From Abditibacterium sp. (GTDB lineage Bacteria; Armatimonadota; Abditibacteriia; Abditibacteriales; Abditibacteriaceae): a DNA stretch of 64,000 nt. The DNA is taken from the NCBI GenBank assembly GCA_965199495.1, contig CBDASK010000003.1, positions 4,224,001 to 4,288,000 of the forward strand, given 5' to 3'. The notes under the pieces were generated by a model, which was not told the DNA's origin, did no database searches, and saw only the letters and a list, made by a program, of their open reading frames with translations. Both the position numbers and the translations under genes were made by a program. Of the stretch, positions 1-64,000 are shown piece by piece (positions within the stretch are counted from its first letter, which is position 1; every line of letters begins with the position of its first letter).

Positions 1-1
1 C

Positions 2-2533
2 GTTTGGCCCAAACTTCCACGTTTTTTTTGAGCGCAATACGCGCAGTTCTTCGCCTCGCCACAGCAGCTTTTCTCCCCAGCGTGCGGGCAAAATTTGATC
101 GTTCAATGTGAAATCAAAGCGACGCGGCGCGCGCCCCTCGAACTCGCGCCAGATCGTCTGGGCCAGAGATTGGGCGTAGGCATCGAAGGCCATTGAGCCG
201 ATGAACTCTTGGCGAACCAACAACCAGCGCGGCCACGACGCGATTTCCGAAAGTGGATCGGTGGCTGGAAGCGGCGTCGTCGCCAGCCCGGTGAATATTG
301 ACGGCACATAATTCTCATAGCTGCCTTCGGGCGCTTTCCCCCAAACCGCTACTCTTGTGTATGCGTGCTCAAGTAACCCCTGTGCCGAATACGCTGAAAG
401 TATCGGCCACGCGCTCAAGCGGTCGTCCTGCGTTACGTCTATGCCCGACGTCGTTTCGTGCAACGTGTGGATTTTTTGACCACGCTCTGCGAAGATTAAA
501 TTTGAGTGCCCGTAAACGAACGCGCCTCGCCCGCCCTCGGTCGGCCCCATCGCCGGATCGTAGAACCACGCTGCATAATCGGCCTCGCCCAGCGTATCGG
601 CCCATTTCTCCACGTCCGAGCCAAACGGCGGCGCCAAATCGAATCCGGCTTTCGTCGGTTGATTGGTGCTGCGGAAATAGTCGTTTCCCGAACTGGATTT
701 GAGCGGATAATGGTTGCGCGGCAAGTAGCGCGACCAATCACCGTTCCCATTGAGTGCGCCCGCCCAATCGCTGCCCAACTCGTAGCCGATTAACTTTTGA
801 AAACATTGTCCTCCGTAGAGATTGCCTCCGTGTTCGTGCAAATCCAAATCGAGCGGCGCATACCGTTCGTTGACCAGCGCCGCTGGCGCGCGCAGCCGAA
901 TGCGTGGATCGAGAGCCGTGATCGAGAAATGTTGGTTATTGAAACCGTCGCTGCTTCCACCATCGGGCAACAAGTATCCGAAAAAGTCGCGCGCCCAGTT
1001 GCCGTCGTTGTTGACATCAGATTCGATGAGAATGGGACGAAACGGCAAAATTGCGGCTTCCCAACCGGGCACATGACGCTTCAGCATCTCAACTGAAACT
1101 TCGAGCTTGGCCTGCGCGCTGGGCAGCGATTCGGGATCGCCCGATTCGACTTCCAGACTGTCCATCGCCATGCGAAAATTAACCGGCGCGGGCGGAGGCG
1201 TGGGCGCCGTCGGTGGAAACTGCGCGGCGAAGCACATCAAAACGGGCGCTATCTCTCGCGTGCCGCGCAGCTTCACGCTGTAGTCAATGCGCCCAATACC
1301 ATTTTCAGACTCGTGCCACTTCGCGTTGATACTGGTTCTTTCCAAATCGGTGCCCAACATCTGCGCCTTGCCTTTAGCCAGCAACGCGTTGATGACCTCA
1401 TCGAAGAACGAAATACCAGTAGTAACGGACGTTTCATTGGGAAGGGGAATTCGCGTAATTTCGTCGCTTTTGCACTCCCACTCGACTGCGCTTGACGGCG
1501 GCGCGGCGGCAGGCACTTCGCGGTCGAAATTGACCTCACGATCAAACGACAACTTTGCGAATTGGATCACGACATCGGCGCCAAAAATTGAGACGCGCAA
1601 AGGCGACGCACGCCATGTCACGGGCGAAAACGTCGGCGAGTTGTTGGCGCCCTTTTTAGCCTGTCCAACCCACCATGTTTCACCATCGATCTCGACTATG
1701 AGCAAACCCGCTTGGATGTAGACCGTCACCACATGACGAGACTTCCACCATTTCTCATCCAGCGCGCCCGCGTCGTCGAAACGCCTGATCAATCTCCATC
1801 GTAACTGGGCGTTTTTATCAGCGCCTTTGCGTTCGAGTTGGACGCGCGCGGTTTTGCCGATGCCGCGAAATACCAGACTCCAACTATTGCCCCACTCCAA
1901 TCGAATCGCAGGCTCACTGGCATGTCCCCACGCCACGCCGTCACAATCGAGCGACCAACTCACGCCTTCATCGGCGCCCCACTGCTCACTGCGAACCTTG
2001 ACCGTGCGATTGGCGGGCGCGGCGCGGTGGTGCAGCCCCGCCCACTGCGGGAAGCGAAGCGGAATCACGCACTCCCATTTGTCGCCCTGTTGGGTGAACC
2101 AATGAAGCACTATCTCACCTTGAGGCAGACGTGGGCGCAGATCGTAATCGGGACTGCCGGGCGGTTTCGCAGGGTCTTCAATCGTCGAATGAACGCGCTG
2201 AAACGCGGGGCGAACCGTCCATCCGCAAAGTTCTTTTTGAGGGTTGGAAGCGGCGGCGGCGCGAACGCCGCGTTCGATGCGGCCACTGCGGTCGCCACCG
2301 ACAAAGCGCACCCATTCCATCGGGCCACTCACATTCTTGATGTATTGTTGGCCTTGCCATTCAAGCGCCTCGAAACCTGTCGCAGAGTTACCTTCGCCGC
2401 CCTCACCTCTATCGGGCAAAATCAGCCCCGAATAGGAATCGTGGAGAGCTACCGGCGTGCGGTAAGCCGCGTCGGGATCGAGCGGCCACACCCACACGCG
2501 CACCTCGGAGTGGACTTCCTGAAGTTGGGGCAT
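2..2533 (-). CDS. Large tail/baseplate-region protein, >840 aa, truncated by the left window edge (absent from the ORF track)
   Basis: ATG at 2533 overlaps the stop of the upstream gene; manual translation (MPQLQEVHSEVRVWVWP...RSKKTWKFGPN) found no stop down to the window edge; function inferred from position after the tape measure. Confidence 0.75.
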   Translation of the reverse strand, partial: MPQLQEVHSEVRVWVWPLDPDAAYRTPVALHDSYSGLILPDRGEGGEGNSATGFEALEWQGQQYIKNVSGPMEWVRFVGGDRSGRIERGVRAAAASNPQKELCGWTVRPAFQRVHSTIEDPAKPPGSPDYDLRPRLPQGEIVLHWFTQQGDKWECVIPLRFPQWAGLHHRAAPANRTVKVRSEQWGADEGVSWSLDCDGVAWGHASEPAIRLEWGNSWSLVFRGIGKTARVQLERKGADKNAQLRWRLIRRFDDAGALDEKWWKSRHVVTVYIQAGLLIVEIDGETWWVGQAKKGANNSPTFSPVTWRASPLRVSIFGADVVIQFAKLSFDREVNFDREVPAAAPPSSAVEWECKSDEITRIPLPNETSVTTGISFFDEVINALLAKGKAQMLGTDLERTSINAKWHESENGIGRIDYSVKLRGTREIAPVLMCFAAQFPPTAPTPPPAPVNFRMAMDSLEVESGDPESLPSAQAKLEVSVEMLKRHVPGWEAAILPFRPILIESDVNNDGNWARDFFGYLLPDGGSSDGFNNQHFSITALDPRIRLRAPAALVNERYAPLDLDLHEHGGNLYGGQCFQKLIGYELGSDWAGALNGNGDWSRYLPRNHYPLKSSSGNDYFRSTNQPTKAGFDLAPPFGSDVEKWADTLGEADYAAWFYDPAMGPTEGGRGAFVYGHSNLIFAERGQKIHTLHETTSGIDVTQDDRLSAWPILSAYSAQGLLEHAYTRVAVWGKAPEGSYENYVPSIFTGLATTPLPATDPLSEIASWPRWLLVRQEFIGSMAFDAYAQSLAQTIWREFEGRAPRRFDFTLNDQILPARWGEKLLWRGEELRVLRSKKTWKFGPN

Positions 2534-3891
2534 CAGTTCACGTCCTCCTTCGCCCATCGCGCGCCCTCGTTATCGGTTCGCCACACAAACAGAGTTCCCG
2601 AACTGGACTCGCGCGCAAACAATCGAATCGCGCCGCCTTCGCCCGCTTCGAGGCTGACGCCGCCCTTGAGCGGCAAAGTCGAACCATCCGTCGTCTCGGC
2701 ACGCCCCGTTTTGGTCACGCTAAATCCGTCGTCGCCACGTTCCAACAACGCGTAAGCGGGCTTTTTTTCGTCGTCGGTGCCATAGAACAAAACTTTGGTT
2801 TGACCAGACAAAACGCAGTTGCAAATCGGCGTGATAGGAAGTGGTTGATTCATGAAACGATTCCAGTCTTCGCCTCGATTGACGGAGAGAAAAGCGCGCA
2901 GTTGGGACGGGTTGCCGCCGGTTGCGCCCACGCACACACGCGCATTGCCTTCGAGCCGGAGCAGTTGCAGGCCACGCAAGCGCGAATCGCGCTCAATGGT
3001 GCCGTTGTCGCCCTCATCTATTTTATCAGTTTCGAGCGTGATGCCGTGCCCATACTCAATTTGTCCTTCGAGCAGAGTCCCTCGCGTCTGGCGCGTGCGA
3101 CGACAGACAACTTTTGGCTTGCTTGCGCTTCGATCAACAAAGACGTGCAGACGTTCACCGGTGCGCGCATCGAGCAAAAACGCTTCGCCCGCCGCGCCTT
3201 CGCGCCCTGAAACCGTGTAGCGCGCCTCGGTAAGAATCGAGCTTTGCCACGAGTCCATCACTGTATCGAGCACCGCGCCTTCGGGAACCTCGACGCGGTA
3301 ATAAGACGATTGCCAGACCGCATGGAAGGTATAGCCTCCGACAGTGGCGGCGCCTTCGGGCATGAATATTGAAAAACCACGCTCGACATCGTATTTCTGG
3401 CGCGGCGTCGCGTTAGGCAAAAACGAAACGGTGTCAATGAATCGCCATGCGCCAGATTGACCGTAAATGTTGAGCGCGTCCACCTGAGCCGGATCATTGA
3501 CATTTTCGACGATAGCGCAGGCTTGCCCATCCACGATGCTGGTTTGCTGCGCGCCGCTACCGCCGTCCCCCAAAGGTTGCCACGTCACCAAGGCCAGCCC
3601 GCCGCCCAGTGAAAGCGCGATTACGCGCGCCGTCCAGGTGATGGTTTGCTCGAACAGAACGCTTGCCGTCAATTTGCCCTGCGCATCGCGAGAACCATCT
3701 TCGCGCAAGCGCACTTTCCACTGCCCTTTCAAATCAACTTGAGAAATGCCAAAATCGCCCGGATTGATAAAAACCTGCACTTCGAGCGCCTTGCGGTAAG
3801 CAAACGCATCCCAGATGTCCTCTACGGGAAGCTCGCCCTTGACGGTGCCGTTTTGTCCGCCCTTGACGTTCTCGAAATCGGTGTAAGCCAC
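2533..3891 (-). CDS. Putative tail/distal tail protein (452 aa)
   Basis: Long ORF with a GAGAGGA RBS; lies in the tail module; no recognised motif. Confidence 0.65.
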   Translation of the reverse strand: MAYTDFENVKGGQNGTVKGELPVEDIWDAFAYRKALEVQVFINPGDFGISQVDLKGQWKVRLREDGSRDAQGKLTASVLFEQTITWTARVIALSLGGGLALVTWQPLGDGGSGAQQTSIVDGQACAIVENVNDPAQVDALNIYGQSGAWRFIDTVSFLPNATPRQKYDVERGFSIFMPEGAATVGGYTFHAVWQSSYYRVEVPEGAVLDTVMDSWQSSILTEARYTVSGREGAAGEAFLLDARTGERLHVFVDRSASKPKVVCRRTRQTRGTLLEGQIEYGHGITLETDKIDEGDNGTIERDSRLRGLQLLRLEGNARVCVGATGGNPSQLRAFLSVNRGEDWNRFMNQPLPITPICNCVLSGQTKVLFYGTDDEKKPAYALLERGDDGFSVTKTGRAETTDGSTLPLKGGVSLEAGEGGAIRLFARESSSGTLFVWRTDNEGARWAKEDVN

Positions 3892-4007
3892 TAATTAACT
3901 TCCTCTCTTGCGATTTGCTTGATCGCATCGGCAGGAAAGCGGCGAGGGAAGTTTCGCTTTTGACCTGGCTTCTCTGGTAAAGGACATGATTCAACCGAGA
4001 TGATTAC

Positions 4008-4232
4008 TCAGGACGCGTGATATTCAATCAGGTCGCTGATACTGGAAACAGAAAAGTAGGCGCAGAGCGTGTCAAGTGTTGCAAGGCGAACGCCGTCGAT
4101 TTTGCCCGATGACACTCGATGGATTGTTGCCAGTGCAAGCCCGGTTTCAGAGGCTATTGTCCGCAGGGGTAAATCTCGTTGTTCCTCAAAAGCCTTGCGG
4201 CGCCGTAAATCTTGAAAGTGCGATTTCATCAT
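4008..4232 (-). CDS. Cro/C1-type (XRE, HTH_26-like) transcriptional regulator
   Basis: LRTIASETGLALATIHRV helix-turn-helix and TLDTLCAYF...ISDLIEY tail; divergent from the island operon. Confidence 0.85.
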   Translation of the reverse strand: MMKSHFQDLRRRKAFEEQRDLPLRTIASETGLALATIHRVSSGKIDGVRLATLDTLCAYFSVSSISDLIEYHAS

Positions 4233-4385
4233 TCTGCCTTGAATTTTCACGCATAGGAAAGACTGTGTGTGCATTGTCCCTTATTTTATCACAAATTAAA
4301 TCTTTTTAGATTTTTTTGTTCTTGTATTCTATAACAAAAAGACTTAAACTGTCGCCGTCCGGCGAAAAGGACGCCGATAAACAGA

Positions 4386-4427
4386 AACGCCCCGCTTGAA
4401 TCTTGGTAGGACGAAAAGCGGGGCGTT
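4386..4427. promoter_or_regulatory. 12-bp inverted repeat in the leader of the island operon
   Basis: AACGCCCCGCTT (4386-4397) / AAGCGGGGCGTT (4416-4427); TTGGTAGGA occurs both in the loop and just after the stem. Confidence 0.5.
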
Positions 4428-4443
4428 GGTAGGAATAAACCCA

Positions 4444-4977
4444 ATGGAAAATATACCACAAAACGCGGGCGATTTCAACGCCCCCAGTGAGAACGCCACC
4501 CCTGCCGTTTCTCCCACTCCTAACCAAGACCTGCTAAAGGTCGGACTTTTCTCGTCCGTTGACCTGATGGCTCTAAGAAGCTTTGGGGATACGCCGATGC
4601 AACTGGCGACGGCGGCGCAAGAGTTAATCGCCGCTACGGAAACTAAGCCTCGCAATGAGTGGGGCAACTACGGACGCTTTGATTTTTCGAGCCAAGCCGA
4701 TAGTGCCCGTAACGCTTATGCGGCGATTCGCATCTGTCGAACCGCCCTCGATTTCCTCGAAGCGGACTTGGCAAAATCGGTCGATTTTGAGAGCTACAAT
4801 TACCGGCAACAGGTATTGCTTTTCACCAAATGGTCGCCTCCAAAGTCAAGGGTAGAGAGTGCCGAGGATGCTTACTGGGAGTTAATGGAGCGGTTGAATG
4901 AGGCGGGCCTGTCTTACGATGAGTTCAAGGAAATCATGGACGAAGAGGCGGGCGACGATGGGGAGGTGGAAGCCTAG
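4444..4977 (+). CDS. Hypothetical protein
   Basis: ORF with an AGGA RBS; acidic C-terminus. Confidence 0.6.
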   Translation: MENIPQNAGDFNAPSENATPAVSPTPNQDLLKVGLFSSVDLMALRSFGDTPMQLATAAQELIAATETKPRNEWGNYGRFDFSSQADSARNAYAAIRICRTALDFLEADLAKSVDFESYNYRQQVLLFTKWSPPKSRVESAEDAYWELMERLNEAGLSYDEFKEIMDEEAGDDGEVEA

Positions 4978-4986
4978 TCGGGCGAC

Positions 4987-5376
4987 GTGGCTGCTGTTGA
5001 TAGCAGCCACGTCGCCCTTGGCCTTGACATGAAACTACAAGCCAAAGGAGACAGCAAACAAAAGCGAGTGACTCGAATTGTCCTCGAAGCCGAAACGCGA
5101 GCCGACGAAGCGGTTTTATATGCGAAGTATTTGGAGTTGAAGGAAGAGACTCCTAAGCTCGCGTCAATCTACCAAGACGTGCTCGACCTGGTCGAAGAGG
5201 GCATCGGCCTCGCCTCCGAAATTTCCGATGCTCTCGACGTTCCTCTGACCGCAATGAACAACCGTCTGGCTCACCTCAAGAAGATGGGCCTCATAGAGCG
5301 CGAAAAGGTTGCCGCCCCTGCTGGCGGGCGCCGCTTCATTTATCGAATTAGTTCGACGGAACAAGGAGATGCTTGA
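4987..5376 (+). CDS. Winged-helix DNA-binding protein (start possibly 5029)
   Basis: ASEISDALDVPLTAMNNRLAHLKKMGLIER...GGRRFIYRI wHTH pattern. Confidence 0.75.
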   Translation: MAAVDSSHVALGLDMKLQAKGDSKQKRVTRIVLEAETRADEAVLYAKYLELKEETPKLASIYQDVLDLVEEGIGLASEISDALDVPLTAMNNRLAHLKKMGLIEREKVAAPAGGRRFIYRISSTEQGDA

Positions 5377-6005
5377 TGAGCGATAAAACTTTCGGCGCAC
5401 GACTGCGCCAGATGCGCGAGGCAGTCGGCATCAGTCGGCGTGACTTGGCGGCGCGCGCGCAACTTTCCGAAACGTATATCGAGAAGGTGGAGCGCGGATA
5501 CAATGCGCCGCCGTCGGCTTTAGCGATTGCCGACATTGCGCGCGCGCTCCGAGTTGACGGCGATGAGCTTTTCGCCCTTGCGGGCAAGCTGGCGCCCGAC
5601 TTGGAGCGCCGCTTACGTTCGGAGCCGTTATTAGTGCTGGCCTGTCGTGCAGCCACGGCGATGTCGTCTTCTGACTTGCGAGCCTTCTTGATCACGCAGG
5701 GAGTGAGCGGGGAGAAGATGGATTGGCAGGGCGCCGAGGTGACGATGAACGACGAAAGGCGGGTGCGGCGGGAGATTATCACTTCGGAAATGAAGCGCGC
5801 AGTCTTTCATCTTGACAGTCACGAGTGCGTTTATTGTTCGTCGGCGAAGTTGCTTGAAGTTGATCATGTTCAGCCGTTTTCATCGGGCGGCACCAATGAC
5901 ATTGAAAATCTGGTGACGGCTTGCGAGAGGTGTAACAAGAAGAAGTCGAATCGTGCCACGCCGTTTGTTATGGTGTTTGGGCGATTTCGGGGGGAGGTAA
6001 AATAA
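5373..6005 (+). CDS. XRE HTH fused to an HNH endonuclease
   Basis: N-terminal FGARLRQMREAVGISRRDLA...YIEKVERG; C-terminal CVYC...EVDHVQPFSSGGTNDIENLVTACERCNKKKS. Confidence 0.9.
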   Translation: MMSDKTFGARLRQMREAVGISRRDLAARAQLSETYIEKVERGYNAPPSALAIADIARALRVDGDELFALAGKLAPDLERRLRSEPLLVLACRAATAMSSSDLRAFLITQGVSGEKMDWQGAEVTMNDERRVRREIITSEMKRAVFHLDSHECVYCSSAKLLEVDHVQPFSSGGTNDIENLVTACERCNKKKSNRATPFVMVFGRFRGEVK

Positions 6006-6007
6006 TT

Positions 6008-7345
6008 ATGAAACGAATGCGCGCCTACAAAGTGGAGCTTGCTCCGAATAATACTCAGAAAACCGCACTGCTTCGTCATTGCGGTGCGGCGCGATTCGTT
6101 TACAATTGGGGACTAAACGCCAAGATCGAAGCTCGCAAAGGCGGCGAAAAGCCTCTGTCCGCCCAAAAGCTGGACGGAGTTTTGCGCTCGATCATGGACG
6201 AAGAATTCCCTTGGATGCGAGAGGTTTCGTCCCAATGCCGCCAGGGGGCGCTCGCCAATCTTGAAGCGGCTTACAAGAATTTTTTCACTCGCTGCAAGAA
6301 AGGCAAAAAGGGGCGCGCAACTGGCTTTCCCAAATTCAAAAGTCGCAAGAATGGACTCGGAGGGTTCGTCGTCTTTGGATATACCATCACGAATGACTCG
6401 GTAAAAATCTCTCGCGTCGGCACCGTTCGACTCAAAGAAAAGGGCTATTTACCGATTGGAGGCTATGGAAAAAATTCTGATACCGTGCGCTTTTATGGTG
6501 CGAGAGTGAGTGAGCGGGCGGGTCGATGGTTCCTTTCTGTTCAAGTTGAGGTCGAAGCGCCCGAACCTGATCAGAAGTCGGAGAGGATTGTTGGCATAGA
6601 TTTCGGCGTGAAAACGTTAGCGGTTTGCAGCGATGGCACCACGTTTCAAAGCCCCAAGGCGCTCAAGGCCAATCTGAAGCGGCTGGCGCGCGCGCAACGT
6701 TCGATGAGCCGTAAGATTGAAGCGGCTAAGAAGTCTGGCCGCGCCTTGCGCGAGTGCAAAAACTTTCAGAAGTCAAAGACGCGCGTGGCGAAAATCCACG
6801 CGCGAGTGGCCGATTTGCGGCGCCATAATCTGCACCACGTTTCTCATGTGCTGACGCGAAAATCAAGCGTTTTGTGCATCGAAGATTTGAACGTGGCGGG
6901 CATGGTGAAAAATCGGCATTTGGCGCGCGCGATTAGCGATTTAGGCTTTGGAGAGTTACGCCGTCAAATCGAATATAAATCGGAGTGGCGCGGCGTTGAA
7001 GTCGTGATTGCAAATCGTTGGTTTCCCAGTTCAAAAACGTGTAATGCGTGCGGACTGGTGAATCAGGAATTACAGTTGAAGGATCGAGAATGGAAGTGTG
7101 AGTGTGGCGAGCGGCATGACCGCGATTTGAACGCCGCTTATAATTTGAGAGATTTGGCCGCGAATCGCGCGGTGTCTGACTGTGGAGGGAAAAGCTCTGG
7201 CGATGCGCTTGCGCGTCGTGAAACTATTCCCTGTGAAGCAGTAAGCGGGCTTGAAACTCTGGTTTCTATCAGCCCCGCACCTACTGAGAACAGTAGCATC
7301 CCTGTGTGGGCGGTCGGGAAAAACGGACAATTACGATGGTGTTAA
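6008..7345 (+). CDS. tnpB: TnpB / Cas12f-like RNA-guided nuclease with intact RuvC
   Basis: RAYKVEL...ARFVYNWGL N-terminus, FPKFKS, RuvC-I GIDFG, RuvC-II IEDLNV, zinc finger CNAC/CECG, RuvC-III DRDLNAA. Confidence 0.95.
   Translation: MKRMRAYKVELAPNNTQKTALLRHCGAARFVYNWGLNAKIEARKGGEKPLSAQKLDGVLRSIMDEEFPWMREVSSQCRQGALANLEAAYKNFFTRCKKGKKGRATGFPKFKSRKNGLGGFVVFGYTITNDSVKISRVGTVRLKEKGYLPIGGYGKNSDTVRFYGARVSERAGRWFLSVQVEVEAPEPDQKSERIVGIDFGVKTLAVCSDGTTFQSPKALKANLKRLARAQRSMSRKIEAAKKSGRALRECKNFQKSKTRVAKIHARVADLRRHNLHHVSHVLTRKSSVLCIEDLNVAGMVKNRHLARAISDLGFGELRRQIEYKSEWRGVEVVIANRWFPSSKTCNACGLVNQELQLKDREWKCECGERHDRDLNAAYNLRDLAANRAVSDCGGKSSGDALARRETIPCEAVSGLETLVSISPAPTENSSIPVWAVGKNGQLRWC
7150..7324 (+). ncRNA. 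TnpB omega/reRNA-like scaffold ending in an anti-repeat (tracrRNA-like); 5' boundary approximate
   Basis: Hairpins at ~7200-7219, 7245-7278 and 7281-7296 (CTACTG-AGAA-CAGTAG); CATCCCTGTG (7297-7306) and GGGAAAAAC (7316-7324) are reverse complements of repeat nt 15-24 and 1-9. Confidence 0.75.
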
Positions 7346-7363
7346 ATCCTATCTGTCATGTGT

Positions 7364-7514
7364 GTTTTTCCCACACGCACAGGGATGGATGGAATACCTC
7401 AAGGCGACCGGCGAACTGCTCGATGTTTTTCCCACACGCACAGGGATGGATGGATTGTTTTCCGACCAACTACACCGAAGCGGGCGTTTTTCCCACACGC
7501 ACGGGGATGGATGG
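7364..7514 (+). CRISPR. CRISPR mini-array: 3 x 29-nt repeats, 2 x 32-nt spacers, type I-E-derived
   Basis: GTTTTTCCCACACGCACAGGGATGGATGG at 7364-7392 and 7425-7453, A18G variant at 7486-7514; spacers AATACCTCAAGGCGACCGGCGAACTGCTCGAT and ATTGTTTTCCGACCAACTACACCGAAGCGGGC; 61-nt period. Confidence 0.93.
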
Positions 7515-7559
7515 CCTTGGGAGGGGCCGGTTGCCTGATGCGTCATTATTGGTGTGGGG

Positions 7560-7680
7560 TGAAGGCACAATGGCTATATGTGGACTTTCTGCGCGGGTGG
7601 CGCCGCGCTTGCACAAAAGTCGCTTGGCATTTATATGGCGACGCGACAATCTCCCTCGAAAGAAATATGAGTAAGGCAAT
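7560..7680 (+). pseudogene. Relic C-terminus of a LAGLIDADG-type homing endonuclease
   Basis: HLYGDATISLER followed by a frameshifted KYE resembles the LYxxATIxLxRKY tail of phage LAGLIDADG proteins. Confidence 0.45.
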
Positions 7681-7722
7681 AGTAGCATTAGCGACCTCAT
7701 CGAATACTCGCCGCCATCATGA
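7681..7722 (+). pseudogene. 3' relic of an XRE HTH gene paralogous to 4008-4232
   Basis: Translates SSISDLIEYSPPS* versus SSISDLIEYHAS* in the intact gene; nucleotide differences over the 9 shared codons are all synonymous. Confidence 0.6.
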
Positions 7723-7723
7723 A

Positions 7724-7752
7724 GTGTTCCCCGCGAGTGCGGGGATGAACCG
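7724..7752 (+). CRISPR. Solitary canonical type I-E repeat
   Basis: GTGTTCCCCGCGAGTGCGGGGATGAACCG, 7-bp stem TCCCCGC/GCGGGGA; no partner repeat 61 nt up- or downstream. Confidence 0.85.
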
Positions 7753-7902
7753 ACTGAGTGAGTTAGCTTTCGCAACGAAGCGATGGCAAAAGCGTCGTAT
7801 AAAGTCCCGCAAAGTGAATCTCTTCTTTTGACCCTTGTCAAAGGCATTAAATTCGCTAAAATTAAGTGAGTGATTCATTCACTCACAGGAGGCAAAACAT
7901 CA

Positions 7903-8124
7903 ATGGCAATAAAATCACGGTCAAGGACGTTCACTGTCGAGCCGTCTTACACAGAACTGGTTAATCCCGCACTTTTTTTGAAGATGTGCAAAAGTAGCAG
8001 AGAAAACATCGAGTTCGTTCGCATAGTCCCGCCGCGCCTCGGCAGCAAAACGGTTGGCGGACGAATTTTGGTCAGGCGCAAAAAACCCATCTATCGGATG
8101 CCATTTCGGAGTCCGATTAAATGA
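7903..8124 (+). CDS. Small basic hypothetical protein (moron)
   Basis: AGGAGG RBS; ATGA overlap with the next gene. Confidence 0.65.
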   Translation: MAIKSRSRTFTVEPSYTELVNPALFLKMCKSSRENIEFVRIVPPRLGSKTVGGRILVRRKKPIYRMPFRSPIK

Positions 8125-8588
8125 TGAATCTGCCTGAAAACAACAACTCAGCGTCAGAGCCACAATCCCTGATTCAAAACCCAGAAATTTTGGCTGTGAT
8201 GCTGAAAAACCAAGAGTCTGAAATTCGAGTCCGCAGCGAAGACATCAAGTTTAAAGACAAAGAGCTTGGCTTACGTGAACGAGAAATAGATAAAGCTCAC
8301 GAGTTCGCAATGAAGTCGCTTGATGTGCAGGCATCAGATAGAGTCGATGAAAGGAAGTTTCAAAGGTCTCTTACGACCAAAATATTTTTGTTTCTTGGGA
8401 TTGCCTTAAGCATGATTGTTTTGGGGTTCTGCTATGCCATTCATCTTGGTAAAGATGCAATCGTGATGGAAATTGTCAAAGCGATGATTTATCTGGGTGC
8501 TGGCGGTCTTGGTGGCTACTCTGCAAAATCCACCAAAGATAAAAAGAAAAATGATGATGAAAGCTGGGCAGAAGAAGACGAGGATTGA
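8121..8588 (+). CDS. Coiled-coil plus two-TM membrane protein (low-GC moron)
   Basis: IFLFLGIALSMIVLGFCYAI and IVMEIVKAMIYLGAGGLGGY hydrophobic segments; AT-rich coding. Confidence 0.75.
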   Translation: MMNLPENNNSASEPQSLIQNPEILAVMLKNQESEIRVRSEDIKFKDKELGLREREIDKAHEFAMKSLDVQASDRVDERKFQRSLTTKIFLFLGIALSMIVLGFCYAIHLGKDAIVMEIVKAMIYLGAGGLGGYSAKSTKDKKKNDDESWAEEDED

Positions 8589-8597
8589 ATAATGAAT

Positions 8598-8629
8598 AAA
8601 AGGGACTGGCGAATTCGCCAGTCCCTTTT
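8598..8629. terminator. Bidirectional intrinsic terminator
   Basis: Perfect palindrome AAAAGGGACTGGCGAATTCGCCAGTCCCTTTT. Confidence 0.85.
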
Positions 8630-8667
8630 TGCTTTTTCGAGAGTTTTGATTTAAAATTGAGGGCACT

Positions 8668-9471
8668 ATGCAATGCCCCTTCTGCTCTTACCAATTATCT
8701 GACTTCGAGGATGCCGCTCACTGCCCTAAATGTCATGGCAAAGGCATCCCGAAACCTACTATTGTGCCGCCACAGTCGCCACCCCATGTTCCCTATAATC
8801 CGACGATTCCCCACGCCCTAACTCCCATCAAACGCGGCCCCAACGCGTGGCTGATCTTGGCGATTGCCGGAGGCGTCTTCGCCTTCATCCTGGCGCTGCC
8901 CCTTCTGTTGGTTGGCGGATTGGTCGGAGTTGGCAGCCAAATCAAAGGGCAAATCGAGGCCGATAACAACGCCGCACTCTCCGCAAACTCGGCATTGCCC
9001 GCGCCGACCATAGCTCCAGTTGGGGCACCAGTCTTTGTCCCAACGCCGTTTTCAACTCCAACGAGTGCACTACCCAAAGCGCGGACTGTGGCACCTGCCG
9101 CCGATGAATCGTCGGGACTGCCTCAATTTGAGGCGGCGAGCGGCTGGGTTGTTTACGCGCGAAAGAGCATGGATGCCATTCGCTCGGCTCCCTCGTCGCA
9201 GATCGCATCGCTGCAGTATCTGGAATTGCTGAGTTTGGAACGCGACCTCGAAACCGAGAAGCAACGAGCCATTGCCGCGCGCCAGCCGGGTCGCGCCACA
9301 ACATTCGGTATCGTCGCCGAAGTGCCGCGCGCTCTGGCTGAAGCCGCCGATACCCGCGCCAAATTCCTGCGCGGAACCTTGGGCGAACGCGAATACCGCG
9401 CTTACATGAGCGGCTCAGACACCACGACCGACTTTGTGGCGCGTCAGGCCGATGGCCGAGCATCACGTTAG
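8668..9471 (+). CDS. Zinc-ribbon, Pro-rich, single-TM membrane protein
   Basis: CPFC...CPKC; AWLILAIAGGVFAFILALPLLLVGGLVGV. Confidence 0.75.
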   Translation: MQCPFCSYQLSDFEDAAHCPKCHGKGIPKPTIVPPQSPPHVPYNPTIPHALTPIKRGPNAWLILAIAGGVFAFILALPLLLVGGLVGVGSQIKGQIEADNNAALSANSALPAPTIAPVGAPVFVPTPFSTPTSALPKARTVAPAADESSGLPQFEAASGWVVYARKSMDAIRSAPSSQIASLQYLELLSLERDLETEKQRAIAARQPGRATTFGIVAEVPRALAEAADTRAKFLRGTLGEREYRAYMSGSDTTTDFVARQADGRASR

Positions 9472-9483
9472 AACCCAAAAAAA

Positions 9484-11325
9484 TCATCGCGCCGCCGCCT
9501 CGAACGATTTGCGACCAATGCTCTCTTCGAGCAGACCCAGCACATTGCTGCTCGACGCGCGCGCTTTTGCGGCATCTTCGACCTTGCGTAAAGCGCCCAC
9601 GATGTCCTTATTCCCCTTCTTCTGTTCCACAAGCAAATCTTTCATCGCCGCCGTGAATTCCGCTTCGCGCTGGTCTTTTGGCCCCAGCCATTGCTCGATC
9701 TCATCCAGCGCGCCACGGGCGCCACTGAACTTCGGGTCGGTAAACGCGCGCGCCTGTTTCAACCGATCTTCCATCGCGTCCGCAATTTTTCCGGCCTGTC
9801 CGCTTTTGCGAAAGGTCTCGATCTGGTCGGCAAAGTGCGTGGCCGGAAACGCCAGATAGCCCTTTTTCGCCTCGTTCATCGGGTCTTCGTAGGTGCGCGG
9901 CGCCAGCCCCATGATTTTACGCTCGGCAATGTCAACGGGGTTATACATTGCCAGGTTGTTCATCAGAGCCTTCACATACATTGCGCCAACAGCGAAGGTC
10001 TGCACGCCGCCCGTCAGCATATCGATGCCACGCCCGACGATGACGAAGAAATTCATAAAGCTGCTTTGGCCCGCCTCAAACGCGCGAAGGCCGTTCACGA
10101 TGCCGTCGCCGATAGAGTAGATGCCGTTCACGAACATCTCCGCCGCACTCAAACCCACCCGCGCGGCCCGCAAAAGCAAAAACGGAAATTCGACGTAGAG
10201 CCAGCGCGTTCCCGCCTGAATCGCGTTCGCAATTTTGCCCGAATTGGCTTCGAGATACGCCGTAGCTTTGTCCAATCCCTGTTCCATGGCCGGAAGCATC
10301 GAAGAGAGAAAACGCATCTTCACGGTCTCGGTGAACATCGAGACGCGGTTTTGCAGCAACGGGTATTCATCCGACAGGCGCCGAATCGCTTCGGGCGTGA
10401 CGCCCAGCGCGCCCTGAATGCGGCTCTGATACTTTTGCTCGCGCTCGATGATTTCGGGCCGCGTGTTTTGCAGTTGCAGCAGTTCGGGCGATGCCTGACC
10501 GCCCGACAGAGCATCGGCCATCGCGCGCCGCTGGAAGATGCTCATACTCTGCGACTTGCGAGCGAACTGGGCGGCAAACCGAGGATCAAGAGGATCGGGT
10601 AAGCCAAAGCTGCCCGCGATTTGCCGACCTATAGGGCCGCGCATAGAATCCGAACCCAGAAACGCGCTCGCGCCTTCTCCGCTCAGTCCGGCGGCGCGTA
10701 GCGACAGATAACCGCCCATCGCCTTACCTGTCGAGGCGCCGGTATTGTTGCGAATTGAGGTGATTTCGCGCGCGATGCGCGTCATCTCGCGCGTCAGACT
10801 GCTCATCACCTTCACGAACCCGAAAAGCACGCCCGAAACGAGCGCCAGCCCGCCCAGCAGAATGCCTCCGCCCAGCTTGACCGCCCCGCCGATGGCGCCG
10901 ATAACGCCACCCACCACGCGCGCAGCGACGCCCACGACAGCGACGCCCGCGCGCGCGACGCCGCCAGCCGCCATCGCGCCGACGCCGACGATGCCGCGCG
11001 AAGCGACTGCGTTGCGCAAAGCGGTGAGTGGATTGAGACTGCCAGTGGCGCCCTGACCGAACAACCGTTGGCGAATTGTCTGACGTGGCGGCGGAGGCGG
11101 TGGCGCAGGTGGAGGAAAAACGGTTTGATAATAACGAAGAAGCGAATTGAATCTCGCGCTTTCGACAGTATCGGCGGGGCGGTCGAACAACCTGCCACTG
11201 GGCAAACGAACGGTGACGATCCAGCGCCCCGACTGGTAGCGCCACGTATTATTGACGGTCTGGCGCCGCACCTCGCGCGTCGCAGCAGCGATGGCCTGGG
11301 GCGTCGGTTGCGAAGCGGGAGGCAT
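9484..11325 (-). CDS. Tape measure protein (613 aa)
   Basis: Ala/Gly-rich helical protein with a hydrophobic stretch, directly after the frameshifted chaperone pair. Confidence 0.75.
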   Translation of the reverse strand: MPPASQPTPQAIAAATREVRRQTVNNTWRYQSGRWIVTVRLPSGRLFDRPADTVESARFNSLLRYYQTVFPPPAPPPPPPRQTIRQRLFGQGATGSLNPLTALRNAVASRGIVGVGAMAAGGVARAGVAVVGVAARVVGGVIGAIGGAVKLGGGILLGGLALVSGVLFGFVKVMSSLTREMTRIAREITSIRNNTGASTGKAMGGYLSLRAAGLSGEGASAFLGSDSMRGPIGRQIAGSFGLPDPLDPRFAAQFARKSQSMSIFQRRAMADALSGGQASPELLQLQNTRPEIIEREQKYQSRIQGALGVTPEAIRRLSDEYPLLQNRVSMFTETVKMRFLSSMLPAMEQGLDKATAYLEANSGKIANAIQAGTRWLYVEFPFLLLRAARVGLSAAEMFVNGIYSIGDGIVNGLRAFEAGQSSFMNFFVIVGRGIDMLTGGVQTFAVGAMYVKALMNNLAMYNPVDIAERKIMGLAPRTYEDPMNEAKKGYLAFPATHFADQIETFRKSGQAGKIADAMEDRLKQARAFTDPKFSGARGALDEIEQWLGPKDQREAEFTAAMKDLLVEQKKGNKDIVGALRKVEDAAKARASSSNVLGLLEESIGRKSFEAAAR

Positions 11326-11571
11326 TTACGGTTTTCTCCAGATGTCAATTTGCGCTTTTTGGAGCGCGAGTTCGTAAGCGGCGCGGCTGGACGCGAAGAT
11401 CGCCATGCCCTCGCGCCAGCGCCGACTCTTGTTTTTGCCGTCAACGCTCGACTGCACGGCCTGAGCGCTCCAATAATCGCGCCACAGTTCGGCGAAAAAC
11501 GCTTCCTGTTCCGGCGTTCCGGTGGGGCCGCTCTCGCCTCTTAGAGCGCGAGCAAATCGTCGACTAAAAAA
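11326..11571 (-). CDS. Tail assembly chaperone -1 frameshift extension (gpGT-like)
   Basis: The -1 frame stays open from the slippery T TTT TTA (11571-11565) to 11326, abutting the tape measure start. Confidence 0.7.
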   Translation of the reverse strand, partial: FFSRRFARALRGESGPTGTPEQEAFFAELWRDYWSAQAVQSSVDGKNKSRRWREGMAIFASSRAAYELALQKAQIDIWRKP

Positions 11572-12131
11572 TCCGCGTCCTCGCGCCCGATGCCCGATTT
11601 CTCGATCACCCTCAGCATCACGAGCTGCTGGTCGTCGCCGTTGAGTTGGCCAAACGCTTTGACCGAAAATGGGCGCTCGTAATCCCATCCGGCGAGGGTC
11701 TTCTCGAACACCCAGCGCGCGATCATCGCGTTTTCTTGCTGAGCGTTGCGATAACCCTGCTGCAATCGCTGGCGCAGCGCCACGGCCTCGTCGTGTTTGC
11801 CTTCTGTATCAAGCTCCTGCGCGCGTGGCTCTTCCAGAGCGGGCGCGCGCATGGCGGCGACGACGGCCTTGCAACGAGTCACAAACTCGCCGTATGTCTC
11901 GTCATCCATCTCGCGCGCATAAACCACGCCGCCGGTCGTCGGCACCTCAAAGGTGTAAACATTCGCGCCCTGCTCATCACGAAAAGCGGCTCTACGCAAA
12001 CCGGCGGGGACAAACGTTTGTTCGACGAGAGTGCCATCAGCAGTGAGTTCGGCTTCGGGCACTTCGGTTGGGGCTTTCGCCACGGGGGCTTTGCGAGTTC
12101 TGGGATTGGAATTAGGTTTGGACATGATCAA
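11541..12131 (-). CDS. Tail assembly chaperone (gpG-like)
   Basis: Between tail tube and tape measure, with a slippery heptamer near the 3' end. Confidence 0.75.
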   Translation of the reverse strand: MIMSKPNSNPRTRKAPVAKAPTEVPEAELTADGTLVEQTFVPAGLRRAAFRDEQGANVYTFEVPTTGGVVYAREMDDETYGEFVTRCKAVVAAMRAPALEEPRAQELDTEGKHDEAVALRQRLQQGYRNAQQENAMIARWVFEKTLAGWDYERPFSVKAFGQLNGDDQQLVMLRVIEKSGIGREDADFLVDDLLAL

Positions 12132-13075
12132 ATCAAAGTGAGTTCGAGCGAATCGGCAGTAAAAGGCACGGAAAAATCGAGTTCGCCGTTGCTTTCAACG
12201 CCCTGCATCGTTTCGTCAGAAGGAAACGGGCCGTGAATCGTCAACTCGAAACCTTTGTTTGCTTCGACATCGCTGCATCCGACGACGATGCTCTCCCAAT
12301 CCTGCGCTAAAACAGAACCATCAAACAGCGCCTTGGCCAAGCGCGCATGAAGCGACATTTCGCCGTCAACTTTTTGCTGATGATCCATCAGTTCAAACGC
12401 AGTGATAGAAGACGGCGCGTTGTCGCCGTAAAAAGGCGTGTTACTTTTGGCCTCGACGGAATAATCTGCCTTAGCTGTAAGGTTAATCAGATAGCGGCGG
12501 TAATTTTTGACCGCGCCAGTGCTGTCGGTCAAGTTGCACTTTTTCACGTCGTGCCACATCAAAGGCGTGCCCAGCGCGCGCAATTGGGCCGGAGTGACAA
12601 CCAGAGCACCTATCTCCTGCCGCTCAATCGCCATGAAGTTGGCGGTGACGTTGAGTTCGCCGCCGCCATCGGCGCTCCCGCCAAAATTGAAATCAACCGA
12701 ACCGGGCTTGCAGTGACGGTAAACGATGGTATATTGGCCTTTGACGACGACGAAAATCGCCAGATAAGGCAACTTGCCATTGGCATCTGGGAACAACTGC
12801 GCCAGAGCAGCCACGTTGCCGGGCCGAACGGCGACCGTGATCGTCGGCTTGCGCATCCCGCGCTTATTATAGGCCGCACCCTGTTGGCCGACGGCGTAAC
12901 CCTTGGAGTTGTTGAGTCCGCGATTGTTTTGCGGAGAATCGGTATAGCCCAGCACGACTGGCGACGAAGGCACCGACGGATAGGCCGCCATCGTGCCGTC
13001 GTCGAGCAGGTCGGGCGGCGGCGCGGTTTCAATCGCGTAAAGCACAGCAACGTCGTGCGCAGGAATAAATGGCAT
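12128..13075 (-). CDS. Major tail tube protein
   Basis: 315 aa, beta-rich; canonical position. Confidence 0.7.
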   Translation of the reverse strand: MPFIPAHDVAVLYAIETAPPPDLLDDGTMAAYPSVPSSPVVLGYTDSPQNNRGLNNSKGYAVGQQGAAYNKRGMRKPTITVAVRPGNVAALAQLFPDANGKLPYLAIFVVVKGQYTIVYRHCKPGSVDFNFGGSADGGGELNVTANFMAIERQEIGALVVTPAQLRALGTPLMWHDVKKCNLTDSTGAVKNYRRYLINLTAKADYSVEAKSNTPFYGDNAPSSITAFELMDHQQKVDGEMSLHARLAKALFDGSVLAQDWESIVVGCSDVEANKGFELTIHGPFPSDETMQGVESNGELDFSVPFTADSLELTLI

Positions 13076-13080
13076 AAAAG

Positions 13081-13644
13081 TTAGTCCTCAAGTTCGTTCA
13101 TTGACGGCGATTGAATCATCCGAAAAGTGGCAACGGTGCAACTGTAGTTTTTGAAGCGGTCGCCCTTGTCAATCGAAATGCCCGTCGGCACCAGCGACTT
13201 CCAAACACTCTGATCGTTCTCGTCGGTGCATCCGCTCAGAAATGGATACAGACATTGCCGAATGACCTCAGCTTTAGCCCAACTCTGGCGCACCTGTTGA
13301 TTGCCGATGATGCGCCCGTCCACACAGAACACGCGAACCGTGACCCTGTTGCGAAACACGCCGCCAATGCCTTCGGATTCGGTCATGACCTCGAAATCCA
13401 CCAACACCGCGCCGATATGGTCATTGCTCAAATCGGCGGGCGCGATGTCGATTTCTTTGGCATTCGCTGGCGCAATCGCCCGATTGCCCGTCCAGCCTTT
13501 GCGCGTGTTTTTGTCGGCGATGGCACCGGGCAACATCTCGCGCAAACGAGCGACGAGTTCGTCTTGCGCGGCGCCGGTATCACCGTTGACGAGTTCATCG
13601 GCTTCGCGTAATTCTTCGAGGGTGGGCGTAGGTGTGCGTGGCAT
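13081..13644 (-). CDS. Putative tail terminator/completion protein
   Basis: Synteny immediately before the tail tube. Confidence 0.55.
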   Translation of the reverse strand: MPRTPTPTLEELREADELVNGDTGAAQDELVARLREMLPGAIADKNTRKGWTGNRAIAPANAKEIDIAPADLSNDHIGAVLVDFEVMTESEGIGGVFRNRVTVRVFCVDGRIIGNQQVRQSWAKAEVIRQCLYPFLSGCTDENDQSVWKSLVPTGISIDKGDRFKNYSCTVATFRMIQSPSMNELED

Positions 13645-13807
13645 CAGTCAGATTTCGCGCCCTTGCGCGGCGTTTTCTTTTCGACTTCCTCTTCGTCGTT
13701 GTCGGGTTTGGGCGGTTTGGGTTGCAGTTCGTCGGGCACTTTGACAACAGCGCCACCCAGTTCGGTGTCGAAGTCGATTTCTTGCGAGCCGACTTTACGT
13801 TTTTCAA
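13595..13807 (-). CDS. Small basic hypothetical protein
   Basis: ORF filling the gap in the neck operon; frame and start uncertain. Confidence 0.3.
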   Translation of the reverse strand: MKNVKSARKKSTSTPNWVALLSKCPTNCNPNRPNPTTTKRKSKRKRRARARNLTDATHTYAHPRRITRSR

Positions 13808-13816
13808 TAGCCATAA

Positions 13817-14110
13817 TTATTTGCTCAGGTGCTGCGAAATCGTTGGATATTCGCTGTGCGCGTCGAAGTCAACTCCGCGCCATTTGTCCAACATCTGATG
13901 GAAGGTTGGTTGAGGAAGAGAGTTGAGGAGATTGAGATACGGAGATGAGCCGTCGCCATTCATGATTTGCCTATCTATTTCGGCGTAATGGGATTCGAGG
14001 GCGATACATAGTCGCTCGTTTATATAGTCACGAACGAGGTCGCCTATTTCAACATCATCGTCAAAAATATTTATTTCGGCGCCAGAAAAAGGTAAAAGCA
14101 TTTTCGTCAT
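13817..14110 (-). CDS. Hypothetical protein (lower GC)
   Basis: ATGA-coupled ORF. Confidence 0.55.
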   Translation of the reverse strand: MTKMLLPFSGAEINIFDDDVEIGDLVRDYINERLCIALESHYAEIDRQIMNGDGSSPYLNLLNSLPQPTFHQMLDKWRGVDFDAHSEYPTISQHLSK

Positions 14111-14769
14111 GATTTGCGATTCTCCAGAGTCAAAATGCCGCGTTGCGGTAGCCGTTTTTCATCCGAACCAAACGGTGGCGTTTTATCAGAAATATCCAAA
14201 AATACGAATTGAGGATGGCGACGATAAGTAATGCGACACAGAAGCGGCGGGGCGCCGATCCATCGCACAAAAGAGCGTCCGTCGTCTTCGACTTCGAGCG
14301 TTGCCTCTCCCTCACTGACCGAAAGCAGTTCGACTGCGCGAAAATAATCCAACTCATCGCGATGCTCGCCTGATGGAATGAAAGCTTTGCGCGCCAACAC
14401 GCGCCGATCAATCAAGATCACGCGATCACCGCGCGCCAGCTCGACTTCATCGGGCAGACAGGCGATGCTGGTCTGCCCCTGCGAAATCAAACCGAACTCG
14501 GCATCGAAAACGGCGCGCTCAGTTGAACTAATCGCTACGCGCACGCTCTCGCCCAACTCGCTCTCGACATACAAATTGCCATCGCGCTCGACAGTCTCGC
14601 TATTTGGCCCCACCATCTCTTCGGGTGCGTTCGGGAAACAGGCGAAGTGCCGGATGCGCTCGCAGTGCTGACCGAACTGCTCACGATAATCCTCCGAGGT
14701 GATGCCCGCCGCTTCTGGCGTTTCTGCGTAGGGCAACGCGGCCAATTGTGCTTCGGTGAGATTCGTCAT
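14107..14769 (-). CDS. Putative head-closure/neck protein
   Basis: ATG at 14769 overlaps the upstream stop; synteny. Confidence 0.6.
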   Translation of the reverse strand: MTNLTEAQLAALPYAETPEAAGITSEDYREQFGQHCERIRHFACFPNAPEEMVGPNSETVERDGNLYVESELGESVRVAISSTERAVFDAEFGLISQGQTSIACLPDEVELARGDRVILIDRRVLARKAFIPSGEHRDELDYFRAVELLSVSEGEATLEVEDDGRSFVRWIGAPPLLCRITYRRHPQFVFLDISDKTPPFGSDEKRLPQRGILTLENRKS

Positions 14770-15425
14770 TGCGCGCTCGTCCTCGTATAAAGCTCCGCCA
14801 TCGTCTTGAAATTTTTCCCCCACTCCGACAATAAATTTTGCTGTGTGATCGTTCCAACGGTATCGAAGGCTTTGGAAAATCCGTCAATCGAAAGCGACGC
14901 GATGTTTTGCAGATTTTCGACGCTGGTGAGCGCCACCAACTTCGCCGCCGACAGGATCGTGTTGTAAACGTCGTCGGGCAATTCCGAACAAAAGCCCCAT
15001 CGCCCGCTCACCATGATCTGGCCGGGCAGGGAACTATGGGGCAGGGGCCGCACAAAGCGAATCGCTGTGTAAGGCGGCTCATAGGCCAGATCATCGGGGT
15101 CGGCACTCGCCAGCAAAAAGTAATCTTTGCCCGCGACCAATTCTCTCACGCCGTAACCGATGCTCGTTAATTCCTGAGCCGCTGCGCGCAAGTCCAAGAT
15201 GCCGTCCAAATCGGTGCGATTGAATGGACGCGCTTGAATCGGCGCGTTAGGCGGCATCAGGAACGGTTTCCAGCCGGTGCGCTTCTCCCACTCGGCGACC
15301 GCTCCCGCCGCGCCGATCTGCGCCTGAGACTGCGCCAGCATCTGGGCGTTTTCATCGCTTGGCCAGAACTTGCTCGAACGAAGCGAGACTTCGACAGAGA
15401 GCGCGGTCGGATAGGTGAGTGCCAT
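14766..15425 (-). CDS. Head-tail adaptor protein
   Basis: EKRTGWKPF...VSGRWGF...LPDDV...SLSIDGFS pattern of gp6/gp15-like adaptors. Confidence 0.7.
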   Translation of the reverse strand: MALTYPTALSVEVSLRSSKFWPSDENAQMLAQSQAQIGAAGAVAEWEKRTGWKPFLMPPNAPIQARPFNRTDLDGILDLRAAAQELTSIGYGVRELVAGKDYFLLASADPDDLAYEPPYTAIRFVRPLPHSSLPGQIMVSGRWGFCSELPDDVYNTILSAAKLVALTSVENLQNIASLSIDGFSKAFDTVGTITQQNLLSEWGKNFKTMAELYTRTSAQ

Positions 15426-15510
15426 AGCTTGCTGAGATCGCGGGTAAATTGCGAAAACCTTCAGTCTGCGATTTTTCGCAGACTGACCAGAATGCTTGAG
15501 CGGATCAGTG

Positions 15511-15541
15511 TCTAACTGAATTGGCCTTCAATTCAGTTAGA
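15511..15541. terminator. Hairpin / putative terminator
   Basis: TCTAACTGAATTG...CAATTCAGTTAGA inverted repeat after 15552-16154. Confidence 0.55.
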
Positions 15542-15551
15542 CACTGAAAGA

Positions 15552-16154
15552 TTACTCCACGGGTTCGGTCTTCCCCAAGAAGTCCCGAATCTCTTTGATG
15601 GTGGTTTCGCCGATGCCAGCGATGGCGTCGAGTTCGGTGTCGGTTTTGGTCGCCAGAATGTCGCGCGAGACGATGCCCGCGCCAAACAACTTGTCGGCCA
15701 CGCCCTTGCCCAATCCAACGGACAGAAGCTGCTGTTCGGGCGAAAGCACGGACGGTTCGTCGCCGTTTAGTAGCGGCGGAGGTGGAGGTGGAGGTGGAGG
15801 TGGCGAGCCGGGAACGTTCGGAGCGGTAGCGTCCAATCCGGTGGCGCCGAGTTCGGCGAGAGTTTTGGCGCCCGCCGAGGTGGCAATTGCGCCACGTTCT
15901 GGCACAACGCCCGCCGCGCGCAAACGCGCCAATTTCTCTTCGGGCGATTCTTCGTCGTCGGGCGATATTGGCACGGCCACGCCATCAACCGAAAGGTGAG
16001 CCATGCCGTCCACGAAGTAGGGATCGCGCGCGGCGCGGGCGCGCACGCTCTCGATGAACTTCTCGTAGCCTTCTTCGGCGTCGTCCACCGTATAGGCCAC
16101 GCCGGGCGCATCGCGGTCAACGAGTTGACCGTCCTTGGTAAGTCCTTTGATCAT
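15552..16154 (-). CDS. Head-module protein with poly-Pro linker and C-terminal helix-hairpin-helix domain
   Basis: GLGKGVADKLFGAGI...LDAIAGIGETTIKEI HhH pair. Confidence 0.75.
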   Translation of the reverse strand: MIKGLTKDGQLVDRDAPGVAYTVDDAEEGYEKFIESVRARAARDPYFVDGMAHLSVDGVAVPISPDDEESPEEKLARLRAAGVVPERGAIATSAGAKTLAELGATGLDATAPNVPGSPPPPPPPPPPLLNGDEPSVLSPEQQLLSVGLGKGVADKLFGAGIVSRDILATKTDTELDAIAGIGETTIKEIRDFLGKTEPVE

Positions 16155-16163
16155 GATGATTCC

Positions 16164-16376
16164 TTAACTGTCGTCTTCGTCATCGTCTTCTTCGTCCTCC
16201 GAGGCGAAGTGCGGGTTCTCTTTGGCCAATTTCTCGGCTCCGTTACGAATCACTTCGGTGAACTGTTCGTTGGTCGGATCGCCGGGCGAGACCTGATACA
16301 GGCTGCCCGGCGCATGCGCCTTGACTTCGTTGCCCCGAATGTCGAGGCCGTGCGGAATTTTGTCTCTTTTTGCCAT
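16164..16376 (-). CDS. Small acidic hypothetical protein
   Basis: ORF after the major capsid gene. Confidence 0.55.
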   Translation of the reverse strand: MAKRDKIPHGLDIRGNEVKAHAPGSLYQVSPGDPTNEQFTEVIRNGAEKLAKENPHFASEDEEDDDEDDS

Positions 16377-16404
16377 AGAAATGAAAGTTGTGTCGAGTAA
16401 CAGA

Positions 16405-16436
16405 TCATACCCGGTCAGAATTCTGACCGGGTATGA
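16405..16436. terminator. Perfect 32-nt palindrome after the major capsid gene
   Basis: TCATACCCGGTCAGAATTCTGACCGGGTATGA. Confidence 0.65.
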
Positions 16437-16445
16437 CACGTTAGG

Positions 16446-17855
16446 TTAGTTGGTGCCGACAAAGGCGATTTTGGAAATCGCTTGTGGCCTATAAACTGGA
16501 AACGCAAATCGCTCTTCAGCCCTGACTGTCACCAAATTTCGCACGTAATCGTCGTCGTTGGTATTGGTCATATCGACCGAGATGCCCTTGCGACGGAAAA
16601 TCTGGCACGCCAGGTTCCATGCCGCCACGACGCCAACGTTGAGGCCAACGCGCGTGGTCGGCACGAGCGGGTAGCCCCACAACGAAGTCGGGCCGTTGTT
16701 ATCGGTCGGACTGCCCAGCAGATACAACCCGCGCCCCACGCCACCGGCGGCGTCGCCGGTATTGGTGCGCAGCAAGCGCATGTTCATCCACTTGAACGCG
16801 TTGAGCACAACGCCCGTGGGCTCGAAGAACGACTCGAACTGCACGCGCGTTCCGGCGCGCAGAATCGCGTCGATGGCGCTGTCGTTGGCGATGGCCGTCG
16901 TCTCGTCCACGTCGAAGCCCTGCGTGTGCGTCAGGATGCCGGTCGTGTTGAGCACGCCGCGAATGTTGGCGCCAACGCCCGTGCCGTTGAGCAACTGGTT
17001 GTCTTCCTCGATCTCAACCATGAAGGGCAGACGCTGGTTGATGTAATCGCGCATCGCCGGAAAGTCCTCCATCAACTCCTCGGTCATCTTGGTAAAGACC
17101 GCGATTTTCTTCACCTGCGCGTCGGCTTCCAGCACGCTCCACGAAGCTTCGGGCTTGAGCGCGCCCTCGGCGGTCGCGGCGGCGGCGGGCGTGAACGCGA
17201 CTTCGCGCACGTAGCGGATCGTCGGCATCGAAGTTTCGCCCTGCGGAATCAGATCGGCGACGCGCGGAATCTGCACGCCCTGCAAAACGATGCCGGGCAC
17301 GCGGTCGTAACCGGTCAGGCCCGCCGAAGCGAAGACCGCTTTGATCTCGTTCTCGCTCATGCCGTCGAACGCCTCGCGGACTTGGCCCTGGCCACGAGTG
17401 TTCAAGAAGCCTTCTTTGAGCGACTTGAATTCGTCGAACTGCATGCCGACGCTTTTCTTTTTGTTGCCGTCGTCGCCCGGCTCCAAAAACGTTTTGACGG
17501 CTTCGTTGCCCGCGATCATTTCGCCCAGCGCGCGGCGGTGGCCCAAATCAATCTGGTTGCCCAGAGGCGAGTTGGCGGCGTCGCGCATCGAGAACGGCAC
17601 GGACGAACGGGGCGCGTTGAGCGCCTTGAGTTCTTCTTCGTTGGCGAGTTCGGCCTGCACCAAAACTTCTTCGGTCTTGACTTCCTCGTGCAGCTTGACC
17701 ATGTCCGGCTCGGCCTTTTTGATGGCTTCGAGGATGTCGTGTTTGGCGCTATCGTCGATCTGGGGATTGCGCGCTTTCTTGAAGCGCACGTCCTGCTCCT
17801 GACGGAGATCGAACAGCTTGCGCTTTTTTTCTTGGAGGGATGCGGTAATTGGCAT
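16446..17855 (-). CDS. Major capsid protein, HK97 family
   Basis: N-terminal coiled-coil delta domain; AEGALKPE, KKIA, EDNQLLNGTG, LWGYPLV, RNLVTVRAEER. Confidence 0.95.
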   Translation of the reverse strand: MPITASLQEKKRKLFDLRQEQDVRFKKARNPQIDDSAKHDILEAIKKAEPDMVKLHEEVKTEEVLVQAELANEEELKALNAPRSSVPFSMRDAANSPLGNQIDLGHRRALGEMIAGNEAVKTFLEPGDDGNKKKSVGMQFDEFKSLKEGFLNTRGQGQVREAFDGMSENEIKAVFASAGLTGYDRVPGIVLQGVQIPRVADLIPQGETSMPTIRYVREVAFTPAAAATAEGALKPEASWSVLEADAQVKKIAVFTKMTEELMEDFPAMRDYINQRLPFMVEIEEDNQLLNGTGVGANIRGVLNTTGILTHTQGFDVDETTAIANDSAIDAILRAGTRVQFESFFEPTGVVLNAFKWMNMRLLRTNTGDAAGGVGRGLYLLGSPTDNNGPTSLWGYPLVPTTRVGLNVGVVAAWNLACQIFRRKGISVDMTNTNDDDYVRNLVTVRAEERFAFPVYRPQAISKIAFVGTN

Positions 17856-17918
17856 GTGCTTGAATATTGAGTGCCACTCCTGGCACGGGTCGGATGCAGT
17901 CGCGTTGGTCGGTTGACG

Positions 17919-19982
17919 TTAGTCGGCGGCGGCAATCAGGGCGGAATCGTCCATCTCGGCAAAGCGGCGCTCTGCCTCGGCGAGTTCGAGTTCCGCCAGT
18001 TCGTCGGCGAGAGATTTCATCTCGGCGGGCGCGTCGGCTTCGGTTCGCACCGTGTCGGGTGCGGTCGCGTCATCGAGGGCGTGCGTTTCGAGCAGATCGG
18101 CCATTTCGTCTTCCAACTCCTTCAAGCGAGAGTGGTAGGTCGTCAGGCGTTCCACGTTCAATTTGCTCAAGACCCGTCCGGCTTTGCGCGAGCCAGCGCG
18201 CAGTTCGATCAGGTCTTCGACACGCTCTTGATACTCTCCGATGGCCGCCACGATCTTCTCGGAGTGGGAACCAAAGGTGGTGTGTTGGAACTCGGTGCCC
18301 AAAGTCGCCGCTTCGTTACGTAACGATTTCGCGGCCTCTTCGGGCGTCTCGTCGGCGCGCATCTCCAAAACGAAATCAACCATCTTGGAAACCATCGCCG
18401 TGAAGCCCTGCAAGTTGGCTTGCAAGAAAGCGAGGCGCTCTTCTTTGGTCGGCGGCACGAGCGTGGTCAGGCCCAACTGCTGCGATTCCGTCGTCGGATC
18501 AAGCACCGACGGCAGCACGCTATAACAAAGTTGATCCATCGCATCGCGCAGGGCACCACCGAGCATCATCTGGCCATCGAACTGCCATCGCTGTTCGGCG
18601 GCGGGGTTGAGAAAAGCCTTGGTTTCGTCTTTGGCGTCCTCTTCATCGCTTTGGGCGAGGTAGACCTTGATTTCGTCAACGCGCTCGTCGGTCGGAATAT
18701 CGTCCCACGATTTGTGACTGCCCAGCAACGCAGATCGGAACTTACCATCATTCTTGGCGCCTTTTCCATCACGGTTGATGATGGTATGCACCTCGCCGAC
18801 ACTGCCTTCCGATTTGTTGATCGCGTTCAGCACCTTCGACATATCCACGATGTTGGCGATGTAACCCTTTTTGACGGCCTCGGTCACGACGTTGGAGATC
18901 ACGCTGTTCTCGTTGTGACCGGCTTGCTTGAGCAGCGACGAAGTGTCCTTTTTGCTTAGCGGCTTCTCGGCATCGCTGGATTTGGGCTTCTCGCCCTTTT
19001 CGTTTTTGCCCTTGCCCTTGTCTGTGGGTTTGTCCGCAAAGCTGGAGAATTTGCCATCGCCGCTACCGTGTTCGTTGATATGTTTGCTCAACTTCTTTTC
19101 GTCGTGACTATCATTGGCGCTGTTGGAAAGCACGTTGTGGAGATCGGCCACCGAGTTAATGTGGCCTTTCTCATACGCTTCCGTCACCACGCTCATCGCC
19201 ACACTATTGGGCTTCACTCCATATTGCTTGGCAATCGCCTCTACTCGTTCAGGCTTGAGTTTTGACGGAGCCTTTGCTCCTGAGCCGGACGACGAACCGC
19301 CCGAACCCCCGGATGAACCGCCAGAGCCGAACTTACCATCGTCGGCGCGCGGGTGCTTCGATTCTTCCCAGTCGGCTTTGGTTTCTTCGCTCTCGTCTTC
19401 CCTGGGCGTCAGGTCGCTCAGCACGCGAACGGCCTTGGCGTAGGAGACGTTGCCCAACCAGTCTTCGGGAACGCTTTTGGCTTCCTCCAGACTGCGAATT
19501 CCGGTCATGCGGAACTCGGCGGGCGTGGGCGTGAACGAAAACTCGAAGATCGGCCACTGGATGATTTCGCCGCACTTCACACCGTCGCGGCGCTTGACCG
19601 CGCGCGTGATCGCGCCGCTCGACCAACTCAGCGCCTCTTCCTCGGTCAACTCATATATTTTGCGCTCGTAGGCGTTGCGCCGGTCGAGGATCGTCGCCAC
19701 CAGCAAACCGTGTTCGTCTGGATGCGCTTTCACCGTCGGCGGCAGCAGAATACCCGAATACGATTTGAGTGCGGGCGTGAGCGGGATCGCATGGTGAAGC
19801 AGGCAATTGACGCCGACGCCACGACTCGCGCCCAGATTGGTATCGGGCGTGAACCAGTCGCCGCCCAGATCGGTGTTCTGCGCGTCGCCCCATAGCAATC
19901 CGTAATCGCCGACAGTCACAAAGTCGCCGTTGGTTTCGAGCGATTTGAGTGAGCCACCAGTGTTGATGAGAAGTTCGTTCAT
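17919..19982 (-). CDS. Prohead protease with a long internal insertion and scaffold-like C-terminus
   Basis: DLGGDWF, LLHH, DEHGL, WSSG, WPIFEFSFTPTPAE protease motifs; directly upstream of the capsid gene. Confidence 0.85.
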   Translation of the reverse strand: MNELLINTGGSLKSLETNGDFVTVGDYGLLWGDAQNTDLGGDWFTPDTNLGASRGVGVNCLLHHAIPLTPALKSYSGILLPPTVKAHPDEHGLLVATILDRRNAYERKIYELTEEEALSWSSGAITRAVKRRDGVKCGEIIQWPIFEFSFTPTPAEFRMTGIRSLEEAKSVPEDWLGNVSYAKAVRVLSDLTPREDESEETKADWEESKHPRADDGKFGSGGSSGGSGGSSSGSGAKAPSKLKPERVEAIAKQYGVKPNSVAMSVVTEAYEKGHINSVADLHNVLSNSANDSHDEKKLSKHINEHGSGDGKFSSFADKPTDKGKGKNEKGEKPKSSDAEKPLSKKDTSSLLKQAGHNENSVISNVVTEAVKKGYIANIVDMSKVLNAINKSEGSVGEVHTIINRDGKGAKNDGKFRSALLGSHKSWDDIPTDERVDEIKVYLAQSDEEDAKDETKAFLNPAAEQRWQFDGQMMLGGALRDAMDQLCYSVLPSVLDPTTESQQLGLTTLVPPTKEERLAFLQANLQGFTAMVSKMVDFVLEMRADETPEEAAKSLRNEAATLGTEFQHTTFGSHSEKIVAAIGEYQERVEDLIELRAGSRKAGRVLSKLNVERLTTYHSRLKELEDEMADLLETHALDDATAPDTVRTEADAPAEMKSLADELAELELAEAERRFAEMDDSALIAAAD

Positions 19983-20170
19983 AGGAACCGATTTCGGTAA
20001 ACCGCGTGACAAACGCAAAAACGCCAGCCTCGCAAAAATGGAGGCTGACGTTCGGGACGTTCGGCTCTATGAAGAAAAGCGCATCACGCGAATTCGCGGG
20101 CGTTCAAGGACGCTCAGGATGAGCGCGCATTTCGTTACGTAACTAATTGTAAGCGCCCGCGCGGGCCGTG

Positions 20171-20425
20171 TCAACTCCCTAAAGCCACGATCACTTTCGT
20201 CAATGCGTCCGCCGTTTCAGAAAACGCGCGCCACTTACCGTCACGATAACCGATTTCGTATTCCATCGTGATCCGTTCGGACTCGCTCATGGAATCCGTG
20301 ATTTCATCGCGCAGGGATTGCGCGCTTTCCAGCGCATGATTGGCGGATGCAGTGAAGACAGCGACCTGCGTTTTGAGAAGCTCGATTTCAACAGCGCTCA
20401 CCTGGGTTCTCCCTTGACATTGCAT
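20171..20425 (-). CDS. Hypothetical protein
   Basis: ORF in operon. Confidence 0.5.
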   Translation of the reverse strand: MQCQGRTQVSAVEIELLKTQVAVFTASANHALESAQSLRDEITDSMSESERITMEYEIGYRDGKWRAFSETADALTKVIVALGS

Positions 20426-20712
20426 TTGACGAAGCGGCCATCATAAAACTCCGATGCTGGCCTCACCCAGACGATCCCGTCGAGATTAGATTTATAAATC
20501 ACGACCTTTTGTAAATCCGCTTCTACTTGACCTTCCGCGATGACGCTATAAATGCCTCCGCTCTTGGTGTGCCGATAAAAATCATAGTCCAGTTCGTCAC
20601 GGAGGAATTTGCCAATTGACCAAAGGGGAGCCATTAGCAAAAAACGAGCAGAGTTCCGCAATCGAAGAGAAACTTCCGCAAAAATTGAATCACTTTCAAC
20701 GGCTTGCTCCAA
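20398..20712 (-). CDS. DUF1653-like protein
   Basis: YRHTKSGGIYSVI...VVIYKS...VWVRPASEFYDGRF. Confidence 0.75.
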   Translation of the reverse strand: MEQAVESDSIFAEVSLRLRNSARFLLMAPLWSIGKFLRDELDYDFYRHTKSGGIYSVIAEGQVEADLQKVVIYKSNLDGIVWVRPASEFYDGRFVKCNVKGEPR

Positions 20713-20929
20713 CGTTTGTGCTTAGATGAGCGCGCAGACGCTTTTCGCGCTCGCAGTTCACGTCCACGACCGTCGTCAGGTCGCGCCGCCGAATGCGAAT
20801 GGCTCCCGTCACCAGTGAAAGCTCGAAGAGCAAGCGTCCGTTAGCGTCGTGAATAGGTTCCCATTCTTTGGGGAGCATTTGGGTTTGATTCATAGGCTTA
20901 TTCTTCGTCCTCTGCTTCCCAACTTTCAA
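20696..20929 (-). CDS. Hypothetical protein
   Basis: ORF; start probably at an internal Met. Confidence 0.45.
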   Translation of the reverse strand: MKVGKQRTKNKPMNQTQMLPKEWEPIHDANGRLLFELSLVTGAIRIRRRDLTTVVDVNCEREKRLRAHLSTNVGASR

Positions 20930-21377
20930 GCCATTCGCTCAAATTGTCAGCGATGACGGCCAGATCGGAAACTTTCGCGTTTTCGGGCGCGGTCTCGTGA
21001 TCCCAGAACAGTATCGCACCACTCCCAGCGTCGAGACAGGCGAAGTTACCGCCCGCATCAATGGCGAGCGGCACACAGCCTTTGGGCAAGCGGTCGCCCA
21101 GCAACCCGACGGTCGTTTCGACATCGTAAGCGCCACCGACAAAACCAAGCGTGGCCGTCAGTTCGGTTTGGCCCTCGTCAACGGGGAACGTGACTTCGCT
21201 CCATCCGTGGCCACCGCACACGCGCAGAAAATCGCGAACCTCGGTGGCCAACTCGCCATTGATCTGTTCGTCGAGTCGGTCACAGGCCGCATCGAAATCG
21301 TCGCCCTTTGGTTGCGGTTTGCCAAGTTTGTAGGCACCATATTTTTCGAGCAGGGCGGAGAAACCTTCGGAGTTCAT
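20898..21377 (-). CDS. SMI1/KNR4 (SUKH) immunity protein
   Basis: LATEVRDFLRVCGG...LPKGCVPLAIDAGGNFACLD...ILFWDHE...IADNLSEWLE. Confidence 0.9.
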   Translation of the reverse strand: MNSEGFSALLEKYGAYKLGKPQPKGDDFDAACDRLDEQINGELATEVRDFLRVCGGHGWSEVTFPVDEGQTELTATLGFVGGAYDVETTVGLLGDRLPKGCVPLAIDAGGNFACLDAGSGAILFWDHETAPENAKVSDLAVIADNLSEWLESWEAEDEE

Positions 21378-21395
21378 AGAGAATAAAAGTATCGG

Positions 21396-21845
21396 TTATT
21401 TGGAAGCGCACAGACTGTGCCCACCGGTGTGGTGCGCGGCGTTGTGGATAATGGTCGGCACCAAGATCATCTTCTGGCGATTGCAATCTTCGAGATGATG
21501 CCAGGTCAACTCTTTCTCGGTGCGCAACCGTTTGACGCGCGCGACATCGGGCTTGCCGTTCTTCTTTTTCCAACCCAGCTTCTCGGCATAGGCCGCGTCG
21601 GCTTCTTTAAAATCTTCGTTGCGGTCGCCATGAAATTCAAGGTAAATGCGGCTCGAAATCGGGCGCCCTCTCTCTCCCCGCTCGCGCGCGATGAACGGCT
21701 CCAATCGAGGGAAACCGCGCCTATACTGCACGCCGCGTTGCCCAGTCGCTTCAAGCGCTGTTCGCACGGAATCGGCTCCGAACAAGCCATCGGGCGGGCG
21801 CCACAGCGAGTTGCCGCGCTCGCCCTCGAACCCCTCGCGCGGCAT
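21396..21845 (-). CDS. WHH-type HNH/EndoVII nuclease toxin domain
   Basis: GVQYRRGFP...RNEDFKEAD...LTWHHLED...MILVPTIIHNAAHHTGG; directly followed by SUKH. Confidence 0.9.
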   Translation of the reverse strand: MPREGFEGERGNSLWRPPDGLFGADSVRTALEATGQRGVQYRRGFPRLEPFIARERGERGRPISSRIYLEFHGDRNEDFKEADAAYAEKLGWKKKNGKPDVARVKRLRTEKELTWHHLEDCNRQKMILVPTIIHNAAHHTGGHSLCASK

Positions 21846-21856
21846 CTGGTGCCCGC

Positions 21857-22096
21857 TTACGACTTTGTAAGAGAGTTTTTTTTTGCTCCAGAGCCAAACT
21901 CGCCGTTGTCGGCGCGCGGATGATCGTCTTCGTGCCAGTCGGCTTTGATTTCGTCTTCGTCATCAACGCAAACGCAGTCGGCATATTCTATCCAATCTTC
22001 GCGCGTGAGCGGAGGCTCTTTACAAGGCGTAACGTTGAGAGTTTCACCTTTCCATTTGAAAGCGCCTATGGGTGGATTCGCAGTGACTTGATTCAT
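21857..22096 (-). CDS. N-terminal leader of the toxin, carrying the WxExxHPR motif (joined by a -1 shift)
   Basis: KADWHEDDHPRADNGEFGSG followed by a 9-A run. Confidence 0.65.
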   Translation of the reverse strand: MNQVTANPPIGAFKWKGETLNVTPCKEPPLTREDWIEYADCVCVDDEDEIKADWHEDDHPRADNGEFGSGAKKNSLTKS

Positions 22097-22140
22097 AGTT
22101 TTTCTCTCTTAAGTTTACCAGAAATCACGGTGAATTGCCT

Positions 22141-24408
22141 CTATTTCGGAGCAATCCACCCGTGTCGTTCGAACAATTCGTCCAAGGCTTTGGCGATGGG
22201 TTCAAACTCGTCGGGATCCCAAAATTCGGGGTAGTGCAAATCGTGTTTAGTCAAACCCCCAAAGGCAGTTCTTTGACTAAAGGACATATGATGCGCCAAC
22301 TGTTTTCGTAAAGTAGGGCTGCCGCTTCGGGTAACGATGTATTGAGTATAGGCGCGGGCAAAAACTTCTTCCGGCGCCAGCAAATAGGCCACATGCTTTC
22401 TGTCGATTTGGTATTCAACCTCGATGGGATCGTGCCGTGTCAACCCCTTTTCTGTCAAAGTTTTGGCTTCTTTAATTTCCATTAAAAATTGAAATGCGCG
22501 AGTGCTGGTTACCGCCGCGTGGAACTGCGTCCACTGCTCGTCATATTCTTGCTGCTCGTCCCCACTCCAATCCAGATGAAGTCTGTGAGTCGAAAAAACT
22601 TCACGCGCCTCCTTGTCTTCGCCCATCCCTTTATGATCCAAAAAATGACCTATCTCGTGAATCACTGTCAGATACGGCGTTGGATTCCTCGGAGTGACAC
22701 TAAGAGAAAGAGTCTCACCCTTTGGAGAATATTCGTATTTACCCTGTTCACCTCTTTCTTCTGCGGGTTTGCGGGAAAGAGGAACGGTTGGTAGCTCTCC
22801 ATCTCCATGCAATTTGTCGATGACTTTGAGAATAGGCGCCAAATTTTTAGCGTTGGCTTGCAGTTGCAACCCTTTGCTGACAGAACGACCTTGGGGCGTG
22901 AATGGATGGGGTGTGGCCCGAACGAGCGTGCTGACCAAACCGGGCGTGATTTCGTTCCACGAAACTGTGGGTTTGTTTATGCTGGAAGATAAACTCCCAT
23001 CTCCGAATTGCCCGTTGTCAGCGCGTGGGTGTTTGACTTCGTCCCAATTAGCATCAGCAGATTTGGCTTCGTTTTCCTCAACAGATTCTTCTTCTGCTTC
23101 TGCTTCCTCCAACGCGGGCAACTTCGCTTTCTCGCGCGCCTCGTTGGGCTGCATCCAGCCGCCTGCAACGGCTTTGGTCACGCGGTCATAAAGCGCGCCT
23201 TCATCGTCTTGCAGCGCCGCGATCTGTGAGCGGTCAAAGCCGATGCGCCATTCCGATTTGTCCATTCCGAAGAGCGGGAACAGTTGCGCTTCGAGTTCGC
23301 CGCCTTTGCGGTTTTGCAGGGGAATAATGTTGCGTTGCCAGAAATCATCGATGGCCTCGCCGTAGTTGGCGTAAGTCTTGGTGCCGTCGCCCGCCGAGAA
23401 TCCCAGAACCATCGGCGGCGTTTTGATGGCCGCGCAGATGCGCGCTTCATAATGCGCGGGCAACTTATCCAGCGCTAACTCATCGGGCGAAAAGCTGATT
23501 TTATGAAAGTCCACTGGCAGGTTCGATCCAGCCACGCGCCCGGCGCCCTCGCGCCGCAGTCGCCGTTCCGTCTGCGAGAGAACCGTTTCCATCTCTCGCG
23601 TCGTGAGGGTCGCGCCCTCTTTGGCCGTGAGGAAGAACGAGGCGCCCGCGCCATTTTTGAGAACGGCTGTTTGATAAGTCGCGGCGATGTTGTCGCCCGC
23701 GATTTCACGATAGACGCTGAGGAGCGGCGATTCGCCAAAACGCGGGTTGCGCCGGTTCAAACGATAGCGAAAATGCAGCGCGTGATCGACGCGCGCATTC
23801 CTCATCGGGTCGTCGGGATTGCCATAGAGCGCCGAAGCCGCGAGCGGGTAGGGCCGACCATCCACGAAGATGCGGTAGGAGCCGATGAAGTGATGCAGAT
23901 CGAAGACCGGCGCGATCAGGCTTTCGTGCCACAGTTCGACCGGCTGGGTGCGCGCGCGATTCCAGACCGCGCGCATATAGCCGTTGCCGGTAATCAGTTC
24001 ACCCGCGATCTCGGCTTCCCACAACTGGTCACGGCCATAGTGCGGGTTGGGATTGTGCAGCAGTTCGATCAACGGGTGCATCTCGACGCGGTTCCAGTTG
24101 TCGCCCGAACGTTGCTCCAAAACAAACGGCGCCGCGCAGAACGCTTCGGCGATGGCCGACACTGCCGCGCTCACCACGCCGTTGAGTGAAACTTCGCCCA
24201 CATCCGAGGAATAATCGTCGCGGCTGCCCGCAGCGTCTGACGCGCCAAAATCGGCGTTGCCCGATACCGCGCCCGCCGGCAAATAGCCCGACGCCGAAGA
24301 CGAACCGGATAAACCGGTGCCCCAGTTGGAAAACGGCGTGGTGCCCGACGGCGCAAGCGATGCCGCCACGGCTTTAACGCCCGCACCGACCGATTCAAAA
24401 AGGTTCAT
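22141..24408 (-). CDS. Portal protein with C-terminal HExxH metallopeptidase-like extension
   Basis: HPLIELLHNPNP, LITGNGY, GESPL, ICAAIKTPP, MQPNEARE portal motifs; then HEIGHFLDH...EEVFARAY. Confidence 0.9.
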   Translation of the reverse strand: MNLFESVGAGVKAVAASLAPSGTTPFSNWGTGLSGSSSASGYLPAGAVSGNADFGASDAAGSRDDYSSDVGEVSLNGVVSAAVSAIAEAFCAAPFVLEQRSGDNWNRVEMHPLIELLHNPNPHYGRDQLWEAEIAGELITGNGYMRAVWNRARTQPVELWHESLIAPVFDLHHFIGSYRIFVDGRPYPLAASALYGNPDDPMRNARVDHALHFRYRLNRRNPRFGESPLLSVYREIAGDNIAATYQTAVLKNGAGASFFLTAKEGATLTTREMETVLSQTERRLRREGAGRVAGSNLPVDFHKISFSPDELALDKLPAHYEARICAAIKTPPMVLGFSAGDGTKTYANYGEAIDDFWQRNIIPLQNRKGGELEAQLFPLFGMDKSEWRIGFDRSQIAALQDDEGALYDRVTKAVAGGWMQPNEAREKAKLPALEEAEAEEESVEENEAKSADANWDEVKHPRADNGQFGDGSLSSSINKPTVSWNEITPGLVSTLVRATPHPFTPQGRSVSKGLQLQANAKNLAPILKVIDKLHGDGELPTVPLSRKPAEERGEQGKYEYSPKGETLSLSVTPRNPTPYLTVIHEIGHFLDHKGMGEDKEAREVFSTHRLHLDWSGDEQQEYDEQWTQFHAAVTSTRAFQFLMEIKEAKTLTEKGLTRHDPIEVEYQIDRKHVAYLLAPEEVFARAYTQYIVTRSGSPTLRKQLAHHMSFSQRTAFGGLTKHDLHYPEFWDPDEFEPIAKALDELFERHGWIAPK

Positions 24409-24890
24409 TGGGTTTCTCCCTCGAATAACGGAGGCTCGCCCGAATCGGTCGCGCTCAGCAAGTTGGCAAAGTCGAGGCGCGCCAACAGTTCGCGCGCGGC
24501 GCCGTTTTGCGCCCGCACGACGCCATCTGGGAGCGTGTCGTAGATCATCAAATTCAAAACTCCGCCCGCTTGAAGCAATCGCGGAATGGGTTCCAGTGAA
24601 ATGCCGCGCAGTGAAAATCCTTTTTGCGCGACCTCTTGCCGCGTCTCCATGTGCAGCTTCAATTTTTCGTAGAAGCGCGCGCAGAGCGCGAACTGCGGCA
24701 CGCCTTTTTCCTCCAAAATCGGTTCGTGCGCGCTTCCGCCACGAACTTGCTGGTGCAATCGCTTAAGAGCACCATCCACGCCGCCGCCCGCGCCACTGAT
24801 GCCGCGCGATGAGGGCGACTGCGAACCGGACTGGGCCACAGCGCGGCTGAGCCAGTCGTCGAACTCGTCTTCGGGGAAAACTGTTGACAT
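24405..24890 (-). CDS. Hypothetical protein
   Basis: ORF with ATGA overlap to the portal. Confidence 0.55.
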   Translation of the reverse strand: MSTVFPEDEFDDWLSRAVAQSGSQSPSSRGISGAGGGVDGALKRLHQQVRGGSAHEPILEEKGVPQFALCARFYEKLKLHMETRQEVAQKGFSLRGISLEPIPRLLQAGGVLNLMIYDTLPDGVVRAQNGAARELLARLDFANLLSATDSGEPPLFEGETQ

Positions 24891-24892
24891 CG

Positions 24893-25075
24893 TTAAAATC
24901 CTCCCAGCATCCAGTGCCACGCGCGCGCCATGACGCCGACGTTCGCGCACCAGAGCGCCACAGCGAGAGGGACGAAAACGACGAAAAGCACGCACGCGCC
25001 CGCGCCCACCCATTTGTTTGAGATTTCAATATCATCGGGCGTGATGCTGACGTTCTCTTTGATTTTATCGCTCAT
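24893..25075 (-). CDS. Small membrane protein
   Basis: Hydrophobic C-terminal half. Confidence 0.5.
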   Translation of the reverse strand: MSDKIKENVSITPDDIEISNKWVGAGACVLFVVFVPLAVALWCANVGVMARAWHWMLGGF

Positions 25076-25925
25076 TTTCGACCTCACTCTCCATTTCAAT
25101 TAATTCAATCGGACTTTTGACAACGCAACCGCTCGCGTTTTTGTGTCCGCCGCCACCGTGCAATTTGGCTATCACGCTCACATCGAAGTTACCGACGCTA
25201 CGAAAGTTATAGCGAAAGCCGCCGTCCACTGGCTCGACGTTGAACGCGAAATTAATCTCAGGATGTTGCTGGCAGATCAGGCTCAATGCGTCACTCACCA
25301 GCGCGCCCTGACTCGTCCAAATCGCGCCCGCTTTGTAGCCGTCCATTTCAACGATCTGCGCGCCCGCTGCAATTTCGGCGACGTCCGCATTGCGTTGCTC
25401 CAGCAACGGCGAACCAACGGCAAACATGAATCCGACATAATCTTCGAGGTTACACAGCGCACTGTAAATCTCAAAGTTCTGTGGGAACAGCGCAAGCGCC
25501 AAATGAATGGCCTCCGTGCCGGGCAGTTCCTTGCGCCACAAATCGCGGTCTGCGACGTAATCGATGAGCGCGGGGCGCTTTTGATGAGGGCGAAACTCAT
25601 CCCACGCCATCTGCGCGCCACTGCGGTTCATGTCGAAATAGGCGTAAGGCAATCCTTTCAATTCCGCCTCTGCCGTTTTGTGATGGTCGAGCACGAGCAA
25701 ACTCGCGCGCTCCGCCCACGTTTCGAGCGTCTCACGCGAGTAACTAAAATCAAGCAAGAAAACTCTGTCGCCGTCATTGATCTGCGGCGGCTCCCGCCCA
25801 TAAACGACTGGAATATAATCGGCAGTGTCGCCGAACTCAAGCCACGCGCACCACGCGGCTGCAAAACCGTCAGCGCAATGTCTGGTGCCGTCTATTGAGT
25901 GGAAGAGAATCTTGATCTTGTTCAT
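25065..25925 (-). CDS. DHH/DHHA1 phosphoesterase (NrnB-like)
   Basis: CADGFAAAW, LLDFS, LDHHKTA, GGGHKNASG. Confidence 0.9.
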   Translation of the reverse strand: MNKIKILFHSIDGTRHCADGFAAAWCAWLEFGDTADYIPVVYGREPPQINDGDRVFLLDFSYSRETLETWAERASLLVLDHHKTAEAELKGLPYAYFDMNRSGAQMAWDEFRPHQKRPALIDYVADRDLWRKELPGTEAIHLALALFPQNFEIYSALCNLEDYVGFMFAVGSPLLEQRNADVAEIAAGAQIVEMDGYKAGAIWTSQGALVSDALSLICQQHPEINFAFNVEPVDGGFRYNFRSVGNFDVSVIAKLHGGGGHKNASGCVVKSPIELIEMESEVENER

Positions 25926-25930
25926 CGGCC

Positions 25931-26143
25931 TTATTTAGAGTTGTCTTTGGCTTCAATCAACGTGCCACAACCCGGCGTCGCGCAGTAAAAGCACGTCGCG
26001 CCCTGAGGAGACAGCGCAGCAGATGCGGGACGGTCGGTCGCGCGCAATTTGAACTGCGCGCTGCATTTCGGGCACTCGATGGTTTGCCCGACCCAGAACG
26101 GTTTTTTGGGCGCGTTCAAATCGCCCTTTTTGATGGTTTCCAT
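25931..26143 (-). CDS. Small zinc-ribbon protein
   Basis: CPKC...CATPGC. Confidence 0.6.
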   Translation of the reverse strand: METIKKGDLNAPKKPFWVGQTIECPKCSAQFKLRATDRPASAALSPQGATCFYCATPGCGTLIEAKDNSK

Positions 26144-26594
26144 TATTGGTTTTCCTCCTTTTTTCCACGCGCGAGCAATTGATGACGACGCACGTTGCGC
26201 GCCCTATCGTCATCGCATCTCGATAATTCTTCATGCGCGTAGGCAAGTGACGTGCTCATTCGATAGCATGAATCGAAGTAGGTATGCCACTTCACAAATG
26301 GCGCATTACAAAAGAAAAACGGCGTGTAAAGTATCCAATGCTTTGCGCAAGACAGAAAGTATTTCATAACGAAATTATTCGCCTTTGTGCGGCGACGCAA
26401 GTGGTGGCGCTGGTGGCGCTACTGGTCGGCGCGGCAAAATGCCGCCTTTGGGCACGTTCCAACCGAGCGCGCGTAGTCGCCGCCAATCGCCAATGAACGC
26501 GCGGCCCTCTCGCTCCGCTCGACGTTTCGCCCGCGCGTCTTCGCGACGTTCGCGCTCTTTTCGCCGTTTGCGCCATGAGAAAAAGTGCAACACG

Positions 26595-27254
26595 TTAATC
26601 GTTTACCGGCTCCCACTGCAATGTGTCGGTGTCCAGAACAGCGCTTTCCAAAATATCGAGGCACCGAAAATGAGTCCCGCTCACTTTGCCCTGCCACGCT
26701 TGGTGATGGTGGCCAAACACCCATAATTCCGGCGTATGCTCTTCGAGCATCAGTGCCATCGCTTGCGTAGTGCGGGTCAAGATCGTTCGCTTCGAGAGTT
26801 TAGAACTATCGGGCATCGCCTCGAAGACTGCGGGCGGGCAATCGTGACTTATTACCAGTCGCGGTTTGACCTCCAAATACAGATCATAGGCGTCCTGCAA
26901 TTGGGCGAGGCTCAATTGTTCCTCTCGCCACCAATCCACACCTTCAGTTCGCCAAGGCCGATCAATGCTCCACGCCCCGCTTAGGAAAAACGCGTCTGCT
27001 TCGGGCCAGTATCCGAAATCGCCCAAATAACCGGGAAGAGCATGAGCCAACGAAGGATTATCGTGATTACCGCGCAAAAACTGCATATGTGTCGGCAATT
27101 CGGATTCTTCGATACCACGAAAACCCAAGCCTAAATCGCCGACCTGAACCACGCGGTGTCCAGCAGAAGCGCCGCCCGCGTGTTTCGAGTTTGCGCACAG
27201 CGCGTCCAATTCTTGAAGGCGTCCGTGAACGTCGCCGATGAGTAGCAGTTTCAT
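26595..27254 (-). CDS. Calcineurin-like metallophosphoesterase
   Basis: GDVHG, QVGDLG, RGNHD, SHDCP, FGHHH. Confidence 0.9.
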   Translation of the reverse strand: MKLLLIGDVHGRLQELDALCANSKHAGGASAGHRVVQVGDLGLGFRGIEESELPTHMQFLRGNHDNPSLAHALPGYLGDFGYWPEADAFFLSGAWSIDRPWRTEGVDWWREEQLSLAQLQDAYDLYLEVKPRLVISHDCPPAVFEAMPDSSKLSKRTILTRTTQAMALMLEEHTPELWVFGHHHQAWQGKVSGTHFRCLDILESAVLDTDTLQWEPVND

Positions 27255-27259
27255 GTTGA

Positions 27260-28852
27260 TTACACCGCGAAATAACTCATGCCGCGTTGCCAGTGCGCCA
27301 GACACACCGCGTCGCCCTTGTCCGGCGAACGCCCCAACCTTTGCGACACGCTTTTATTCGCCACACCCGGTTGCGAATACTTCGGTTCCAGCATAATTCC
27401 CTGGGCCGAAACGTGGTAACGCGGCGCGCACAGATCGGCTTTGAGTTCGGGATCATCGGGCAAACACAATCCCTCGCCGTGAACCGGATCGAGCGCCTCG
27501 CGGAGCGTCCAATACATCGCCGCTCGCACGTTGCCCAAACGATATTTGCCGCTCTTGTCTCGCAGTTTACAGGCATTGGAGGCGTTGACGGCGACGACAT
27601 CCATCCACATTTTGCCCGCCGTTTCGTCGCTCATCCGGTCGGCTCTCTCGCGCAGCGAATCGAAAACGCTGGTGCCAACGCCGGTCAAGTCGATATTAAT
27701 CGTCGCGCCCAGCCCCCACTGCTCCATTACCAGAACTGCGCCTTTGGGCCCGTCGTTGGTCGAAATGCCCTGATGCGTTACGACCGGTGCGAACCAGTGG
27801 TCGTAACGCGGCGCAATCGCAAACGCCGCCTGTCCGCCGCGCGACGGGTCAACGCCCAGACACGAAAGCGGGATCGGCGCCCCATCCGCGCGCACCGGAC
27901 GAGGCTGGCGGCGCCCGCGCTCCATCGCAGCCTCGACCCACGCCGTCGGGATGCACTGCCACGCGTCGTCCATCACGCCCGCCGTGAAGTCGCCACTGCG
28001 CAACTGCGAGCGCAGCGGCTCCGGCAACATCGAGAGCGTCTGGTCGTAGTTGGTCGCCGCTAAGACCGGGTTATCGCTCAGCTTGGCCGGAATAAAGGTG
28101 CGGCTCTGCGGAAAGATGAACTGCGGCGTGCCGTCCGGCTTGAGAACGGGTTGGCCTTGCGCGTCGGTTTCGGGGATCGGCGAGCCGTCCGGAACTTCGC
28201 GCTCTTTGTTACCGATGCGCGCGAACCAGCGCACCTCGCCCGCGCGCGCCGGATTAGGATGCTTGGGATCAAGCCACGGCGCGAAGAACTCAAGCACCCA
28301 CATTCCTTCGGCGGAAGTCGGCGGGTTAAAAGTGAGAATGACTCGCGTGCGCTGGCTGGCATCGGGCGAACGCACCCAACCGATGAGCGCCTCAATCATT
28401 GAGCGCGGCCATTCGGTCGCTTCGTCTATCCCCAAAAAGTCGCGCGTGCGACCGCGCCACTTCTTGAGCAGGTCGGCCTCGCGCTGCACGGCGGCAAAGC
28501 GGATTTTATGACGGCGCGTTTTGCCGCCGGTCGTTTTCCACTGGCCGTGCCACACGCGCGTCGAACCGTTGTAATCGCCGACATCATCGAGAATCTCGTG
28601 CGAGCGATCAATGATGTCGTCCAACTGCGGATACTCGCGCCGGAAGATGTCGGCCTTGCGGTGCAGCGTGGCCGCTGCACCCAGCAAGAGGTCAGTTTTG
28701 CCTCCACCGGCTTGGCCGCCAAATCCGACGACGAAAGCCGGGCTTTCAATCGCCATCTGCTGCGGCGAATTGGGGTAGGGCGTCCACTCAATCTTCGTCG
28801 TTGTCGTCTTCTTCGCTCGCGTTTTCCCACGGCGCTTCGACCGTTGCTCCAT
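27260..28852 (-). CDS. terL: Terminase large subunit (start uncertain)
   Basis: Walker A GGQAGGGKT, Walker B LGIDEA, TFNPP, nuclease LGVDPSRGG, RSPDKGDA. Confidence 0.93.
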   Translation of the reverse strand: MEQRSKRRGKTRAKKTTTTKIEWTPYPNSPQQMAIESPAFVVGFGGQAGGGKTDLLLGAAATLHRKADIFRREYPQLDDIIDRSHEILDDVGDYNGSTRVWHGQWKTTGGKTRRHKIRFAAVQREADLLKKWRGRTRDFLGIDEATEWPRSMIEALIGWVRSPDASQRTRVILTFNPPTSAEGMWVLEFFAPWLDPKHPNPARAGEVRWFARIGNKEREVPDGSPIPETDAQGQPVLKPDGTPQFIFPQSRTFIPAKLSDNPVLAATNYDQTLSMLPEPLRSQLRSGDFTAGVMDDAWQCIPTAWVEAAMERGRRQPRPVRADGAPIPLSCLGVDPSRGGQAAFAIAPRYDHWFAPVVTHQGISTNDGPKGAVLVMEQWGLGATINIDLTGVGTSVFDSLRERADRMSDETAGKMWMDVVAVNASNACKLRDKSGKYRLGNVRAAMYWTLREALDPVHGEGLCLPDDPELKADLCAPRYHVSAQGIMLEPKYSQPGVANKSVSQRLGRSPDKGDAVCLAHWQRGMSYFAV

Positions 28853-29426
28853 TTTTGCGGAGAGTCTCAGTGAGTTGGGCGAGAATGTCTTCATCGGGAA
28901 CTTCGTCCAATTTTAGCGAATTGCGAAAGCCCCACAACTCGCACCAGGCTTTGGCGCTACTCACGGCTGCGACATCGTAGCGCGCGCTCGTGTTGCGATC
29001 CCATTTGGCGGGCACTAAGATGAACTCGCCGTTTGGGCCGGTTCCGCCCGACTCCATCAATGGTAACGCGTCGAGCTTGCCACTGATCTCTAACTTGCGC
29101 AGCGCCGCCTGACTGAGCGCGGTTCGCATTTTGTCCAACGTGTCCAGCGCTGAGTCTCGGTCTTTGGCCAGTTGCTCTCGGTCCCACGCGCCCGCTCTCT
29201 CTCTCCAACTCCATCTGATCGCGGTCGTTTTCCATGTTGCTGAAAGCTGGGGCTTTTTGGGGCTTTTTGAGGCCTTTGCGTAAAAAATTTTATACGCCGT
29301 GCGCAGTGACCGACGCGGCCCCAAAACCAGATACGCGTTGAACCACGCGAAATGGGTGACGGGTTCTTCCGGTTGCTGCTCGTAAAGCGGAGCGTCTTCG
29401 GAGAGAGCTTTGATTTCATCGGACAC
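28788..29426 (-). CDS. Putative terminase small subunit
   Basis: Directly upstream of TerL; N-terminal RSLR...W...WRERAGAWD pattern. Confidence 0.65.
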   Translation of the reverse strand: MSDEIKALSEDAPLYEQQPEEPVTHFAWFNAYLVLGPRRSLRTAYKIFYAKASKSPKKPQLSATWKTTAIRWSWRERAGAWDREQLAKDRDSALDTLDKMRTALSQAALRKLEISGKLDALPLMESGGTGPNGEFILVPAKWDRNTSARYDVAAVSSAKAWCELWGFRNSLKLDEVPDEDILAQLTETLRKNGATVEAPWENASEEDDNDED

Positions 29427-29496
29427 GGCACAAAGTTAGACGCAAATTAACCATAAAGGACACAAAGAACACACGAATAAACATAGAGAGTCGCGC

Positions 29497-30225
29497 CTAT
29501 GGCCCAGCTAAGAACTCAGCGGCCAGCAGTTCCACGACCTGACCGTGCAAAAGCGGCCCGTCGCCCGGCAACTCCAATCCGTCGGCTTGCAAACGCGCGC
29601 GCACTCGCTCAATGGCATCCACGTAGACGGCGTGGCTGGACTGCGGCATGGTCGCCGTGAACGATTGCATTGCCTCGGTTTCGCCCGACGCCTCGCCGCT
29701 CTCTCCCGCGCTCTCGCTCGTGGCCTTCACCGATTCCCAATCGAACTCGGCCAATCGCAGCAGTTCCGCCAGTTCTTCGTCGGAGTAGGGCAACCCAATC
29801 GCCAGTTCCGCGCCGCCGGTCGTCTCGCCGATTTCGGCCAAGAGCGCCGCCAGGTCAACCGTATTGGCGCGCCCGCGCGTTTCGTTCAGGATGATCGTCA
29901 GCTTCTTGGCGTCGGCATCGCTCAATGCGCCCAGATTGACGACCGGCAGTTCGTTCTTCTCGAAGAGCGTCTCCAACGACGGATGATATTCGCCGCAATC
30001 GCCCGCTTTCCAATTCTCGCGCAGTTCGCCAAACGCGCGCCAGCGATGTTCCCCGTCAATGATCATCACGCCGTTCTCGCCCTCGATTTCGCGCACGGTG
30101 ATCGGGTCGATGAAGCCAAAGCGCGCGATGGACTCCAACTCGGCGCGATAAACGCGGTCGGGCATCACGTTGGGGTTGTAAGCATTGGGTGCGATCTGAG
30201 CGTAAGGCAAGGTTTGATGATTCAT
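29497..30225 (-). CDS. ParB/Srx N-terminal domain protein
   Basis: PNAYNPN, SIARFGFIDPI, IIDGEHRWRA, LNETRG. Confidence 0.85.
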   Translation of the reverse strand: MNHQTLPYAQIAPNAYNPNVMPDRVYRAELESIARFGFIDPITVREIEGENGVMIIDGEHRWRAFGELRENWKAGDCGEYHPSLETLFEKNELPVVNLGALSDADAKKLTIILNETRGRANTVDLAALLAEIGETTGGAELAIGLPYSDEELAELLRLAEFDWESVKATSESAGESGEASGETEAMQSFTATMPQSSHAVYVDAIERVRARLQADGLELPGDGPLLHGQVVELLAAEFLAGP

Positions 30226-30671
30226 TTGCGTCGTTTCTTCTTCGAGGCTTTAGCTTCCTTTTGCGGTGGTTCGATGTTCAATTCCCACCTGTCGAAGTCA
30301 TCGTTGAACGCAAACCCCATTTTGAGAAGCCACGGCAAAGAAAATTCGGTCGCTCGCCCGGTGACGACCTGGCGTGTTTCTGGGAAGCGTCTCAACAATT
30401 CTTTGAACATTGCGGTCATGATGCCGCAACGTCGCAAATAGCTGGGAACAAAGCACTGCGCGATGGCAAGAACCCGCCCTGTGTCTTCTCGATACCAAAG
30501 CCAACCGTAAGGCGCTCTCGCCGCGAAGCTTTTGGCCTCGATAGCCTCTACACCCTCGCATCCAGAAAAAGATTGTGCGAACGTCAATTTTGTGCCGCCG
30601 TTTTGGATGCTCTCGCGTAGCGGCGCCCAACTCTCAAGACTTTGCATGGCTCGTTTTAATTTTTTGTTCAT
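30222..30671 (-). CDS. GNAT-family acyltransferase
   Basis: FVPSYLRRCGIMTAMF (motif A-like) and PWLLKMGF. Confidence 0.65.
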   Translation of the reverse strand: MNKKLKRAMQSLESWAPLRESIQNGGTKLTFAQSFSGCEGVEAIEAKSFAARAPYGWLWYREDTGRVLAIAQCFVPSYLRRCGIMTAMFKELLRRFPETRQVVTGRATEFSLPWLLKMGFAFNDDFDRWELNIEPPQKEAKASKKKRRK

Positions 30672-30684
30672 GTGCTTTTCTCAC

Positions 30685-31509
30685 TTAATCCACCCATACG
30701 ACGCCGCGCCTCTCCCACAGATCGGTCATCGTCTCTTCCAACTTCAACAGATTGCGGATGCTGCGGCGGCAGATCAGTTCCAGTCCCGCCTGCGAGCGCG
30801 ACGACGGTAACGCGCCCGATCCGACGATGTCGCCGTTGCGCCCGTTCTCCATCACCATTTTGCCGTAGCGAAAGCAGTTCACCCACGACGACGAATCGGC
30901 GGAGTAAAACGGAAACGCTTCGAGCATCGCCTGGCCGGTCGCCGCCAATCCGTGGAAGCGCGGCAGACCTTTCACGCCATGCGCGCGCACCAGATGTCCC
31001 AGCACCTCGCGCAGCCACGCGCACCGTTTGGCGGTCGACAAATCGTTGCGCGGCGAGAGGCCGATCACGGCTTTCGTATCGGGACGGCGCGCGATCAGTT
31101 CGTCCAGAAAACTCCATGGCTCGTTCTGGTGAAAGACTTCCACTGTGCACAATCCCGCGCCCCGCAAAGCATCGGCGTTACAAAGGCTCTGCTTCATGCC
31201 CTGCGCGATCTCGCTCGCCGTGGCTGTGCGCCCGGCCTCTCCCGGAATTACGTCCAGATTGATGATGTGGGCGATGGGCCACTTCTCCTGCACGCGGCGC
31301 GCAATCGGCAAATACTGCGTAAGCGTCACCGGCACGCCCGCGTTCCACGCCGAAAACGCGCCCGAATCCAGCAGCAGATAACCGGGCATATAAGGCAACT
31401 GTTCCAACCCACCCATGTAAATCTGCGAACACAGGATGTTGGGCGGCGCCTCCGAGGCGATGATGTGTTGAGCATTGCCGTTGCTCGACACGGCGAAAAC
31501 CATCTTCAT
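30685..31509 (-). CDS. dpdA: DpdA-like DNA guanine transglycosylase (TGT fold)
   Basis: LLDSGAFSAW, LDVIPG, FHGLA, PFYSADSSSW; adjacent to que genes. Confidence 0.8.
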   Translation of the reverse strand: MKMVFAVSSNGNAQHIIASEAPPNILCSQIYMGGLEQLPYMPGYLLLDSGAFSAWNAGVPVTLTQYLPIARRVQEKWPIAHIINLDVIPGEAGRTATASEIAQGMKQSLCNADALRGAGLCTVEVFHQNEPWSFLDELIARRPDTKAVIGLSPRNDLSTAKRCAWLREVLGHLVRAHGVKGLPRFHGLAATGQAMLEAFPFYSADSSSWVNCFRYGKMVMENGRNGDIVGSGALPSSRSQAGLELICRRSIRNLLKLEETMTDLWERRGVVWVD

Positions 31510-32822
31510 AGCGGTTTATATCCCGGTGGCTTCGCGTCGTTTCCGTCAATGCCGGATGCTTTAAGAAAATCAATGGACAAACTTGAGCCAGAACCATCCA
31601 CGCGATCATCGTTTTCCATCGCCGTGCGATGAGCCGTCACGACAAGGCCAATGCCGCCGCGCCGGTTCTGGGTGACTGTGACGCAGCATGAACTCGGCTC
31701 AATCGCAGCCATCACGTCGGCGGCGATGCGCGCGGCCAACTGCTCGCAGAACATTCCCTCATCGCGAAACGCCCACAGATAGAACTTGAGCGCCTTCGAT
31801 TCGAGCGCCCACTCGCCCGGTTCGCAGGAGATCGAAACCGTGCCGAAGTCGGGTTGGCCAGAGCGCGGGCAAACGCTGGTGAATTCCTCGCACGCGAAGC
31901 GAATCTGACTCACATCAGGCGCTTCGATGCGTTCGTTACGTAACGAAATCGCTGCTTCGTCCAGCGAGTTCGGGCGTGGCAATGGACCGCTTTTGGGCAG
32001 AGACGCCATTTCTCTCTCTCCGACGTGCAGTTGCGCGTTGAATTCTATCTTGATTTCCTTGGCCGCTCCAGACTCCTGCATTTTGACATTCCATTGAGCG
32101 ACGATTTCGGTAGAACCGCTCCAATCGAAGAAGCCTTTTGCGCGCGTTTGGCACGCCGGACAAAATCCGCAACCGTAGCCCCACGGATAGTGCTGCGTAT
32201 GATTGCCGTTGTAGCAGGTGTGCGTATGCTGAATGATCGTTTCCGTCACGCTCAGTTCATCGGCCAACATCCACGTTTGCGATTTGCTGAGATGCATCAG
32301 CGGCGTTACGATTTCCAGTTCAGAAAAGTCCATGCCCAAACGGAGCGCATTTCCCAACTGCCGGATCGTATTTTCGCGGCAGTCGGGATAGCCCGCGTGA
32401 TCTTCCTGGCAGACGCCGGTGTAAACCCGCGTCGCGTTCTGCTTCATGGCGAACGCCGCCGCCAGCGTCAAAAACGCCAGATTACGGCCCGGCACGAACG
32501 AAGCGGGCAAATGCGCCAATTTGGGATGCGCCTGGCTCACGTCGCCGCCCGTCACCAGAGCCGAATCGGCAAAATCGCACAAAGCGGGCACCTGCGACAC
32601 GAAAAGCGGCACGTTCGCCAGTGACGCGATCTGCGCGGCGAAGCGGCCTTCGATTTCGTGCTTCTGGCCGTATTGAAAATGAATCGCGGCCACGACTTCG
32701 CACTCGCGTTGCGCCAGAAACAGACACGTCGCCGAGTCTTGACCGCCGCTCAAAACGACGATGGCGCGCGGTTTGGTTTCGAGTTGAGAACCGAGTTCGG
32801 GAGGAAGGGGAGAAGTAATCAT
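31506..32822 (-). CDS. queC: QueC (preQ0 synthase) fused to a C-terminal QueF nitrile reductase domain
   Basis: SGGQDS, VPGRN, YPDCR, CY...CGFCPAC; then EFTSVCPRSGQPDF, ESKALKFY, RRGGI. Confidence 0.92.
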   Translation of the reverse strand: MITSPLPPELGSQLETKPRAIVVLSGGQDSATCLFLAQRECEVVAAIHFQYGQKHEIEGRFAAQIASLANVPLFVSQVPALCDFADSALVTGGDVSQAHPKLAHLPASFVPGRNLAFLTLAAAFAMKQNATRVYTGVCQEDHAGYPDCRENTIRQLGNALRLGMDFSELEIVTPLMHLSKSQTWMLADELSVTETIIQHTHTCYNGNHTQHYPWGYGCGFCPACQTRAKGFFDWSGSTEIVAQWNVKMQESGAAKEIKIEFNAQLHVGEREMASLPKSGPLPRPNSLDEAAISLRNERIEAPDVSQIRFACEEFTSVCPRSGQPDFGTVSISCEPGEWALESKALKFYLWAFRDEGMFCEQLAARIAADVMAAIEPSSCCVTVTQNRRGGIGLVVTAHRTAMENDDRVDGSGSSLSIDFLKASGIDGNDAKPPGYKPL

Positions 32823-32855
32823 AGAGTGAGTTGGCAGGGAGCCATTTTTTAGCTA

Positions 32856-33251
32856 TCAATCGGCATCGAACGGGCGCTCTTTGGCCCAGATCGCGTCGAG
32901 TTCGTCGGGACTTCGAACCACGTGAACCGTGATGCCAAATTTCTTGGCGAAAAGAGCGAACCGCTTTTGCGAATCGGTCAGAGTTCCCTTTGCGGTTTTG
33001 ACTTCGATCAGCAGGAACCGCCCACCGCGCACATCGCCTTTGAGGGCCAACACATCGGGAAAACCGGAGATCGCGTTGAGTGTGGCGATGATGTAAGTTC
33101 GGATGAGGTTGCCCGCTTTGTCCCATCCGCCGCCGCCGTTGATGCGCACCGTGAGCCAGCCGCCCGCCACCAGACGCCGGATCACCGCGCGTTGCACTTC
33201 GGCCTCGCTGGGGTTGGGCGCGCGCAGTTTGAGCGTCTTAGGTGCTTTCAT
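32856..33251 (-). CDS. VRR-NUC (PD-D/ExK) nuclease
   Basis: SEAEVQ, GFPDV, IEVKTAKGTLTDSQ. Confidence 0.85.
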   Translation of the reverse strand: MKAPKTLKLRAPNPSEAEVQRAVIRRLVAGGWLTVRINGGGGWDKAGNLIRTYIIATLNAISGFPDVLALKGDVRGGRFLLIEVKTAKGTLTDSQKRFALFAKKFGITVHVVRSPDELDAIWAKERPFDAD

Positions 33252-33450
33252 ATTCGTCGTCGTCCAACTCGTAGTAGCCGTGTTCCAACCGAAGTTCGGC
33301 ATCTTTGCGCCTTCGCCCAATCGGGTAAGGCGTCACTATCCGCACCCACACGCCAGCGCACTTTTCGTCCTCGTAAACCTCAATGCGCGCGCCCTCGACT
33401 AAACCGCCGCGCTTGTCGATGGTTTTGAGCAAAACGATGGTGCGGGGCAT
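33238..33450 (-). CDS. Small hypothetical protein
   Basis: MPRTIVLLK... ORF between folE and VRR-NUC. Confidence 0.5.
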   Translation of the reverse strand: MPRTIVLLKTIDKRGGLVEGARIEVYEDEKCAGVWVRIVTPYPIGRRRKDAELRLEHGYYELDDDEYEST

Positions 33451-33455
33451 CGAAA

Positions 33456-34088
33456 TTAGCGCGCGGCGATCAAACTCAGCGCTTCGGCGCGCGCGGCGTG
33501 GTCGTTCTCGAAGAGTCCGCGCACTTCGCTGGTGATCATGCGGCTGTTTTGTTTGCCCACGCCGCGCGAACAGATGCAGGTATGGCGCGCGCTCAAAACG
33601 ACCATCACGCCGCGCGCGCTCAAATGGGTTTCGATGGCGTTGGCGATCTGGGCCGTCAAACGCTCCTGCACCTGCAAGCGCAGGGCAAAGCAATCGAGCA
33701 AGCGCGCCAGCTTGGAGATGCCGACGATGTTGCCCGATTCATTGGGAATATAGACGATGTGCGCCTCGCCAAAGAATGGCGCCAGATGATGCTCGCAGGT
33801 CGAGTGAAACTCCGAACCGGCCAGAATTACCATGCCGTTATAAGTGGCGGGCACCGCGTCCTGGGTGAAGTTACGCGCCAGAATCTCGTCGGAATTCTGG
33901 CCGTAGCCAGCCGTCTTTTCGGCGAACATCTTCAAGAATCGCGCGGGCGTGTCTTTGAGACCATCGCGGTAAGGGTCTTCTCCGGGAATATCAAACAACA
34001 ATTGGCGAATGCCAGTCGCCGGAACGCTTTCCTCTCGCGACGCTCGGCTTGACGCCGTGACTTCGCCGTCATCAAAATACTGGCTCAT
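33456..34088 (-). CDS. folE: GTP cyclohydrolase I
   Basis: GLKDTPAR, CEHHLAPF, GISKLAR, QVQERLT, HTCICSRG. Confidence 0.95.
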   Translation of the reverse strand: MSQYFDDGEVTASSRASREESVPATGIRQLLFDIPGEDPYRDGLKDTPARFLKMFAEKTAGYGQNSDEILARNFTQDAVPATYNGMVILAGSEFHSTCEHHLAPFFGEAHIVYIPNESGNIVGISKLARLLDCFALRLQVQERLTAQIANAIETHLSARGVMVVLSARHTCICSRGVGKQNSRMITSEVRGLFENDHAARAEALSLIAAR

Positions 34089-34804
34089 CAGATGCTGTCT
34101 CCTTTGGAATGTTGGCCGCCCAGTGGCACCGGCGGCGCGCTACGCGGATCGAGCGCGTCGCACTTGTAGTTTTTGTGGAGTTGCCATCCGGCGCGCACGA
34201 TGCTGTCACCGCAGGGATAAGCGGACTTCACGGTTTCGGTAATCAATCGCAGAATTTTGGGGTTGTTGCGCTGGCTCCATTCGGGATGCAGCCACACGCT
34301 CTTGCGGCGTGCGCTTCGATAAATCAACGATAAATCGCGTTCCAATGACTCGGCGCTCTCAACGATGATTTTGAATTCATGGGCCGCGTCATTATTCTCA
34401 TGGCACGGCGGGGCGCCCGCGCCTTTGGGCGACAGCGTGATCCAGTCGAAAGCGTCAAGTAAACGGCGACTCATCGGGCGATGGCCCGCTGTTTCCAGAT
34501 GGACACGACGCCCAATTCGGTGTAGCTCGCTCACCAGTGGCTCCAGATCGTAGAGCGTCGGCTCGCCGCCCGTCAACACCACAAATGCCCGCTTCGACGA
34601 TTCCATATTGACGTGATCGGCGATGTCGCGCTCGGTTAATCGGCGCGCGTTCGCGGGTTTCCAGTCGGGGTGCCATGTCGCGGCGGCATCACAAAATTCG
34701 CAACGCTGGTCGCAACCCATCAAGCGCACGAAGTAGGCCGCGCGGCCCATGTGGTCGCCCTCACCCTGGAACGCGCCGAACGTTTCCTGCACGTTAAAAA
34801 TCAT
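34088..34804 (-). CDS. queE: 7-carboxy-7-deazaguanine synthase (radical SAM)
   Basis: FQGEG, GCDQRCEFCD, LTGGEP, LETAG, SPK, QLHK. Confidence 0.93.
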   Translation of the reverse strand: MIFNVQETFGAFQGEGDHMGRAAYFVRLMGCDQRCEFCDAAATWHPDWKPANARRLTERDIADHVNMESSKRAFVVLTGGEPTLYDLEPLVSELHRIGRRVHLETAGHRPMSRRLLDAFDWITLSPKGAGAPPCHENNDAAHEFKIIVESAESLERDLSLIYRSARRKSVWLHPEWSQRNNPKILRLITETVKSAYPCGDSIVRAGWQLHKNYKCDALDPRSAPPVPLGGQHSKGDSI

Positions 34805-35163
34805 GAGGATTCCTCATACTCGACCCAAGTTTTAGGCGTCTCACTCACGCGCAACTTTACTAATTCGGGAAACATCTTTCGGGCGACGTGAAACAAAACA
34901 CAGGCTAGCATCTCCGTCGTCGGGTTGGTTTCGTCGAAAGGCGGAATGTCGTTGAGCGTTCGATGATCGAACTTCTCATCCAAAATCTGCTTGAAGCGGT
35001 CGAGGTCGCGAAATGGGCGCACGAAGCCAATATCGTCCAGATATTCAGATCGCAGCACCAGCACGACGATATAATTGTGGCCATGCATACGAGAACAGGC
35101 CGAGTCGTCGTCGCGCAAATAATGCGACGCACAAAAATGAAATTCTTTTTCAATGGTGAACAT
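34801..35163 (-). CDS. queD: 6-carboxytetrahydropterin synthase
   Basis: FCASH, CSRMHGHNY, FDHRTLND, NPTTE, VSETPKT. Confidence 0.93.
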   Translation of the reverse strand: MFTIEKEFHFCASHYLRDDDSACSRMHGHNYIVVLVLRSEYLDDIGFVRPFRDLDRFKQILDEKFDHRTLNDIPPFDETNPTTEMLACVLFHVARKMFPELVKLRVSETPKTWVEYEESS

Positions 35164-35174
35164 AAGCAGAGTAT

Positions 35175-36029
35175 TTACTGAATCAAGGCCTCGATTTTGG
35201 CGATCAGTTGCTCGACGCTCATCGGTTTGACCCAGACCTCGCCGTTGAGTTCGCCGGTCACGATTTCGCCCGACGCGGTAAAGAGCGCCGCGCAAATCGG
35301 ATCGCCGCCCGCGCGGATGATTTTTAGCACGTCCAGCCCGGTCTCGTGCGGCATCGAATAATCGAGCAACAGAACGTCGAAAGGTTTACCGACGGCGCGC
35401 GAGCGGTTGTAAGCGGAGAGCGCGGCGCGCCCGTCGGGCGCCGTCTCAACGATGGCTCCGGACTGTTCCAGCGCCATTTTGAAAACTTCGAGCGAATCGG
35501 GTGCATCGTCGGCGAACAGAATCCGGCAACCTCGAATCGAGCGGCGGCCAGTCACGGCGGGATTGTGCAGCAGGTCGTCCACTTCGTGATGGTCTTTGTC
35601 GAGGTCGTCGGCCTGGGTCTGCCATTCGGGATTGCCCGCGCGCATCATCTTGAAAATTTCGCGCGTGCGAAAGCGGTAGACCGCAAAAGCGAACTTGACG
35701 GCTTCGAGGTCGCGCCGCGTGCGTTCGATTTCGCGCCGAGTCTGGTCGCCGCGCGCCCGCAATCCGTCGATCTGCTCGCGCTGTTCGGCTTCCTGCGTGG
35801 CAGCTTCGGCTTTGATGGCCTTGATCTCATCGCGTAGCTCAGCCTCCTGAGTCGCGGCCTCGGTCTTGATTTCCTTGATCTCGCCGCGCAGTTCGAGGCG
35901 AAACTTGCCCAGTTCATCGAGCTTTTTGCCGTCGTTTTCGCCACGGTTCTTGAGCCACTGCGCCAGCGCCGCGCCGAGGCCCAACGCGCCCACGATGGAG
36001 CCGCCGATTTGTCCGATGTCGTAAGCCAT
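35175..36029 (-). CDS. N-terminal TM + coiled coil + C-terminal response-regulator receiver domain
   Basis: ILFADD, DVLLLDYSMP, FTA, VKP conserved REC residues. Confidence 0.85.
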   Translation of the reverse strand: MAYDIGQIGGSIVGALGLGAALAQWLKNRGENDGKKLDELGKFRLELRGEIKEIKTEAATQEAELRDEIKAIKAEAATQEAEQREQIDGLRARGDQTRREIERTRRDLEAVKFAFAVYRFRTREIFKMMRAGNPEWQTQADDLDKDHHEVDDLLHNPAVTGRRSIRGCRILFADDAPDSLEVFKMALEQSGAIVETAPDGRAALSAYNRSRAVGKPFDVLLLDYSMPHETGLDVLKIIRAGGDPICAALFTASGEIVTGELNGEVWVKPMSVEQLIAKIEALIQ

Positions 36030-36464
36030 TTAAATGTCGCTGTGCAGATCTGCCTCGACCTCTGCGCGCAAATCGCGCGGCGAAGCCAGAGTTTGGCGCG
36101 CGCTCTGGGCGCGCGCCTGTTCGTAAATCACCATCAGGCCGCAGTAGACTACGACCGCCGAAAGCGCGCCCGCGATTTGTCGAGGGTCGCTTAATACGAG
36201 CAAAGTCGAAAGCGCCAGCCAGTGCCCGATATTGGCCCACAGCACGGTTTTCCACAAGCGTGAAGGCGCGTTCCAGTAGCTACAGCAAAGCAGGGCTACG
36301 CCGGTAAGAACAGCCCAGATGCCCCAGAACGCCGTCGGCACATAACGCGTAAACGCGTAAACCGCCAGGCCCACTTGCGGCTGGTCGAAGCTGACCAACA
36401 AAGCGCCGCGCACCAACGAAAACAGCGCCAACAAACGCGCCAGAGAACGCGCATTCTGTTCCAT
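36030..36464 (-). CDS. Four-TM membrane protein (holin-like candidate)
   Basis: Four hydrophobic segments; lysis cassette. Confidence 0.65.
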   Translation of the reverse strand: MEQNARSLARLLALFSLVRGALLVSFDQPQVGLAVYAFTRYVPTAFWGIWAVLTGVALLCCSYWNAPSRLWKTVLWANIGHWLALSTLLVLSDPRQIAGALSAVVVYCGLMVIYEQARAQSARQTLASPRDLRAEVEADLHSDI

Positions 36465-36736
36465 TAAGACACCTCCAAGACTTTTTTACGCGCCATTTTC
36501 TTGCGTTGTTTTGCGTTGAGATGAGGCTTTGCAATCGCCAAACGCGCGACTTCCCCCGTGACTAACTCGCGCATTTCGGGCGTGAAGGTTCGCTCAATCT
36601 GGGCGCGTGGCTCCGGCACGAACGAATGGTTCAGCGATGCACCGGCGACGCCGTTCGAGGGCTGATACTCTTGGGCGAATGCCTGACAGAGCGCGGCCAA
36701 ACCGATCAGGCCTGAGAATTGAAGGCGACGATTCAT
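36464..36736 (-). CDS. Small secreted-type protein
   Basis: Signal-peptide-like MNRRLQFSGLIGLAALCQAFA. Confidence 0.5.
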   Translation of the reverse strand: MNRRLQFSGLIGLAALCQAFAQEYQPSNGVAGASLNHSFVPEPRAQIERTFTPEMRELVTGEVARLAIAKPHLNAKQRKKMARKKVLEVS

Positions 36737-36861
36737 TGGCTTTCCTCGCTGTCCAATATTTCCGCGAAAGCCGCCCAAGTTCACCAAAATCGCGCGCAGA
36801 TGCACGAAACTGTTGATGAGCGATTCGCTGAATTTGGCGCGCGTCTTATTCAGTCGTTGCG

Positions 36862-37821
36862 TCACAGGAGCACCTCGTCCTTGGCCTGTGTCGTTGGCGT
36901 GGGCTTCGACACCACCAGCAAGCGCGCGCGGTTATCCACGTCCAACTTCAAGCCCGAAAACGCCACCAGTTCTCGCACCGGCGCGTAACCCTGATTCTGG
37001 CCTTTCAGGTTAATCAGCCGAATCGGCACCGCACGCAGTTGCCCGCTTGCATCGGGTAGCGCCAGTTTGCGACCCTGCACCCAGAGCGAGCTATCTTCGG
37101 GCATCCACTTCACTTGCTGCACGCCCTCTTTATCACGCGTCAGTCCCAGCATCTCGAACCACGGGCGCACCGGCACCCACGAAGTCCCATCAATGGCCGG
37201 ACAGTCCCACTCGCGCTCGCGCCCGCCCGCATTCACATGATAAACTGTGCCGAATTGATCGGCCACAGGCGCGGGCGCTTTGGGCGCGAGCGGCGGAAGC
37301 GGCGGTTTCGGGCCGTTCTTGTTCGACCAGAGCCAGAGCGCGCGAATGTAGGCGTCCTGCTCTGGCCCGGCGGTATAAAACTTTTCGAGTGCATGACCGA
37401 CTAACCCGGTGCGGTTGTTCAGAAAGTCGTGGGTTTGATCGTCAAGTTCGTCCTTCATGGGCAAACCGGCATAAACGCCGTGGATATGAAAGTTCGGTTT
37501 GCCGCTCGAATACCAAGGCCGATACCAGGCTGCAAAGCCCCACCACGCCAAATACGACAGCCAAGATTTGATCTGCGCGGTCGTCAGCCACAAAACCGAC
37601 AAGTCCACCGCTGCGCAGTAGGGCACGCGCGCGTTGCCAACCGACACGAAACCATCGCGCGCATGAAAACCGGCGCTCGCCTTGGCGTTGCCAATCGTTT
37701 GCGTCAGGCGCCCTTTCGGATGCTGTATCAGGTCAATGGCCGCGCCATCGGCGGAGAGCTTGAACGCGTTGAAGGCCGCGGGTGCCATGCCATAGGGCAA
37801 TTTGTTGGGATCGAAAGCCAT
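36862..37821 (-). CDS. Endolysin, zinc peptidase (M15-like) with C-terminal binding domain
   Basis: SAGFH...AAVDL...GFAAWYR...HIH zinc motif; Pro-rich linker; WVPVR/YAPVRE motifs. Confidence 0.75.
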   Translation of the reverse strand: MAFDPNKLPYGMAPAAFNAFKLSADGAAIDLIQHPKGRLTQTIGNAKASAGFHARDGFVSVGNARVPYCAAVDLSVLWLTTAQIKSWLSYLAWWGFAAWYRPWYSSGKPNFHIHGVYAGLPMKDELDDQTHDFLNNRTGLVGHALEKFYTAGPEQDAYIRALWLWSNKNGPKPPLPPLAPKAPAPVADQFGTVYHVNAGGREREWDCPAIDGTSWVPVRPWFEMLGLTRDKEGVQQVKWMPEDSSLWVQGRKLALPDASGQLRAVPIRLINLKGQNQGYAPVRELVAFSGLKLDVDNRARLLVVSKPTPTTQAKDEVLL

Positions 37822-37824
37822 AAA

Positions 37825-38406
37825 TTAAACACCTCCCGACAGCAAAGCCGCTGGCGAAGGCGCAACACCTTCGGGCGCGAGCGTGGGCGAACCTTCGCCC
37901 AGATCGAACAGCGGGCGCGGCGCGCTCGTTGGAGCGCCGATATTGAAATCGCGGATGTCCAGACCTGTTCGCCGTTGCAGTTCGTCCGCAGCCACGTTGA
38001 TGCCCGCCGTTTGTAGCGCGACTTGAGCGCCTTTGCTATCGCCAGCCAAAATCGCCGTCGCGACCGGCGTCAGTTGCGCTGCGGCTTCGCCCAAAGGCGT
38101 GGCTGCTGTTGCGATACCGGGCGTCAGTTGCGCATCAATTTTGGCCTTGGTCTTCATCAGCCCGCTCCAAAACGTCGTGCCGCCCGAACCGCCGACGACC
38201 AGCGTGAGCGCCGCACTACAAGCCGCGCGAAAGAACTCGGCGTCTTCGGGCGTCAACAGGCGGCGTGCGATCCAGAGCAGGGCGATCACGTAGAACGGCC
38301 CTAACAACGCCGAAATCAGAAAGATGCGCCCGTAGGACGTGTTGAGAGTGCCTTTGATGGCCTCGGTGATATTCTCGGTTTTAGTAGTATTCTCGGTTTT
38401 CGTCAT
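37825..38406 (-). CDS. Putative holin (two TM)
   Basis: Two N-terminal hydrophobic segments, directly upstream of the endolysin. Confidence 0.55.
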   Translation of the reverse strand: MTKTENTTKTENITEAIKGTLNTSYGRIFLISALLGPFYVIALLWIARRLLTPEDAEFFRAACSAALTLVVGGSGGTTFWSGLMKTKAKIDAQLTPGIATAATPLGEAAAQLTPVATAILAGDSKGAQVALQTAGINVAADELQRRTGLDIRDFNIGAPTSAPRPLFDLGEGSPTLAPEGVAPSPAALLSGGV

Positions 38407-38410
38407 TTGA

Positions 38411-38623
38411 TTATCTCGGACCTGGTGGCGGATTAGAATTGGTCGAAAGTCGCGGCACGCGAACCTTATCTTTGCAGCGCTCTTCGTGTTCTCGTAAGGC
38501 TAAACGCGCTATGCGATACCCACAATGCTGACAGGCTCGACAGCAGGCAATTCGATGCATGATTTTCCCTCGTGACGCATGGCAGGGGCAGTGACATTTT
38601 TCGGTGACGTAAAGATCGTTCAT
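38411..38623 (-). CDS. Small Cys/His-rich protein
   Basis: CHCPCH...CCRACQHC. Confidence 0.55.
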   Translation of the reverse strand: MNDLYVTEKCHCPCHASRGKIMHRIACCRACQHCGYRIARLALREHEERCKDKVRVPRLSTNSNPPPGPR

Positions 38624-38690
38624 GAAAAAAAATCAAACGGTTGCGCGCGTTTAGGTTCCTCGTGGGTTCCAACTCCGCCGCGCTCACGCA

Positions 38691-38984
38691 TTAAATCTGC
38701 GAAGGCGCATGGTAAGCGCGCTTCTCTTCTTCGGCAAAGCGCCAGTAACGGCCATGCGCGCCCGCATCACTCGCGTGGCTGACCGAGCCTTCGCGTAGTA
38801 TTTGGCGCCCGTAGGTATCGGTGCGCGATTCATCACTGCTGACAAAAGTCAGGTTCAGCATTGGGCACGAACCGCCTGCGGGCGCCCCCCAGACTGCCGT
38901 CACGAGCGCGGCATGATCGGTGCCGTGGGTATCGGCATAAATCACGGCATCGCCGACTTCGATTTGTTGATCTTCCATATTCAC
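38691..38984 (-). CDS. Hypothetical protein
   Basis: GGGAGG RBS; VGDAVIY...AALVTAVW. Confidence 0.65.
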   Translation of the reverse strand: MNMEDQQIEVGDAVIYADTHGTDHAALVTAVWGAPAGGSCPMLNLTFVSSDESRTDTYGRQILREGSVSHASDAGAHGRYWRFAEEEKRAYHAPSQI

Positions 38985-39025
38985 CTCCCTTGAAAATTTA
39001 CGCGTTTAACGTCCGCGCAGACCAG

Positions 39026-39096
39026 CACCGGAGGCCAGAATCGAACTGACATCAATGGCTTTGGAGGCCAACGCTCTCCCTTTGAACTACCCCGGC
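39026..39096 (-). tRNA. tRNA-Trp (CCA), 3' CCA not encoded
   Basis: Acceptor GCCGGGG/CTCCGGT, TAGTTCAA-GG D arm, anticodon loop CTCCAAA, T arm GTCAG-TTCGATT-CTGGC. Confidence 0.8.
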
Positions 39097-39107
39097 TCTT
39101 CGCATGA

Positions 39108-39416
39108 TCAATACCGGCTTTTGACCACGCCCAATTTCTCCAGATCGGAGCGGTCGAGCAGATAGCTCTCGCTCTTGTCTATGTGGTCTCCGATGAAATC
39201 CATCTCCATCGCGGCATTTTGATGGACTTGCTGCCGGTCTTTGAACGCCTTTTTGGGATCGCCGCCGGTGTATTCCATGCCCTCGATGTCGTTGGCTTCC
39301 GCCGAAGCGATTTGTTGCTCGTAAACCTGCACGCGCGCGCGATGGTGATCCGCCTGTTTCTGGCAAAGTTGGCACAGTTCTTCGCCGCCGATGGTGACTT
39401 TGAGTCCTAGAATCAT
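39108..39416 (-). CDS. Hypothetical protein
   Basis: ORF with phage-like codon usage. Confidence 0.6.
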   Translation of the reverse strand: MILGLKVTIGGEELCQLCQKQADHHRARVQVYEQQIASAEANDIEGMEYTGGDPKKAFKDRQQVHQNAAMEMDFIGDHIDKSESYLLDRSDLEKLGVVKSRY

Positions 39417-39471
39417 GATGTTTTTCTCTCGACTTGCTTAATTCATTATACCGCGTCAATTAGTTACGTAA

Positions 39472-39777
39472 CTATTTTTCCACTTTCGACTTACTGCTCT
39501 TCGACGCCTTTTTTGTTGGCTTTTCTTCTACCATAGGAGACGGCGCCTCCTCAATGACGATCTCGAACGCTGTCGCTGCTTCGATTACGGCACGCGCTTC
39601 CAAAGCCGCTTCGCTCAACTTCTCCGCCATGAAGGCGGCGCTCCCCGCGTCCATCGCACCCGTCAGCAGAATCGTTTCGATCTGCGCGTAAACGTTATCG
39701 TCGGGCGCCGTGCCCGCCAGATGATAGCCGCGCGCTTGCAGCGCCGTCAACGGGACGAGAATAGGGGTGGAATCCAT
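39472..39777 (-). CDS. Hypothetical protein
   Basis: ORF with an AAGG RBS. Confidence 0.55.
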   Translation of the reverse strand: MDSTPILVPLTALQARGYHLAGTAPDDNVYAQIETILLTGAMDAGSAAFMAEKLSEAALEARAVIEAATAFEIVIEEAPSPMVEEKPTKKASKSSKSKVEK

Positions 39778-39835
39778 GCCCTTGGTTTACTAAATAGTAA
39801 AGTAACGAGTCGGGGCATCCATAAACTTTCGCGGC

Positions 39836-40024
39836 GTGAGCAAACGCACCAATGACATCAAACAGGATCGCAGACGTCGGGAAAGACACTGTAAAATTTG
39901 CGACCACGATTGGCTGAAACGTCGCAAGTCTGGCGAACCGAAAGTCTGTCCTAATTGCAAAAATACCAACTGGGATTTAGGGCGAACCAGAGCCGAGCCT
40001 AAACCCTACAAACCCAAAGAATAG
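39836..40024 (+). CDS. Small zinc-ribbon DNA-binding-like protein
   Basis: CKICDHDW...PKVCPNCKNTNW. Confidence 0.7.
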   Translation: MSKRTNDIKQDRRRRERHCKICDHDWLKRRKSGEPKVCPNCKNTNWDLGRTRAEPKPYKPKE

Positions 40025-40053
40025 GGCCGCTCGCGAAATGCGAGCGGCCCTAT
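40021..40053. terminator. Hairpin between convergent genes
   Basis: ATAGGGCCGCTCGC-GAAAT-GCGAGCGGCCCTAT. Confidence 0.75.
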
Positions 40054-40054
40054 T

Positions 40055-40792
40055 TCATTTCTGCATTTCGCCCAGCCAACTGTCGTAAACCCGCAGTATC
40101 TCGTCGCCGCTCTCCCATTCGATGAATTCCACCGCGAAAAAGGAGCGCCAGAGGCTCGCCGCCTGTTGCCACGACAGTTCGACGTGGCGATGTTGCGCCA
40201 GTAACTCCGCCATCTGCTCGCCCGCTTCTTGATCGCTCTCTTGCCAGTTGTAACCGCGAGACCGCCCCCAGCGCCGCTCGAACGCGAGTTGCGCCTCGGC
40301 TTTGTTCGCCCGCGCGCGCCACTCGCCCACCATGCGCGCGGGCGTCTTGCCCATGATCGGCTTGATGATGACTTCCATCGGCAACTGCCCGGCTTCTTTG
40401 AGTTCAAAGTGCATCTCATGCGCGAGGTAATTGGGCGCGCCGCTCAGTTCAAAATGGCGCGCAAACGCTGCAGCGAACGGCACGACGAACACGCTTTTCA
40501 ACTGCGCATCCATCGCGCCATTGCGGATGCTGAGAGCGATGTCACGCAGCGACCGCTCGTATTCTTCCTCGGTTCGCTTGAGCAGCAATCGTTCATTTTC
40601 GATGCTCAGCCATTCGACGAGCGCGATCAGCGATTTACAATCTTGTTGGTTTAGCGGAGTGGCGTTGGCGCTGATGCCGTATTGCGCAGCGCGCGCTTTG
40701 ATCGCCTCGAACTCTTCGGGCGTCATCGGCGCGGGCGTAGCCTCTGGGACGTTTTCGGTCTGCTCATTGGTGGATTTTCCTTGATTATTCAT
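40055..40792 (-). CDS. Hypothetical protein
   Basis: 245-aa coupled ORF. Confidence 0.65.
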   Translation of the reverse strand: MNNQGKSTNEQTENVPEATPAPMTPEEFEAIKARAAQYGISANATPLNQQDCKSLIALVEWLSIENERLLLKRTEEEYERSLRDIALSIRNGAMDAQLKSVFVVPFAAAFARHFELSGAPNYLAHEMHFELKEAGQLPMEVIIKPIMGKTPARMVGEWRARANKAEAQLAFERRWGRSRGYNWQESDQEAGEQMAELLAQHRHVELSWQQAASLWRSFFAVEFIEWESGDEILRVYDSWLGEMQK

Positions 40793-41561
40793 CGGTTTTG
40801 GTCGCCTCTGGCACTTTCAGGACGTTTTGGGTGCGCCAAGACTGGAGCCACGAGAGCGTAAGCAAATCGGCTGCGTAGGTTTTACCCTGCTCCAAAGTCA
40901 ATAGCCACGATCCACCCAAATAAAACTCTTCGTGTTCCTCCTCGGAAAATTCATCGAACACGCCGTCGCCCCAATCGCGCGATTCGTCGTTCAATTTACA
41001 CCCCAGTTTTGGCATCTCGAACATATATCCATGCTGCCAAAACTCGTATCTGTGGGAAGTCAGCGCGCGCTCCAATCCGTCGGCAAACTCGAAAACCGTT
41101 TCATCGCGGCGCGCAAAGAAGTCGAGGAAGGCGTGAAACGGTTTTTCAATATGGTCGAAGTCCGAGTGGGTGTCGCTGCCACAACCATCCCACCATCCGC
41201 CTTCACCATACCAAAAGATATGCTCGCACATATGCTCTTTGTGATGGGAAGTGTTGCAGACAGTGCAGAATTCGTAATCCTCTGAGCATCGATTACACAA
41301 GCCCGCGTGAATTTCCATTTCGCCATCCAAGACATCCGTCTCCTCACACTCGCGGCAACGCACGATGCCTTGCCGCCGCAAAGCGCGGTTGCCTTTTCCA
41401 CGATATTTGCTATCGCTCAAGCGTCTCACGTTGTCGCACACACGCCCCGCAGTGTTCCATCGGTGACGTTCGTCGTTGGTAATTTCGCGCCACGAGTGAA
41501 CGGCGCGCGCGCTTTGCAGCATTTCAAACCGATGCAGTAGCGTTATTGGTTTACGAAACAT
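40785..41561 (-). CDS. Cys-rich hypothetical protein
   Basis: Start MFRKPIT overlaps the upstream stop; multiple CxxC. Confidence 0.6.
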   Translation of the reverse strand: MFRKPITLLHRFEMLQSARAVHSWREITNDERHRWNTAGRVCDNVRRLSDSKYRGKGNRALRRQGIVRCRECEETDVLDGEMEIHAGLCNRCSEDYEFCTVCNTSHHKEHMCEHIFWYGEGGWWDGCGSDTHSDFDHIEKPFHAFLDFFARRDETVFEFADGLERALTSHRYEFWQHGYMFEMPKLGCKLNDESRDWGDGVFDEFSEEEHEEFYLGGSWLLTLEQGKTYAADLLTLSWLQSWRTQNVLKVPEATKTDE

Positions 41562-42604
41562 CAGACGCTCACCTCCGGGAACTGGCGAACGCGCAAATCT
41601 TCGGGCCATTCCGATTCGTCGCCGCCCTTTTTGTCGCGGAGATGGAACCGAATTAACGCGCCTTGGCTCGGTTGGCCGTGAAACTCTCTCCACTCGATCC
41701 CGTCCGCGTTCAAAACGGTGTGGCGCCCCGAAAACGCCCACTCGCGCAAAGCATCGTCTTCGCAGTAGTAATCCACCACGGGAAACGCGCCCATTTGCTT
41801 CATGAAAAACGGCACCCCCGCCGCTTCGCACTGCGTCATCAGTCCGCGCGCCCACTCGACAGCGAAAGGACGCGCGCCGGGGCCGCTCTCGCCACCGCAA
41901 ATGACCCACGAAATCGGCGACGGCGTCGACGTAATTGTTTGCCCTCCGATACCACGGCGCCCCGCGCTACTGCTGTAAACCTCGCCGTAGAGCGCTTCGT
42001 GAATGTTGAGCGCGCCCAGCATCGGCTCCACCGACAAAAACCGCACTTTCGCGGGCACCTTGCAAAGTTCATTAACACGATGAATAACGCGCTCGTCCTC
42101 GACCGATGTGCCGAGCCAGACGTTCGATGGTGGCAATCCGGCAAAGAGCCAACCCCGCCAATAACCGCCCGAAGTGGCTTGCTCGAACTTCTGCATTTTA
42201 TTCACAAAATGCAAAATGTTTTCAGGTCTTTTAGATAAAATCAGCCAGTCCAAATGAGGCGTCTGACGAATGAGATCGAATAAATCAATTCGCCATTCGT
42301 CGGGCGCTTCGGCGTCGAATACATCGGCCAGCGACGCGCAAAACACTTTGCGACGGATGCCCGATTTTTCGGCGGCCCGATTCCACGCGAGCGGCTTTTT
42401 CCAGTTCGCCTCACTGGTGCGCTGGCGCGGAACGCCTTTTTTGTAGCTTTCGCCGGTGAAGCGCTTAATCAATGCCGAGGCGTAGCAATTTTGACAACCC
42501 GCCGAGACCGGTGTGCATTGCGTCCACGGATTGAACGTGTAGCCGGGCAGCTTTGTGCCATCGGCGAGTATGGTCGCCGTCCATTCGATTGTTGTCTCAG
42601 CCAT
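41561..42604 (-). CDS. Phage Gp37/Gp68 (DUF5131) family protein
   Basis: TTIEWT, FNPW, CTPVSAGCQNCYA, SLADVFD, SKRPEN, SVEPMLG, WVICGGESG, FFMKQMG. Confidence 0.9.
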   Translation of the reverse strand: MAETTIEWTATILADGTKLPGYTFNPWTQCTPVSAGCQNCYASALIKRFTGESYKKGVPRQRTSEANWKKPLAWNRAAEKSGIRRKVFCASLADVFDAEAPDEWRIDLFDLIRQTPHLDWLILSKRPENILHFVNKMQKFEQATSGGYWRGWLFAGLPPSNVWLGTSVEDERVIHRVNELCKVPAKVRFLSVEPMLGALNIHEALYGEVYSSSAGRRGIGGQTITSTPSPISWVICGGESGPGARPFAVEWARGLMTQCEAAGVPFFMKQMGAFPVVDYYCEDDALREWAFSGRHTVLNADGIEWREFHGQPSQGALIRFHLRDKKGGDESEWPEDLRVRQFPEVSV

Positions 42605-43254
42605 GCTTTTGTTCCTTGCTCGTGAAGAGCGGTTAAGCCTCCGATTTGAAGGAGGTGAAAGAGCGTGAAATGCGCTCTTGGACGTAAAAGGTTTCTTCGC
42701 ACGAATCGCACTGATATTCCGTGCGCTCGTCTTGCGTTCCGATTATCGAAAACAATTCGGGTGATTCCCAAAGGTCGCCCTGTTCTTCACCACAGTAGGG
42801 GCAGAACAGGGCGGCGCATTGACCGCCCCTGCCAGTCAAGCCGTTTTTCGGCGTGTAATCTTCTTTGACCCGCTCGGCGGGCGTCATATCAAGGTGATTG
42901 ATGCTCATTTTGTTGGTTCTTTCTCCTTGCACATCGAGTGCATCTTCGCAAACCCGTCGCCTTTAGCCACCAGAAGTTTGATCGCTATCGGCATCGCGAT
43001 CTGGTAGCGTTCGCCGCAACGCTGGCAGCAAAGTTCGCCGGTTTTTAAGTCGAATTCGATCCAATCGGTTTTAGACATCGTTTTTCTCCTTATTTTCGTG
43101 TTCCAATTCTGCGTTGGCCGTGTCCCATCCCTCTCGTTTCTCGCGGATTCGCGGGCGCGCCAACCCACCCACGCGCGACCAGTAACCCACGTCGAACGGA
43201 TGATCTTTCACACTCACTCCGACCCTCGCGCTTAACACGCTCAAATTGATCGAC

Positions 43255-43626
43255 TTAGACATGCTTTCCTCCTTCTTCGGCAATTGTCGTCCAAGCGCCC
43301 ACGATCTCCGCGATCAACATCATCGCATCTCCCAGCGCGCCCGGCTTCGGGCGCGCTCCCTTGTAAGTCGTCATTTTGACCGTGATTAGGTTGGGCGCCA
43401 TCGTCGTCGAACTGGTGCTGAAAATCAGATGCAGCGTGTAGTCTCGCGAGCGATGCGGTTTAATCAGAACTTCGAGAAAATACCCGAACTTCGTGTCACC
43501 TGATCCGGGTGTTACCGTGACCTTGTGAATGTGTCGTTTGCGGTGGGTCAGATGGAGCGAATCCAGAAATGGCGCATAAGCCGCATCGTGAGATTGGCTC
43601 ATTTCGATAGGACATCTCTGTTGCAA
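43255..43626 (-). CDS. Hypothetical protein (one of several small ORFs in 42633-43850)
   Basis: Tightly packed minus-strand ORFs. Confidence 0.5.
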   Translation of the reverse strand: MQQRCPIEMSQSHDAAYAPFLDSLHLTHRKRHIHKVTVTPGSGDTKFGYFLEVLIKPHRSRDYTLHLIFSTSSTTMAPNLITVKMTTYKGARPKPGALGDAMMLIAEIVGAWTTIAEEGGKHV

Positions 43627-44037
43627 CTCTTCATTTCGCGCGCGTAATCCGCGTAATCGCGCCGCGCCAAATCGAACAGATTCGCCATCAAATCAGGGTT
43701 GCGCGAAAGCGCCCACACCACTTCGTTGAGTTGACGCAAGCTGAATTTCCCTTCGCCGATCATCGCCTCAATTTCGACGTGAATCTCCTCGGCGGATGGC
43801 TCTTCTGATACCTCGCCAGTGACGACTTTTTTCCATTCGGTTAAGTTCATCCGGCATCACTCCCTTTCTCTTCGCGCAAATGCGATAGTTTGCGAGCCAA
43901 TTTGCGCAATGCGTTTTGCTCAAGTTGAAAAACGCGACCGCGCGAAATGCCCAAAACTTGCGCCACCTCCTCCAGCGTCATCGCATAGTGCGAACGGGGA
44001 AGAAAATCTTTCATGATCAATCTCCTTTTTAATCAAC

Positions 44038-44057
44038 GTATATCAACATTGATACTC
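44038..44057. promoter_or_regulatory. Operator-like palindrome TATCAA-N2-TTGATA
   Basis: GTATATCAACATTGATACTC in an intergenic region; same motif at 58482-58505. Confidence 0.65.
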
Positions 44058-44355
44058 AGAGTTTAAGCGAAATGTCGATAGTTCGCAAGCATAAATCGTT
44101 ACGTAACGATTTATCGCCTACTTCGTTTTACCGAAGAAATGTGCCGTGACTTCGACCCGTTCGACGCGCAAACGATATTTGCGTTTGATGCTCGACCAAT
44201 ACATCACGTCGGAGAATTGGAACCCCCGCAACGCGTAGGCGATGACTTCGCGGCGCGTGCGGCGAATCGAGTGAATGTCAACGCGCCATGTCGGATCGTC
44301 GGGGCCGTTGCGCTCCAAAAGCGCCCAGCCCCAACTCGATTCAGCTTCAATTTTG

Positions 44356-45279
44356 TTATCGGGCATCAGCACGCACCCCCTCGCGGCGCGCGGCGCGCCA
44401 ATCCACGAATTTTTCCCACAGCAGAGCACAGCTCGCCCTGTCCCAGTCCTTGCGCGGATGATATGTGAGCCACCAACCGCCAAAGGCGCGCAGGTCGGCG
44501 ATCTGGGCGGGCGTGCAGGCATCGAGATCGACATCCGCGACGCGGGCGATGTCAGCAGCCACGGCGCCATAGTTGGCGACATCGGGGTCATCGCTCTTTT
44601 CGATTTGGCTCATGGATGTTCCACCTTCCAGTCCGGCGCGGATGCCCAGACGGCGTTTCAGTTCTTCGACATCGATGTCGAGCGCGGGCAGCGGTTCGGG
44701 CAGGGCATGCGCCGCTTCGTGCGCATTGCGCGCTTTGATTTCGTCCCAAGTCTCATAGGCGCTGCCGTTGGCGCACACGACGCGCTCAGTTTTGCCATCG
44801 GCGCCGGTTTGCCACTCTTCGCCGCGACAGGCCGCCAAAACGTCACGGGCGCCCGGTTTATACGAGTTGGGCTTGTTCTTGATCGCGGTTTGGGTGCCCG
44901 GCACGATGGAATCGATCGGCACTTCGTCCAGAATGAGCGACCAAGCGCGCGCCTCGGTCTCGCGCGACTCGTTGGTGGAAGTCACGCTGCACGCCGCGTC
45001 GCGCAGATAGACCGCCTCCTCGCACGCCAGCAGACGTTTGTCGTGTTCAATTTGGCGTCGCAAGGCCAGCGCCTGTGGGTTCTCCCTCGCCAGAGCGTTC
45101 GAGTTCGTCGAGCCTTCGTTCCTGCTCTTCGAGAGCGGCGCGCCGTTGCTGGAATTCGGCGAGCGATTCGGCGAGGTCACGTCCGCGCCGTTCGGCGGCA
45201 GATTCAAATTTCGGGGCAGTAATTCGCTGATTGGTTCCATCGGTGTTCTCCTGTGATTTCGGTTGGTTGTTGAAAGCAT
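44356..45279 (-). CDS. Replication-associated hypothetical protein
   Basis: Follows and overlaps the initiator gene. Confidence 0.55.
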   Translation of the reverse strand: MLSTTNRNHRRTPMEPISELLPRNLNLPPNGADVTSPNRSPNSSNGAPLSKSRNEGSTNSNALARENPQALALRRQIEHDKRLLACEEAVYLRDAACSVTSTNESRETEARAWSLILDEVPIDSIVPGTQTAIKNKPNSYKPGARDVLAACRGEEWQTGADGKTERVVCANGSAYETWDEIKARNAHEAAHALPEPLPALDIDVEELKRRLGIRAGLEGGTSMSQIEKSDDPDVANYGAVAADIARVADVDLDACTPAQIADLRAFGGWWLTYHPRKDWDRASCALLWEKFVDWRAARREGVRADAR

Positions 45280-46201
45280 CGCCGTTCATAAAACGATGCC
45301 AGTGCGCCGCGACTTGAGATAAATAAGGGTTGTTGCGTTGCCCGCCATCGCGCCACAACGTTTTGAACTGGCGAGCCGCTTCGACAAGATCACCGAGCGG
45401 AGCGCCCGGCCTCGTTTCGTCGAGCCAATCGCGCATCGTTTCCAAGGCTTCGGGCCAATGAGCAACATCACGCTCCTTGGGGTGCCTCACATACATGAAC
45501 TCTTTGGCCAACGCCAGCAGTTCCGGCGACTCGTAGGGATCGGGCTGCAACAGAGCAGAGGAAGAAGATTTCTCAAAACGGGGCGCGGGCCGAGTGGGCG
45601 TTTCCACGCCCACCGTCGCGTTTTCTCCCTCACTCACACACTCACTCAGTTCTTCGTTATTCAGTTCTTCGTTATTCAGTTCTTCATATATCGGGCGGTT
45701 TTCCAAATATGGACGAGCCATATTTGGCTGATCCACAGATGGTTTTTCCACTTGTGGTTTTTCCATCTGTGGAAAATCACCAGATGGACGTTTTTCTTCG
45801 TCATCGTCTGGCTCAGGTGGCGTTGTATCAGGGACATCTGACGCGGGCGACGATTGATCGTCGGCGCGCGGCACTTCGTAGATGGTTGTTTGCCACTCGA
45901 AGCGACCGCCTTTGCCAGCGTGCCGCTCGCGCTTGAGATAGCCATATTTTTTGAGTTCACGCAGCATTCCTCGCACGGCGTGTTCGCCCTGAGGACTCTG
46001 GCGAATCAAGTCTTCGACCCGCAACTGCCAGTCGTCGGGCTTGGACAGCAGATACGCCAGCACGCCGCGCGCACCAAACGAAAGGCGCACGTCGCGCAGT
46101 CCGGTGTTATTGATGATCGAGTAATCGCGGTTTTTGATGACGCGCACGATGCCACTGGCCTCGCCGTTTTGCTCGCCATCGGGCTTAGATTTTTTACTCA
46201 T
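45047..46201 (-). CDS. Phage replication initiator (N-terminal wHTH)
   Basis: RDYSIINN...RLSFGARGVLAYLLSKPDDW...ELKKYGYL; internal repeat-rich linker. Confidence 0.8.
   Translation of the reverse strand: MSKKSKPDGEQNGEASGIVRVIKNRDYSIINNTGLRDVRLSFGARGVLAYLLSKPDDWQLRVEDLIRQSPQGEHAVRGMLRELKKYGYLKRERHAGKGGRFEWQTTIYEVPRADDQSSPASDVPDTTPPEPDDDEEKRPSGDFPQMEKPQVEKPSVDQPNMARPYLENRPIYEELNNEELNNEELSECVSEGENATVGVETPTRPAPRFEKSSSSALLQPDPYESPELLALAKEFMYVRHPKERDVAHWPEALETMRDWLDETRPGAPLGDLVEAARQFKTLWRDGGQRNNPYLSQVAAHWHRFMNGDAFNNQPKSQENTDGTNQRITAPKFESAAERRGRDLAESLAEFQQRRAALEEQERRLDELERSGEGEPTGAGLATPN
45646..45790. repeat. Iteron-like repeats within the initiator gene (putative origin)
   Basis: TCAGTTCTTCGTTAT tandem 15-mers and GGTTTTTCCA repeated at 15-nt spacing. 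Confidence 0.6.
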
Positions 46202-46564
46202 CGTGATTCTCCTTGCCTGTTCGGTTTTGATGGGGATACTTTCCATGTGCATAGCGACACAACGCACCATCCTCCAGAATGTCCCGTCCGATTTTCAGCG
46301 CGCAACTCCAGCATAAATTGATGCGCGGCCCATCCTCTGAGCAATCGCCTAAGACGGCGGCCACTGATTCCATTTCGATCTGATCAATGGCGCCTTGCGG
46401 GTTGGTGTCAGGGCACAAGGCGCGCGCGTTGCGGGTAAGCATTGGCCCCTGAAAAGCCCATCTCACGAAAGGTTGCGCCGAGTTGAGTTCGCCACTGCAC
46501 CCATGACAAAATCGCGGCACTTCTTGCCCCATATCGGTGAATTCAAAGTCGGTTTCTGTTGTGA

Positions 46565-47017
46565 TCAATTTGAGGTCTCCTTTTGTTGTTCCCTGAGCCA
46601 CTTCACCTGTTGGCCGATACCGAGATGTTGAAGCGGCGCCTCCATCGCCATCGGCTGCCCAAAGCGCGCAGAGTAGGCATAGCCCAGCGCCATGCGATAA
46701 TCGAGGCCGCACAGCAAGACGAAGCGCGCCGCCCGCCATGTCGCGGGCAGTTGCGCCGCCATCTCGCGCGTCGAGATGCACGGCCCACGCTTCCACGTCG
46801 CGTCATAGGGCGCCAGCGTCGCGTCGAGCAAGACGAGGCCGTGCTTGGCGCTGAGAATGCGAATATCAGCCACGCTCACCTGCGCGAGCGCGTAATCCAA
46901 GCTCGCTTTGAAAAGCGGCCCGGCGTAGAGATCGCGCGCGCGGCTGGGCACGTCCAACTTTTTGGCGCCGCAACCCAGAACATAGATCGGGTTCAACTCA
47001 TCTCCTCCCGTTTGCAT
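46565..47017 (-). CDS. DUF6884-like protein
   Basis: GCGAKK...ARDLYAGPLF...ILSAKHGL...PYD...GIGQQ. Confidence 0.7.
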   Translation of the reverse strand: MQTGGDELNPIYVLGCGAKKLDVPSRARDLYAGPLFKASLDYALAQVSVADIRILSAKHGLVLLDATLAPYDATWKRGPCISTREMAAQLPATWRAARFVLLCGLDYRMALGYAYSARFGQPMAMEAPLQHLGIGQQVKWLREQQKETSN

Positions 47018-47295
47018 TCTGCTTCCTCATGTTCGTCGTAATCCTGCGCCATTTCTACTGTGAAGCACTCGGACATGAAATGATCGCCTTGCATCAAACA
47101 TTGTTCTCCGAAGCAACACCCAAATTCGGAGGAATCTTGTTCACCGTCGCCAAAATACTCAGCGAAACCTTCTTCGGCAACGCTCTGATCTTCTGCGCGG
47201 TCGCGCGAGTTGGATTCGTAACAATCCTCGCAGATATAGTAGGGAGAGATAGCCTCTTCACACTGAGAGCACTTTTTCCAGTCAATTGAACTCAT
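46993..47295 (-). CDS. Acidic Cys-rich hypothetical protein
   Basis: CxxC pairs; coupled ORF. Confidence 0.55.
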   Translation of the reverse strand: MSSIDWKKCSQCEEAISPYYICEDCYESNSRDRAEDQSVAEEGFAEYFGDGEQDSSEFGCCFGEQCLMQGDHFMSECFTVEMAQDYDEHEEAECKREEMS

Positions 47296-47546
47296 ATCTG
47301 CACATCCTCCAGCGCCAGAACGCAGTAATCTTTGTGGATGCCGAAGTCGTTGCCCGGCAGAACGTAGGTCACGCGCTTGTCGATTTCGGCGCCGGTGTAG
47401 GCATTCGATTTCGGGCAGTAGCGCTGCAAGGTCAGCACGTCGCCGATCTGATAATTGCGGTCGTTGCGGCGCACCTCGAAATTCTTTTCGCCACGCGCCA
47501 GCGCATCAAAGTATTTGGGGTAAGTCTTGAGTTGGTGTGTTTTCAT
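47292..47546 (-). CDS. ASCH/DUF3850 protein
   Basis: HQLKTYPKYFDA...GEKNFEVRRNDRNYQIGD. Confidence 0.85.
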   Translation of the reverse strand: MKTHQLKTYPKYFDALARGEKNFEVRRNDRNYQIGDVLTLQRYCPKSNAYTGAEIDKRVTYVLPGNDFGIHKDYCVLALEDVQI

Positions 47547-48238
47547 AGTTCGATTTTCTTGAAGGTCAGCGCAAACACCCACGGATTGATTTCCCAGGCA
47601 CCTTCGCCGTGGATGGATTCCCACAGCGAGCGAAAAGAATCAATCGGTGAAAAGAATCCAATTCCGCCGCCGTAATCTTTCCAACCGCACGCGCGCATGA
47701 AACCCACTTGTGAAATGCGTTCGATGCCCTCCGCGATTGCGTCCTCGTCGGAAATATCCTGCAACCGCTCGACGCGAACATCGGTGATTTCGAGCGTCAA
47801 GCGCAATGCCCAACGCGGCATAAAGCGCGCGTGGCGATAGCGTCCGGCCTCTTTTTCATCCCAGCAATCCCAATTATCCCGACGGCCATCGGCGCAATAT
47901 TCTGTCGGACACCACGGTTTTTCGTATTCGGCGCCCAGGCAGTCCTTTGCGATTTGCGTAGAATTCTTTTTGTCAAGATCGAGCGGATACCGAAACGCTT
48001 CGCGCACCCAGAGCCGGTCGCCGACGCGACCATAAGGGCATAAGGTCGGCATATAATCCAGAAAATGTTCTGGCGTGGCGAGAACAGAATTTTTCCCAGA
48101 TTTATACGAGATGACATTCAATGTCTGATGGACTTTTGCCTCCGGCTGGGGCTTGATAATTCGCCTCGTATTAGTTTTCCGTCCGTCGAGTGTGGCGCAC
48201 ACCATCGGCGCGCCTAAAATTAATGGTCGTTCTTTCAT
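47543..48238 (-). CDS. ASCH-like phage protein
   Basis: MKERP...LDGRKTNTRR, CPYGRVGDRLWVRE, MPRWA, VERLQDIS, NPWV. Confidence 0.85.
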   Translation of the reverse strand: MKERPLILGAPMVCATLDGRKTNTRRIIKPQPEAKVHQTLNVISYKSGKNSVLATPEHFLDYMPTLCPYGRVGDRLWVREAFRYPLDLDKKNSTQIAKDCLGAEYEKPWCPTEYCADGRRDNWDCWDEKEAGRYRHARFMPRWALRLTLEITDVRVERLQDISDEDAIAEGIERISQVGFMRACGWKDYGGGIGFFSPIDSFRSLWESIHGEGAWEINPWVFALTFKKIEL

Positions 48239-48515
48239 GAGATTGGTCTGTTTTGTCGTTCAATGCATACGCCGCGCACAACCGCACATGGGTTGCCCTG
48301 TTCGTCGTCAATGGTCGTAATTGTTGTGGCCAGAGTCTGTGCATCATCGGGATTCTCGCGAATGAACCGGGTTGCCGCTTCCAGTCGCTCTGCAAGAGTG
48401 CCAGCGAGCCATTGATGGGTCAGCGTGGCCCGGTCGGAGGAGAGCGCCGATTGATAGAGAATTGAGCGAGGCGAGTCCTGGGGAATTGCCTCTAATTCTT
48501 GAAGTGTCTCGCGGG

Positions 48516-49370
48516 TCATTGAAAAAGCTCCTGTTGTTGGCACTGCTCTTCTATCAACCGAAGTGCAACCGGGTTCATCCAGAGCGCTTCGGAGCGCGTT
48601 TGATTGGTTTGAATGCGACTCGTCGTCTCCTGACATTCCCAGTCCAAATTATCATCGTAGAGCGGGCATCTATAGCCCGACAATAGCACTGGCCCTAAAT
48701 GATTCTTGAGAGCCGCGATCAATTCGAGATGACCGTCGTCGGACATTTCGTGGGCATAGAGCCGCCTTCCATTGATGGCCGATGCTCCGCGCGTCGATTT
48801 CACATAGGGCGGATCGGCGTAAATTAGCGTTTCCGAACTGCGATTGCGGGCGATAACATCCAACGCGGGCCGACATTCGATCTGCGCATCGAGTAAGCGG
48901 GCGCTCGCCACTCGCAAACGTTCAGGTAATCGCTTCCATGTCGCAATTGGCGATTGGTGCAGCGAATCTCGCGCGCGCCATCCGCTACAACCCGCGCTCG
49001 TCTCATCGTCGCGCGACGCCCGTCGAACTCCGACCGCTTGCCACATCGCTACCAATAAACGCCGGGCGCGCTCGACATCGTCGCCTTGAGCGAGGTCTTT
49101 GCGGCACTCGTCATATTCCGCTCGCGCCCAGGGAGTGAGAGCAATCGCTGCCTCGATCTGAGCTGGTTTGTTGCGGATGACTTCAAACAGGTTCACTACC
49201 ATCGAATCACGGTCGTTGATCGTCTCGACATTCGACGGAATCTTGTTGAAGAACACGGCTCCCGAACCGAAAAATGGCTCTAAATACGCGTCGTGGCTCG
49301 GCATATTGCTGATTACCCATTCCGCCAAACGCCACTTTGATCCAGGCCATTTGAGAGAAGGGGCGCTCAT
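48516..49370 (-). CDS. Dam-like (D12 class) N6-adenine DNA methyltransferase
   Basis: LKWPGSK, EPFFGSGAV, IND, YADPPY. Confidence 0.92.
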   Translation of the reverse strand: MSAPSLKWPGSKWRLAEWVISNMPSHDAYLEPFFGSGAVFFNKIPSNVETINDRDSMVVNLFEVIRNKPAQIEAAIALTPWARAEYDECRKDLAQGDDVERARRLLVAMWQAVGVRRASRDDETSAGCSGWRARDSLHQSPIATWKRLPERLRVASARLLDAQIECRPALDVIARNRSSETLIYADPPYVKSTRGASAINGRRLYAHEMSDDGHLELIAALKNHLGPVLLSGYRCPLYDDNLDWECQETTSRIQTNQTRSEALWMNPVALRLIEEQCQQQELFQ

Positions 49371-51832
49371 TGCAAAACCGCCTTGCACAGCGCCCGCGCG
49401 CATTCGACCGAAACCGCGTTGCCAATCATCTTCATCTTGTCCTTTTTGGTGCCGGTGAACTCGTAATCCTCAAAGCCCATCGCCGCCGCGCATTCGTGCG
49501 GTTGCAGCATCCGAAACCGAATGTCCATCAGGCCATAGGTCACGCCATCGCGCTCGAAAACTGCAATCGGCTCCGGCTGGCATAAACCAAAGTGGTCTTT
49601 GGTCGTCACCGTTGGGAGCGGTAAGTCGCACGGTGCCGCGCCCGACTGCCCGTAGAACTGCACCATAAACGGCTCGGCGAGCGCGTAACGGTTCGACGTA
49701 TCCAGCGTGCGTAGCGGCTCTTCGACGGAGTAAACGCGCTTTTCGGCGCGGTCGCTGTCGTCGTGAAATTGCACGATGAACGGTTCACAGAGCGCGTGAT
49801 GTTTGCCGGTCGTGGTGATCGTCGAGAGCGGCGCGTCCAGACTGGCGGCATCGCGATTGTTGCGGAAGATGACCAGAAATGGCTCGCATAAAGCAAGCTC
49901 GCTTTGGGTTGTCAGGGTTGGGAGGCACGCGTCCAAATCATGAACGCGCCCCACGCGATTGTCGCCACCACTGTGAGTGATGGGCATAACGAAATCAACG
50001 CCGCCAAACTTCTTCAGTCCCGCCGCGATGCGCGCCAACGTCTTGTCTGCCAGCGGCTTCTTGCGCCCAAAAATGCTGCTGCCTTCGAGCGACCAATCGA
50101 TGATTTCGCGCGCGGCGCGATGACGATTCTGCGTGAACAGTTCTGGCGTCGCCGAGTGCGTTCTTGTTGGCCAGCGCATTTTTCGCCGACGCGAAGCCAC
50201 GATGAACAACCGCCGCCGCGCCGTGGCTGCTCCGTAGTCAGCGGAGTTGAGCACGTCAAAGTCAACGTGATAGCCCAGTGATTCGAGAGCGTTGCACCAC
50301 GCGCGAAAGACCTCGCCCTTTTTGTGCGGTATCGGGCGCCCTTTGGCGTTGAGCGGCCCCCACGTGCAGTTGTGAACAACCATTCCATCAGCGATGAAGC
50401 TGTGATCTTCATGCACAGTAAGGTCGTAAACCACCACGTTCTGCTGTGCTGGCGTGACACTGCGAACTCTCGTCCAGCGATGAAGATCATCGTTCCACCA
50501 CTCGATGTCGAGGTTTTTCTTCCACTTCCATGTGAGATAGTAGCCACCTTTCCCGTTGATCTCGCGCCCGTTCAGCAACGCAAATGAACCAGCTTTCATG
50601 GGCGTTATTCCCGCAGAAATGCCCATTGACTCCAGTAGCAGCTTCAATCCCACAGCGAGGCGCCGGGACACTGTGCCTGCATACCAGCGATTATTACGCG
50701 GATTGAGATGACCATCCGCCTGTGAATAGCCGTCAATTAAGGCGCGCTTGCACTCGTCTGGGAGCGATAATGCCCAAGTTGGAATCGTTTTGTAGTGCGC
50801 GTGTTCGCCGAAATAGGCCGTCAGCCACTCGGCCATCTCCCGATTTGTAGTTTCAAACACAACTACGCTTGCCCTTTCTTGCCTGTTCCATGTCAAGCCG
50901 CAGACGGACTTAAGTTGGGATTCCAGAAGGTCGGCTTCGGCGTGATTACCACAGATGCGGACCCCATCGGCGCGCCCTCGGCGATGCCGAATCCAGCCAT
51001 CGCCCAGCCACAATCCAACCATTCGCCAAAACGCCGGGTCAAACGGATTGACCACGCACGAGGCAATGATGGGTGCCATCACTGGCGACGTGTGTGGCGT
51101 GGCCCATGCAAAGCCCGAATACCGCTTTTGATACGTCGTCATGTTGCTTCTGTCGGGCACGAGGTTTCGCGCTTCCGTCCAAGATTCCTTTCCTAAAACT
51201 GCTTTGTGGCGACCGCTTGTTCCGCCCCAACATTCGACTTCGATGGGACGACTATAAAACGGATGGTCATCTGTGCATTCGATGATGGAGTTGCCGCCTC
51301 CTACGACGCGCATTGTGTTGGCTACGCGCGAAGTTAATGCGGTGACTGCTCGATAGCGGCCCTTATGGGTCAGGACGCGCATTCCGACCTCAACCTCCTC
51401 AATGGGCAATAATCCATTATCGGTGACGACAACGGTGCCTGACGGAAAACAGAACTCGCGCACGTTCTCGACGATGATATTGTCGATGCGCAACGCATCG
51501 GCCCAACGGACGATATGCCACGCCGATGCGCGCGATTGATCCGACATCGGCACGCCGCCGCGCGCGTTGGAAAAATGCACGCATTCGGGCGAAGCGAGCA
51601 GAATGTTCAGCCGTCCGCCTGGATGCACTTTGCGCGGATCCACGTTATCAAGATTCTCGCATAAGTGGCGCACGCCGGGATGGTTGAGCGAATGCGTTTC
51701 GATGGCGCGCGGCCAGTGATTGACCGCCAGTAACTCGGCAGTTCTTTCCAGATCGGCGCACGCATGCAGCAAACCGGTCGAGAATCCGCCCGCGCCCGCA
51801 AAGAGGTCAGCGGCTTGAAGTGTGTTTTTCAT
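49367..51832 (-). CDS. C5-cytosine DNA methyltransferase containing an intein
   Basis: DLFAGAGG, SPECVHFS, ENV, ARRRLF, RMLQPHE, IGNAV. Confidence 0.92.
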   Translation of the reverse strand: MKNTLQAADLFAGAGGFSTGLLHACADLERTAELLAVNHWPRAIETHSLNHPGVRHLCENLDNVDPRKVHPGGRLNILLASPECVHFSNARGGVPMSDQSRASAWHIVRWADALRIDNIIVENVREFCFPSGTVVVTDNGLLPIEEVEVGMRVLTHKGRYRAVTALTSRVANTMRVVGGGNSIIECTDDHPFYSRPIEVECWGGTSGRHKAVLGKESWTEARNLVPDRSNMTTYQKRYSGFAWATPHTSPVMAPIIASCVVNPFDPAFWRMVGLWLGDGWIRHRRGRADGVRICGNHAEADLLESQLKSVCGLTWNRQERASVVVFETTNREMAEWLTAYFGEHAHYKTIPTWALSLPDECKRALIDGYSQADGHLNPRNNRWYAGTVSRRLAVGLKLLLESMGISAGITPMKAGSFALLNGREINGKGGYYLTWKWKKNLDIEWWNDDLHRWTRVRSVTPAQQNVVVYDLTVHEDHSFIADGMVVHNCTWGPLNAKGRPIPHKKGEVFRAWCNALESLGYHVDFDVLNSADYGAATARRRLFIVASRRRKMRWPTRTHSATPELFTQNRHRAAREIIDWSLEGSSIFGRKKPLADKTLARIAAGLKKFGGVDFVMPITHSGGDNRVGRVHDLDACLPTLTTQSELALCEPFLVIFRNNRDAASLDAPLSTITTTGKHHALCEPFIVQFHDDSDRAEKRVYSVEEPLRTLDTSNRYALAEPFMVQFYGQSGAAPCDLPLPTVTTKDHFGLCQPEPIAVFERDGVTYGLMDIRFRMLQPHECAAAMGFEDYEFTGTKKDKMKMIGNAVSVECARALCKAVLQ
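50369..51451 (-). mobile_element. Intein (361 aa) with LAGLIDADG homing endonuclease
   Basis: Begins CFPSGTVV, ends VYDLTVHEDHSFIADGMVVHN followed by Cys+1; GLWLGDG and DGYSQADG motifs. Confidence 0.93.
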
Positions 51833-52581
51833 CGGGCCGTCACGCTCCCTATAGCGCTGGACGCGGCTTTGCGCTTGATCGCGCGCGCGCGTCTGGCGGC
51901 GGGTGAGATATAGTAGACGTGGGCGACGACCGAGCGCCACGTCTTAGGCTCTCCGCGCTCCGCGATGCCGTTCAGAACGAATTCGCGCAGACGCTCCTGT
52001 TCTTCGTTTTTCTGGCCCGATTTGCCGCGAATGCGATTGGGATAAAGGCCTTTGCTGCGACACTCCGCGATCCATGCCGACTGCTCGTTGTTGAAGGAGA
52101 CGCCATTTTCGACACGCGCCGAGATCGAAGCTGCGATGGAGGCGGTATGGCCCGGCGCGACACACTCGATCCCGTAGGTATGCCGCAACGTTTGCAGAGA
52201 ATGACGCGCGCGCGCCGTGGCTGCCAGCAATTGGGGAAGGTCAGCCAGAGACACCGACGCGCCGAGCGCACGCCAGAACAGCAGTTCGACGGCGCCGAAC
52301 TCGCGCCTTTTGTCGCCACGGCTGCTCCATCGTCTGGCCTTGGCAAAGCCGTCTTCGGCGACCGGGCAACTCTCCCACAAATACGCCGGACGCGCCCGCC
52401 CCGACTTGGCGCAATGGATCGGCACGACGGCCTCGGTCTGGAGTGAGACGCGCCCGCCCTCGAACCGCAGCAAGCGCGAGAAATCGGTCGCGTCGGTCGG
52501 CGTGCAGTGACGGCACCGCAAGCAGGTAATGCCGCGAGCCACAGGAATAGAATCTGGTGGACGAGTGACTTTCGACATCAA
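51829..52581 (-). CDS. Hypothetical Cys-containing protein (paralog of 60486-61361)
   Basis: Shared CLRCxxC...PIxCAKxG and xFNxxQSA motifs. Confidence 0.6.
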   Translation of the reverse strand: MMSKVTRPPDSIPVARGITCLRCRHCTPTDATDFSRLLRFEGGRVSLQTEAVVPIHCAKSGRARPAYLWESCPVAEDGFAKARRWSSRGDKRREFGAVELLFWRALGASVSLADLPQLLAATARARHSLQTLRHTYGIECVAPGHTASIAASISARVENGVSFNNEQSAWIAECRSKGLYPNRIRGKSGQKNEEQERLREFVLNGIAERGEPKTWRSVVAHVYYISPAARRARAIKRKAASSAIGSVTAR

Positions 52582-52886
52582 TCTCCCTCCTCTTCGGATG
52601 CTTCGGGTTCTGGCGTGTCACCGTTGAGAACGATGTTGACATCCAAGCCGGTCATGCCCGCGATCACCTGGCGAATGTCGTCCACGACTTCGACATCGAT
52701 CTGATGGGGGGAAACCTTGTCGTCGGGCACCGTCAAAACGGCCTTGAGTTGCGGGCGCTCGAACAGGGCGTCGGGCAGCGAGAGGCGCACAGAGATGGCG
52801 ACCTCATCTGGCTTGAGAGCGACGCGTTTGCTGGTGGCTTTCACCGAGCCACGGCTATTGATGTTGAGGATGAATGTGGTTGTCAT
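52578..52886 (-). CDS. Hypothetical protein
   Basis: Coupled ORF. Confidence 0.6.
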   Translation of the reverse strand: MTTTFILNINSRGSVKATSKRVALKPDEVAISVRLSLPDALFERPQLKAVLTVPDDKVSPHQIDVEVVDDIRQVIAGMTGLDVNIVLNGDTPEPEASEEEGD

Positions 52887-53460
52887 TGTGAGTGTTGGTT
52901 AATTGAGGTGCGCTTTGCGCGCGGCCTCGTTAAAGCCGAAGTCGGGCTTCAAAAGAAACTCCGAGCGCGCGGGTTTGGAAGCGCAGGCGCATCGTGGCGC
53001 TATCGCGCGCGTATCTTTTTCCGCGCGCTCGCGGCCCGCTTCGGCTTCGTTGCGTTTGTCCTCGGATTCACGCAGAAGCGAAAGATAGTAACCGCAAGCC
53101 TCCGACAGTTCAAAGGCAATGACGGCAAGAATGATCACGGCGGCAGAGAAAAGGGCGATGGTCATAAAGCGTGTTCCTGTAATTCGGTTGCATTGTCCAT
53201 GTCAGACGCCGGGTTGCCGGTCGCTCTGGCGGCGCGGCGTGCCATCACATAAATGTCGCGGGCGCGGTGCGCATCGTCACGCTCTTCGATGAGCGCCTCG
53301 CACCGCTCTAATATATCCTCGTATTTGCGCGCGGCGTCAATCCACGCGCCCACACAAACGAGGAGGGCAAAAAAAGCCATAACGGCAAAGGCCAGTAGGG
53401 CGCCGACCAAGCAAAGCGTGCCCTGCGTCGGAATCGGAAGTTCAAACATTAATATCTCCT

Positions 53461-53832
53461 TTAAACCATGAATTGAGGCGGCAGGGGAACCGCCGCCTCG
53501 GTCGGGCGCCACAGGTGCAAACAGCAGGGCGCGACGTTCACCCACTGGCTCTGCGGCGGATGCAGTTGCATTACCGCGTCTTCGACGTCCCAGAAGAGCG
53601 CTTTGAGTTCGCACATCTCTTTCCATAACGGGCAGCGGTCGGGCAGCGAGATCGAAACATGTTCCCAACCGTCGCCATCACTCGCGATGACTTTGAAAAT
53701 CGGGCCACCCTTGTGCAAGCAAACGAAGAAGAGGCCGTTGTTGCCGTCGGTGGCATCGGTCGCGTGAGTCCACCATTTGCGATAACGCATCTCGCGCGTG
53801 ACGCGAAAGCGTTCGGGAACGTGAAAAGGCAT
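53461..53832 (-). CDS. Conserved phage protein
   Basis: GWEHVSIS...RCPLWKEMC...QLHPP...CLHLWRP. Confidence 0.75.
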   Translation of the reverse strand: MPFHVPERFRVTREMRYRKWWTHATDATDGNNGLFFVCLHKGGPIFKVIASDGDGWEHVSISLPDRCPLWKEMCELKALFWDVEDAVMQLHPPQSQWVNVAPCCLHLWRPTEAAVPLPPQFMV

Positions 53833-53835
53833 AAA

Positions 53836-54927
53836 TTAATCTTCCTCCAGCGAGATCATGCGGCGCGGTTTGTCCACGATCAGGGTCGTCAACTGCGCCT
53901 CGAGCGTTTTGGCGCTGTCGTGGATCGCGGCGCGCAGGTCGTCCGATTTGCGCAAGGTTTCGGGCTCGATGCCGCTCATCAGTTGGCGCACGTCGCCCAC
54001 GATGGCCGCGAGTTGCGCGTCGTTTGTGATGTTGAGCGCATTGAAATCGTTCATGAAGTCGTTGAGGTTGGTCAGCGTCGAAGCGCGCAAGATCTTGGGC
54101 TTGCCCGCCTTGTCGGGCTGCAACTTCTCGCACAGGTGATCGAGCATTCCGCGCAGACGCACGCGCAGCAGTTGCGCGGCTTGTTCCTGCATCTCCGCCC
54201 ACGAGGCCGCTGCCTTCTCGCGCTCGCGCTCCCAAATGTCGGAGGAGATTTCGCCCAGTGCATCCGGCACGCCCAGCGCGATAAAACGCCACGCGAAACC
54301 GAAGCACTCGGCCACGCAGTCGCGGCTCGGATAATCGTGAAGGTCGAACAGTTCGCGCAACTGGCGGCGCGTCTTGACCAGCAAGCGCGGATAGACCGCG
54401 ACGAATTCGGCGACCAACTCGGCGCGCTCGGTGGCGTAGGCCGACAACTGCGTGTCCAGCACCTCGATCATGCCCAGCGGCACCAGGTAGGTCGCGCGAA
54501 TCGGGCAGGGCAGACACTTGCGCTCGACGAACGCCGTGACCTGCCGGTCGAGGCTCTCGATGCGCCGCAGTTCGTCGCACGCCCACAGCGTCTTGACCAC
54601 GCGCGCCCGTCCCGCGTCGGTATCCACCGCCGCCAGAGTTTGGGCTTCCAAATCATCGCTCTGCACCGCGCTTTGAGTGCGCGCGATCTTGACATCGCCT
54701 TCGCCCAGTTGACGCGTGCGCCCGATCAAGCGGAAGTCAATCGTCACCAGAATCGCTTTGTTCTCGATTAGAGATTCGTTGATCGTAACAGGAGGCGCGA
54801 CCGGTTCTTGAGCGAGCGTTTCGATGTCGGAGAGGGCGTGTTTGGCGGGTTCCTGCGCCATAAAGTCGAAGATGGCGCTTTTGGGCGCCGATGAAGCGGC
54901 GCCGTTTGGGGTAAAATTAGTGTTCAT
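53836..54927 (-). CDS. DUF3150-like helical protein
   Basis: YLVP...FVAVYP...LFDLHDYPS; part of the AAA cluster. Confidence 0.6.
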   Translation of the reverse strand: MNTNFTPNGAASSAPKSAIFDFMAQEPAKHALSDIETLAQEPVAPPVTINESLIENKAILVTIDFRLIGRTRQLGEGDVKIARTQSAVQSDDLEAQTLAAVDTDAGRARVVKTLWACDELRRIESLDRQVTAFVERKCLPCPIRATYLVPLGMIEVLDTQLSAYATERAELVAEFVAVYPRLLVKTRRQLRELFDLHDYPSRDCVAECFGFAWRFIALGVPDALGEISSDIWEREREKAAASWAEMQEQAAQLLRVRLRGMLDHLCEKLQPDKAGKPKILRASTLTNLNDFMNDFNALNITNDAQLAAIVGDVRQLMSGIEPETLRKSDDLRAAIHDSAKTLEAQLTTLIVDKPRRMISLEED

Positions 54928-54952
54928 TTGAGGAAATGTTTGTCGGTTTACG

Positions 54953-54987
54953 AGGGCGCTTTGCGGTGACGCGCAAAGCGCCCTTTT
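54953..54987. terminator. Intrinsic terminator-like hairpin
   Basis: AGGGCGCTTTGCG...CGCAAAGCGCCCT followed by a T run. Confidence 0.65.
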
Positions 54988-54994
54988 CTCGTTT

Positions 54995-55273
54995 CTAAAG
55001 TCGGTTTTCGTGTAGCCACCGCGCTTCGGCTTGCAGCGCCTCGCCGCGCAACGCGAAACCGCTCAAACGCGGCCCACCCACGGGCGAGAGATCGGCGAAC
55101 CACAAACCCCGCGCGTCCGGTTCGACGTGGCTGGCCCGCTCAATCGAAACGGTGCCTTCATCGAAGAGCGGTGCCAGATCGTCATCGTGCAAAAAGCGCA
55201 GATCGCCGTTAGTTTCAACGACGATTTGCAGCGTTTTGTCCGGCGCGCTGCCCAGTGCGCGGTTGCTGCGCAT
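54995..55273 (-). CDS. Conserved small protein of the AAA/DUF1257 cluster (start uncertain)
   Basis: RASHVEPD...WFADLSPVGGP...ALQAE. Confidence 0.6.
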   Translation of the reverse strand: MRSNRALGSAPDKTLQIVVETNGDLRFLHDDDLAPLFDEGTVSIERASHVEPDARGLWFADLSPVGGPRLSGFALRGEALQAEARWLHENRL

Positions 55274-55424
55274 ATTCGGGCGTTTTATGATCGGCGACAG
55301 TTTCGCCCAGCGCCGCCTCGAACTTGGCCGTAAGGTCGCGACAACCCGGCCCAGCATGACCATTAACGGCGACTTCGATCTCGCCGTCGAGGGCGATGGA
55401 TACGATAATTTCTTCATTGTTCAT
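55215..55424 (-). CDS. DUF2997-like protein
   Basis: IALDGEI...GHAGPGCRDLT..FEAALG...TPEY. Confidence 0.75.
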   Translation of the reverse strand: MNNEEIIVSIALDGEIEVAVNGHAGPGCRDLTAKFEAALGETVADHKTPEYAQQPRTGQRAGQNAANRR

Positions 55425-55518
55425 CGGAACTCCTTGAGTTGGTTTCAATGCCCTGTTTGTGTAGCGACATTGATATACATATTTTAAGAAAATTGAGAGG
55501 GTTTTACAACCTCTGTGC

Positions 55519-55552
55519 GGGAGAGAAATCGTTACGTAACGATTTCTCTCCC
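55519..55552. repeat. 34-nt perfect palindrome with GTTACGTAAC core
   Basis: GGGAGAGAAATCGTTACGTAACGATTTCTCTCCC. Confidence 0.85.
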
Positions 55553-55559
55553 CTTCATT

Positions 55560-56012
55560 TTACCGTCGACAGACCAGGCGAACTTTGCCGTCCGCTCCCT
55601 GCGACTGGGTGACGCGCATTCCCAAGCGCGCCGCCTGTTTGCGCGCGACCTGCACGCTGTATTCCTGCTGCAATTTTTGGGCGCCCGCGCCGATCACGGC
55701 TTCGAGACCACGCCCCTGCTGCCAGTTGTCGTAGATCAGGGCGTAGCCTTCTCCGTTGGGGTTTTTGACGACGCCGACTTCGTAGGCGCCCGCGTTGCCG
55801 GGGATGCGGATCGCGTGTTCGCATTGCCCGAATTTCTTCGGGTCGAATCCGTTGTTGATGGCGGCTTCGGGAGCAGAATAGTCGTTCATCCACTTTCCAT
55901 ACCATTTGAAAGTTGTCTGGCCTTCGACCAGTTCGAGGCCCAAGACGGCGGCGGCGCGCTTAAGCGCGTCCAAATCTTTGATGATCGTCTTGATGCTACA
56001 AATGTGGCTCAT
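55560..56012 (-). CDS. DUF1257-like protein
   Basis: MSHICSIKTIIKDLDALKRA...YEVGV...KLQQEY. Confidence 0.8.
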   Translation of the reverse strand: MSHICSIKTIIKDLDALKRAAAVLGLELVEGQTTFKWYGKWMNDYSAPEAAINNGFDPKKFGQCEHAIRIPGNAGAYEVGVVKNPNGEGYALIYDNWQQGRGLEAVIGAGAQKLQQEYSVQVARKQAARLGMRVTQSQGADGKVRLVCRR

Positions 56013-56449
56013 AATTCCTTCTCCTTATGATCGTCTATTGTCGGGTAAACGATGATGCCCGTTTTTCCCAGTTCGTCCTTCTGTAACTCCACCGTGGTAG
56101 CGCGCACCATCTTCTGAAACTCGTCGCTTTCGACGGAGACGGCGGGGCCTTCGTAAAACCAGCGGCCCCGGTAATGTTTGACTGTATAGCCCGCCGCTTC
56201 GACTTCGCGGCAAAACTGCTCGAAATGCTCTTTCTCGTAAGGTCTGTGCTCTCCAGTTGGCGCGACGGGGTCGCGCCAACGATTGCTGAGTTCGAGTCGT
56301 GCGGTTTCCGCTATCTTCTGGCGGGCGTGGTGACCATTGCCCAGCAAGAGGCCTCGGTTTTCCAGTTGCTCAAATATCTGTGTAGCGGCGTAAACGGCAT
56401 TGGTGATTTCGTTTTCCGCCTCGTGTTTGGTGATTGGTAGTTTTAGCAT
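56009..56449 (-). CDS. Hypothetical protein
   Basis: GGAGG RBS; YRGRWFYEGPAV. Confidence 0.6.
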   Translation of the reverse strand: MLKLPITKHEAENEITNAVYAATQIFEQLENRGLLLGNGHHARQKIAETARLELSNRWRDPVAPTGEHRPYEKEHFEQFCREVEAAGYTVKHYRGRWFYEGPAVSVESDEFQKMVRATTVELQKDELGKTGIIVYPTIDDHKEKEL

Positions 56450-56451
56450 CT

Positions 56452-57975
56452 TTAGTCCTCCAGTTGGGTCGCGCGTCGAGGGCGCGCGGTTGTCGCGGTC
56501 GTGGGCGCACTGCCCAGAGCGCGGTCGTATTGGTAAACGCCGGGCGCGCTCGCCGAGATGAAGCGCCCGCTCGCTCCCGCGCGCAACGCCTCGACTTGAT
56601 CGGCGGCACTTCTCGCCACGGGCACGATGTAGGCGGCGGCTTCTTCGACGCCGATGCTCAGGCGATAGGCCAGCTCGCAACATTGCTTGATTTCGGCGCC
56701 CGTCCAGTTGTCGTCGCCCTTGATGCCATCCGCGCAGGGGATCTCATATTTGCGGGCATAAAGTGCCCAGATCGCGGCGCGTTCGTCGGGCGTTGGCAGA
56801 TCGAAGAAAAACGTGCCAAATGTAAAGCGGCGCCGCAATTCGGGCGACAGAACCGAGAGCGAGTTGCAGGTGGCGAGAAAGAGTGTGCGGCCTCCGGCGA
56901 TGGCTGAAATCACTTTGAGCGCGCCGCGCAGTTGCTGCTCCGATTCGCCGACCAGACTGCCCTTCATGGCGCCAAAATCGAGCGCGACAGTCGGAATGCC
57001 CGCTTCGTTGCCGGTTGCCTTGGCTAATAGCGATTTTGAAGTGCCGGGTGGGCCGATGCAGATGATGCCGGTCGCGTTATTGTCCTGCATCCACGAAAGC
57101 AAGGTGCCCTGCTGATCCTGCGCGACGCCCGACGTATCGCCGCCCCCGCTCGCGCCCGCCAGCGCCTTTTCGATTTCGTCAATGAAGACGATGGCACGCG
57201 GTGGCTCCGCTCCGCCGATCACACGCGAGAGAAAAGTTTTGATGTTTTCCAGTCCGCCGATGCCCGCGAACTTTTCGTCACCGCGCCACACAGAGAGACC
57301 CGGTGTCGCTTCGATGGTCTGGCGCTTGCGCTCCCACAACGCGGGTAAGTCGAGGCCATTTTTAGTCAGGCTCATCGCGCTGACCTGCTCGGCGGGAAAC
57401 TGTGCCAACCCCAAGAGCGCCGAAACCGCGCCCGTTCGGGCGTCGCCTTTGGGCAAAGGCAAACCCGCGTCTTCGTGCGCCGCGTCCACCAGCTTTTCCA
57501 ACTGCGCGCCGTCGGGCAAAGGCTCGTCGAGCAACAGAACATCGTTGCAGAGTTCGGCGGGTAACGAGAACGAAGGCCCCAGCATCACGAGGGTGCGGCG
57601 ATTGGAAGCGAACGGATCGCGCAGGTTGCAAACCGCTTGAATCGCCTTGAGCGCCTCGCCCCCTTGCAGAACACGCGGCGCATTGTGCAGAAACAGGATC
57701 GCGCCCGCCTCCAAACGCAGCGCGCTCGCATAAGCCGACACCGGATTCGCGGAAAACTCGATGTCGTCGGTGCCCAATTGTGCCAGTGCGCCCGCGCCCG
57801 CATCGTTGAGAGGAGTCAGTCCGCGCACTGCGTCCCACTGCGTCAGGGCAGGCGCGTTTCCGTTGAGCGACTGCGCGATATGGGAGATCGTGGCGGTCGG
57901 GTCGGGCGTGTTGATCGCGATGAGAGGAACACTCACGCGGCGCGCCGCTTTGAATTGTGTCAGCAAGGCGGACAT
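56452..57975 (-). CDS. AAA+ ATPase (Ycf46-like, permuted motif order)
   Basis: FIDEIEKA, GPPGTSKSLLAK, ATCN, PELRRRF, WTGAEI. Confidence 0.88.
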   Translation of the reverse strand: MSALLTQFKAARRVSVPLIAINTPDPTATISHIAQSLNGNAPALTQWDAVRGLTPLNDAGAGALAQLGTDDIEFSANPVSAYASALRLEAGAILFLHNAPRVLQGGEALKAIQAVCNLRDPFASNRRTLVMLGPSFSLPAELCNDVLLLDEPLPDGAQLEKLVDAAHEDAGLPLPKGDARTGAVSALLGLAQFPAEQVSAMSLTKNGLDLPALWERKRQTIEATPGLSVWRGDEKFAGIGGLENIKTFLSRVIGGAEPPRAIVFIDEIEKALAGASGGGDTSGVAQDQQGTLLSWMQDNNATGIICIGPPGTSKSLLAKATGNEAGIPTVALDFGAMKGSLVGESEQQLRGALKVISAIAGGRTLFLATCNSLSVLSPELRRRFTFGTFFFDLPTPDERAAIWALYARKYEIPCADGIKGDDNWTGAEIKQCCELAYRLSIGVEEAAAYIVPVARSAADQVEALRAGASGRFISASAPGVYQYDRALGSAPTTATTARPRRATQLED

Positions 57976-58457
57976 TATTTGACCTCCTTGTGACCAAAAC
58001 AGGCCACGCTACCGAAGGGCGTTGAACTTCCGCCAGCGTATCGCAGCATCTGGCGCACCGTTTCGGCGGCCTGATTCTGGACGACAATTAACATGGGGTC
58101 TTCTTCGCCCACGAAATTCAACGTCCACAGATCGGCGCCTTTCTCTTCGTCCAAGTTAAGACGATCAATCACCGAGTTATAAATGAGAGTTCCGTGAGGA
58201 TTCAGGCCGAGCAACACGCACACATCGAACGGGTTCTCGATGAAGCGCACGCCCTTCATTCCACCAACGGCATCAAGCAGTGATTCGCTTCCATCGCGCT
58301 CGGCCTCGCGGTCATAGGCCACGACGTAGCGCTCGAACTCGGCGCGCAAAGAATGGGGCAGATTAGCCAACTCGCGCACGAAGCGCGGCAGGAAGACCGG
58401 CGACAAAACGGGGGCCGAAGTGGGTTCGGCGGGAAAGGGGGAGGAAAGTGTTTGCAT
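57975..58457 (-). CDS. Hypothetical protein, first gene of the leftward early operon
   Basis: AAGGAG RBS before ATG 58457. Confidence 0.6.
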   Translation of the reverse strand: MQTLSSPFPAEPTSAPVLSPVFLPRFVRELANLPHSLRAEFERYVVAYDREAERDGSESLLDAVGGMKGVRFIENPFDVCVLLGLNPHGTLIYNSVIDRLNLDEEKGADLWTLNFVGEEDPMLIVVQNQAAETVRQMLRYAGGSSTPFGSVACFGHKEVK

Positions 58458-58481
58458 AAGAGAGCGCTCCTTTGCGCCTAA

Positions 58482-58550
58482 TTGTATATCAATGTTGATA
58501 CACAACATATTATAAGACCTTTGACGGAGACTAACAAGGTTGATATACAA
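58482..58550. promoter_or_regulatory. Divergent promoter/operator region
   Basis: TTGTATATCAA-TG-TTGATACACAA (58482-58505) and TTGATATACAA (58540-58550) in an AT-rich gap between divergent genes. Confidence 0.7.
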
Positions 58551-58571
58551 AGAATGGAAGGAATTTTATTT

Positions 58572-58799
58572 ATGGCCAATCCCAAGAAAACCGAATCGAA
58601 AAAATCGACCGAATTGCTGCACGTTCGGATGTCCCCCGAATTCAAAGCGAAGATCAAAGCCACCTTTGAGGCAGGCGTCCCCAGGAAGAACCGCGCCGAG
58701 GATGAAGAGGAGAACTACGAAAGCATCGCCCACTGGATTCGCTCGCTCCTCCAAGAAGACATCAAACGCGCCGAGCGCGAGAAAAAACGCTCGAACTAA
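58572..58799 (+). CDS. Ribbon-helix-helix (Arc-like) repressor candidate
   Basis: LLHVRMSPEFKAKIK...SIAHWIRSLL; lone divergent gene. Confidence 0.65.
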   Translation: MANPKKTESKKSTELLHVRMSPEFKAKIKATFEAGVPRKNRAEDEEENYESIAHWIRSLLQEDIKRAEREKKRSN

Positions 58800-59671
58800 A
58801 CCGCGATACCGCAATTAAAAAACGCGGTGTCGCATTACTTTTCGCCCAGCACCTCCCGGATGGATTGATCGATGCGCGCGAGCGGCTCTGCCCGTTTGGC
58901 GCGCTCGGATTTGAGGGCATGAAGCACGAGCGGCACGATATACCGGCTGTCGCCGCAGTGCCCATAGGTCGAAAGCATCGCATCTTCGGGCGCCTGGGCG
59001 CTGGCGATGCAGACCACGTTGCCGATCCGATGGCGCCTTCTCACTTCGACCATCTCCTCGAAGAACGCGTCCAGCGCCGCTTTTGCCGCTTCATCCGACG
59101 GATAGGGCGCGTCCATCTCTTCGTAGAGTTCGGGGTTTGGTTCTGATTCCATAGCTTTAGATCTCCTGTTGATTTTCCACAGGCAATGTCGATTCCTTCC
59201 AAAATGCGACTTCATCGCCGCCGATGCCCACGCCGCCAAAGCCGCCGCCGCGTCTGGGCACGTTTGTCCAACCCCTGCCGTCCCACAGCAAAATCGAAAC
59301 GCGCTGATTCTGCTTCGGCGGCGTGAACATCGAAATCCAGCCCTGCGCCAACAAACTTTCGCGTTCTTTTATCAGCCCTTCGAGTTCCGCGCGGGTCAAA
59401 TCGTCTAACATTTTTTGTCCTCCTTGATTTCGCTCAGTTCTATTTTCCAGTGCGGAGGTTTTTCGTAGTTGTGACACTCCACACCTGTGATACGACGGGT
59501 CAGAGTAGCGCCCGTCAGAAATTCGAGAGGGGATATATTGCTCCAAAATCACTTCGTCGCCGACGGCGAATTCTGTTTCCGAAGTCGAAAAAACGATGGC
59601 GGGCGAGTTTTGCTGAATGTAGCTGAAAAATTCAGCATCGGCGTGGGTGCGGTGAGTGGTCAGGTGAGTGG

Positions 59672-60169
59672 TCATAAGACGGTCTCCAATTCGCGTTGAA
59701 AACCGACGGCATCGAGCGCACCCGATTTCCACATCTTCTCGATTTTGTCAGCGCGGTTCACATCGACTTTGAACTCGCGTAACACGCCGCAAAAACCGCA
59801 AACCGCGAAATCAAACGCCAGATCATTTGCGGTAGCGAGTAGTTCAGCCGCGATTTGTCGGGCTTGCTCTAATGCCGCCTGTGGTTCGATCACGCGATGC
59901 GCCCGCGCCCGTTTATGCAACGTCGCGCAGGCTTTGTCTTTCGCGCGTTTGGGTTCTTCACGCGCGTGAGGATCGGACGTGTTGCGCTTATAAATTTTGG
60001 CCGCGTCCGCCAGGCGTTTTTGCAGCGGCGGCGCCAGCATATTCCAGTGCGTCGCGCAAAACGAGGTCGCCGTCGTGTTTTCGCAATTCGGCAGCGCGCA
60101 CTTTGGCAACGTTGATGTTTTTGGTGTTTGCATATTGAAACTTGGAACTGACGGGACTCGAACCCGCAT
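59672..60169 (-). CDS. Hypothetical protein (true start probably MQTPK)
   Basis: CALPNC...FCATHW. Confidence 0.5.
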   Translation of the reverse strand: MRVRVPSVPSFNMQTPKTSTLPKCALPNCENTTATSFCATHWNMLAPPLQKRLADAAKIYKRNTSDPHAREEPKRAKDKACATLHKRARAHRVIEPQAALEQARQIAAELLATANDLAFDFAVCGFCGVLREFKVDVNRADKIEKMWKSGALDAVGFQRELETVL

Positions 60170-60216
60170 CTACCGATGGTCTAATGCCACCTGCCTCGCC
60201 GTTGGGCTACAGTTCC
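60143..60216 (-). tRNA. tRNA-like gene with atypical anticodon loop (CATTAGA; anticodon position TTA)
   Basis: Perfect acceptor GGAACTG/CAGTTCC, TAGCCCAACGG D arm, anticodon stem GGTGG/CCATC, T arm GCGGG-TTCGAGT-CCCGT. Confidence 0.7.
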
Positions 60217-60255
60217 GATTGGCTGCGGTGAGAATCGCACTCGCAACGTCGATGC

Positions 60256-60489
60256 TTAACGTTTTCTCGAACGCTTCAATTTGTTGCGATTGTGGCATGA
60301 GTTGCATTCGCTTCCCAGTCCGTCGTGTTGTGAGGCATTGTTTCTGAAAAATGCTTTAACCACGAACGCGGAGCAGGCGTAACACCATTTGCGTCCGCCA
60401 GTGCGCTCGCTGGCATATTCTTCCAGCGAGATGCCGATATTGCGCGCTGCCACTTTCCACACGCTCGGATATTTGGGTTGTTCATTCAT
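60256..60489 (-). CDS. Zinc-finger protein
   Basis: KWCYAC...DGLGSECNSC. Confidence 0.65.
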   Translation of the reverse strand: MNEQPKYPSVWKVAARNIGISLEEYASERTGGRKWCYACSAFVVKAFFRNNASQHDGLGSECNSCHNRNKLKRSRKR

Positions 60490-61361
60490 GATTTACGTTT
60501 TTGCGGGCGCGACAGCGAATTATTTTTCGGCCCGCATTTTTTGCGTTTGATCTGATCGGCTTTATGGCGCTCCTGATACTCGCGCCGTTTGTATTCGGGA
60601 TGGCGCCGGATCGCATCCCACTTGCGCTCTATCCCACGCGCCGCCACCTGAGAGACGATGTCGGCTTTGATAGCTTCGTTGCGCGCGCGCAGTTCGGCCT
60701 GGCGTTCCGGCGCGGCCATGCCGCTGAATTTGCGCGGCCAAACCCGGTCGCGCGCCAGTCCCTCGAACTCGCGATTGTCGCGGCTGGCCTCAAACCGCTC
60801 CAAAATGTAGGCGCTCTGCGCATCGTTGAAAGCCAAGCCCGCTTTAATACGTCCGCGTCGTTGGATTGGTGTGCATCTCTGCAAAGCGCGCGAAACCGTT
60901 GTGCGGTCGCGCACCAGAACTTCGTTATGCCCTCGCGCCAGCAAACATGCCCAGCCACGGCGATGAAGCCAAGATAGAACTTCTTTTGTGCCGGTCGGCC
61001 ACGTCGCGCGCAAAAACGCGCGCTCAAACTCCGAAAGTTCGCCGGTGCGATTCCCTTCGCTGGGAACCTGATGTCCGCCCTCGGTCAGCCTCCAACGTGA
61101 GCGGTTGAGCGCATCACTGCAACGCCGAAACAGGCGCGCGCGGCGCCGATGCCCGACTTTGGCGCAGAAGATAATCGGCGCGATTTCGTCCTGCTCGCGC
61201 GCCCACGCGTCGTAATCGTTCTCGCCCGGCATTTGCTCCGGTTCCATCGCCGCCACTAAATCGCGAATAGGCGCGAACTCGGTATCGGGCAGCAGCTGAC
61301 ACGCCGTGCAACGCAGACAATTTAGTCCGATGTTTTTCGCAATTGGCAAGGTCGGCATCAT
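60486..61361 (-). CDS. Hypothetical Cys-containing protein (paralog of 51829-52581)
   Basis: CLRCTAC...PIIFCAKVG, AFNDAQSA. Confidence 0.6.
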   Translation of the reverse strand: MMPTLPIAKNIGLNCLRCTACQLLPDTEFAPIRDLVAAMEPEQMPGENDYDAWAREQDEIAPIIFCAKVGHRRRARLFRRCSDALNRSRWRLTEGGHQVPSEGNRTGELSEFERAFLRATWPTGTKEVLSWLHRRGWACLLARGHNEVLVRDRTTVSRALQRCTPIQRRGRIKAGLAFNDAQSAYILERFEASRDNREFEGLARDRVWPRKFSGMAAPERQAELRARNEAIKADIVSQVAARGIERKWDAIRRHPEYKRREYQERHKADQIKRKKCGPKNNSLSRPQKRKS

Positions 61362-61707
61362 TTGGCCTCCACGGGCGTTTTTCCGTCAACTATCAACAAC
61401 ACTTCGTTTACAGGCCACGCATCGCACAGCGACAAACACGCGTCGGCGCGCTCACCCATCGTCACCCATAGCGTAAACACCATTAAGGCGATGGCTTCGG
61501 CGCCCGTCACCGGACGTGGACTCCAAGAGGGAAAAACGATCTTGTCTTTTAACTGCTTGGGCAATTCGTGGAACAGGTGAAGCGGCACCTCGCCATTGAG
61601 CGCATTGAGTTCCTGACGCAGTTGACGAAGTGTTACGCCGTCCATCGCGCGCAACCGAGGCAACACCGAGACGCCTTTCCATAAAACCTGAATTTGTAGC
61701 GCGTCCA

Positions 61708-62610
61708 TTATTCGACCTCCCAACGCGTGCGCAGCAGCGAAAATTTTGCGCCCTTGATGACATCGCACTTCACGATGTCGCGCCCTTCGCAAAACGCCGC
61801 CCAGCAGTGCGCCACGCCCAGCAACAGTAAACCGCGCTCGCGCCGCTCCGTTTCGCGCAGAAAGTAGAGTAAAGTGCGCCGCGCATCGCCCGCGCGCAAA
61901 CCGTCATCCGCCGCCATCGTCGCCCAAAATTCAATCGCCGTTTCGGGCGCCGCCCCGAAGGTCGCCAGCGCGGGCGCCATGACGGGCGCGTGCAGCAAAA
62001 GCGCGGCGTTTGGCGAGTTCTCTATTGCTTTGAAAAACTCCACGGCGGGCGCCAGCCACGGCTCTATCACCTCGGCCAGCGCGACGCGCGATTTGAGCAT
62101 GGGGAGATTTTTGTTCGTCAACGAGAAATCCGAAGCGATGATGCGAACCGCGCGATGCAGGGCGCCCACCTGCGATTTCAACAAATCTTCTCGTTCGCCC
62201 ACGCCCATCGCGACGAACGAATCGCTCGCGCTGCGATTGCGGATGTTGTCCTGCTCGGCATAATCGCGCGCCACATCCGCGTAAGTGGCGACTTTGACGC
62301 GCTCGACGCCAAATCGCACCGCTTGGCCGCTTTCGATAACCGCTTCCAAACGATGCTGACCGTTGGTCAAAAACCAGCGCATTTTCGGTTTGCCGTCCGC
62401 GCCCTTTTCGTCGCCGGGATAGCCAGTCAATCGAAGCGACGAAAAGCGCAGACGTTCGGCCTCGATCTGGCCGACCAGATAACAGACGTGGGCGCGCGAG
62501 AGAGTTCTTTGACCGTCGTAGCGAAAACGCACGAGCCACGACTTCGCCAGTTCGGGCGTGATGTCGTAGGTAACGGTATCGTCGTTTTTCAAAACTTCGG
62601 GAGAATTCAT
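61708..62610 (-). CDS. ParB-superfamily-like (xGQHR) protein
   Basis: ITPELAKSWL...QRTL...TNGQHRLEAV. Confidence 0.7.
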   Translation of the reverse strand: MNSPEVLKNDDTVTYDITPELAKSWLVRFRYDGQRTLSRAHVCYLVGQIEAERLRFSSLRLTGYPGDEKGADGKPKMRWFLTNGQHRLEAVIESGQAVRFGVERVKVATYADVARDYAEQDNIRNRSASDSFVAMGVGEREDLLKSQVGALHRAVRIIASDFSLTNKNLPMLKSRVALAEVIEPWLAPAVEFFKAIENSPNAALLLHAPVMAPALATFGAAPETAIEFWATMAADDGLRAGDARRTLLYFLRETERRERGLLLLGVAHCWAAFCEGRDIVKCDVIKGAKFSLLRTRWEVE

Positions 62611-63278
62611 GGCGTCACCTCGTCACCTTCGGAGCCGTCTCGCTGCACCGCGCGCCATAACGCACTCTGAAAAACGTCTTCCAGTTGCGGCATTTTCATC
62701 CAGTGCGAGGCGAACATTGAACCGACGCTCAGGCGAAAGGTGCAAGCTGTTGAATAAGAGGGCACAACGGCATTTGCCCACAAGTTGCCTTCGACATCTG
62801 TATATTCGCCGCGCACTAAAACCCATGATCCGCTCGGCACTTTCACGTTCATCCGATGCCAGTGGCCGAACTCCTCAAATTCTTCCGGAGTAGTTTTCCG
62901 GCGCTCTGGCCAACGCGTGCTTTCGACACTACCACAGAGCATCAAATGGTAATCGTCGCGGATGAATCGGCTCATATCGAGCAGAGGATAATCGCCGCGT
63001 AGTGCCTTGAAATAGGCGCGGTAGAGCGGACTGAACCACGCATCATCTCCGATGACAAACGCTTGGAAAAGCGCGGTTTCGACACCTTTAAACAGGTCGG
63101 GTGCCGCGCCGTAAAGGCGCGCGTTGGCGAGGCCGTGATGAAACGAATCGGGCGACTTGTCATTGTAAACCTTCGCCAGAACATCATCGCTCTGGCAAGT
63201 CGTAATGTAATAATTTTCGCCGGATTCAGTGAGTTCGACGCGCAAAGCCACGTCGGTGAAGGGTTTGATTTCGATCAT
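62607..63278 (-). CDS. Hypothetical protein
   Basis: ANARLYGAAPDL phage motif; coupled ORF. Confidence 0.6.
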   Translation of the reverse strand: MIEIKPFTDVALRVELTESGENYYITTCQSDDVLAKVYNDKSPDSFHHGLANARLYGAAPDLFKGVETALFQAFVIGDDAWFSPLYRAYFKALRGDYPLLDMSRFIRDDYHLMLCGSVESTRWPERRKTTPEEFEEFGHWHRMNVKVPSGSWVLVRGEYTDVEGNLWANAVVPSYSTACTFRLSVGSMFASHWMKMPQLEDVFQSALWRAVQRDGSEGDEVTP

Positions 63279-63667
63279 GCGGCCTCACCAAATAATCCCG
63301 CCCCGTAGAGCGATTGTTCTTCGAGTTTGTGCTGAACCTGCGCGAACATCCGTTGCGCCGCTTTTTGTGCGAACGTGGGCCACGCTGATGAATCGTGAAT
63401 TTCCTCGTATAAAACGCAGGGCGCGTTGAGAGAGCCGGAAATTTCGGCTTCGGCTTCAACCATCGAAATAAGCGTTTTATTAAATTTTTGGATGATGGAC
63501 ACGCGGCGAGAGCCTCTTTTATCAAACACCAGTTCGGACGCCATTAGCGTCTCGCCGATTTGGAATGGAACATCATTTTGAATGTGGAAAGTGACAGTCA
63601 ATTTATCCTCGATAAATTGAACCTGATGTTTTTGGTTGTCTCCTCGGCCCGTTTGGAATTGATTCAT
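63275..63667 (-). CDS. Hypothetical protein
   Basis: Coupled ORF. Confidence 0.55.
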   Translation of the reverse strand: MNQFQTGRGDNQKHQVQFIEDKLTVTFHIQNDVPFQIGETLMASELVFDKRGSRRVSIIQKFNKTLISMVEAEAEISGSLNAPCVLYEEIHDSSAWPTFAQKAAQRMFAQVQHKLEEQSLYGAGLFGEAA

Positions 63668-64000
63668 GCGGCCTCCATTTCGGCCCGCAACAACAGGCCG
63701 AGCGCCGGATTGAGCGTGTCGCCATAATTCTTGCGCCAGATCGTCAGCACGTGGCTGATGCCGCCCCGTAGAATGCCATCGGAATGGTTAAGTTCAATCG
63801 TCGAGGCTAACTTCGCCCACTGCGTTTCATCGAGAGGCACCGGCACCAAGGCGCCGCACAATTGCAACGAATCGTAGAGAGAGCCGAAACGGTTTTTGGG
63901 CAAAGCCAGCAAGTGATCAAAAGCGACTTTGGGAATCGGCTCGCCTTCGCCAAACGAAGCGGCCAGAGACAACGCACGGCGCGCGACTGTGTTGCCGTTT
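63664..64000 (-). CDS. Hypothetical protein, probably starting beyond the right edge
   Basis: Frame appears open to the window end. Confidence 0.5.
   Translation of the reverse strand, partial: NGNTVARRALSLAASFGEGEPIPKVAFDHLLALPKNRFGSLYDSLQLCGALVPVPLDETQWAKLASTIELNHSDGILRGGISHVLTIWRKNYGDTLNPALGLLLRAEMEAA

Follow-up and report, generated by a model that had tools for sequence, protein, structure and literature searches.

Does a TnpB nuclease whose gene runs almost directly into a short CRISPR array take its guides from that array, and does the end of the gene supply an RNA partner for them? The question is raised by a locus in a 64,000 nt stretch of an Abditibacterium sp. genome (the window, from the first nucleotide of which all positions are counted), where a gene for a tnpB-type RNA-guided nuclease (6008–7345, stop codon 7343–7345) is followed after an 18 nt gap by the first repeat. 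The first-pass annotation had taken it for a nascent type V system; its coordinates and sequences all check out on re-reading. With a probability of roughly two in three, the locus encodes a prophage-borne, compact CRISPR effector that is type V-like, of TnpB size and of the TranC or V-U kind. All features described below lie on the plus strand.

The gene product has 445 amino acids, and Pfam detects PF12323 (HTH_OrfB_IS605, 8.8e-15), PF01385 (OrfB_IS605, 6.3e-25) and PF07282 (Cas12f1-like_TNB, 4.3e-23). The reading frame is intact, the RuvC triad Asp198/Glu292/Asp373 does not vary among 14 aligned homologues, and a DRDLNAA motif is present. Pfam and PHROG searches with the neighbouring genes place tnpB within a prophage region, so that it is rightly called phage-encoded. 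A gene fusing an XRE-type HTH domain to an HNH endonuclease (5373–6005; Pfam HTH_31 7.6e-15 and HNH 8.3e-15, PHROG HNH endonuclease families) ends 2 nt before tnpB and is a putative member of the same system. No transposase family was found among the neighbouring genes with Pfam, and the genome holds one close copy of tnpB and one relative at 26% identity; the gene thus shows neither the nearby transposase nor the several copies of a mobile insertion sequence.

The closest homologues of the protein, P0002–P0006, are 65–79% identical to it, and within the phylum a match at E ≤ 1e-80 occurs in only four of 401 genomes. The DNA of 5400–8200 has no match in the phage database, in which tblastn with the protein returns 418 records, all below 60% identity. 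A scan of genome contigs gave 69 relatives, none of them above ∼40% identity in the main alignment, and a metagenome scan gave 46 loci, P0002–P0006 not being among them.

The mini-array holds two spacers only. Repeat 1 (7364–7392, GTTTTTCCCACACGCACAGGGATGGATGG, 29 nt) is followed by spacer 1 (7393–7424, 32 nt), repeat 2 (7425–7453, identical to repeat 1), spacer 2 (7454–7485, 32 nt) and the distal repeat 3 (7486–7514), which differs by one A>G change. A 29 nt repeat plus a 32 nt spacer, giving a period of 61 nt, is the unit of type I-E arrays. The repeat is absent elsewhere in the 4.8 Mb genome; of an I-E stem only CCC/GGG is left, most of it being gone, and the 3' end is GGATGG. At 7724–7752, 210 nt downstream of the array, lies a solitary canonical type I-E-like repeat (GTGTTCCCCGCGAGTGCGGGGATGAACCG) that the first-pass annotation had missed. 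It is unique in the genome, resembles the mini-array repeat at 61%, and has the stem CCCCGC/GCGGGG and the 3' end ATGAACCG (...AACCG), whereas the mini-array repeat has neither a stable hairpin nor an I-E-type 3' end. Abundant short contigs in run X3 carry a near-identical copy of the solitary repeat, and one of them carries two copies. The mini-array repeats are probably I-E-like repeats that were captured rather than born from the scaffold. In the probable source run contigs break at the repeats, and no variant of the array was seen. The repeat pattern has no matches in viral contigs; the 57 matches there to the 15-mer GGGAAAAACGGACAA never adjoin a TnpB and were discarded as chance hits, as were the short direct repeats D2–D4, since about 2–3 such pairs are expected.

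For the two spacers, the best match in the own genome covers 19 nt with one mismatch (E = 0.07), which is at chance level, and the search of phages gave nothing convincing (E at least 0.3). The suggestion that the phage directs the system against competing elements is therefore not borne out by spacer targets in either set and comes from analogy only; judged by its parallel with Cas12r, conflict with other mobile elements is a likely use.

The link between TnpB and array extends well beyond the window. Downstream arrays are present in ten of the 13 evaluable loci of one TnpB clade and in none of 28 loci outside it, always on the same strand as the gene, with 29 nt repeats, ∼32 nt spacers and a period of 59–63 nt. 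This clade has 28 rows in the FastTree phylogeny (support 91) and includes all ten array-bearing loci, L078, L281 and L294, which have no array, and L089, which is not evaluable; a quick IQ-TREE run on an earlier sample returned a clade of 25 rows (SH-aLRT 98). The association is thus clade-wide, and the window's system belongs to an established clade of CRISPR-associated TnpBs instead of being the nascent one-off that had been proposed. Most of the array-linked loci lie on viral contigs, and 32 flanking ORFs of six viral loci contain no Cas Pfam family. Phage-borne relatives (L093, L280, L284, L290, L292 and L293) have short arrays of 2–5 repeats. One locus, in G221, is chromosomal and has repeat matches over 36926–40995, corresponding to ∼67 units, flanked by housekeeping genes. 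No Cas1 was found in the G221 genome, its array has a best phage match of only E = 0.1, and among the 16 genomes of its family only G221 itself has the gene.

In the window as in G221, the repeat at the distal end is degenerate. Together with the 61 bp unit this suggests that new spacers would probably be added by the type I-E Cas1–Cas2 of some host. A search of the present host found no I-E adaptation genes, which may mean that the array is frozen; G000 has a single Cas1, next to an unrelated array of 131 repeats.

In TnpBs of the ISDra2 type the scaffold of the guide RNA (ωRNA or reRNA) overlaps the 3' end of the gene and the guide forms the 3' end of the RNA. Comparison in silico shows a family scaffold of this kind in the last ∼190 nt of the window's tnpB, where the loop 7163–7167 of the family-wide hairpin CCGCG-AATCG-CGCGG (7158–7172) is predicted to pair, as a pseudoknot, with the bases that immediately precede the guide. 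The predicted partner strand in cis is CGATGG at 7334–7339, in which CGAT is the exact 4 nt complement of the loop bases ATCG; the native scaffold probably ends here. The pairing covaries: 25 of 33 tails contain the complement of their own loop followed by GG, whereas controls with other loops give 13 of 297. Exact compensation is seen for five variant loops, the AATCG/CGATGG of the window among them, and other homologues with variant loops likewise have the exact loop complement and then GG. Rfam finds no family in 5500–8500 at E ≤ 1. A promoter-like site inside the ORF (7116–7144, ten of 12 consensus matches) lies just upstream of the hairpin and is a weak lead as a candidate start of the scaffold RNA; two such sites were found against 1.7 expected in shuffled sequences, which is not above chance.

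The repeats carry traces of the same pseudoknot. In array-bearing loci the changed loops AATCG, AAACN, AAATG and AAAAC go with repeat 3' ends GGATGG, GTTTGG, GATTGG and GGTTGG, which have 3–4 loop-complementary bases before GG; the match is only 3/4 bases in a variable register, and L280 fits poorly. In the window, a single base distinguishes the repeat end GGATGG from CGATGG, the native end of the scaffold, and since every repeat ends in GGATGG the repeat resembles a scaffold–guide junction. The segment from the cis scaffold end to repeat 1 (7340–7363), judged by its position, would be a leader or a 'guide 0'; it has no second match in the genome. The first-pass annotation had named as the alternative to its own proposal an RNA that ends shortly after 7326. 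The cis end falls at 7339 instead, and because it is kept, an RNA ending near this position with its own guide may coexist with the use of crRNAs.

Upstream of this end the scaffold has been altered. The hairpin CTACTG-AGAA-CAGTAG (7281–7296) is seen in predicted minimum free energy (MFE) folds, and its counterpart in L078, CTTCCG-AGAA-CGGGAG, shows a compensatory change. Within it, GAGAACAG (7286–7293) corresponds in an alignment of 23 tails to a vestige of the canonical scaffold end of the clade, GAGAACGG. The in silico comparison shows an insertion of ∼28 nt that the scaffold of this lineage appears to have gained directly after the vestigial end, and the anti-repeat (7297–7324) lies within this insertion, as defined relative to L078, and inside the tnpB ORF. 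As had been claimed, CATCCCTGTG (7297–7306) and GGGAAAAAC (7316–7324) are exact reverse complements of nucleotides 15–24 and 1–9 of the repeat; pairing is predicted for nucleotides 1–9 and 13–24.

This complementarity exceeds chance by three measures. RNAduplex gives −35.5 kcal/mol for anti-repeat and repeat compared with −23.5 ± 2.8 kcal/mol for shuffled repeats, none of 300 being as good. The anti-repeat is the best repeat-pairing site among 6394 windows of 60 nt on both strands of the 64 kb (mean −15.0, s.d. 3.6, next best −32.1), the array's own antisense excepted. Finally, the MFE structure of 7280–7400 pairs 7297–7325 with 7363–7387 (z = −5.2) and leaves GATGG (7388–7392) free. Related repeats from other loci reach −31.8 to −33.8 with the same upstream region, almost equal to the −35.5 of its own repeat, so that specificity rests on the exact 10 and 9 nt matches. 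Translated, the anti-repeat reads IPVWAVGKN. Both IP and GKNGQL recur in P0002, P0003, P0005 and P0006, and GKNGQL is altered in P0004; the conservation of IP...GKNGQL in P0002–P0006 could reflect a constraint on the protein. Two other origins of the segment were rejected. An ωRNA guide against CRISPR repeats was dropped because the conservation in P0002, P0003, P0005 and P0006 continues through GKNGQL, beyond a guide of 16–20 nt, and because the pseudoknot partner CGATGG sits at 7334–7339. An insertion sequence that landed in an inverted repeat was dismissed, as there is no array upstream of tnpB.

The closest relative with available DNA and no array is L078, and there the insertion 7297–7324 is absent; it is thus not the counter-example named in the first-pass annotation, a close homologue with this segment and no array. 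L284, on the other hand, has a significant anti-repeat to its own, different repeat (none of 300 shuffles as good): GTGGGATTCAAC is opposite GTTGAACCCAC, the 5' end of that repeat, and occupies the corresponding position, behind a vestigial GAAC. In three array-bearing loci the anti-repeat is weak, with shuffles as good in 36 of 300 (L195), 36 of 300 (L280) and 17 of 300 (L290) cases, and in five of the ten (L093, L090, L292, L293 and L295) it is undetectable; the clade thus has no general need of an anti-repeat. In L093, L090, L292 and L293 repeat 1 begins a few bases after the scaffold end.

The reading of the tnpB 3' end as a tracrRNA-like scaffold that pairs with crRNAs is therefore largely supported by the anti-repeat and by the clade-wide link to arrays, and has to be amended in that the system is not nascent and has kept its cis scaffold end. 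Transcription, beginning with tnpB or at an internal start, would continue through scaffold and array. Repeat 1 would pair with the anti-repeat in cis, as a natural single-guide fold, and processed crRNAs would pair with it in trans. This pairing would bring GAUGG and the spacer to the point at which the guide started in the ancestor, GAU of the repeat end could then form the pseudoknot, and the spacer would guide RuvC cleavage of DNA next to a PAM or TAM. The cis form that ends at 7339 and carries guide 0 may have remained functional, and the locus would in that case be dual-mode.

It is rather unlikely that the array serves TnpB through crRNAs that act alone, with the anti-repeat having no tracrRNA-like role. 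The hairpin of 7297–7324 with repeat 1 would then be a processing site, a stabilizer, a terminator or what remains of an inverted copy of the repeat. The half of the array-bearing relatives that have no detectable anti-repeat would fit, as would the repeats that start just past the scaffold end in four of them, and Cas12r is described in the available part of its report as using a 26 nt repeat part and an 18 nt spacer with no tracrRNA. Against this, the family scaffold has been kept together with its covarying pseudoknot loop, the position of the anti-repeat is exactly that of the ancestral scaffold–guide junction, L284 evolved one that matches a different repeat, and array and anti-repeat were lost together in L078. 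Decay would be another explanation, array and anti-repeat being leftovers that no longer guide anything in this prophage. The two target-less spacers, the mutated third repeat and the missing adaptation module in the host agree with it; the intact ORF with its catalytic triad, the identity of repeats 1 and 2 and an anti-repeat that is exact over 10 and 9 nt do not, and short arrays are typical of the phage-borne relatives and, as far as its report is available, of functional Cas12r. We regard such a remnant as improbable.

Still less probable is that the mini-array hijacks a host type I-E Cascade, as virus-borne mini-arrays would, and that TnpB is a mere neighbour. Repeat and spacer lengths and the I-E-like character of the repeats are what this would predict, and a canonical I-E repeat follows at a distance of 210 nt, with a matching array in the community of the same study. 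However, this would leave unexplained why TnpB and array are syntenic in ten of the 13 loci of the clade and in none of those beyond it, the I-E stem is largely gone from the repeat, whose end is GATGG rather than ...AACCG, and the ∼67 units of G221 occur in a genome in which no Cas1 was found. Cas6e and Cas7e (PF08798 and PF09344) were also not found in G000, G002 and G221, in a search of doubtful sensitivity, as its control matched Thermus and missed E. coli.

Returning to the preferred reading of a TnpB-sized effector that uses scaffold and array together, the clade may display three stages of the transition from ωRNA to CRISPR, an ordering that we put forward tentatively and hold to be somewhat doubtful. 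The first stage would be the one-piece ωRNA only, as in L078 and canonical relatives; the second, a captured I-E-like array that abuts the scaffold with no anti-repeat, as in L093, L090, L292 and L293; and the third, a scaffold with an inserted, repeat-sized anti-repeat, as in the window and L284. The window's locus would then be dual-mode, tracrRNA-like pairing would have followed array capture and arisen repeatedly, and L078 would have reverted to an ωRNA. Each repeat would be a hybrid of an I-E body usable by host I-E Cas1–Cas2 and a 3' end rewritten for the TnpB pseudoknot.

If the system works as proposed, a nuclease of 445 amino acids with no domain expansion can be reprogrammed from a CRISPR array, and the clade offers natural before and after forms for the split of a one-piece guide RNA into tracrRNA and crRNA. 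It would also show the takeover of I-E arrays by an unrelated effector and add phages with their own minimal CRISPR effector, probably dependent on adaptation enzymes of the host. As the general idea is already published, what counts is this particular series of forms, and perhaps a compact editor, and not a new principle.

Among known systems, the window's TnpB shares with those of IS200/IS605 elements the domain set, the DRDLN motif of RuvC-III and the scaffold that overlaps the 3' end of the gene. It differs in having no nearby transposase gene, a single close copy, a scaffold extended by the anti-repeat and a CRISPR array in place of the transposon end. Mini-CRISPR arrays and solitary repeat units that are carried by viruses and rely on the Cas proteins of the host were reportedly described in 2019 by Faure and coworkers and by Medvedeva and coworkers. 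Like these, the (pro)phage locus has a short array together with a solitary repeat, and its repeats look like those of a host type (I-E). In contrast, its array is accompanied across a clade by a nuclease of its own, and the 3' end of its repeat is similar to the scaffold junction in the RNA of that nuclease and not to an I-E handle.

Closer parallels are found among CRISPR-associated TnpBs. In the accessible part of the report by Altae-Tran et al. (PNAS 2023, PMC10691335), groups V-U6 to V-U45 (type V-U*) are 'typical' TnpBs of 300–450 amino acids with a DRDXN motif and downstream arrays, mostly with no adaptation module, and the arrays are attributed to duplication of an ωRNA segment or to insertion beside an existing array. 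The window's protein matches this description in size, motif and downstream array; one supplement file of that paper contains neither the contig ids of three relatives nor a mention of I-E.

Cas12r-CRISPR of the Thermus Lalka phages, as described in the available part of Trofimova et al. (bioRxiv 10.64898/2026.04.20.719267), comprises a nuclease of 564 amino acids from a thermophile-only TnpB branch that works from 29 bp I-E-like repeats. Both are phage-borne, TnpB-like nucleases followed after ∼16–18 nt by a short array with degenerate 29 bp repeats and 31–33 nt spacers; adaptation genes are missing from both, and adaptation by a host I-E system is proposed. The Cas12r repeat GTTTCTCCCGTGCGCGCATGGAGGCACCG also resembles the repeats of this clade. 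As far as that report goes, Cas12r differs in its length of 564 instead of 445 amino acids and in its use of crRNA alone instead of an ω-type scaffold with an anti-repeat. BLASTP finds no significant similarity between the window's TnpB and Lalka27a_54 (PQ109076; best E = 1.2), and no Lalka phage is among the 40 matches listed of the 418 from tblastn. By sequence comparison, the window's system is thus an unrelated TnpB branch that would work like Cas12r and not a Cas12r member.

TranC (Jin et al., Cell 2025), as cited in PMC13565253 and bioRxiv 10.64898/2026.03.27.714800, comprises TnpB-derived transposon–CRISPR intermediates in which the functions of the right-end or ωRNA are divided between a tracrRNA-like scaffold and the crRNAs of an adjacent array, and which arose several times from IS605/IS607 TnpBs. 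In the terms of these citing papers, the window's locus is alike in its TnpB-sized nuclease, tracrRNA-like scaffold and adjacent array. The concept is thus in print already as TranC/V-U and Cas12r, and the window's locus is a further member; its features beside TranC, as far as the citing papers describe the latter, are the I-E-like repeats, the anti-repeat inside the ORF and the cis scaffold end that has been kept.

The tnpB gene (6008–7345, plus strand) lies within a 4.8-Mb bacterial chromosome (window position G000:C3:4224001-4288000) and encodes a 445-residue protein with three TnpB Pfam domains, in which Asp198, Glu292 and Asp373 are invariant in an alignment of 14 homologues. It is followed, 18 nt past the stop codon, by a mini-array of 29-nt repeats starting at 7364, 7425 and 7486 with two 32-nt spacers, exactly as the first-pass annotation had described. 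The third repeat contains a single A>G change, and the repeat has no other site in the genome. The two anti-repeat blocks reported near the 3' end of the gene, CATCCCTGTG (7297–7306) and GGGAAAAAC (7316–7324), are likewise exact complements of repeat nucleotides 15–24 and 1–9. RNAduplex gives −35.5 kcal/mol for anti-repeat and repeat versus −23.5 ± 2.8 for shuffled repeats, none of 300 of which equals it, and the site ranks top among 6394 windows taken from either strand of the 64 kb, the array's own antisense excepted. In the MFE fold of 7280–7400 (z = −5.2), 7297–7325 pairs with 7363–7387 and GATGG is left unpaired, in agreement with the annotated pairing. The complementarity is therefore not due to chance.

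The 3' tails of 23 members of the clade, the TnpB branch that holds this protein and its array-bearing relatives, share a hairpin ∼40 nt past the DRDLNAA codons, usually with loop AGTTC, and conservation stops at ...GGAGAACGG. The loop covaries with the last four bases preceding GG: 25 of 33 distinct tails contain the complement of their own loop followed by GG, compared with 13 of 297 for the complements of other loops. Variant loops are exactly compensated at the scaffold end in L170 (AGTCC, GGACGG), L215 (AGTTA, TAACGG), L108 (AGGTA, TACCGG), L206 (AGTTG, CAACGG) and the window (AATCG, CGATGG at 7334–7339). This covariation is good evidence for a predicted pseudoknot adjoining the guide, which is a feature of solved TnpB and Cas12f RNAs. 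It also places the putative native scaffold end of the window at 7339, ∼45 nt past the canonical position. A vestige of the canonical end, GAGAACAG (7286–7293), now lies inside a small hairpin; a compensatory change in the relative L078 supports this hairpin, and the anti-repeat starts immediately past the vestige. When the repeat is paired with the anti-repeat, the spacer and the five terminal bases of the repeat, GAUGG, would take the starting place of the ancestral guide; the repeat ends in GGATGG, one base away from the native CGATGG. Altered loops (AATCG, AAACA, AAACG, AAATG, AAACT, AAAAC and AAATCCA) occur in the array-bearing loci, the repeats of which end in GGATGG, GATTGG, GTTTGG, ATTTGG or GGTTGG, with 3–4 loop-complementary bases before GG. 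As the register is not constant and the fit of L280 is poor, this match between repeat ends and loops is suggestive only.

The closest proteins (P0002–P0009) are metagenomic and 60–79% identical. Arrays of relatives were sought in viral contigs, metagenomic contigs and genomes; initial scans yielded L195, L093/L094 and L090 (genome G221), and later scans L280, L284, L290, L292, L293 and L295. Each consists of TnpB followed by same-strand 29-nt repeats with a period of 59–63 nt. In the FastTree phylogeny the ten array-bearing loci (near-duplicate contigs L094, L282 and L283 omitted) all fall inside one 28-row clade with support 91, and a 25-row clade with SH-aLRT 98 was recovered from an earlier sample by a quick IQ-TREE run. 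None of 28 rows outside the clade has an array, meaning that no 20-mer recurs (≤2 mismatches, 50–75 nt spacing) within 900–1000 nt after the match, some of these rows having only 300–460 nt of downstream DNA. Array-less loci inside the clade are L078, L281 and L294; L089 also belongs there, its contig stopping 20 nt past the gene. The first-pass reading is largely right, except that the system is neither nascent nor a one-off. In L181, a canonical TnpB outside the clade has a type I-F-like array (GTTCACTGCCGCATAGGCAGCTTAGAAA, 3609–3927) 2.3 kb downstream; the two are probably unrelated.

L284 has a significant anti-repeat of its own (−33.4, 0/300 shuffles as good), with GTGGGATTCAAC opposite a different repeat 5' end, GTTGAACCCAC. 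For L290, L195 and L280 the anti-repeat is weak, with 17, 36 and 36 of 300 shuffles as good, and by the same locus-wise comparison L093, L090, L292, L293 and L295 have none; in the first four of these only a few bases separate scaffold end and first repeat. As some array loci have an anti-repeat and others do not, the clade appears to contain two array architectures in addition to the plain omega-RNA form. L284 (in its tail, ∼140–215 nt past the DRD codons) and L290 share the motif GATCATCACCTA ahead of their arrays, possibly a conserved scaffold stem in this subclade. The closest relative with available DNA, L078 (G002:C52, same genus, 67% identity), is array-less. Its sequence jumps from AGCAATC straight to TTTAAGATGGACGG and therefore lacks the ∼28-nt anti-repeat segment, whereas retention of 7297–7324 without an array would have spoken against the annotated role. 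Its scaffold is kept (1400–1560, minus strand), extending to ...AAGATGGACGG. L078 appears to have returned secondarily to a one-piece omega-RNA, since its sister protein P0005 carries the GKNGQL extension.

Phage genes at ∼8–33 kb (major capsid protein, portal, large terminase, ParB-like, DHH and metallophosphoesterases, QueC/DpdA-like) put the tnpB locus within a prophage or at its edge. An HTH(XRE)–HNH endonuclease fusion (5373–6005, plus strand) stops 2 nt short of tnpB; no transposase gene is found among the neighbours, and the genome has one close tnpB copy. A QueC plus QueF-like fusion and a queuine tRNA-ribosyltransferase-like (DpdA-type) gene (30685–32822, minus strand) suggest that the phage DNA carries 7-deazaguanine modifications. 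Among the head genes, between portal and capsid, a protein with a WHH/colicin-DNase-type nuclease domain adjoins a SUKH (SMI1/KNR4) immunity-type protein (20898–21845, minus strand). Among relatives, L093 lies between large terminase and portal and L195 comes after genes for thymidylate synthase and ribonucleotide reductase; none of 32 ORFs flanking six viral loci matches any Cas family. The G221 array (G221:C2:36926-40995, L218) is chromosomal, beside a clade member; matches to its repeat cover a stretch of ∼67 units, with 27 exact repeats and degenerate ones at the far end. Its neighbours are housekeeping genes, the ORF upstream of tnpB has no Pfam match, Cas1 was not found in that genome, and the gene occurs in one of 16 genomes of the family to which G221 belongs (G221 itself).

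Several observations count against reading the locus as a CRISPR-like TnpB system guided from the mini-array. The mini-array holds only two spacers, and searches of its own genome and of phages found no targets for either, nor phage targets for the G221 array. Judged by energy, related repeats from other loci are almost as good partners for the upstream region (−31.8 to −33.8 kcal/mol). IP plus GKNGQL, the translated anti-repeat region, is conserved in P0002, P0003, P0005 and P0006 and altered in P0004, which could reflect a protein constraint. Pfam models for Cas6e and Cas7e detect no type I-E module in the host, a soft negative as the control search missed Escherichia coli. 

The only Cas1 match of the host (G000:C3:2765135-2765914) lies just upstream of an array of 131 repeats of GTTTTAATCGGGTCTTGTGAGATTGAAAT (G000:C3:2766476-2775017, outside the window), unrelated to the mini-array. 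At 7724–7752, 210 nt past the mini-array, lies a lone canonical type I-E-like repeat (GTGTTCCCCGCGAGTGCGGGGATGAACCG) that is unique in the genome. Short contigs with a near-identical repeat are numerous in run X3 of the same study, their depths adding up to about 349, and one 91-nt contig holds two copies ∼28 nt apart, which indicates a real type I-E array in that community.

Trofimova et al. (2026; bioRxiv 10.64898/2026.04.20.719267) describe the Thermus phage Cas12r, a TnpB-like nuclease that functions experimentally from 29-bp I-E-like repeats without a tracrRNA, which also weighs against an anti-repeat role, and propose adaptation by the host I-E system. Cas12r is unrelated to the window protein by BLASTP (E = 1.2), but its repeat resembles those of the clade. 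Altae-Tran et al. (2023; PMC10691335) report 40 new V-U branches in which TnpB-like proteins are followed by arrays, mostly without adaptation genes and some within 'typical' DRDXN TnpBs. Such forms were named TranC by Jin et al. (2025), with functional RNA splitting proposed, as relayed in PMC13565253 and in bioRxiv 10.64898/2026.03.27.714800. The window system therefore belongs to an already described kind, and its particular interest lies in a possible series of guide-RNA architectures inside one clade.

Follow-up and report, generated by a model that had tools for sequence, protein, structure and literature searches.

TranC, intermediates between transposons and CRISPR systems, were reportedly described by Jin et al. 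in Cell in 2025. The accessible text of the reports on this class treats its members as transposon-CRISPR intermediates and includes phage examples such as CauTranC9 (PMC13565253; bioRxiv 10.64898/2026.03.27.714800; 10.1101/2025.09.28.678669). Cas12r of the Thermus Lalka phages is, in the available part of its report, a TnpB-like gene of temperate phages placed among structural genes (bioRxiv 10.64898/2026.04.20.719267). Two routes by which a TnpB may gain an array, duplication of its own RNA and capture of an existing array, are left open in the portion of the literature that could be consulted (PMC10691335).

The window, the whole 64,000-nucleotide stretch of DNA that was analysed, carries a locus close to both systems. 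Like TranC, it has a TnpB-like nuclease within the range of about 300–600 aa and of IS605/IS607 TnpB origin, an adjacent array without adaptation genes of its own, and a right-end RNA predicted to act as a tracrRNA with an anti-repeat. Like Cas12r, it has a degenerate 29-bp I-E-like repeat and spacers of about 32 nt. With a probability of about 0.74, we consider the locus a prophage TranC-like dual-RNA-guided system, in which a type I-E repeat was grafted onto the guide RNA of an IS607 TnpB.

The tnpB gene and its prophage setting

Judged by its genes, the window is prophage DNA: a scan of 25 window ORFs turned up genes for the major head protein, the portal, and the terminase. The IS607-type tnpB gene (6008–7345, forward strand) encodes a protein of 445 aa, P0001, and a profile scan of this ORF found TnpB families. 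The RuvC residues D198, E292, and D373 and the four zinc-finger cysteines are intact, and the catalytic residues are invariant across 9 close homologs. The top solved-fold match was ISFba1 TnpB (TM 0.81 on the target, 34% identity). The predicted fold was confident to residue 388, and residues 389–445, whose coding sequence overlaps the RNA scaffold, were predicted to be disordered. A sigma-70-like promoter match (7116–7144, forward strand) lies just before the predicted RNA start, but it is weak, with 2 sites found versus 0.9 expected.

A serine-recombinase motif was present upstream in 43 of the 121 related loci having enough upstream DNA, and a serine transposase motif was absent from the 800 nt upstream of the window tnpB. 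Neither a serine transposase gene nor an intact GG right end, as found in mobile IS607 elements, was seen at the window locus. An HTH-HNH fusion gene (5373–6005) stands two bases upstream of tnpB on the same strand. Elsewhere in the prophage, genes like queuine tRNA-ribosyltransferase and QueC/GTP cyclohydrolase (30685–32822) and two DNA methyltransferases (48516–51940) were observed, possibly for DNA modification. A palindrome-like motif around GTTACGTAAC, possibly an operator, recurs at positions 18310, 20129, 31932, 39458, 44093, and 55526.

The array and the ancestry of its repeat

The array begins 19 nt past the end of the tnpB ORF and runs on the forward strand through repeat 1 (7364–7392), spacer 1 (7393–7424), repeat 2 (7425–7453), spacer 2 (7454–7485), and the terminal repeat 3 (7486–7514). 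The 29+32 nt geometry stated in the sequence-only reading is correct and the array is real, with three 29-nt repeats, two 32-nt spacers, and a period of 61 nt. Repeats 1 and 2 are identical; the single base by which repeat 3 differs is the base of I-E repeats. That reading had compared repeat 3 with a type I-E repeat at 7724. The match count was reproduced (19 of 29 positions; 18 of 29 for repeats 1 and 2), but the closest I-E repeat is another one in the same phylum. The nearest I-E repeats end in GGACCG and agree with the array repeat at 22 of 29 positions ungapped and 24 gapped, leaving at least seven ungapped changes to the closest. A genome-wide search (4.8 Mb, up to seven mismatches) returned only the three copies of the array repeat and one match with seven mismatches.

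Cas6e requires the repeat stem. The stem loss that had been claimed was confirmed, the seven-pair I-E stem being down to four pairs in repeat 1 and five in repeat 3; all seven pairs are present in the 7724 repeat and in the five I-E repeats of relatives tested. The hairpin energy of the array repeat was −5.9 kcal/mol, versus −10.0 to −14.4 kcal/mol for intact I-E repeats. Among the I-E spacers of nine relative genomes, 167 of 176 were 32 nt long, and the array matches the substrate geometry of type I-E adaptation (29-nt repeat, 32-nt spacers). Descent of the array repeat from a type I-E repeat is well supported by the 29+32 geometry, the 32-nt I-E spacers of relatives, and the similarity to the closest I-E repeats. 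The proposal that the repeat was co-opted from a host I-E system stands for the I-E ancestry, which geometry and repeat similarity favor, but not for the present host as the source, which has only type I-B. No cas genes were found in the window, in line with what had been noted: the scan of 35 window ORFs gave no cas family besides TnpB's own type V-like profiles, and the sole Cas1 match of the genome lies 1.46 Mb from the window.

The linker or leader between the anti-repeat and repeat 1 (7325–7363, forward strand) carries CTAT at −15 from the repeat. Some I-E leaders of relatives show the same, but the likeness is weak: CTAY at −15 occurred in 3 of 9 leader rows and the pattern was picked out post hoc. 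Whole-leader alignments against I-E leaders of relatives were no better than shuffles, and the leader contained no match to the IHF consensus.

The solitary intact type I-E repeat (7724–7752, forward strand) stands 210 nt downstream of the array. It is probably an element separate from the array and, as a solitary repeat unit, a candidate RNA anti-CRISPR. Run X3 of the same study contained a repeat-spacer-repeat contig with this repeat at 0–1 differences. A second solitary I-E-like repeat was observed in an intergenic position of a same-genus genome (G003:C29:19200-19228), in which a search found no I-E array or Cas7e.

Guide-RNA scaffold, anti-repeat, and sister locus

The predicted TnpB guide-RNA scaffold (7157–7296, forward strand) lies within the 3′ end of tnpB and opens with a stem-loop at 7158–7172. 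For the survey of related scaffolds, 105 of 161 sequences had a RuvC-III motif with 330 nt behind it, and 102 of them were distinct. AACGG was found 130–230 nt after RuvC-III in 86 of 100 related TnpB loci, whereas only 4 of 102 have it in the 100 nt that follow, and conservation in related loci ends past it. Read from sequence, AACGG of the relatives is the IS607-type right end. The window retains a relic of this end, GAGAACAG (7286–7293, forward strand; GAGAACGG in relatives), now the loop of a small hairpin (7281–7296).

Three bases after the old right end begins the anti-repeat (7297–7324, forward strand), which occupies the ordinary TnpB guide position and is predicted to pair with repeat bases 1–24 in two blocks. 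When 21,322 windows covering the 64 kb were compared (mean −12.6, sd 3.7), no site outside the array paired with the repeat as well as the anti-repeat did (−35.1 kcal/mol); the next unrelated site gave −31.4 kcal/mol. After hairpin costs, the net duplex gain was −21 for the array repeat versus −5, −9, and −10 for three intact I-E repeats. The fold of 7270–7392 had a z-score of −3.9.

A pseudoknot between an apical loop and the bases preceding the guide is reported as essential in one IS607 TnpB, according to the accessible text (PMC10711439). The first-hairpin loop of the relatives was AGTTC in 69 of the 85 loops called, and loop base 5 paired with tail base −6 in 69 of 79 scored loci. Where loop base 5 was not C, pairing was kept in 10 of 10 loci, 7 of them Watson–Crick (0 of 20,000 shuffles); after thinning to 52 loci, the latter count was 5 of 8 (2 of 20,000 shuffles). 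In these counts, the other three of the four pairs are fixed by the selection of loci, and kin are non-independent. The window loop, AATCG (7163–7167, forward strand), is the predicted partner of the repeat end. It pairs at 3 of 4 positions with the array repeat end, at 1 of 4 with its own old right end, and at 1 or 2 of 4 with I-E repeat ends; the ancestral loop pairs at 4 of 4 with either I-E repeat end type. Loop and tail read AATCG/GGAT in the window versus AGTTC/GAAC in relatives, which amounts to two compensatory changes (G-C to A-U and U-A to C-G). Among 85 loops, the fourth base was C in no locus but the window one and the sister locus of genome G002, one doubtful call excepted. The array repeat terminates in GG, like IS607 scaffolds.

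The change of the repeat end from AACCG to GATGG, pointed out earlier from the letters, was borne out. Since the loop fits the repeat end at 3 of 4 positions and the old end at 1 of 4, GATGG is predicted to substitute for the pseudoknot tail of the guide RNA. The suggestion that the repeat was remodelled to pair with the TnpB scaffold RNA likewise agrees with the predicted anti-repeat duplex (−35 kcal/mol) and pseudoknot fit. The window pseudoknot has only three pairs, a short helix, and protein would be needed to hold it. Local folds gave the expected first stem-loop, and in a co-fold from 7151 the loop was mostly paired in a competing structure. An Rfam search returned no match.

The sister locus lies on G002:C52 among prophage head genes and encodes P0007, 67% identical to P0001. 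It has the same scaffold, whose loop reads AGTCG; a hairpin of four pairs and GGACGG come next, and there is no array. Its single-guide form ends GATGGACGG, and its loop pairs with the distal tail at 3 of 4 positions. Behind P0007 (L154:~7260-7330), the anti-repeat and repeat appear collapsed to the short hairpin and GGACGG. A similar RNA-encoded C-terminal tail is conserved in P0002–P0006, which are known as proteins alone; the loop codons read N-R in P0002 and P0005 and S-R in P0003 and P0004. In the tree (39 of 40 rows; P0016, which has no trimming motif, was omitted), P0007 was sister to P0005 with support 100/99, with two long-branch rows inside the group. Because P0005 has the anti-repeat-encoded tail, these sequences make G002 more likely a collapse to a single guide than the ancestral form. 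A search of 643 kb of prophage loci returned no further match for the 20-nt candidate guide of the G002 TnpB. The same prophage-like contig carries, at a distance of about 10 kb from this TnpB, an array of 17 unusually variable 30-nt repeats (L273:8170-9240), whose 16 spacers had no matches in the prophage loci compared.

The array is known at one locus only. In viral contigs, an exact 15-mer scan gave 48 single matches and no array, pattern scans for repeat and anti-repeat gave no second copy, and protein scans gave two distant loci and later none. A pattern search of 401 genomes also returned no second copy. Metagenome (27 of 64 parts) and genome scans, with 80 matches listed each, included none with the array repeat or a CRISPR array behind tnpB. 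These 80 metagenome and 80 genome loci, the G002 locus excepted, were at most 49% identical to P0001. Arrays were likewise missing from all 160 of the more distant TnpB loci, and named phages and plasmids gave distant TnpBs only.

Spacer targets, rival readings, and known systems

The peptide readings of the spacers (YLKATGELLD and CFPTNYTEAG) are correct, and both had been taken for gene targets in other elements. This held for spacer 2, which in the predicted reading frame matches 27 of 32 positions of a tail-tube-like gene in a related prophage of a same-genus genome (G003:C107, L236:1502-1533), but not for spacer 1, which had no match in 31 class genomes, viral contigs, and 643 kb of related prophage loci. 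Four of the five differences of spacer 2 are synonymous, and about 0.003 chance matches as good are expected in 150 Mb. The target gene is a homolog (35%) of the window gene 12128–13075 (reverse strand), for whose protein the atlas gave a position close to tail-tube proteins (score 0.97; family present on 53% of the cluster), with recognition sub-threshold. As this resident gene is only 15 of 32 identical at the homologous site, its sequence indicates that it is no self-target of spacer 2; nine other homologs gave 9–18 of 32. Three of the five mismatches fall within the first 8 bases, so that the true target is to be sought in a relative of the G003 prophage and not in this prophage itself. 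No closer target for spacer 2 was found. From this match, spacer 2 is likely directed against a related virus, and the system as a whole is probably a CRISPR weapon, still at an early stage, for use against rival viruses.

Of the 5′ flanks that the sequence-only reading had proposed to compare, a single one is available, that of one diverged target, and it reads G-C-G rather than AAG. In the accessible part of one study, up to half of naive I-E spacers come without AAG, and the last G of the flank is consistent with I-E acquisition (PMC10011333). The G at −1 fits both I-E acquisition and the G-rich motifs of IS607. G-runs occur at the left ends of several related TnpB loci, and the ISXfa1 motif is GGG. 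When 176 I-E spacers of relatives were compared with prophage loci for an I-E PAM, no matches were obtained. Spacer turnover was also not seen, there being no array variants in run X1, probably the source sample.

The window genome (G000, 95% complete) contains a single type I-B locus, whose 30-nt repeat is unlike that of the array. The spacers of this locus are mostly 34–37 nt long, and only 2 of 130 are 32 nt, which rules out host I-B as the spacer source by length. No I-E Cas1, Cas2, Cas6, Cas7, or array was found in this genome. Pfam searches for Cas6e, Cas7e, and Cas2e were positive in only 1 of 14 controls, and the absence was therefore examined again: a tblastn search with 12 ORFs from the I-E locus of G006 gave no matches in G000, and its control was positive. 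I-E arrays are present in 5 of 30 other class genomes and in 1 of 12 within the genus, and Cas1e scored over the cut-off in all four relatives tested. The idea that the phage borrows host Cas1-Cas2 thus fails for G000, in which no I-E genes or array were found, and any such borrowing must occur in other strains. That I-E Cas1-Cas2 of other strains supplied spacers in the past seems fairly probable; that they still do so today is rather doubtful.

Some observations on arrays of these genomes stand apart. One host I-B spacer matches 33 of 37 positions of a gene that lies a short way left of the window and apparently belongs to this prophage as well (G000:C3:4220147). Another has a 36/36 match in its own genome (G000:C3:593120). 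In an I-E array of G006 (G006:C24:164000-167060), the repeat shifts midway from one uniform to many divergent variants.

According to the reading we prefer, the 3′ part of the tnpB transcript would be the tracrRNA. The anti-repeat would bind repeat bases 1–24, acting in cis on the spacer 1 unit and, likely, in trans on that of spacer 2. GGAT, at the end of the repeat, would pair with the first loop of the scaffold and stand in for the ancestral pseudoknot tail, with the guide beginning after the final GG. TnpB would then cut DNA of related phages next to a 5′ motif, probably G-rich as in IS607 relatives. A type I-E array was the likely source of the repeat. Its hairpin, which competes with the anti-repeat duplex and has no use where Cas6e plays no part, was probably lost for these reasons. 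The spacers probably date from stays of the phage in I-E-positive strains, whose I-E Cas1-Cas2 would have inserted them; in the present host the array would no longer change.

The rival readings differ mainly in where the repeat came from and whether it still works. That the repeat was born de novo from a duplicated 3′ end of the guide RNA, from a G002-like single-guide start and with I-E length and sequence by convergence, appears very unlikely. Serial duplication of guide-RNA segments is one named route in the consulted text (PMC10691335), and the P0007 locus does have a single-guide form ending GATGGACGG without an array. However, the 15 bases at the repeat 5′ end have no counterpart in G002 or in the right ends of relatives, yet match I-E repeats, and the exact 29+32 geometry also speaks against this origin. 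The sister position of P0007 and P0005 (100/99, two long-branch rows inside the group) favors loss in G002. Still less credible, indeed extremely improbable, is an ordinary phage mini-array loaded by a host type I-E Cascade, with tnpB as a bystander. I-E systems in relatives and the intact I-E repeat 210 nt downstream agree with it, as does the accessible statement that viral mini-arrays target related viruses; the same text, however, has their repeats identical to the host's (PMC11656645), whereas the exact array repeat form occurred only in G000 among 401 genomes searched. The case the sequence-only reading had named against itself, a host I-E array with the exact repeat, does not obtain: no I-E array was found in G000. 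The array stem, with 4 of 7 pairs, is unlike the seven-pair stem of Cas6e, and a mini-array would leave the anti-repeat and loop changes unexplained.

The third rival grants that the TnpB-CRISPR unit once worked and sees it now as a fixed two-guide relic, in which the guides may work but acquisition has stopped everywhere, the altered repeat being no integrase substrate. No I-E Cas1-Cas2 was found in G000, the array repeat is at least seven ungapped changes from the closest I-E repeat, no array variants were seen, and the G002 locus has apparently collapsed to a single guide, all of which fit a relic. On the other hand, the older base persists in repeat 3 while the first two repeats are identical, as expected if spacer 1 joined after the remodelling (recombination could also produce this), and spacers do vary among the arrays of Cas12r, whose 29-bp repeats are similarly degenerate. 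We regard the relic as unlikely, though a good deal less so than the other two rivals.

The locus preserves the parts of a transition at single-base resolution: the old right end, an anti-repeat in the guide position, an I-E-like repeat, and two compensatory loop changes. Together with the collapsed sister form, these parts make the capture route testable by a few swaps, and the locus offers a multi-guide nuclease of about 390 residues. The TranC class and, from Cas12r, the idea of I-E borrowing are already known, which limits the surprise accordingly. A wider and speculative idea, which we hold tentatively, starts from the 4 of 4 pairing of both I-E end types with the ancestral loop: I-E ends may be ready-made pseudoknot plugs for IS607 TnpB. 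A single inverted repeat copy behind a transposon end could then turn TnpB into a CRISPR effector fed by the Cas1-Cas2 of others. This phage family would show the step, the co-adaptation, and, in G002, the reversal, and the 7724 repeat would jam I-E Cascade in the hosts lending the integrase.

In the literature covered, with most subscription papers beyond its scope, we found no IS607 TnpB whose pseudoknot tail is swapped for an I-E repeat end. Compared with IS607 TnpB and its reRNA (ISFba1, ISXfa1), the window locus shares the GG-ending scaffold and the predicted loop-tail pseudoknot but has an altered right end and guides supplied by an array. Cas12n (type V-U4), in the text available, also has its tracrRNA inside a disordered C-terminal tail (residues 389–445 in the window); it is larger, with expanded REC/WED domains, and only 21% identical to P0001 over part of the fold. 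With viral mini-arrays the locus shares two spacers and a related-virus target, as far as the consulted text goes (PMC11656645), and the 7724 repeat fits the solitary repeat unit of RNA anti-CRISPRs in the accessible description (PMC10651486). The array repeat, however, differs from every I-E repeat found, and its own effector adjoins it; no host-identical repeat, seven-pair Cas6e stem, or host I-E Cascade, as in host-hijacking mini-arrays, was found (genome 95% complete).

Cas12r comes closer. The consulted text gives it degenerate 29-bp repeats with I-E elements, 31–33-nt spacers, and no adaptation genes, and proposes use of host I-E Cas1-Cas2 for the Thermus phages too; the Lalka8 repeat agrees with repeat 1 at 19 of 29 positions. 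However, Cas12r has 564 aa without significant similarity to P0001 (E = 1.3) and, according to the same text, works without a tracrRNA, uses the PAM ARG, and targets integrative elements, whereas the window has a predicted anti-repeat and the full TnpB scaffold. LaTranC matches P0001 in sequence over the C-terminal 140 residues only (18–20% in a fold alignment), and the TranC repeats reported in the accessible text are 32–38 bp with subtype unassigned, against 29 nt and I-E-like in the window. In the same accessible text, the TranC resemble the window locus in the TnpB-sized nuclease without added domains, the short array without cas1/cas2, the right-end RNA split into tracrRNA and crRNA, the IS605 or IS607 origin, and, CauTranC9 especially, the location in a phage with spacers matching phage.
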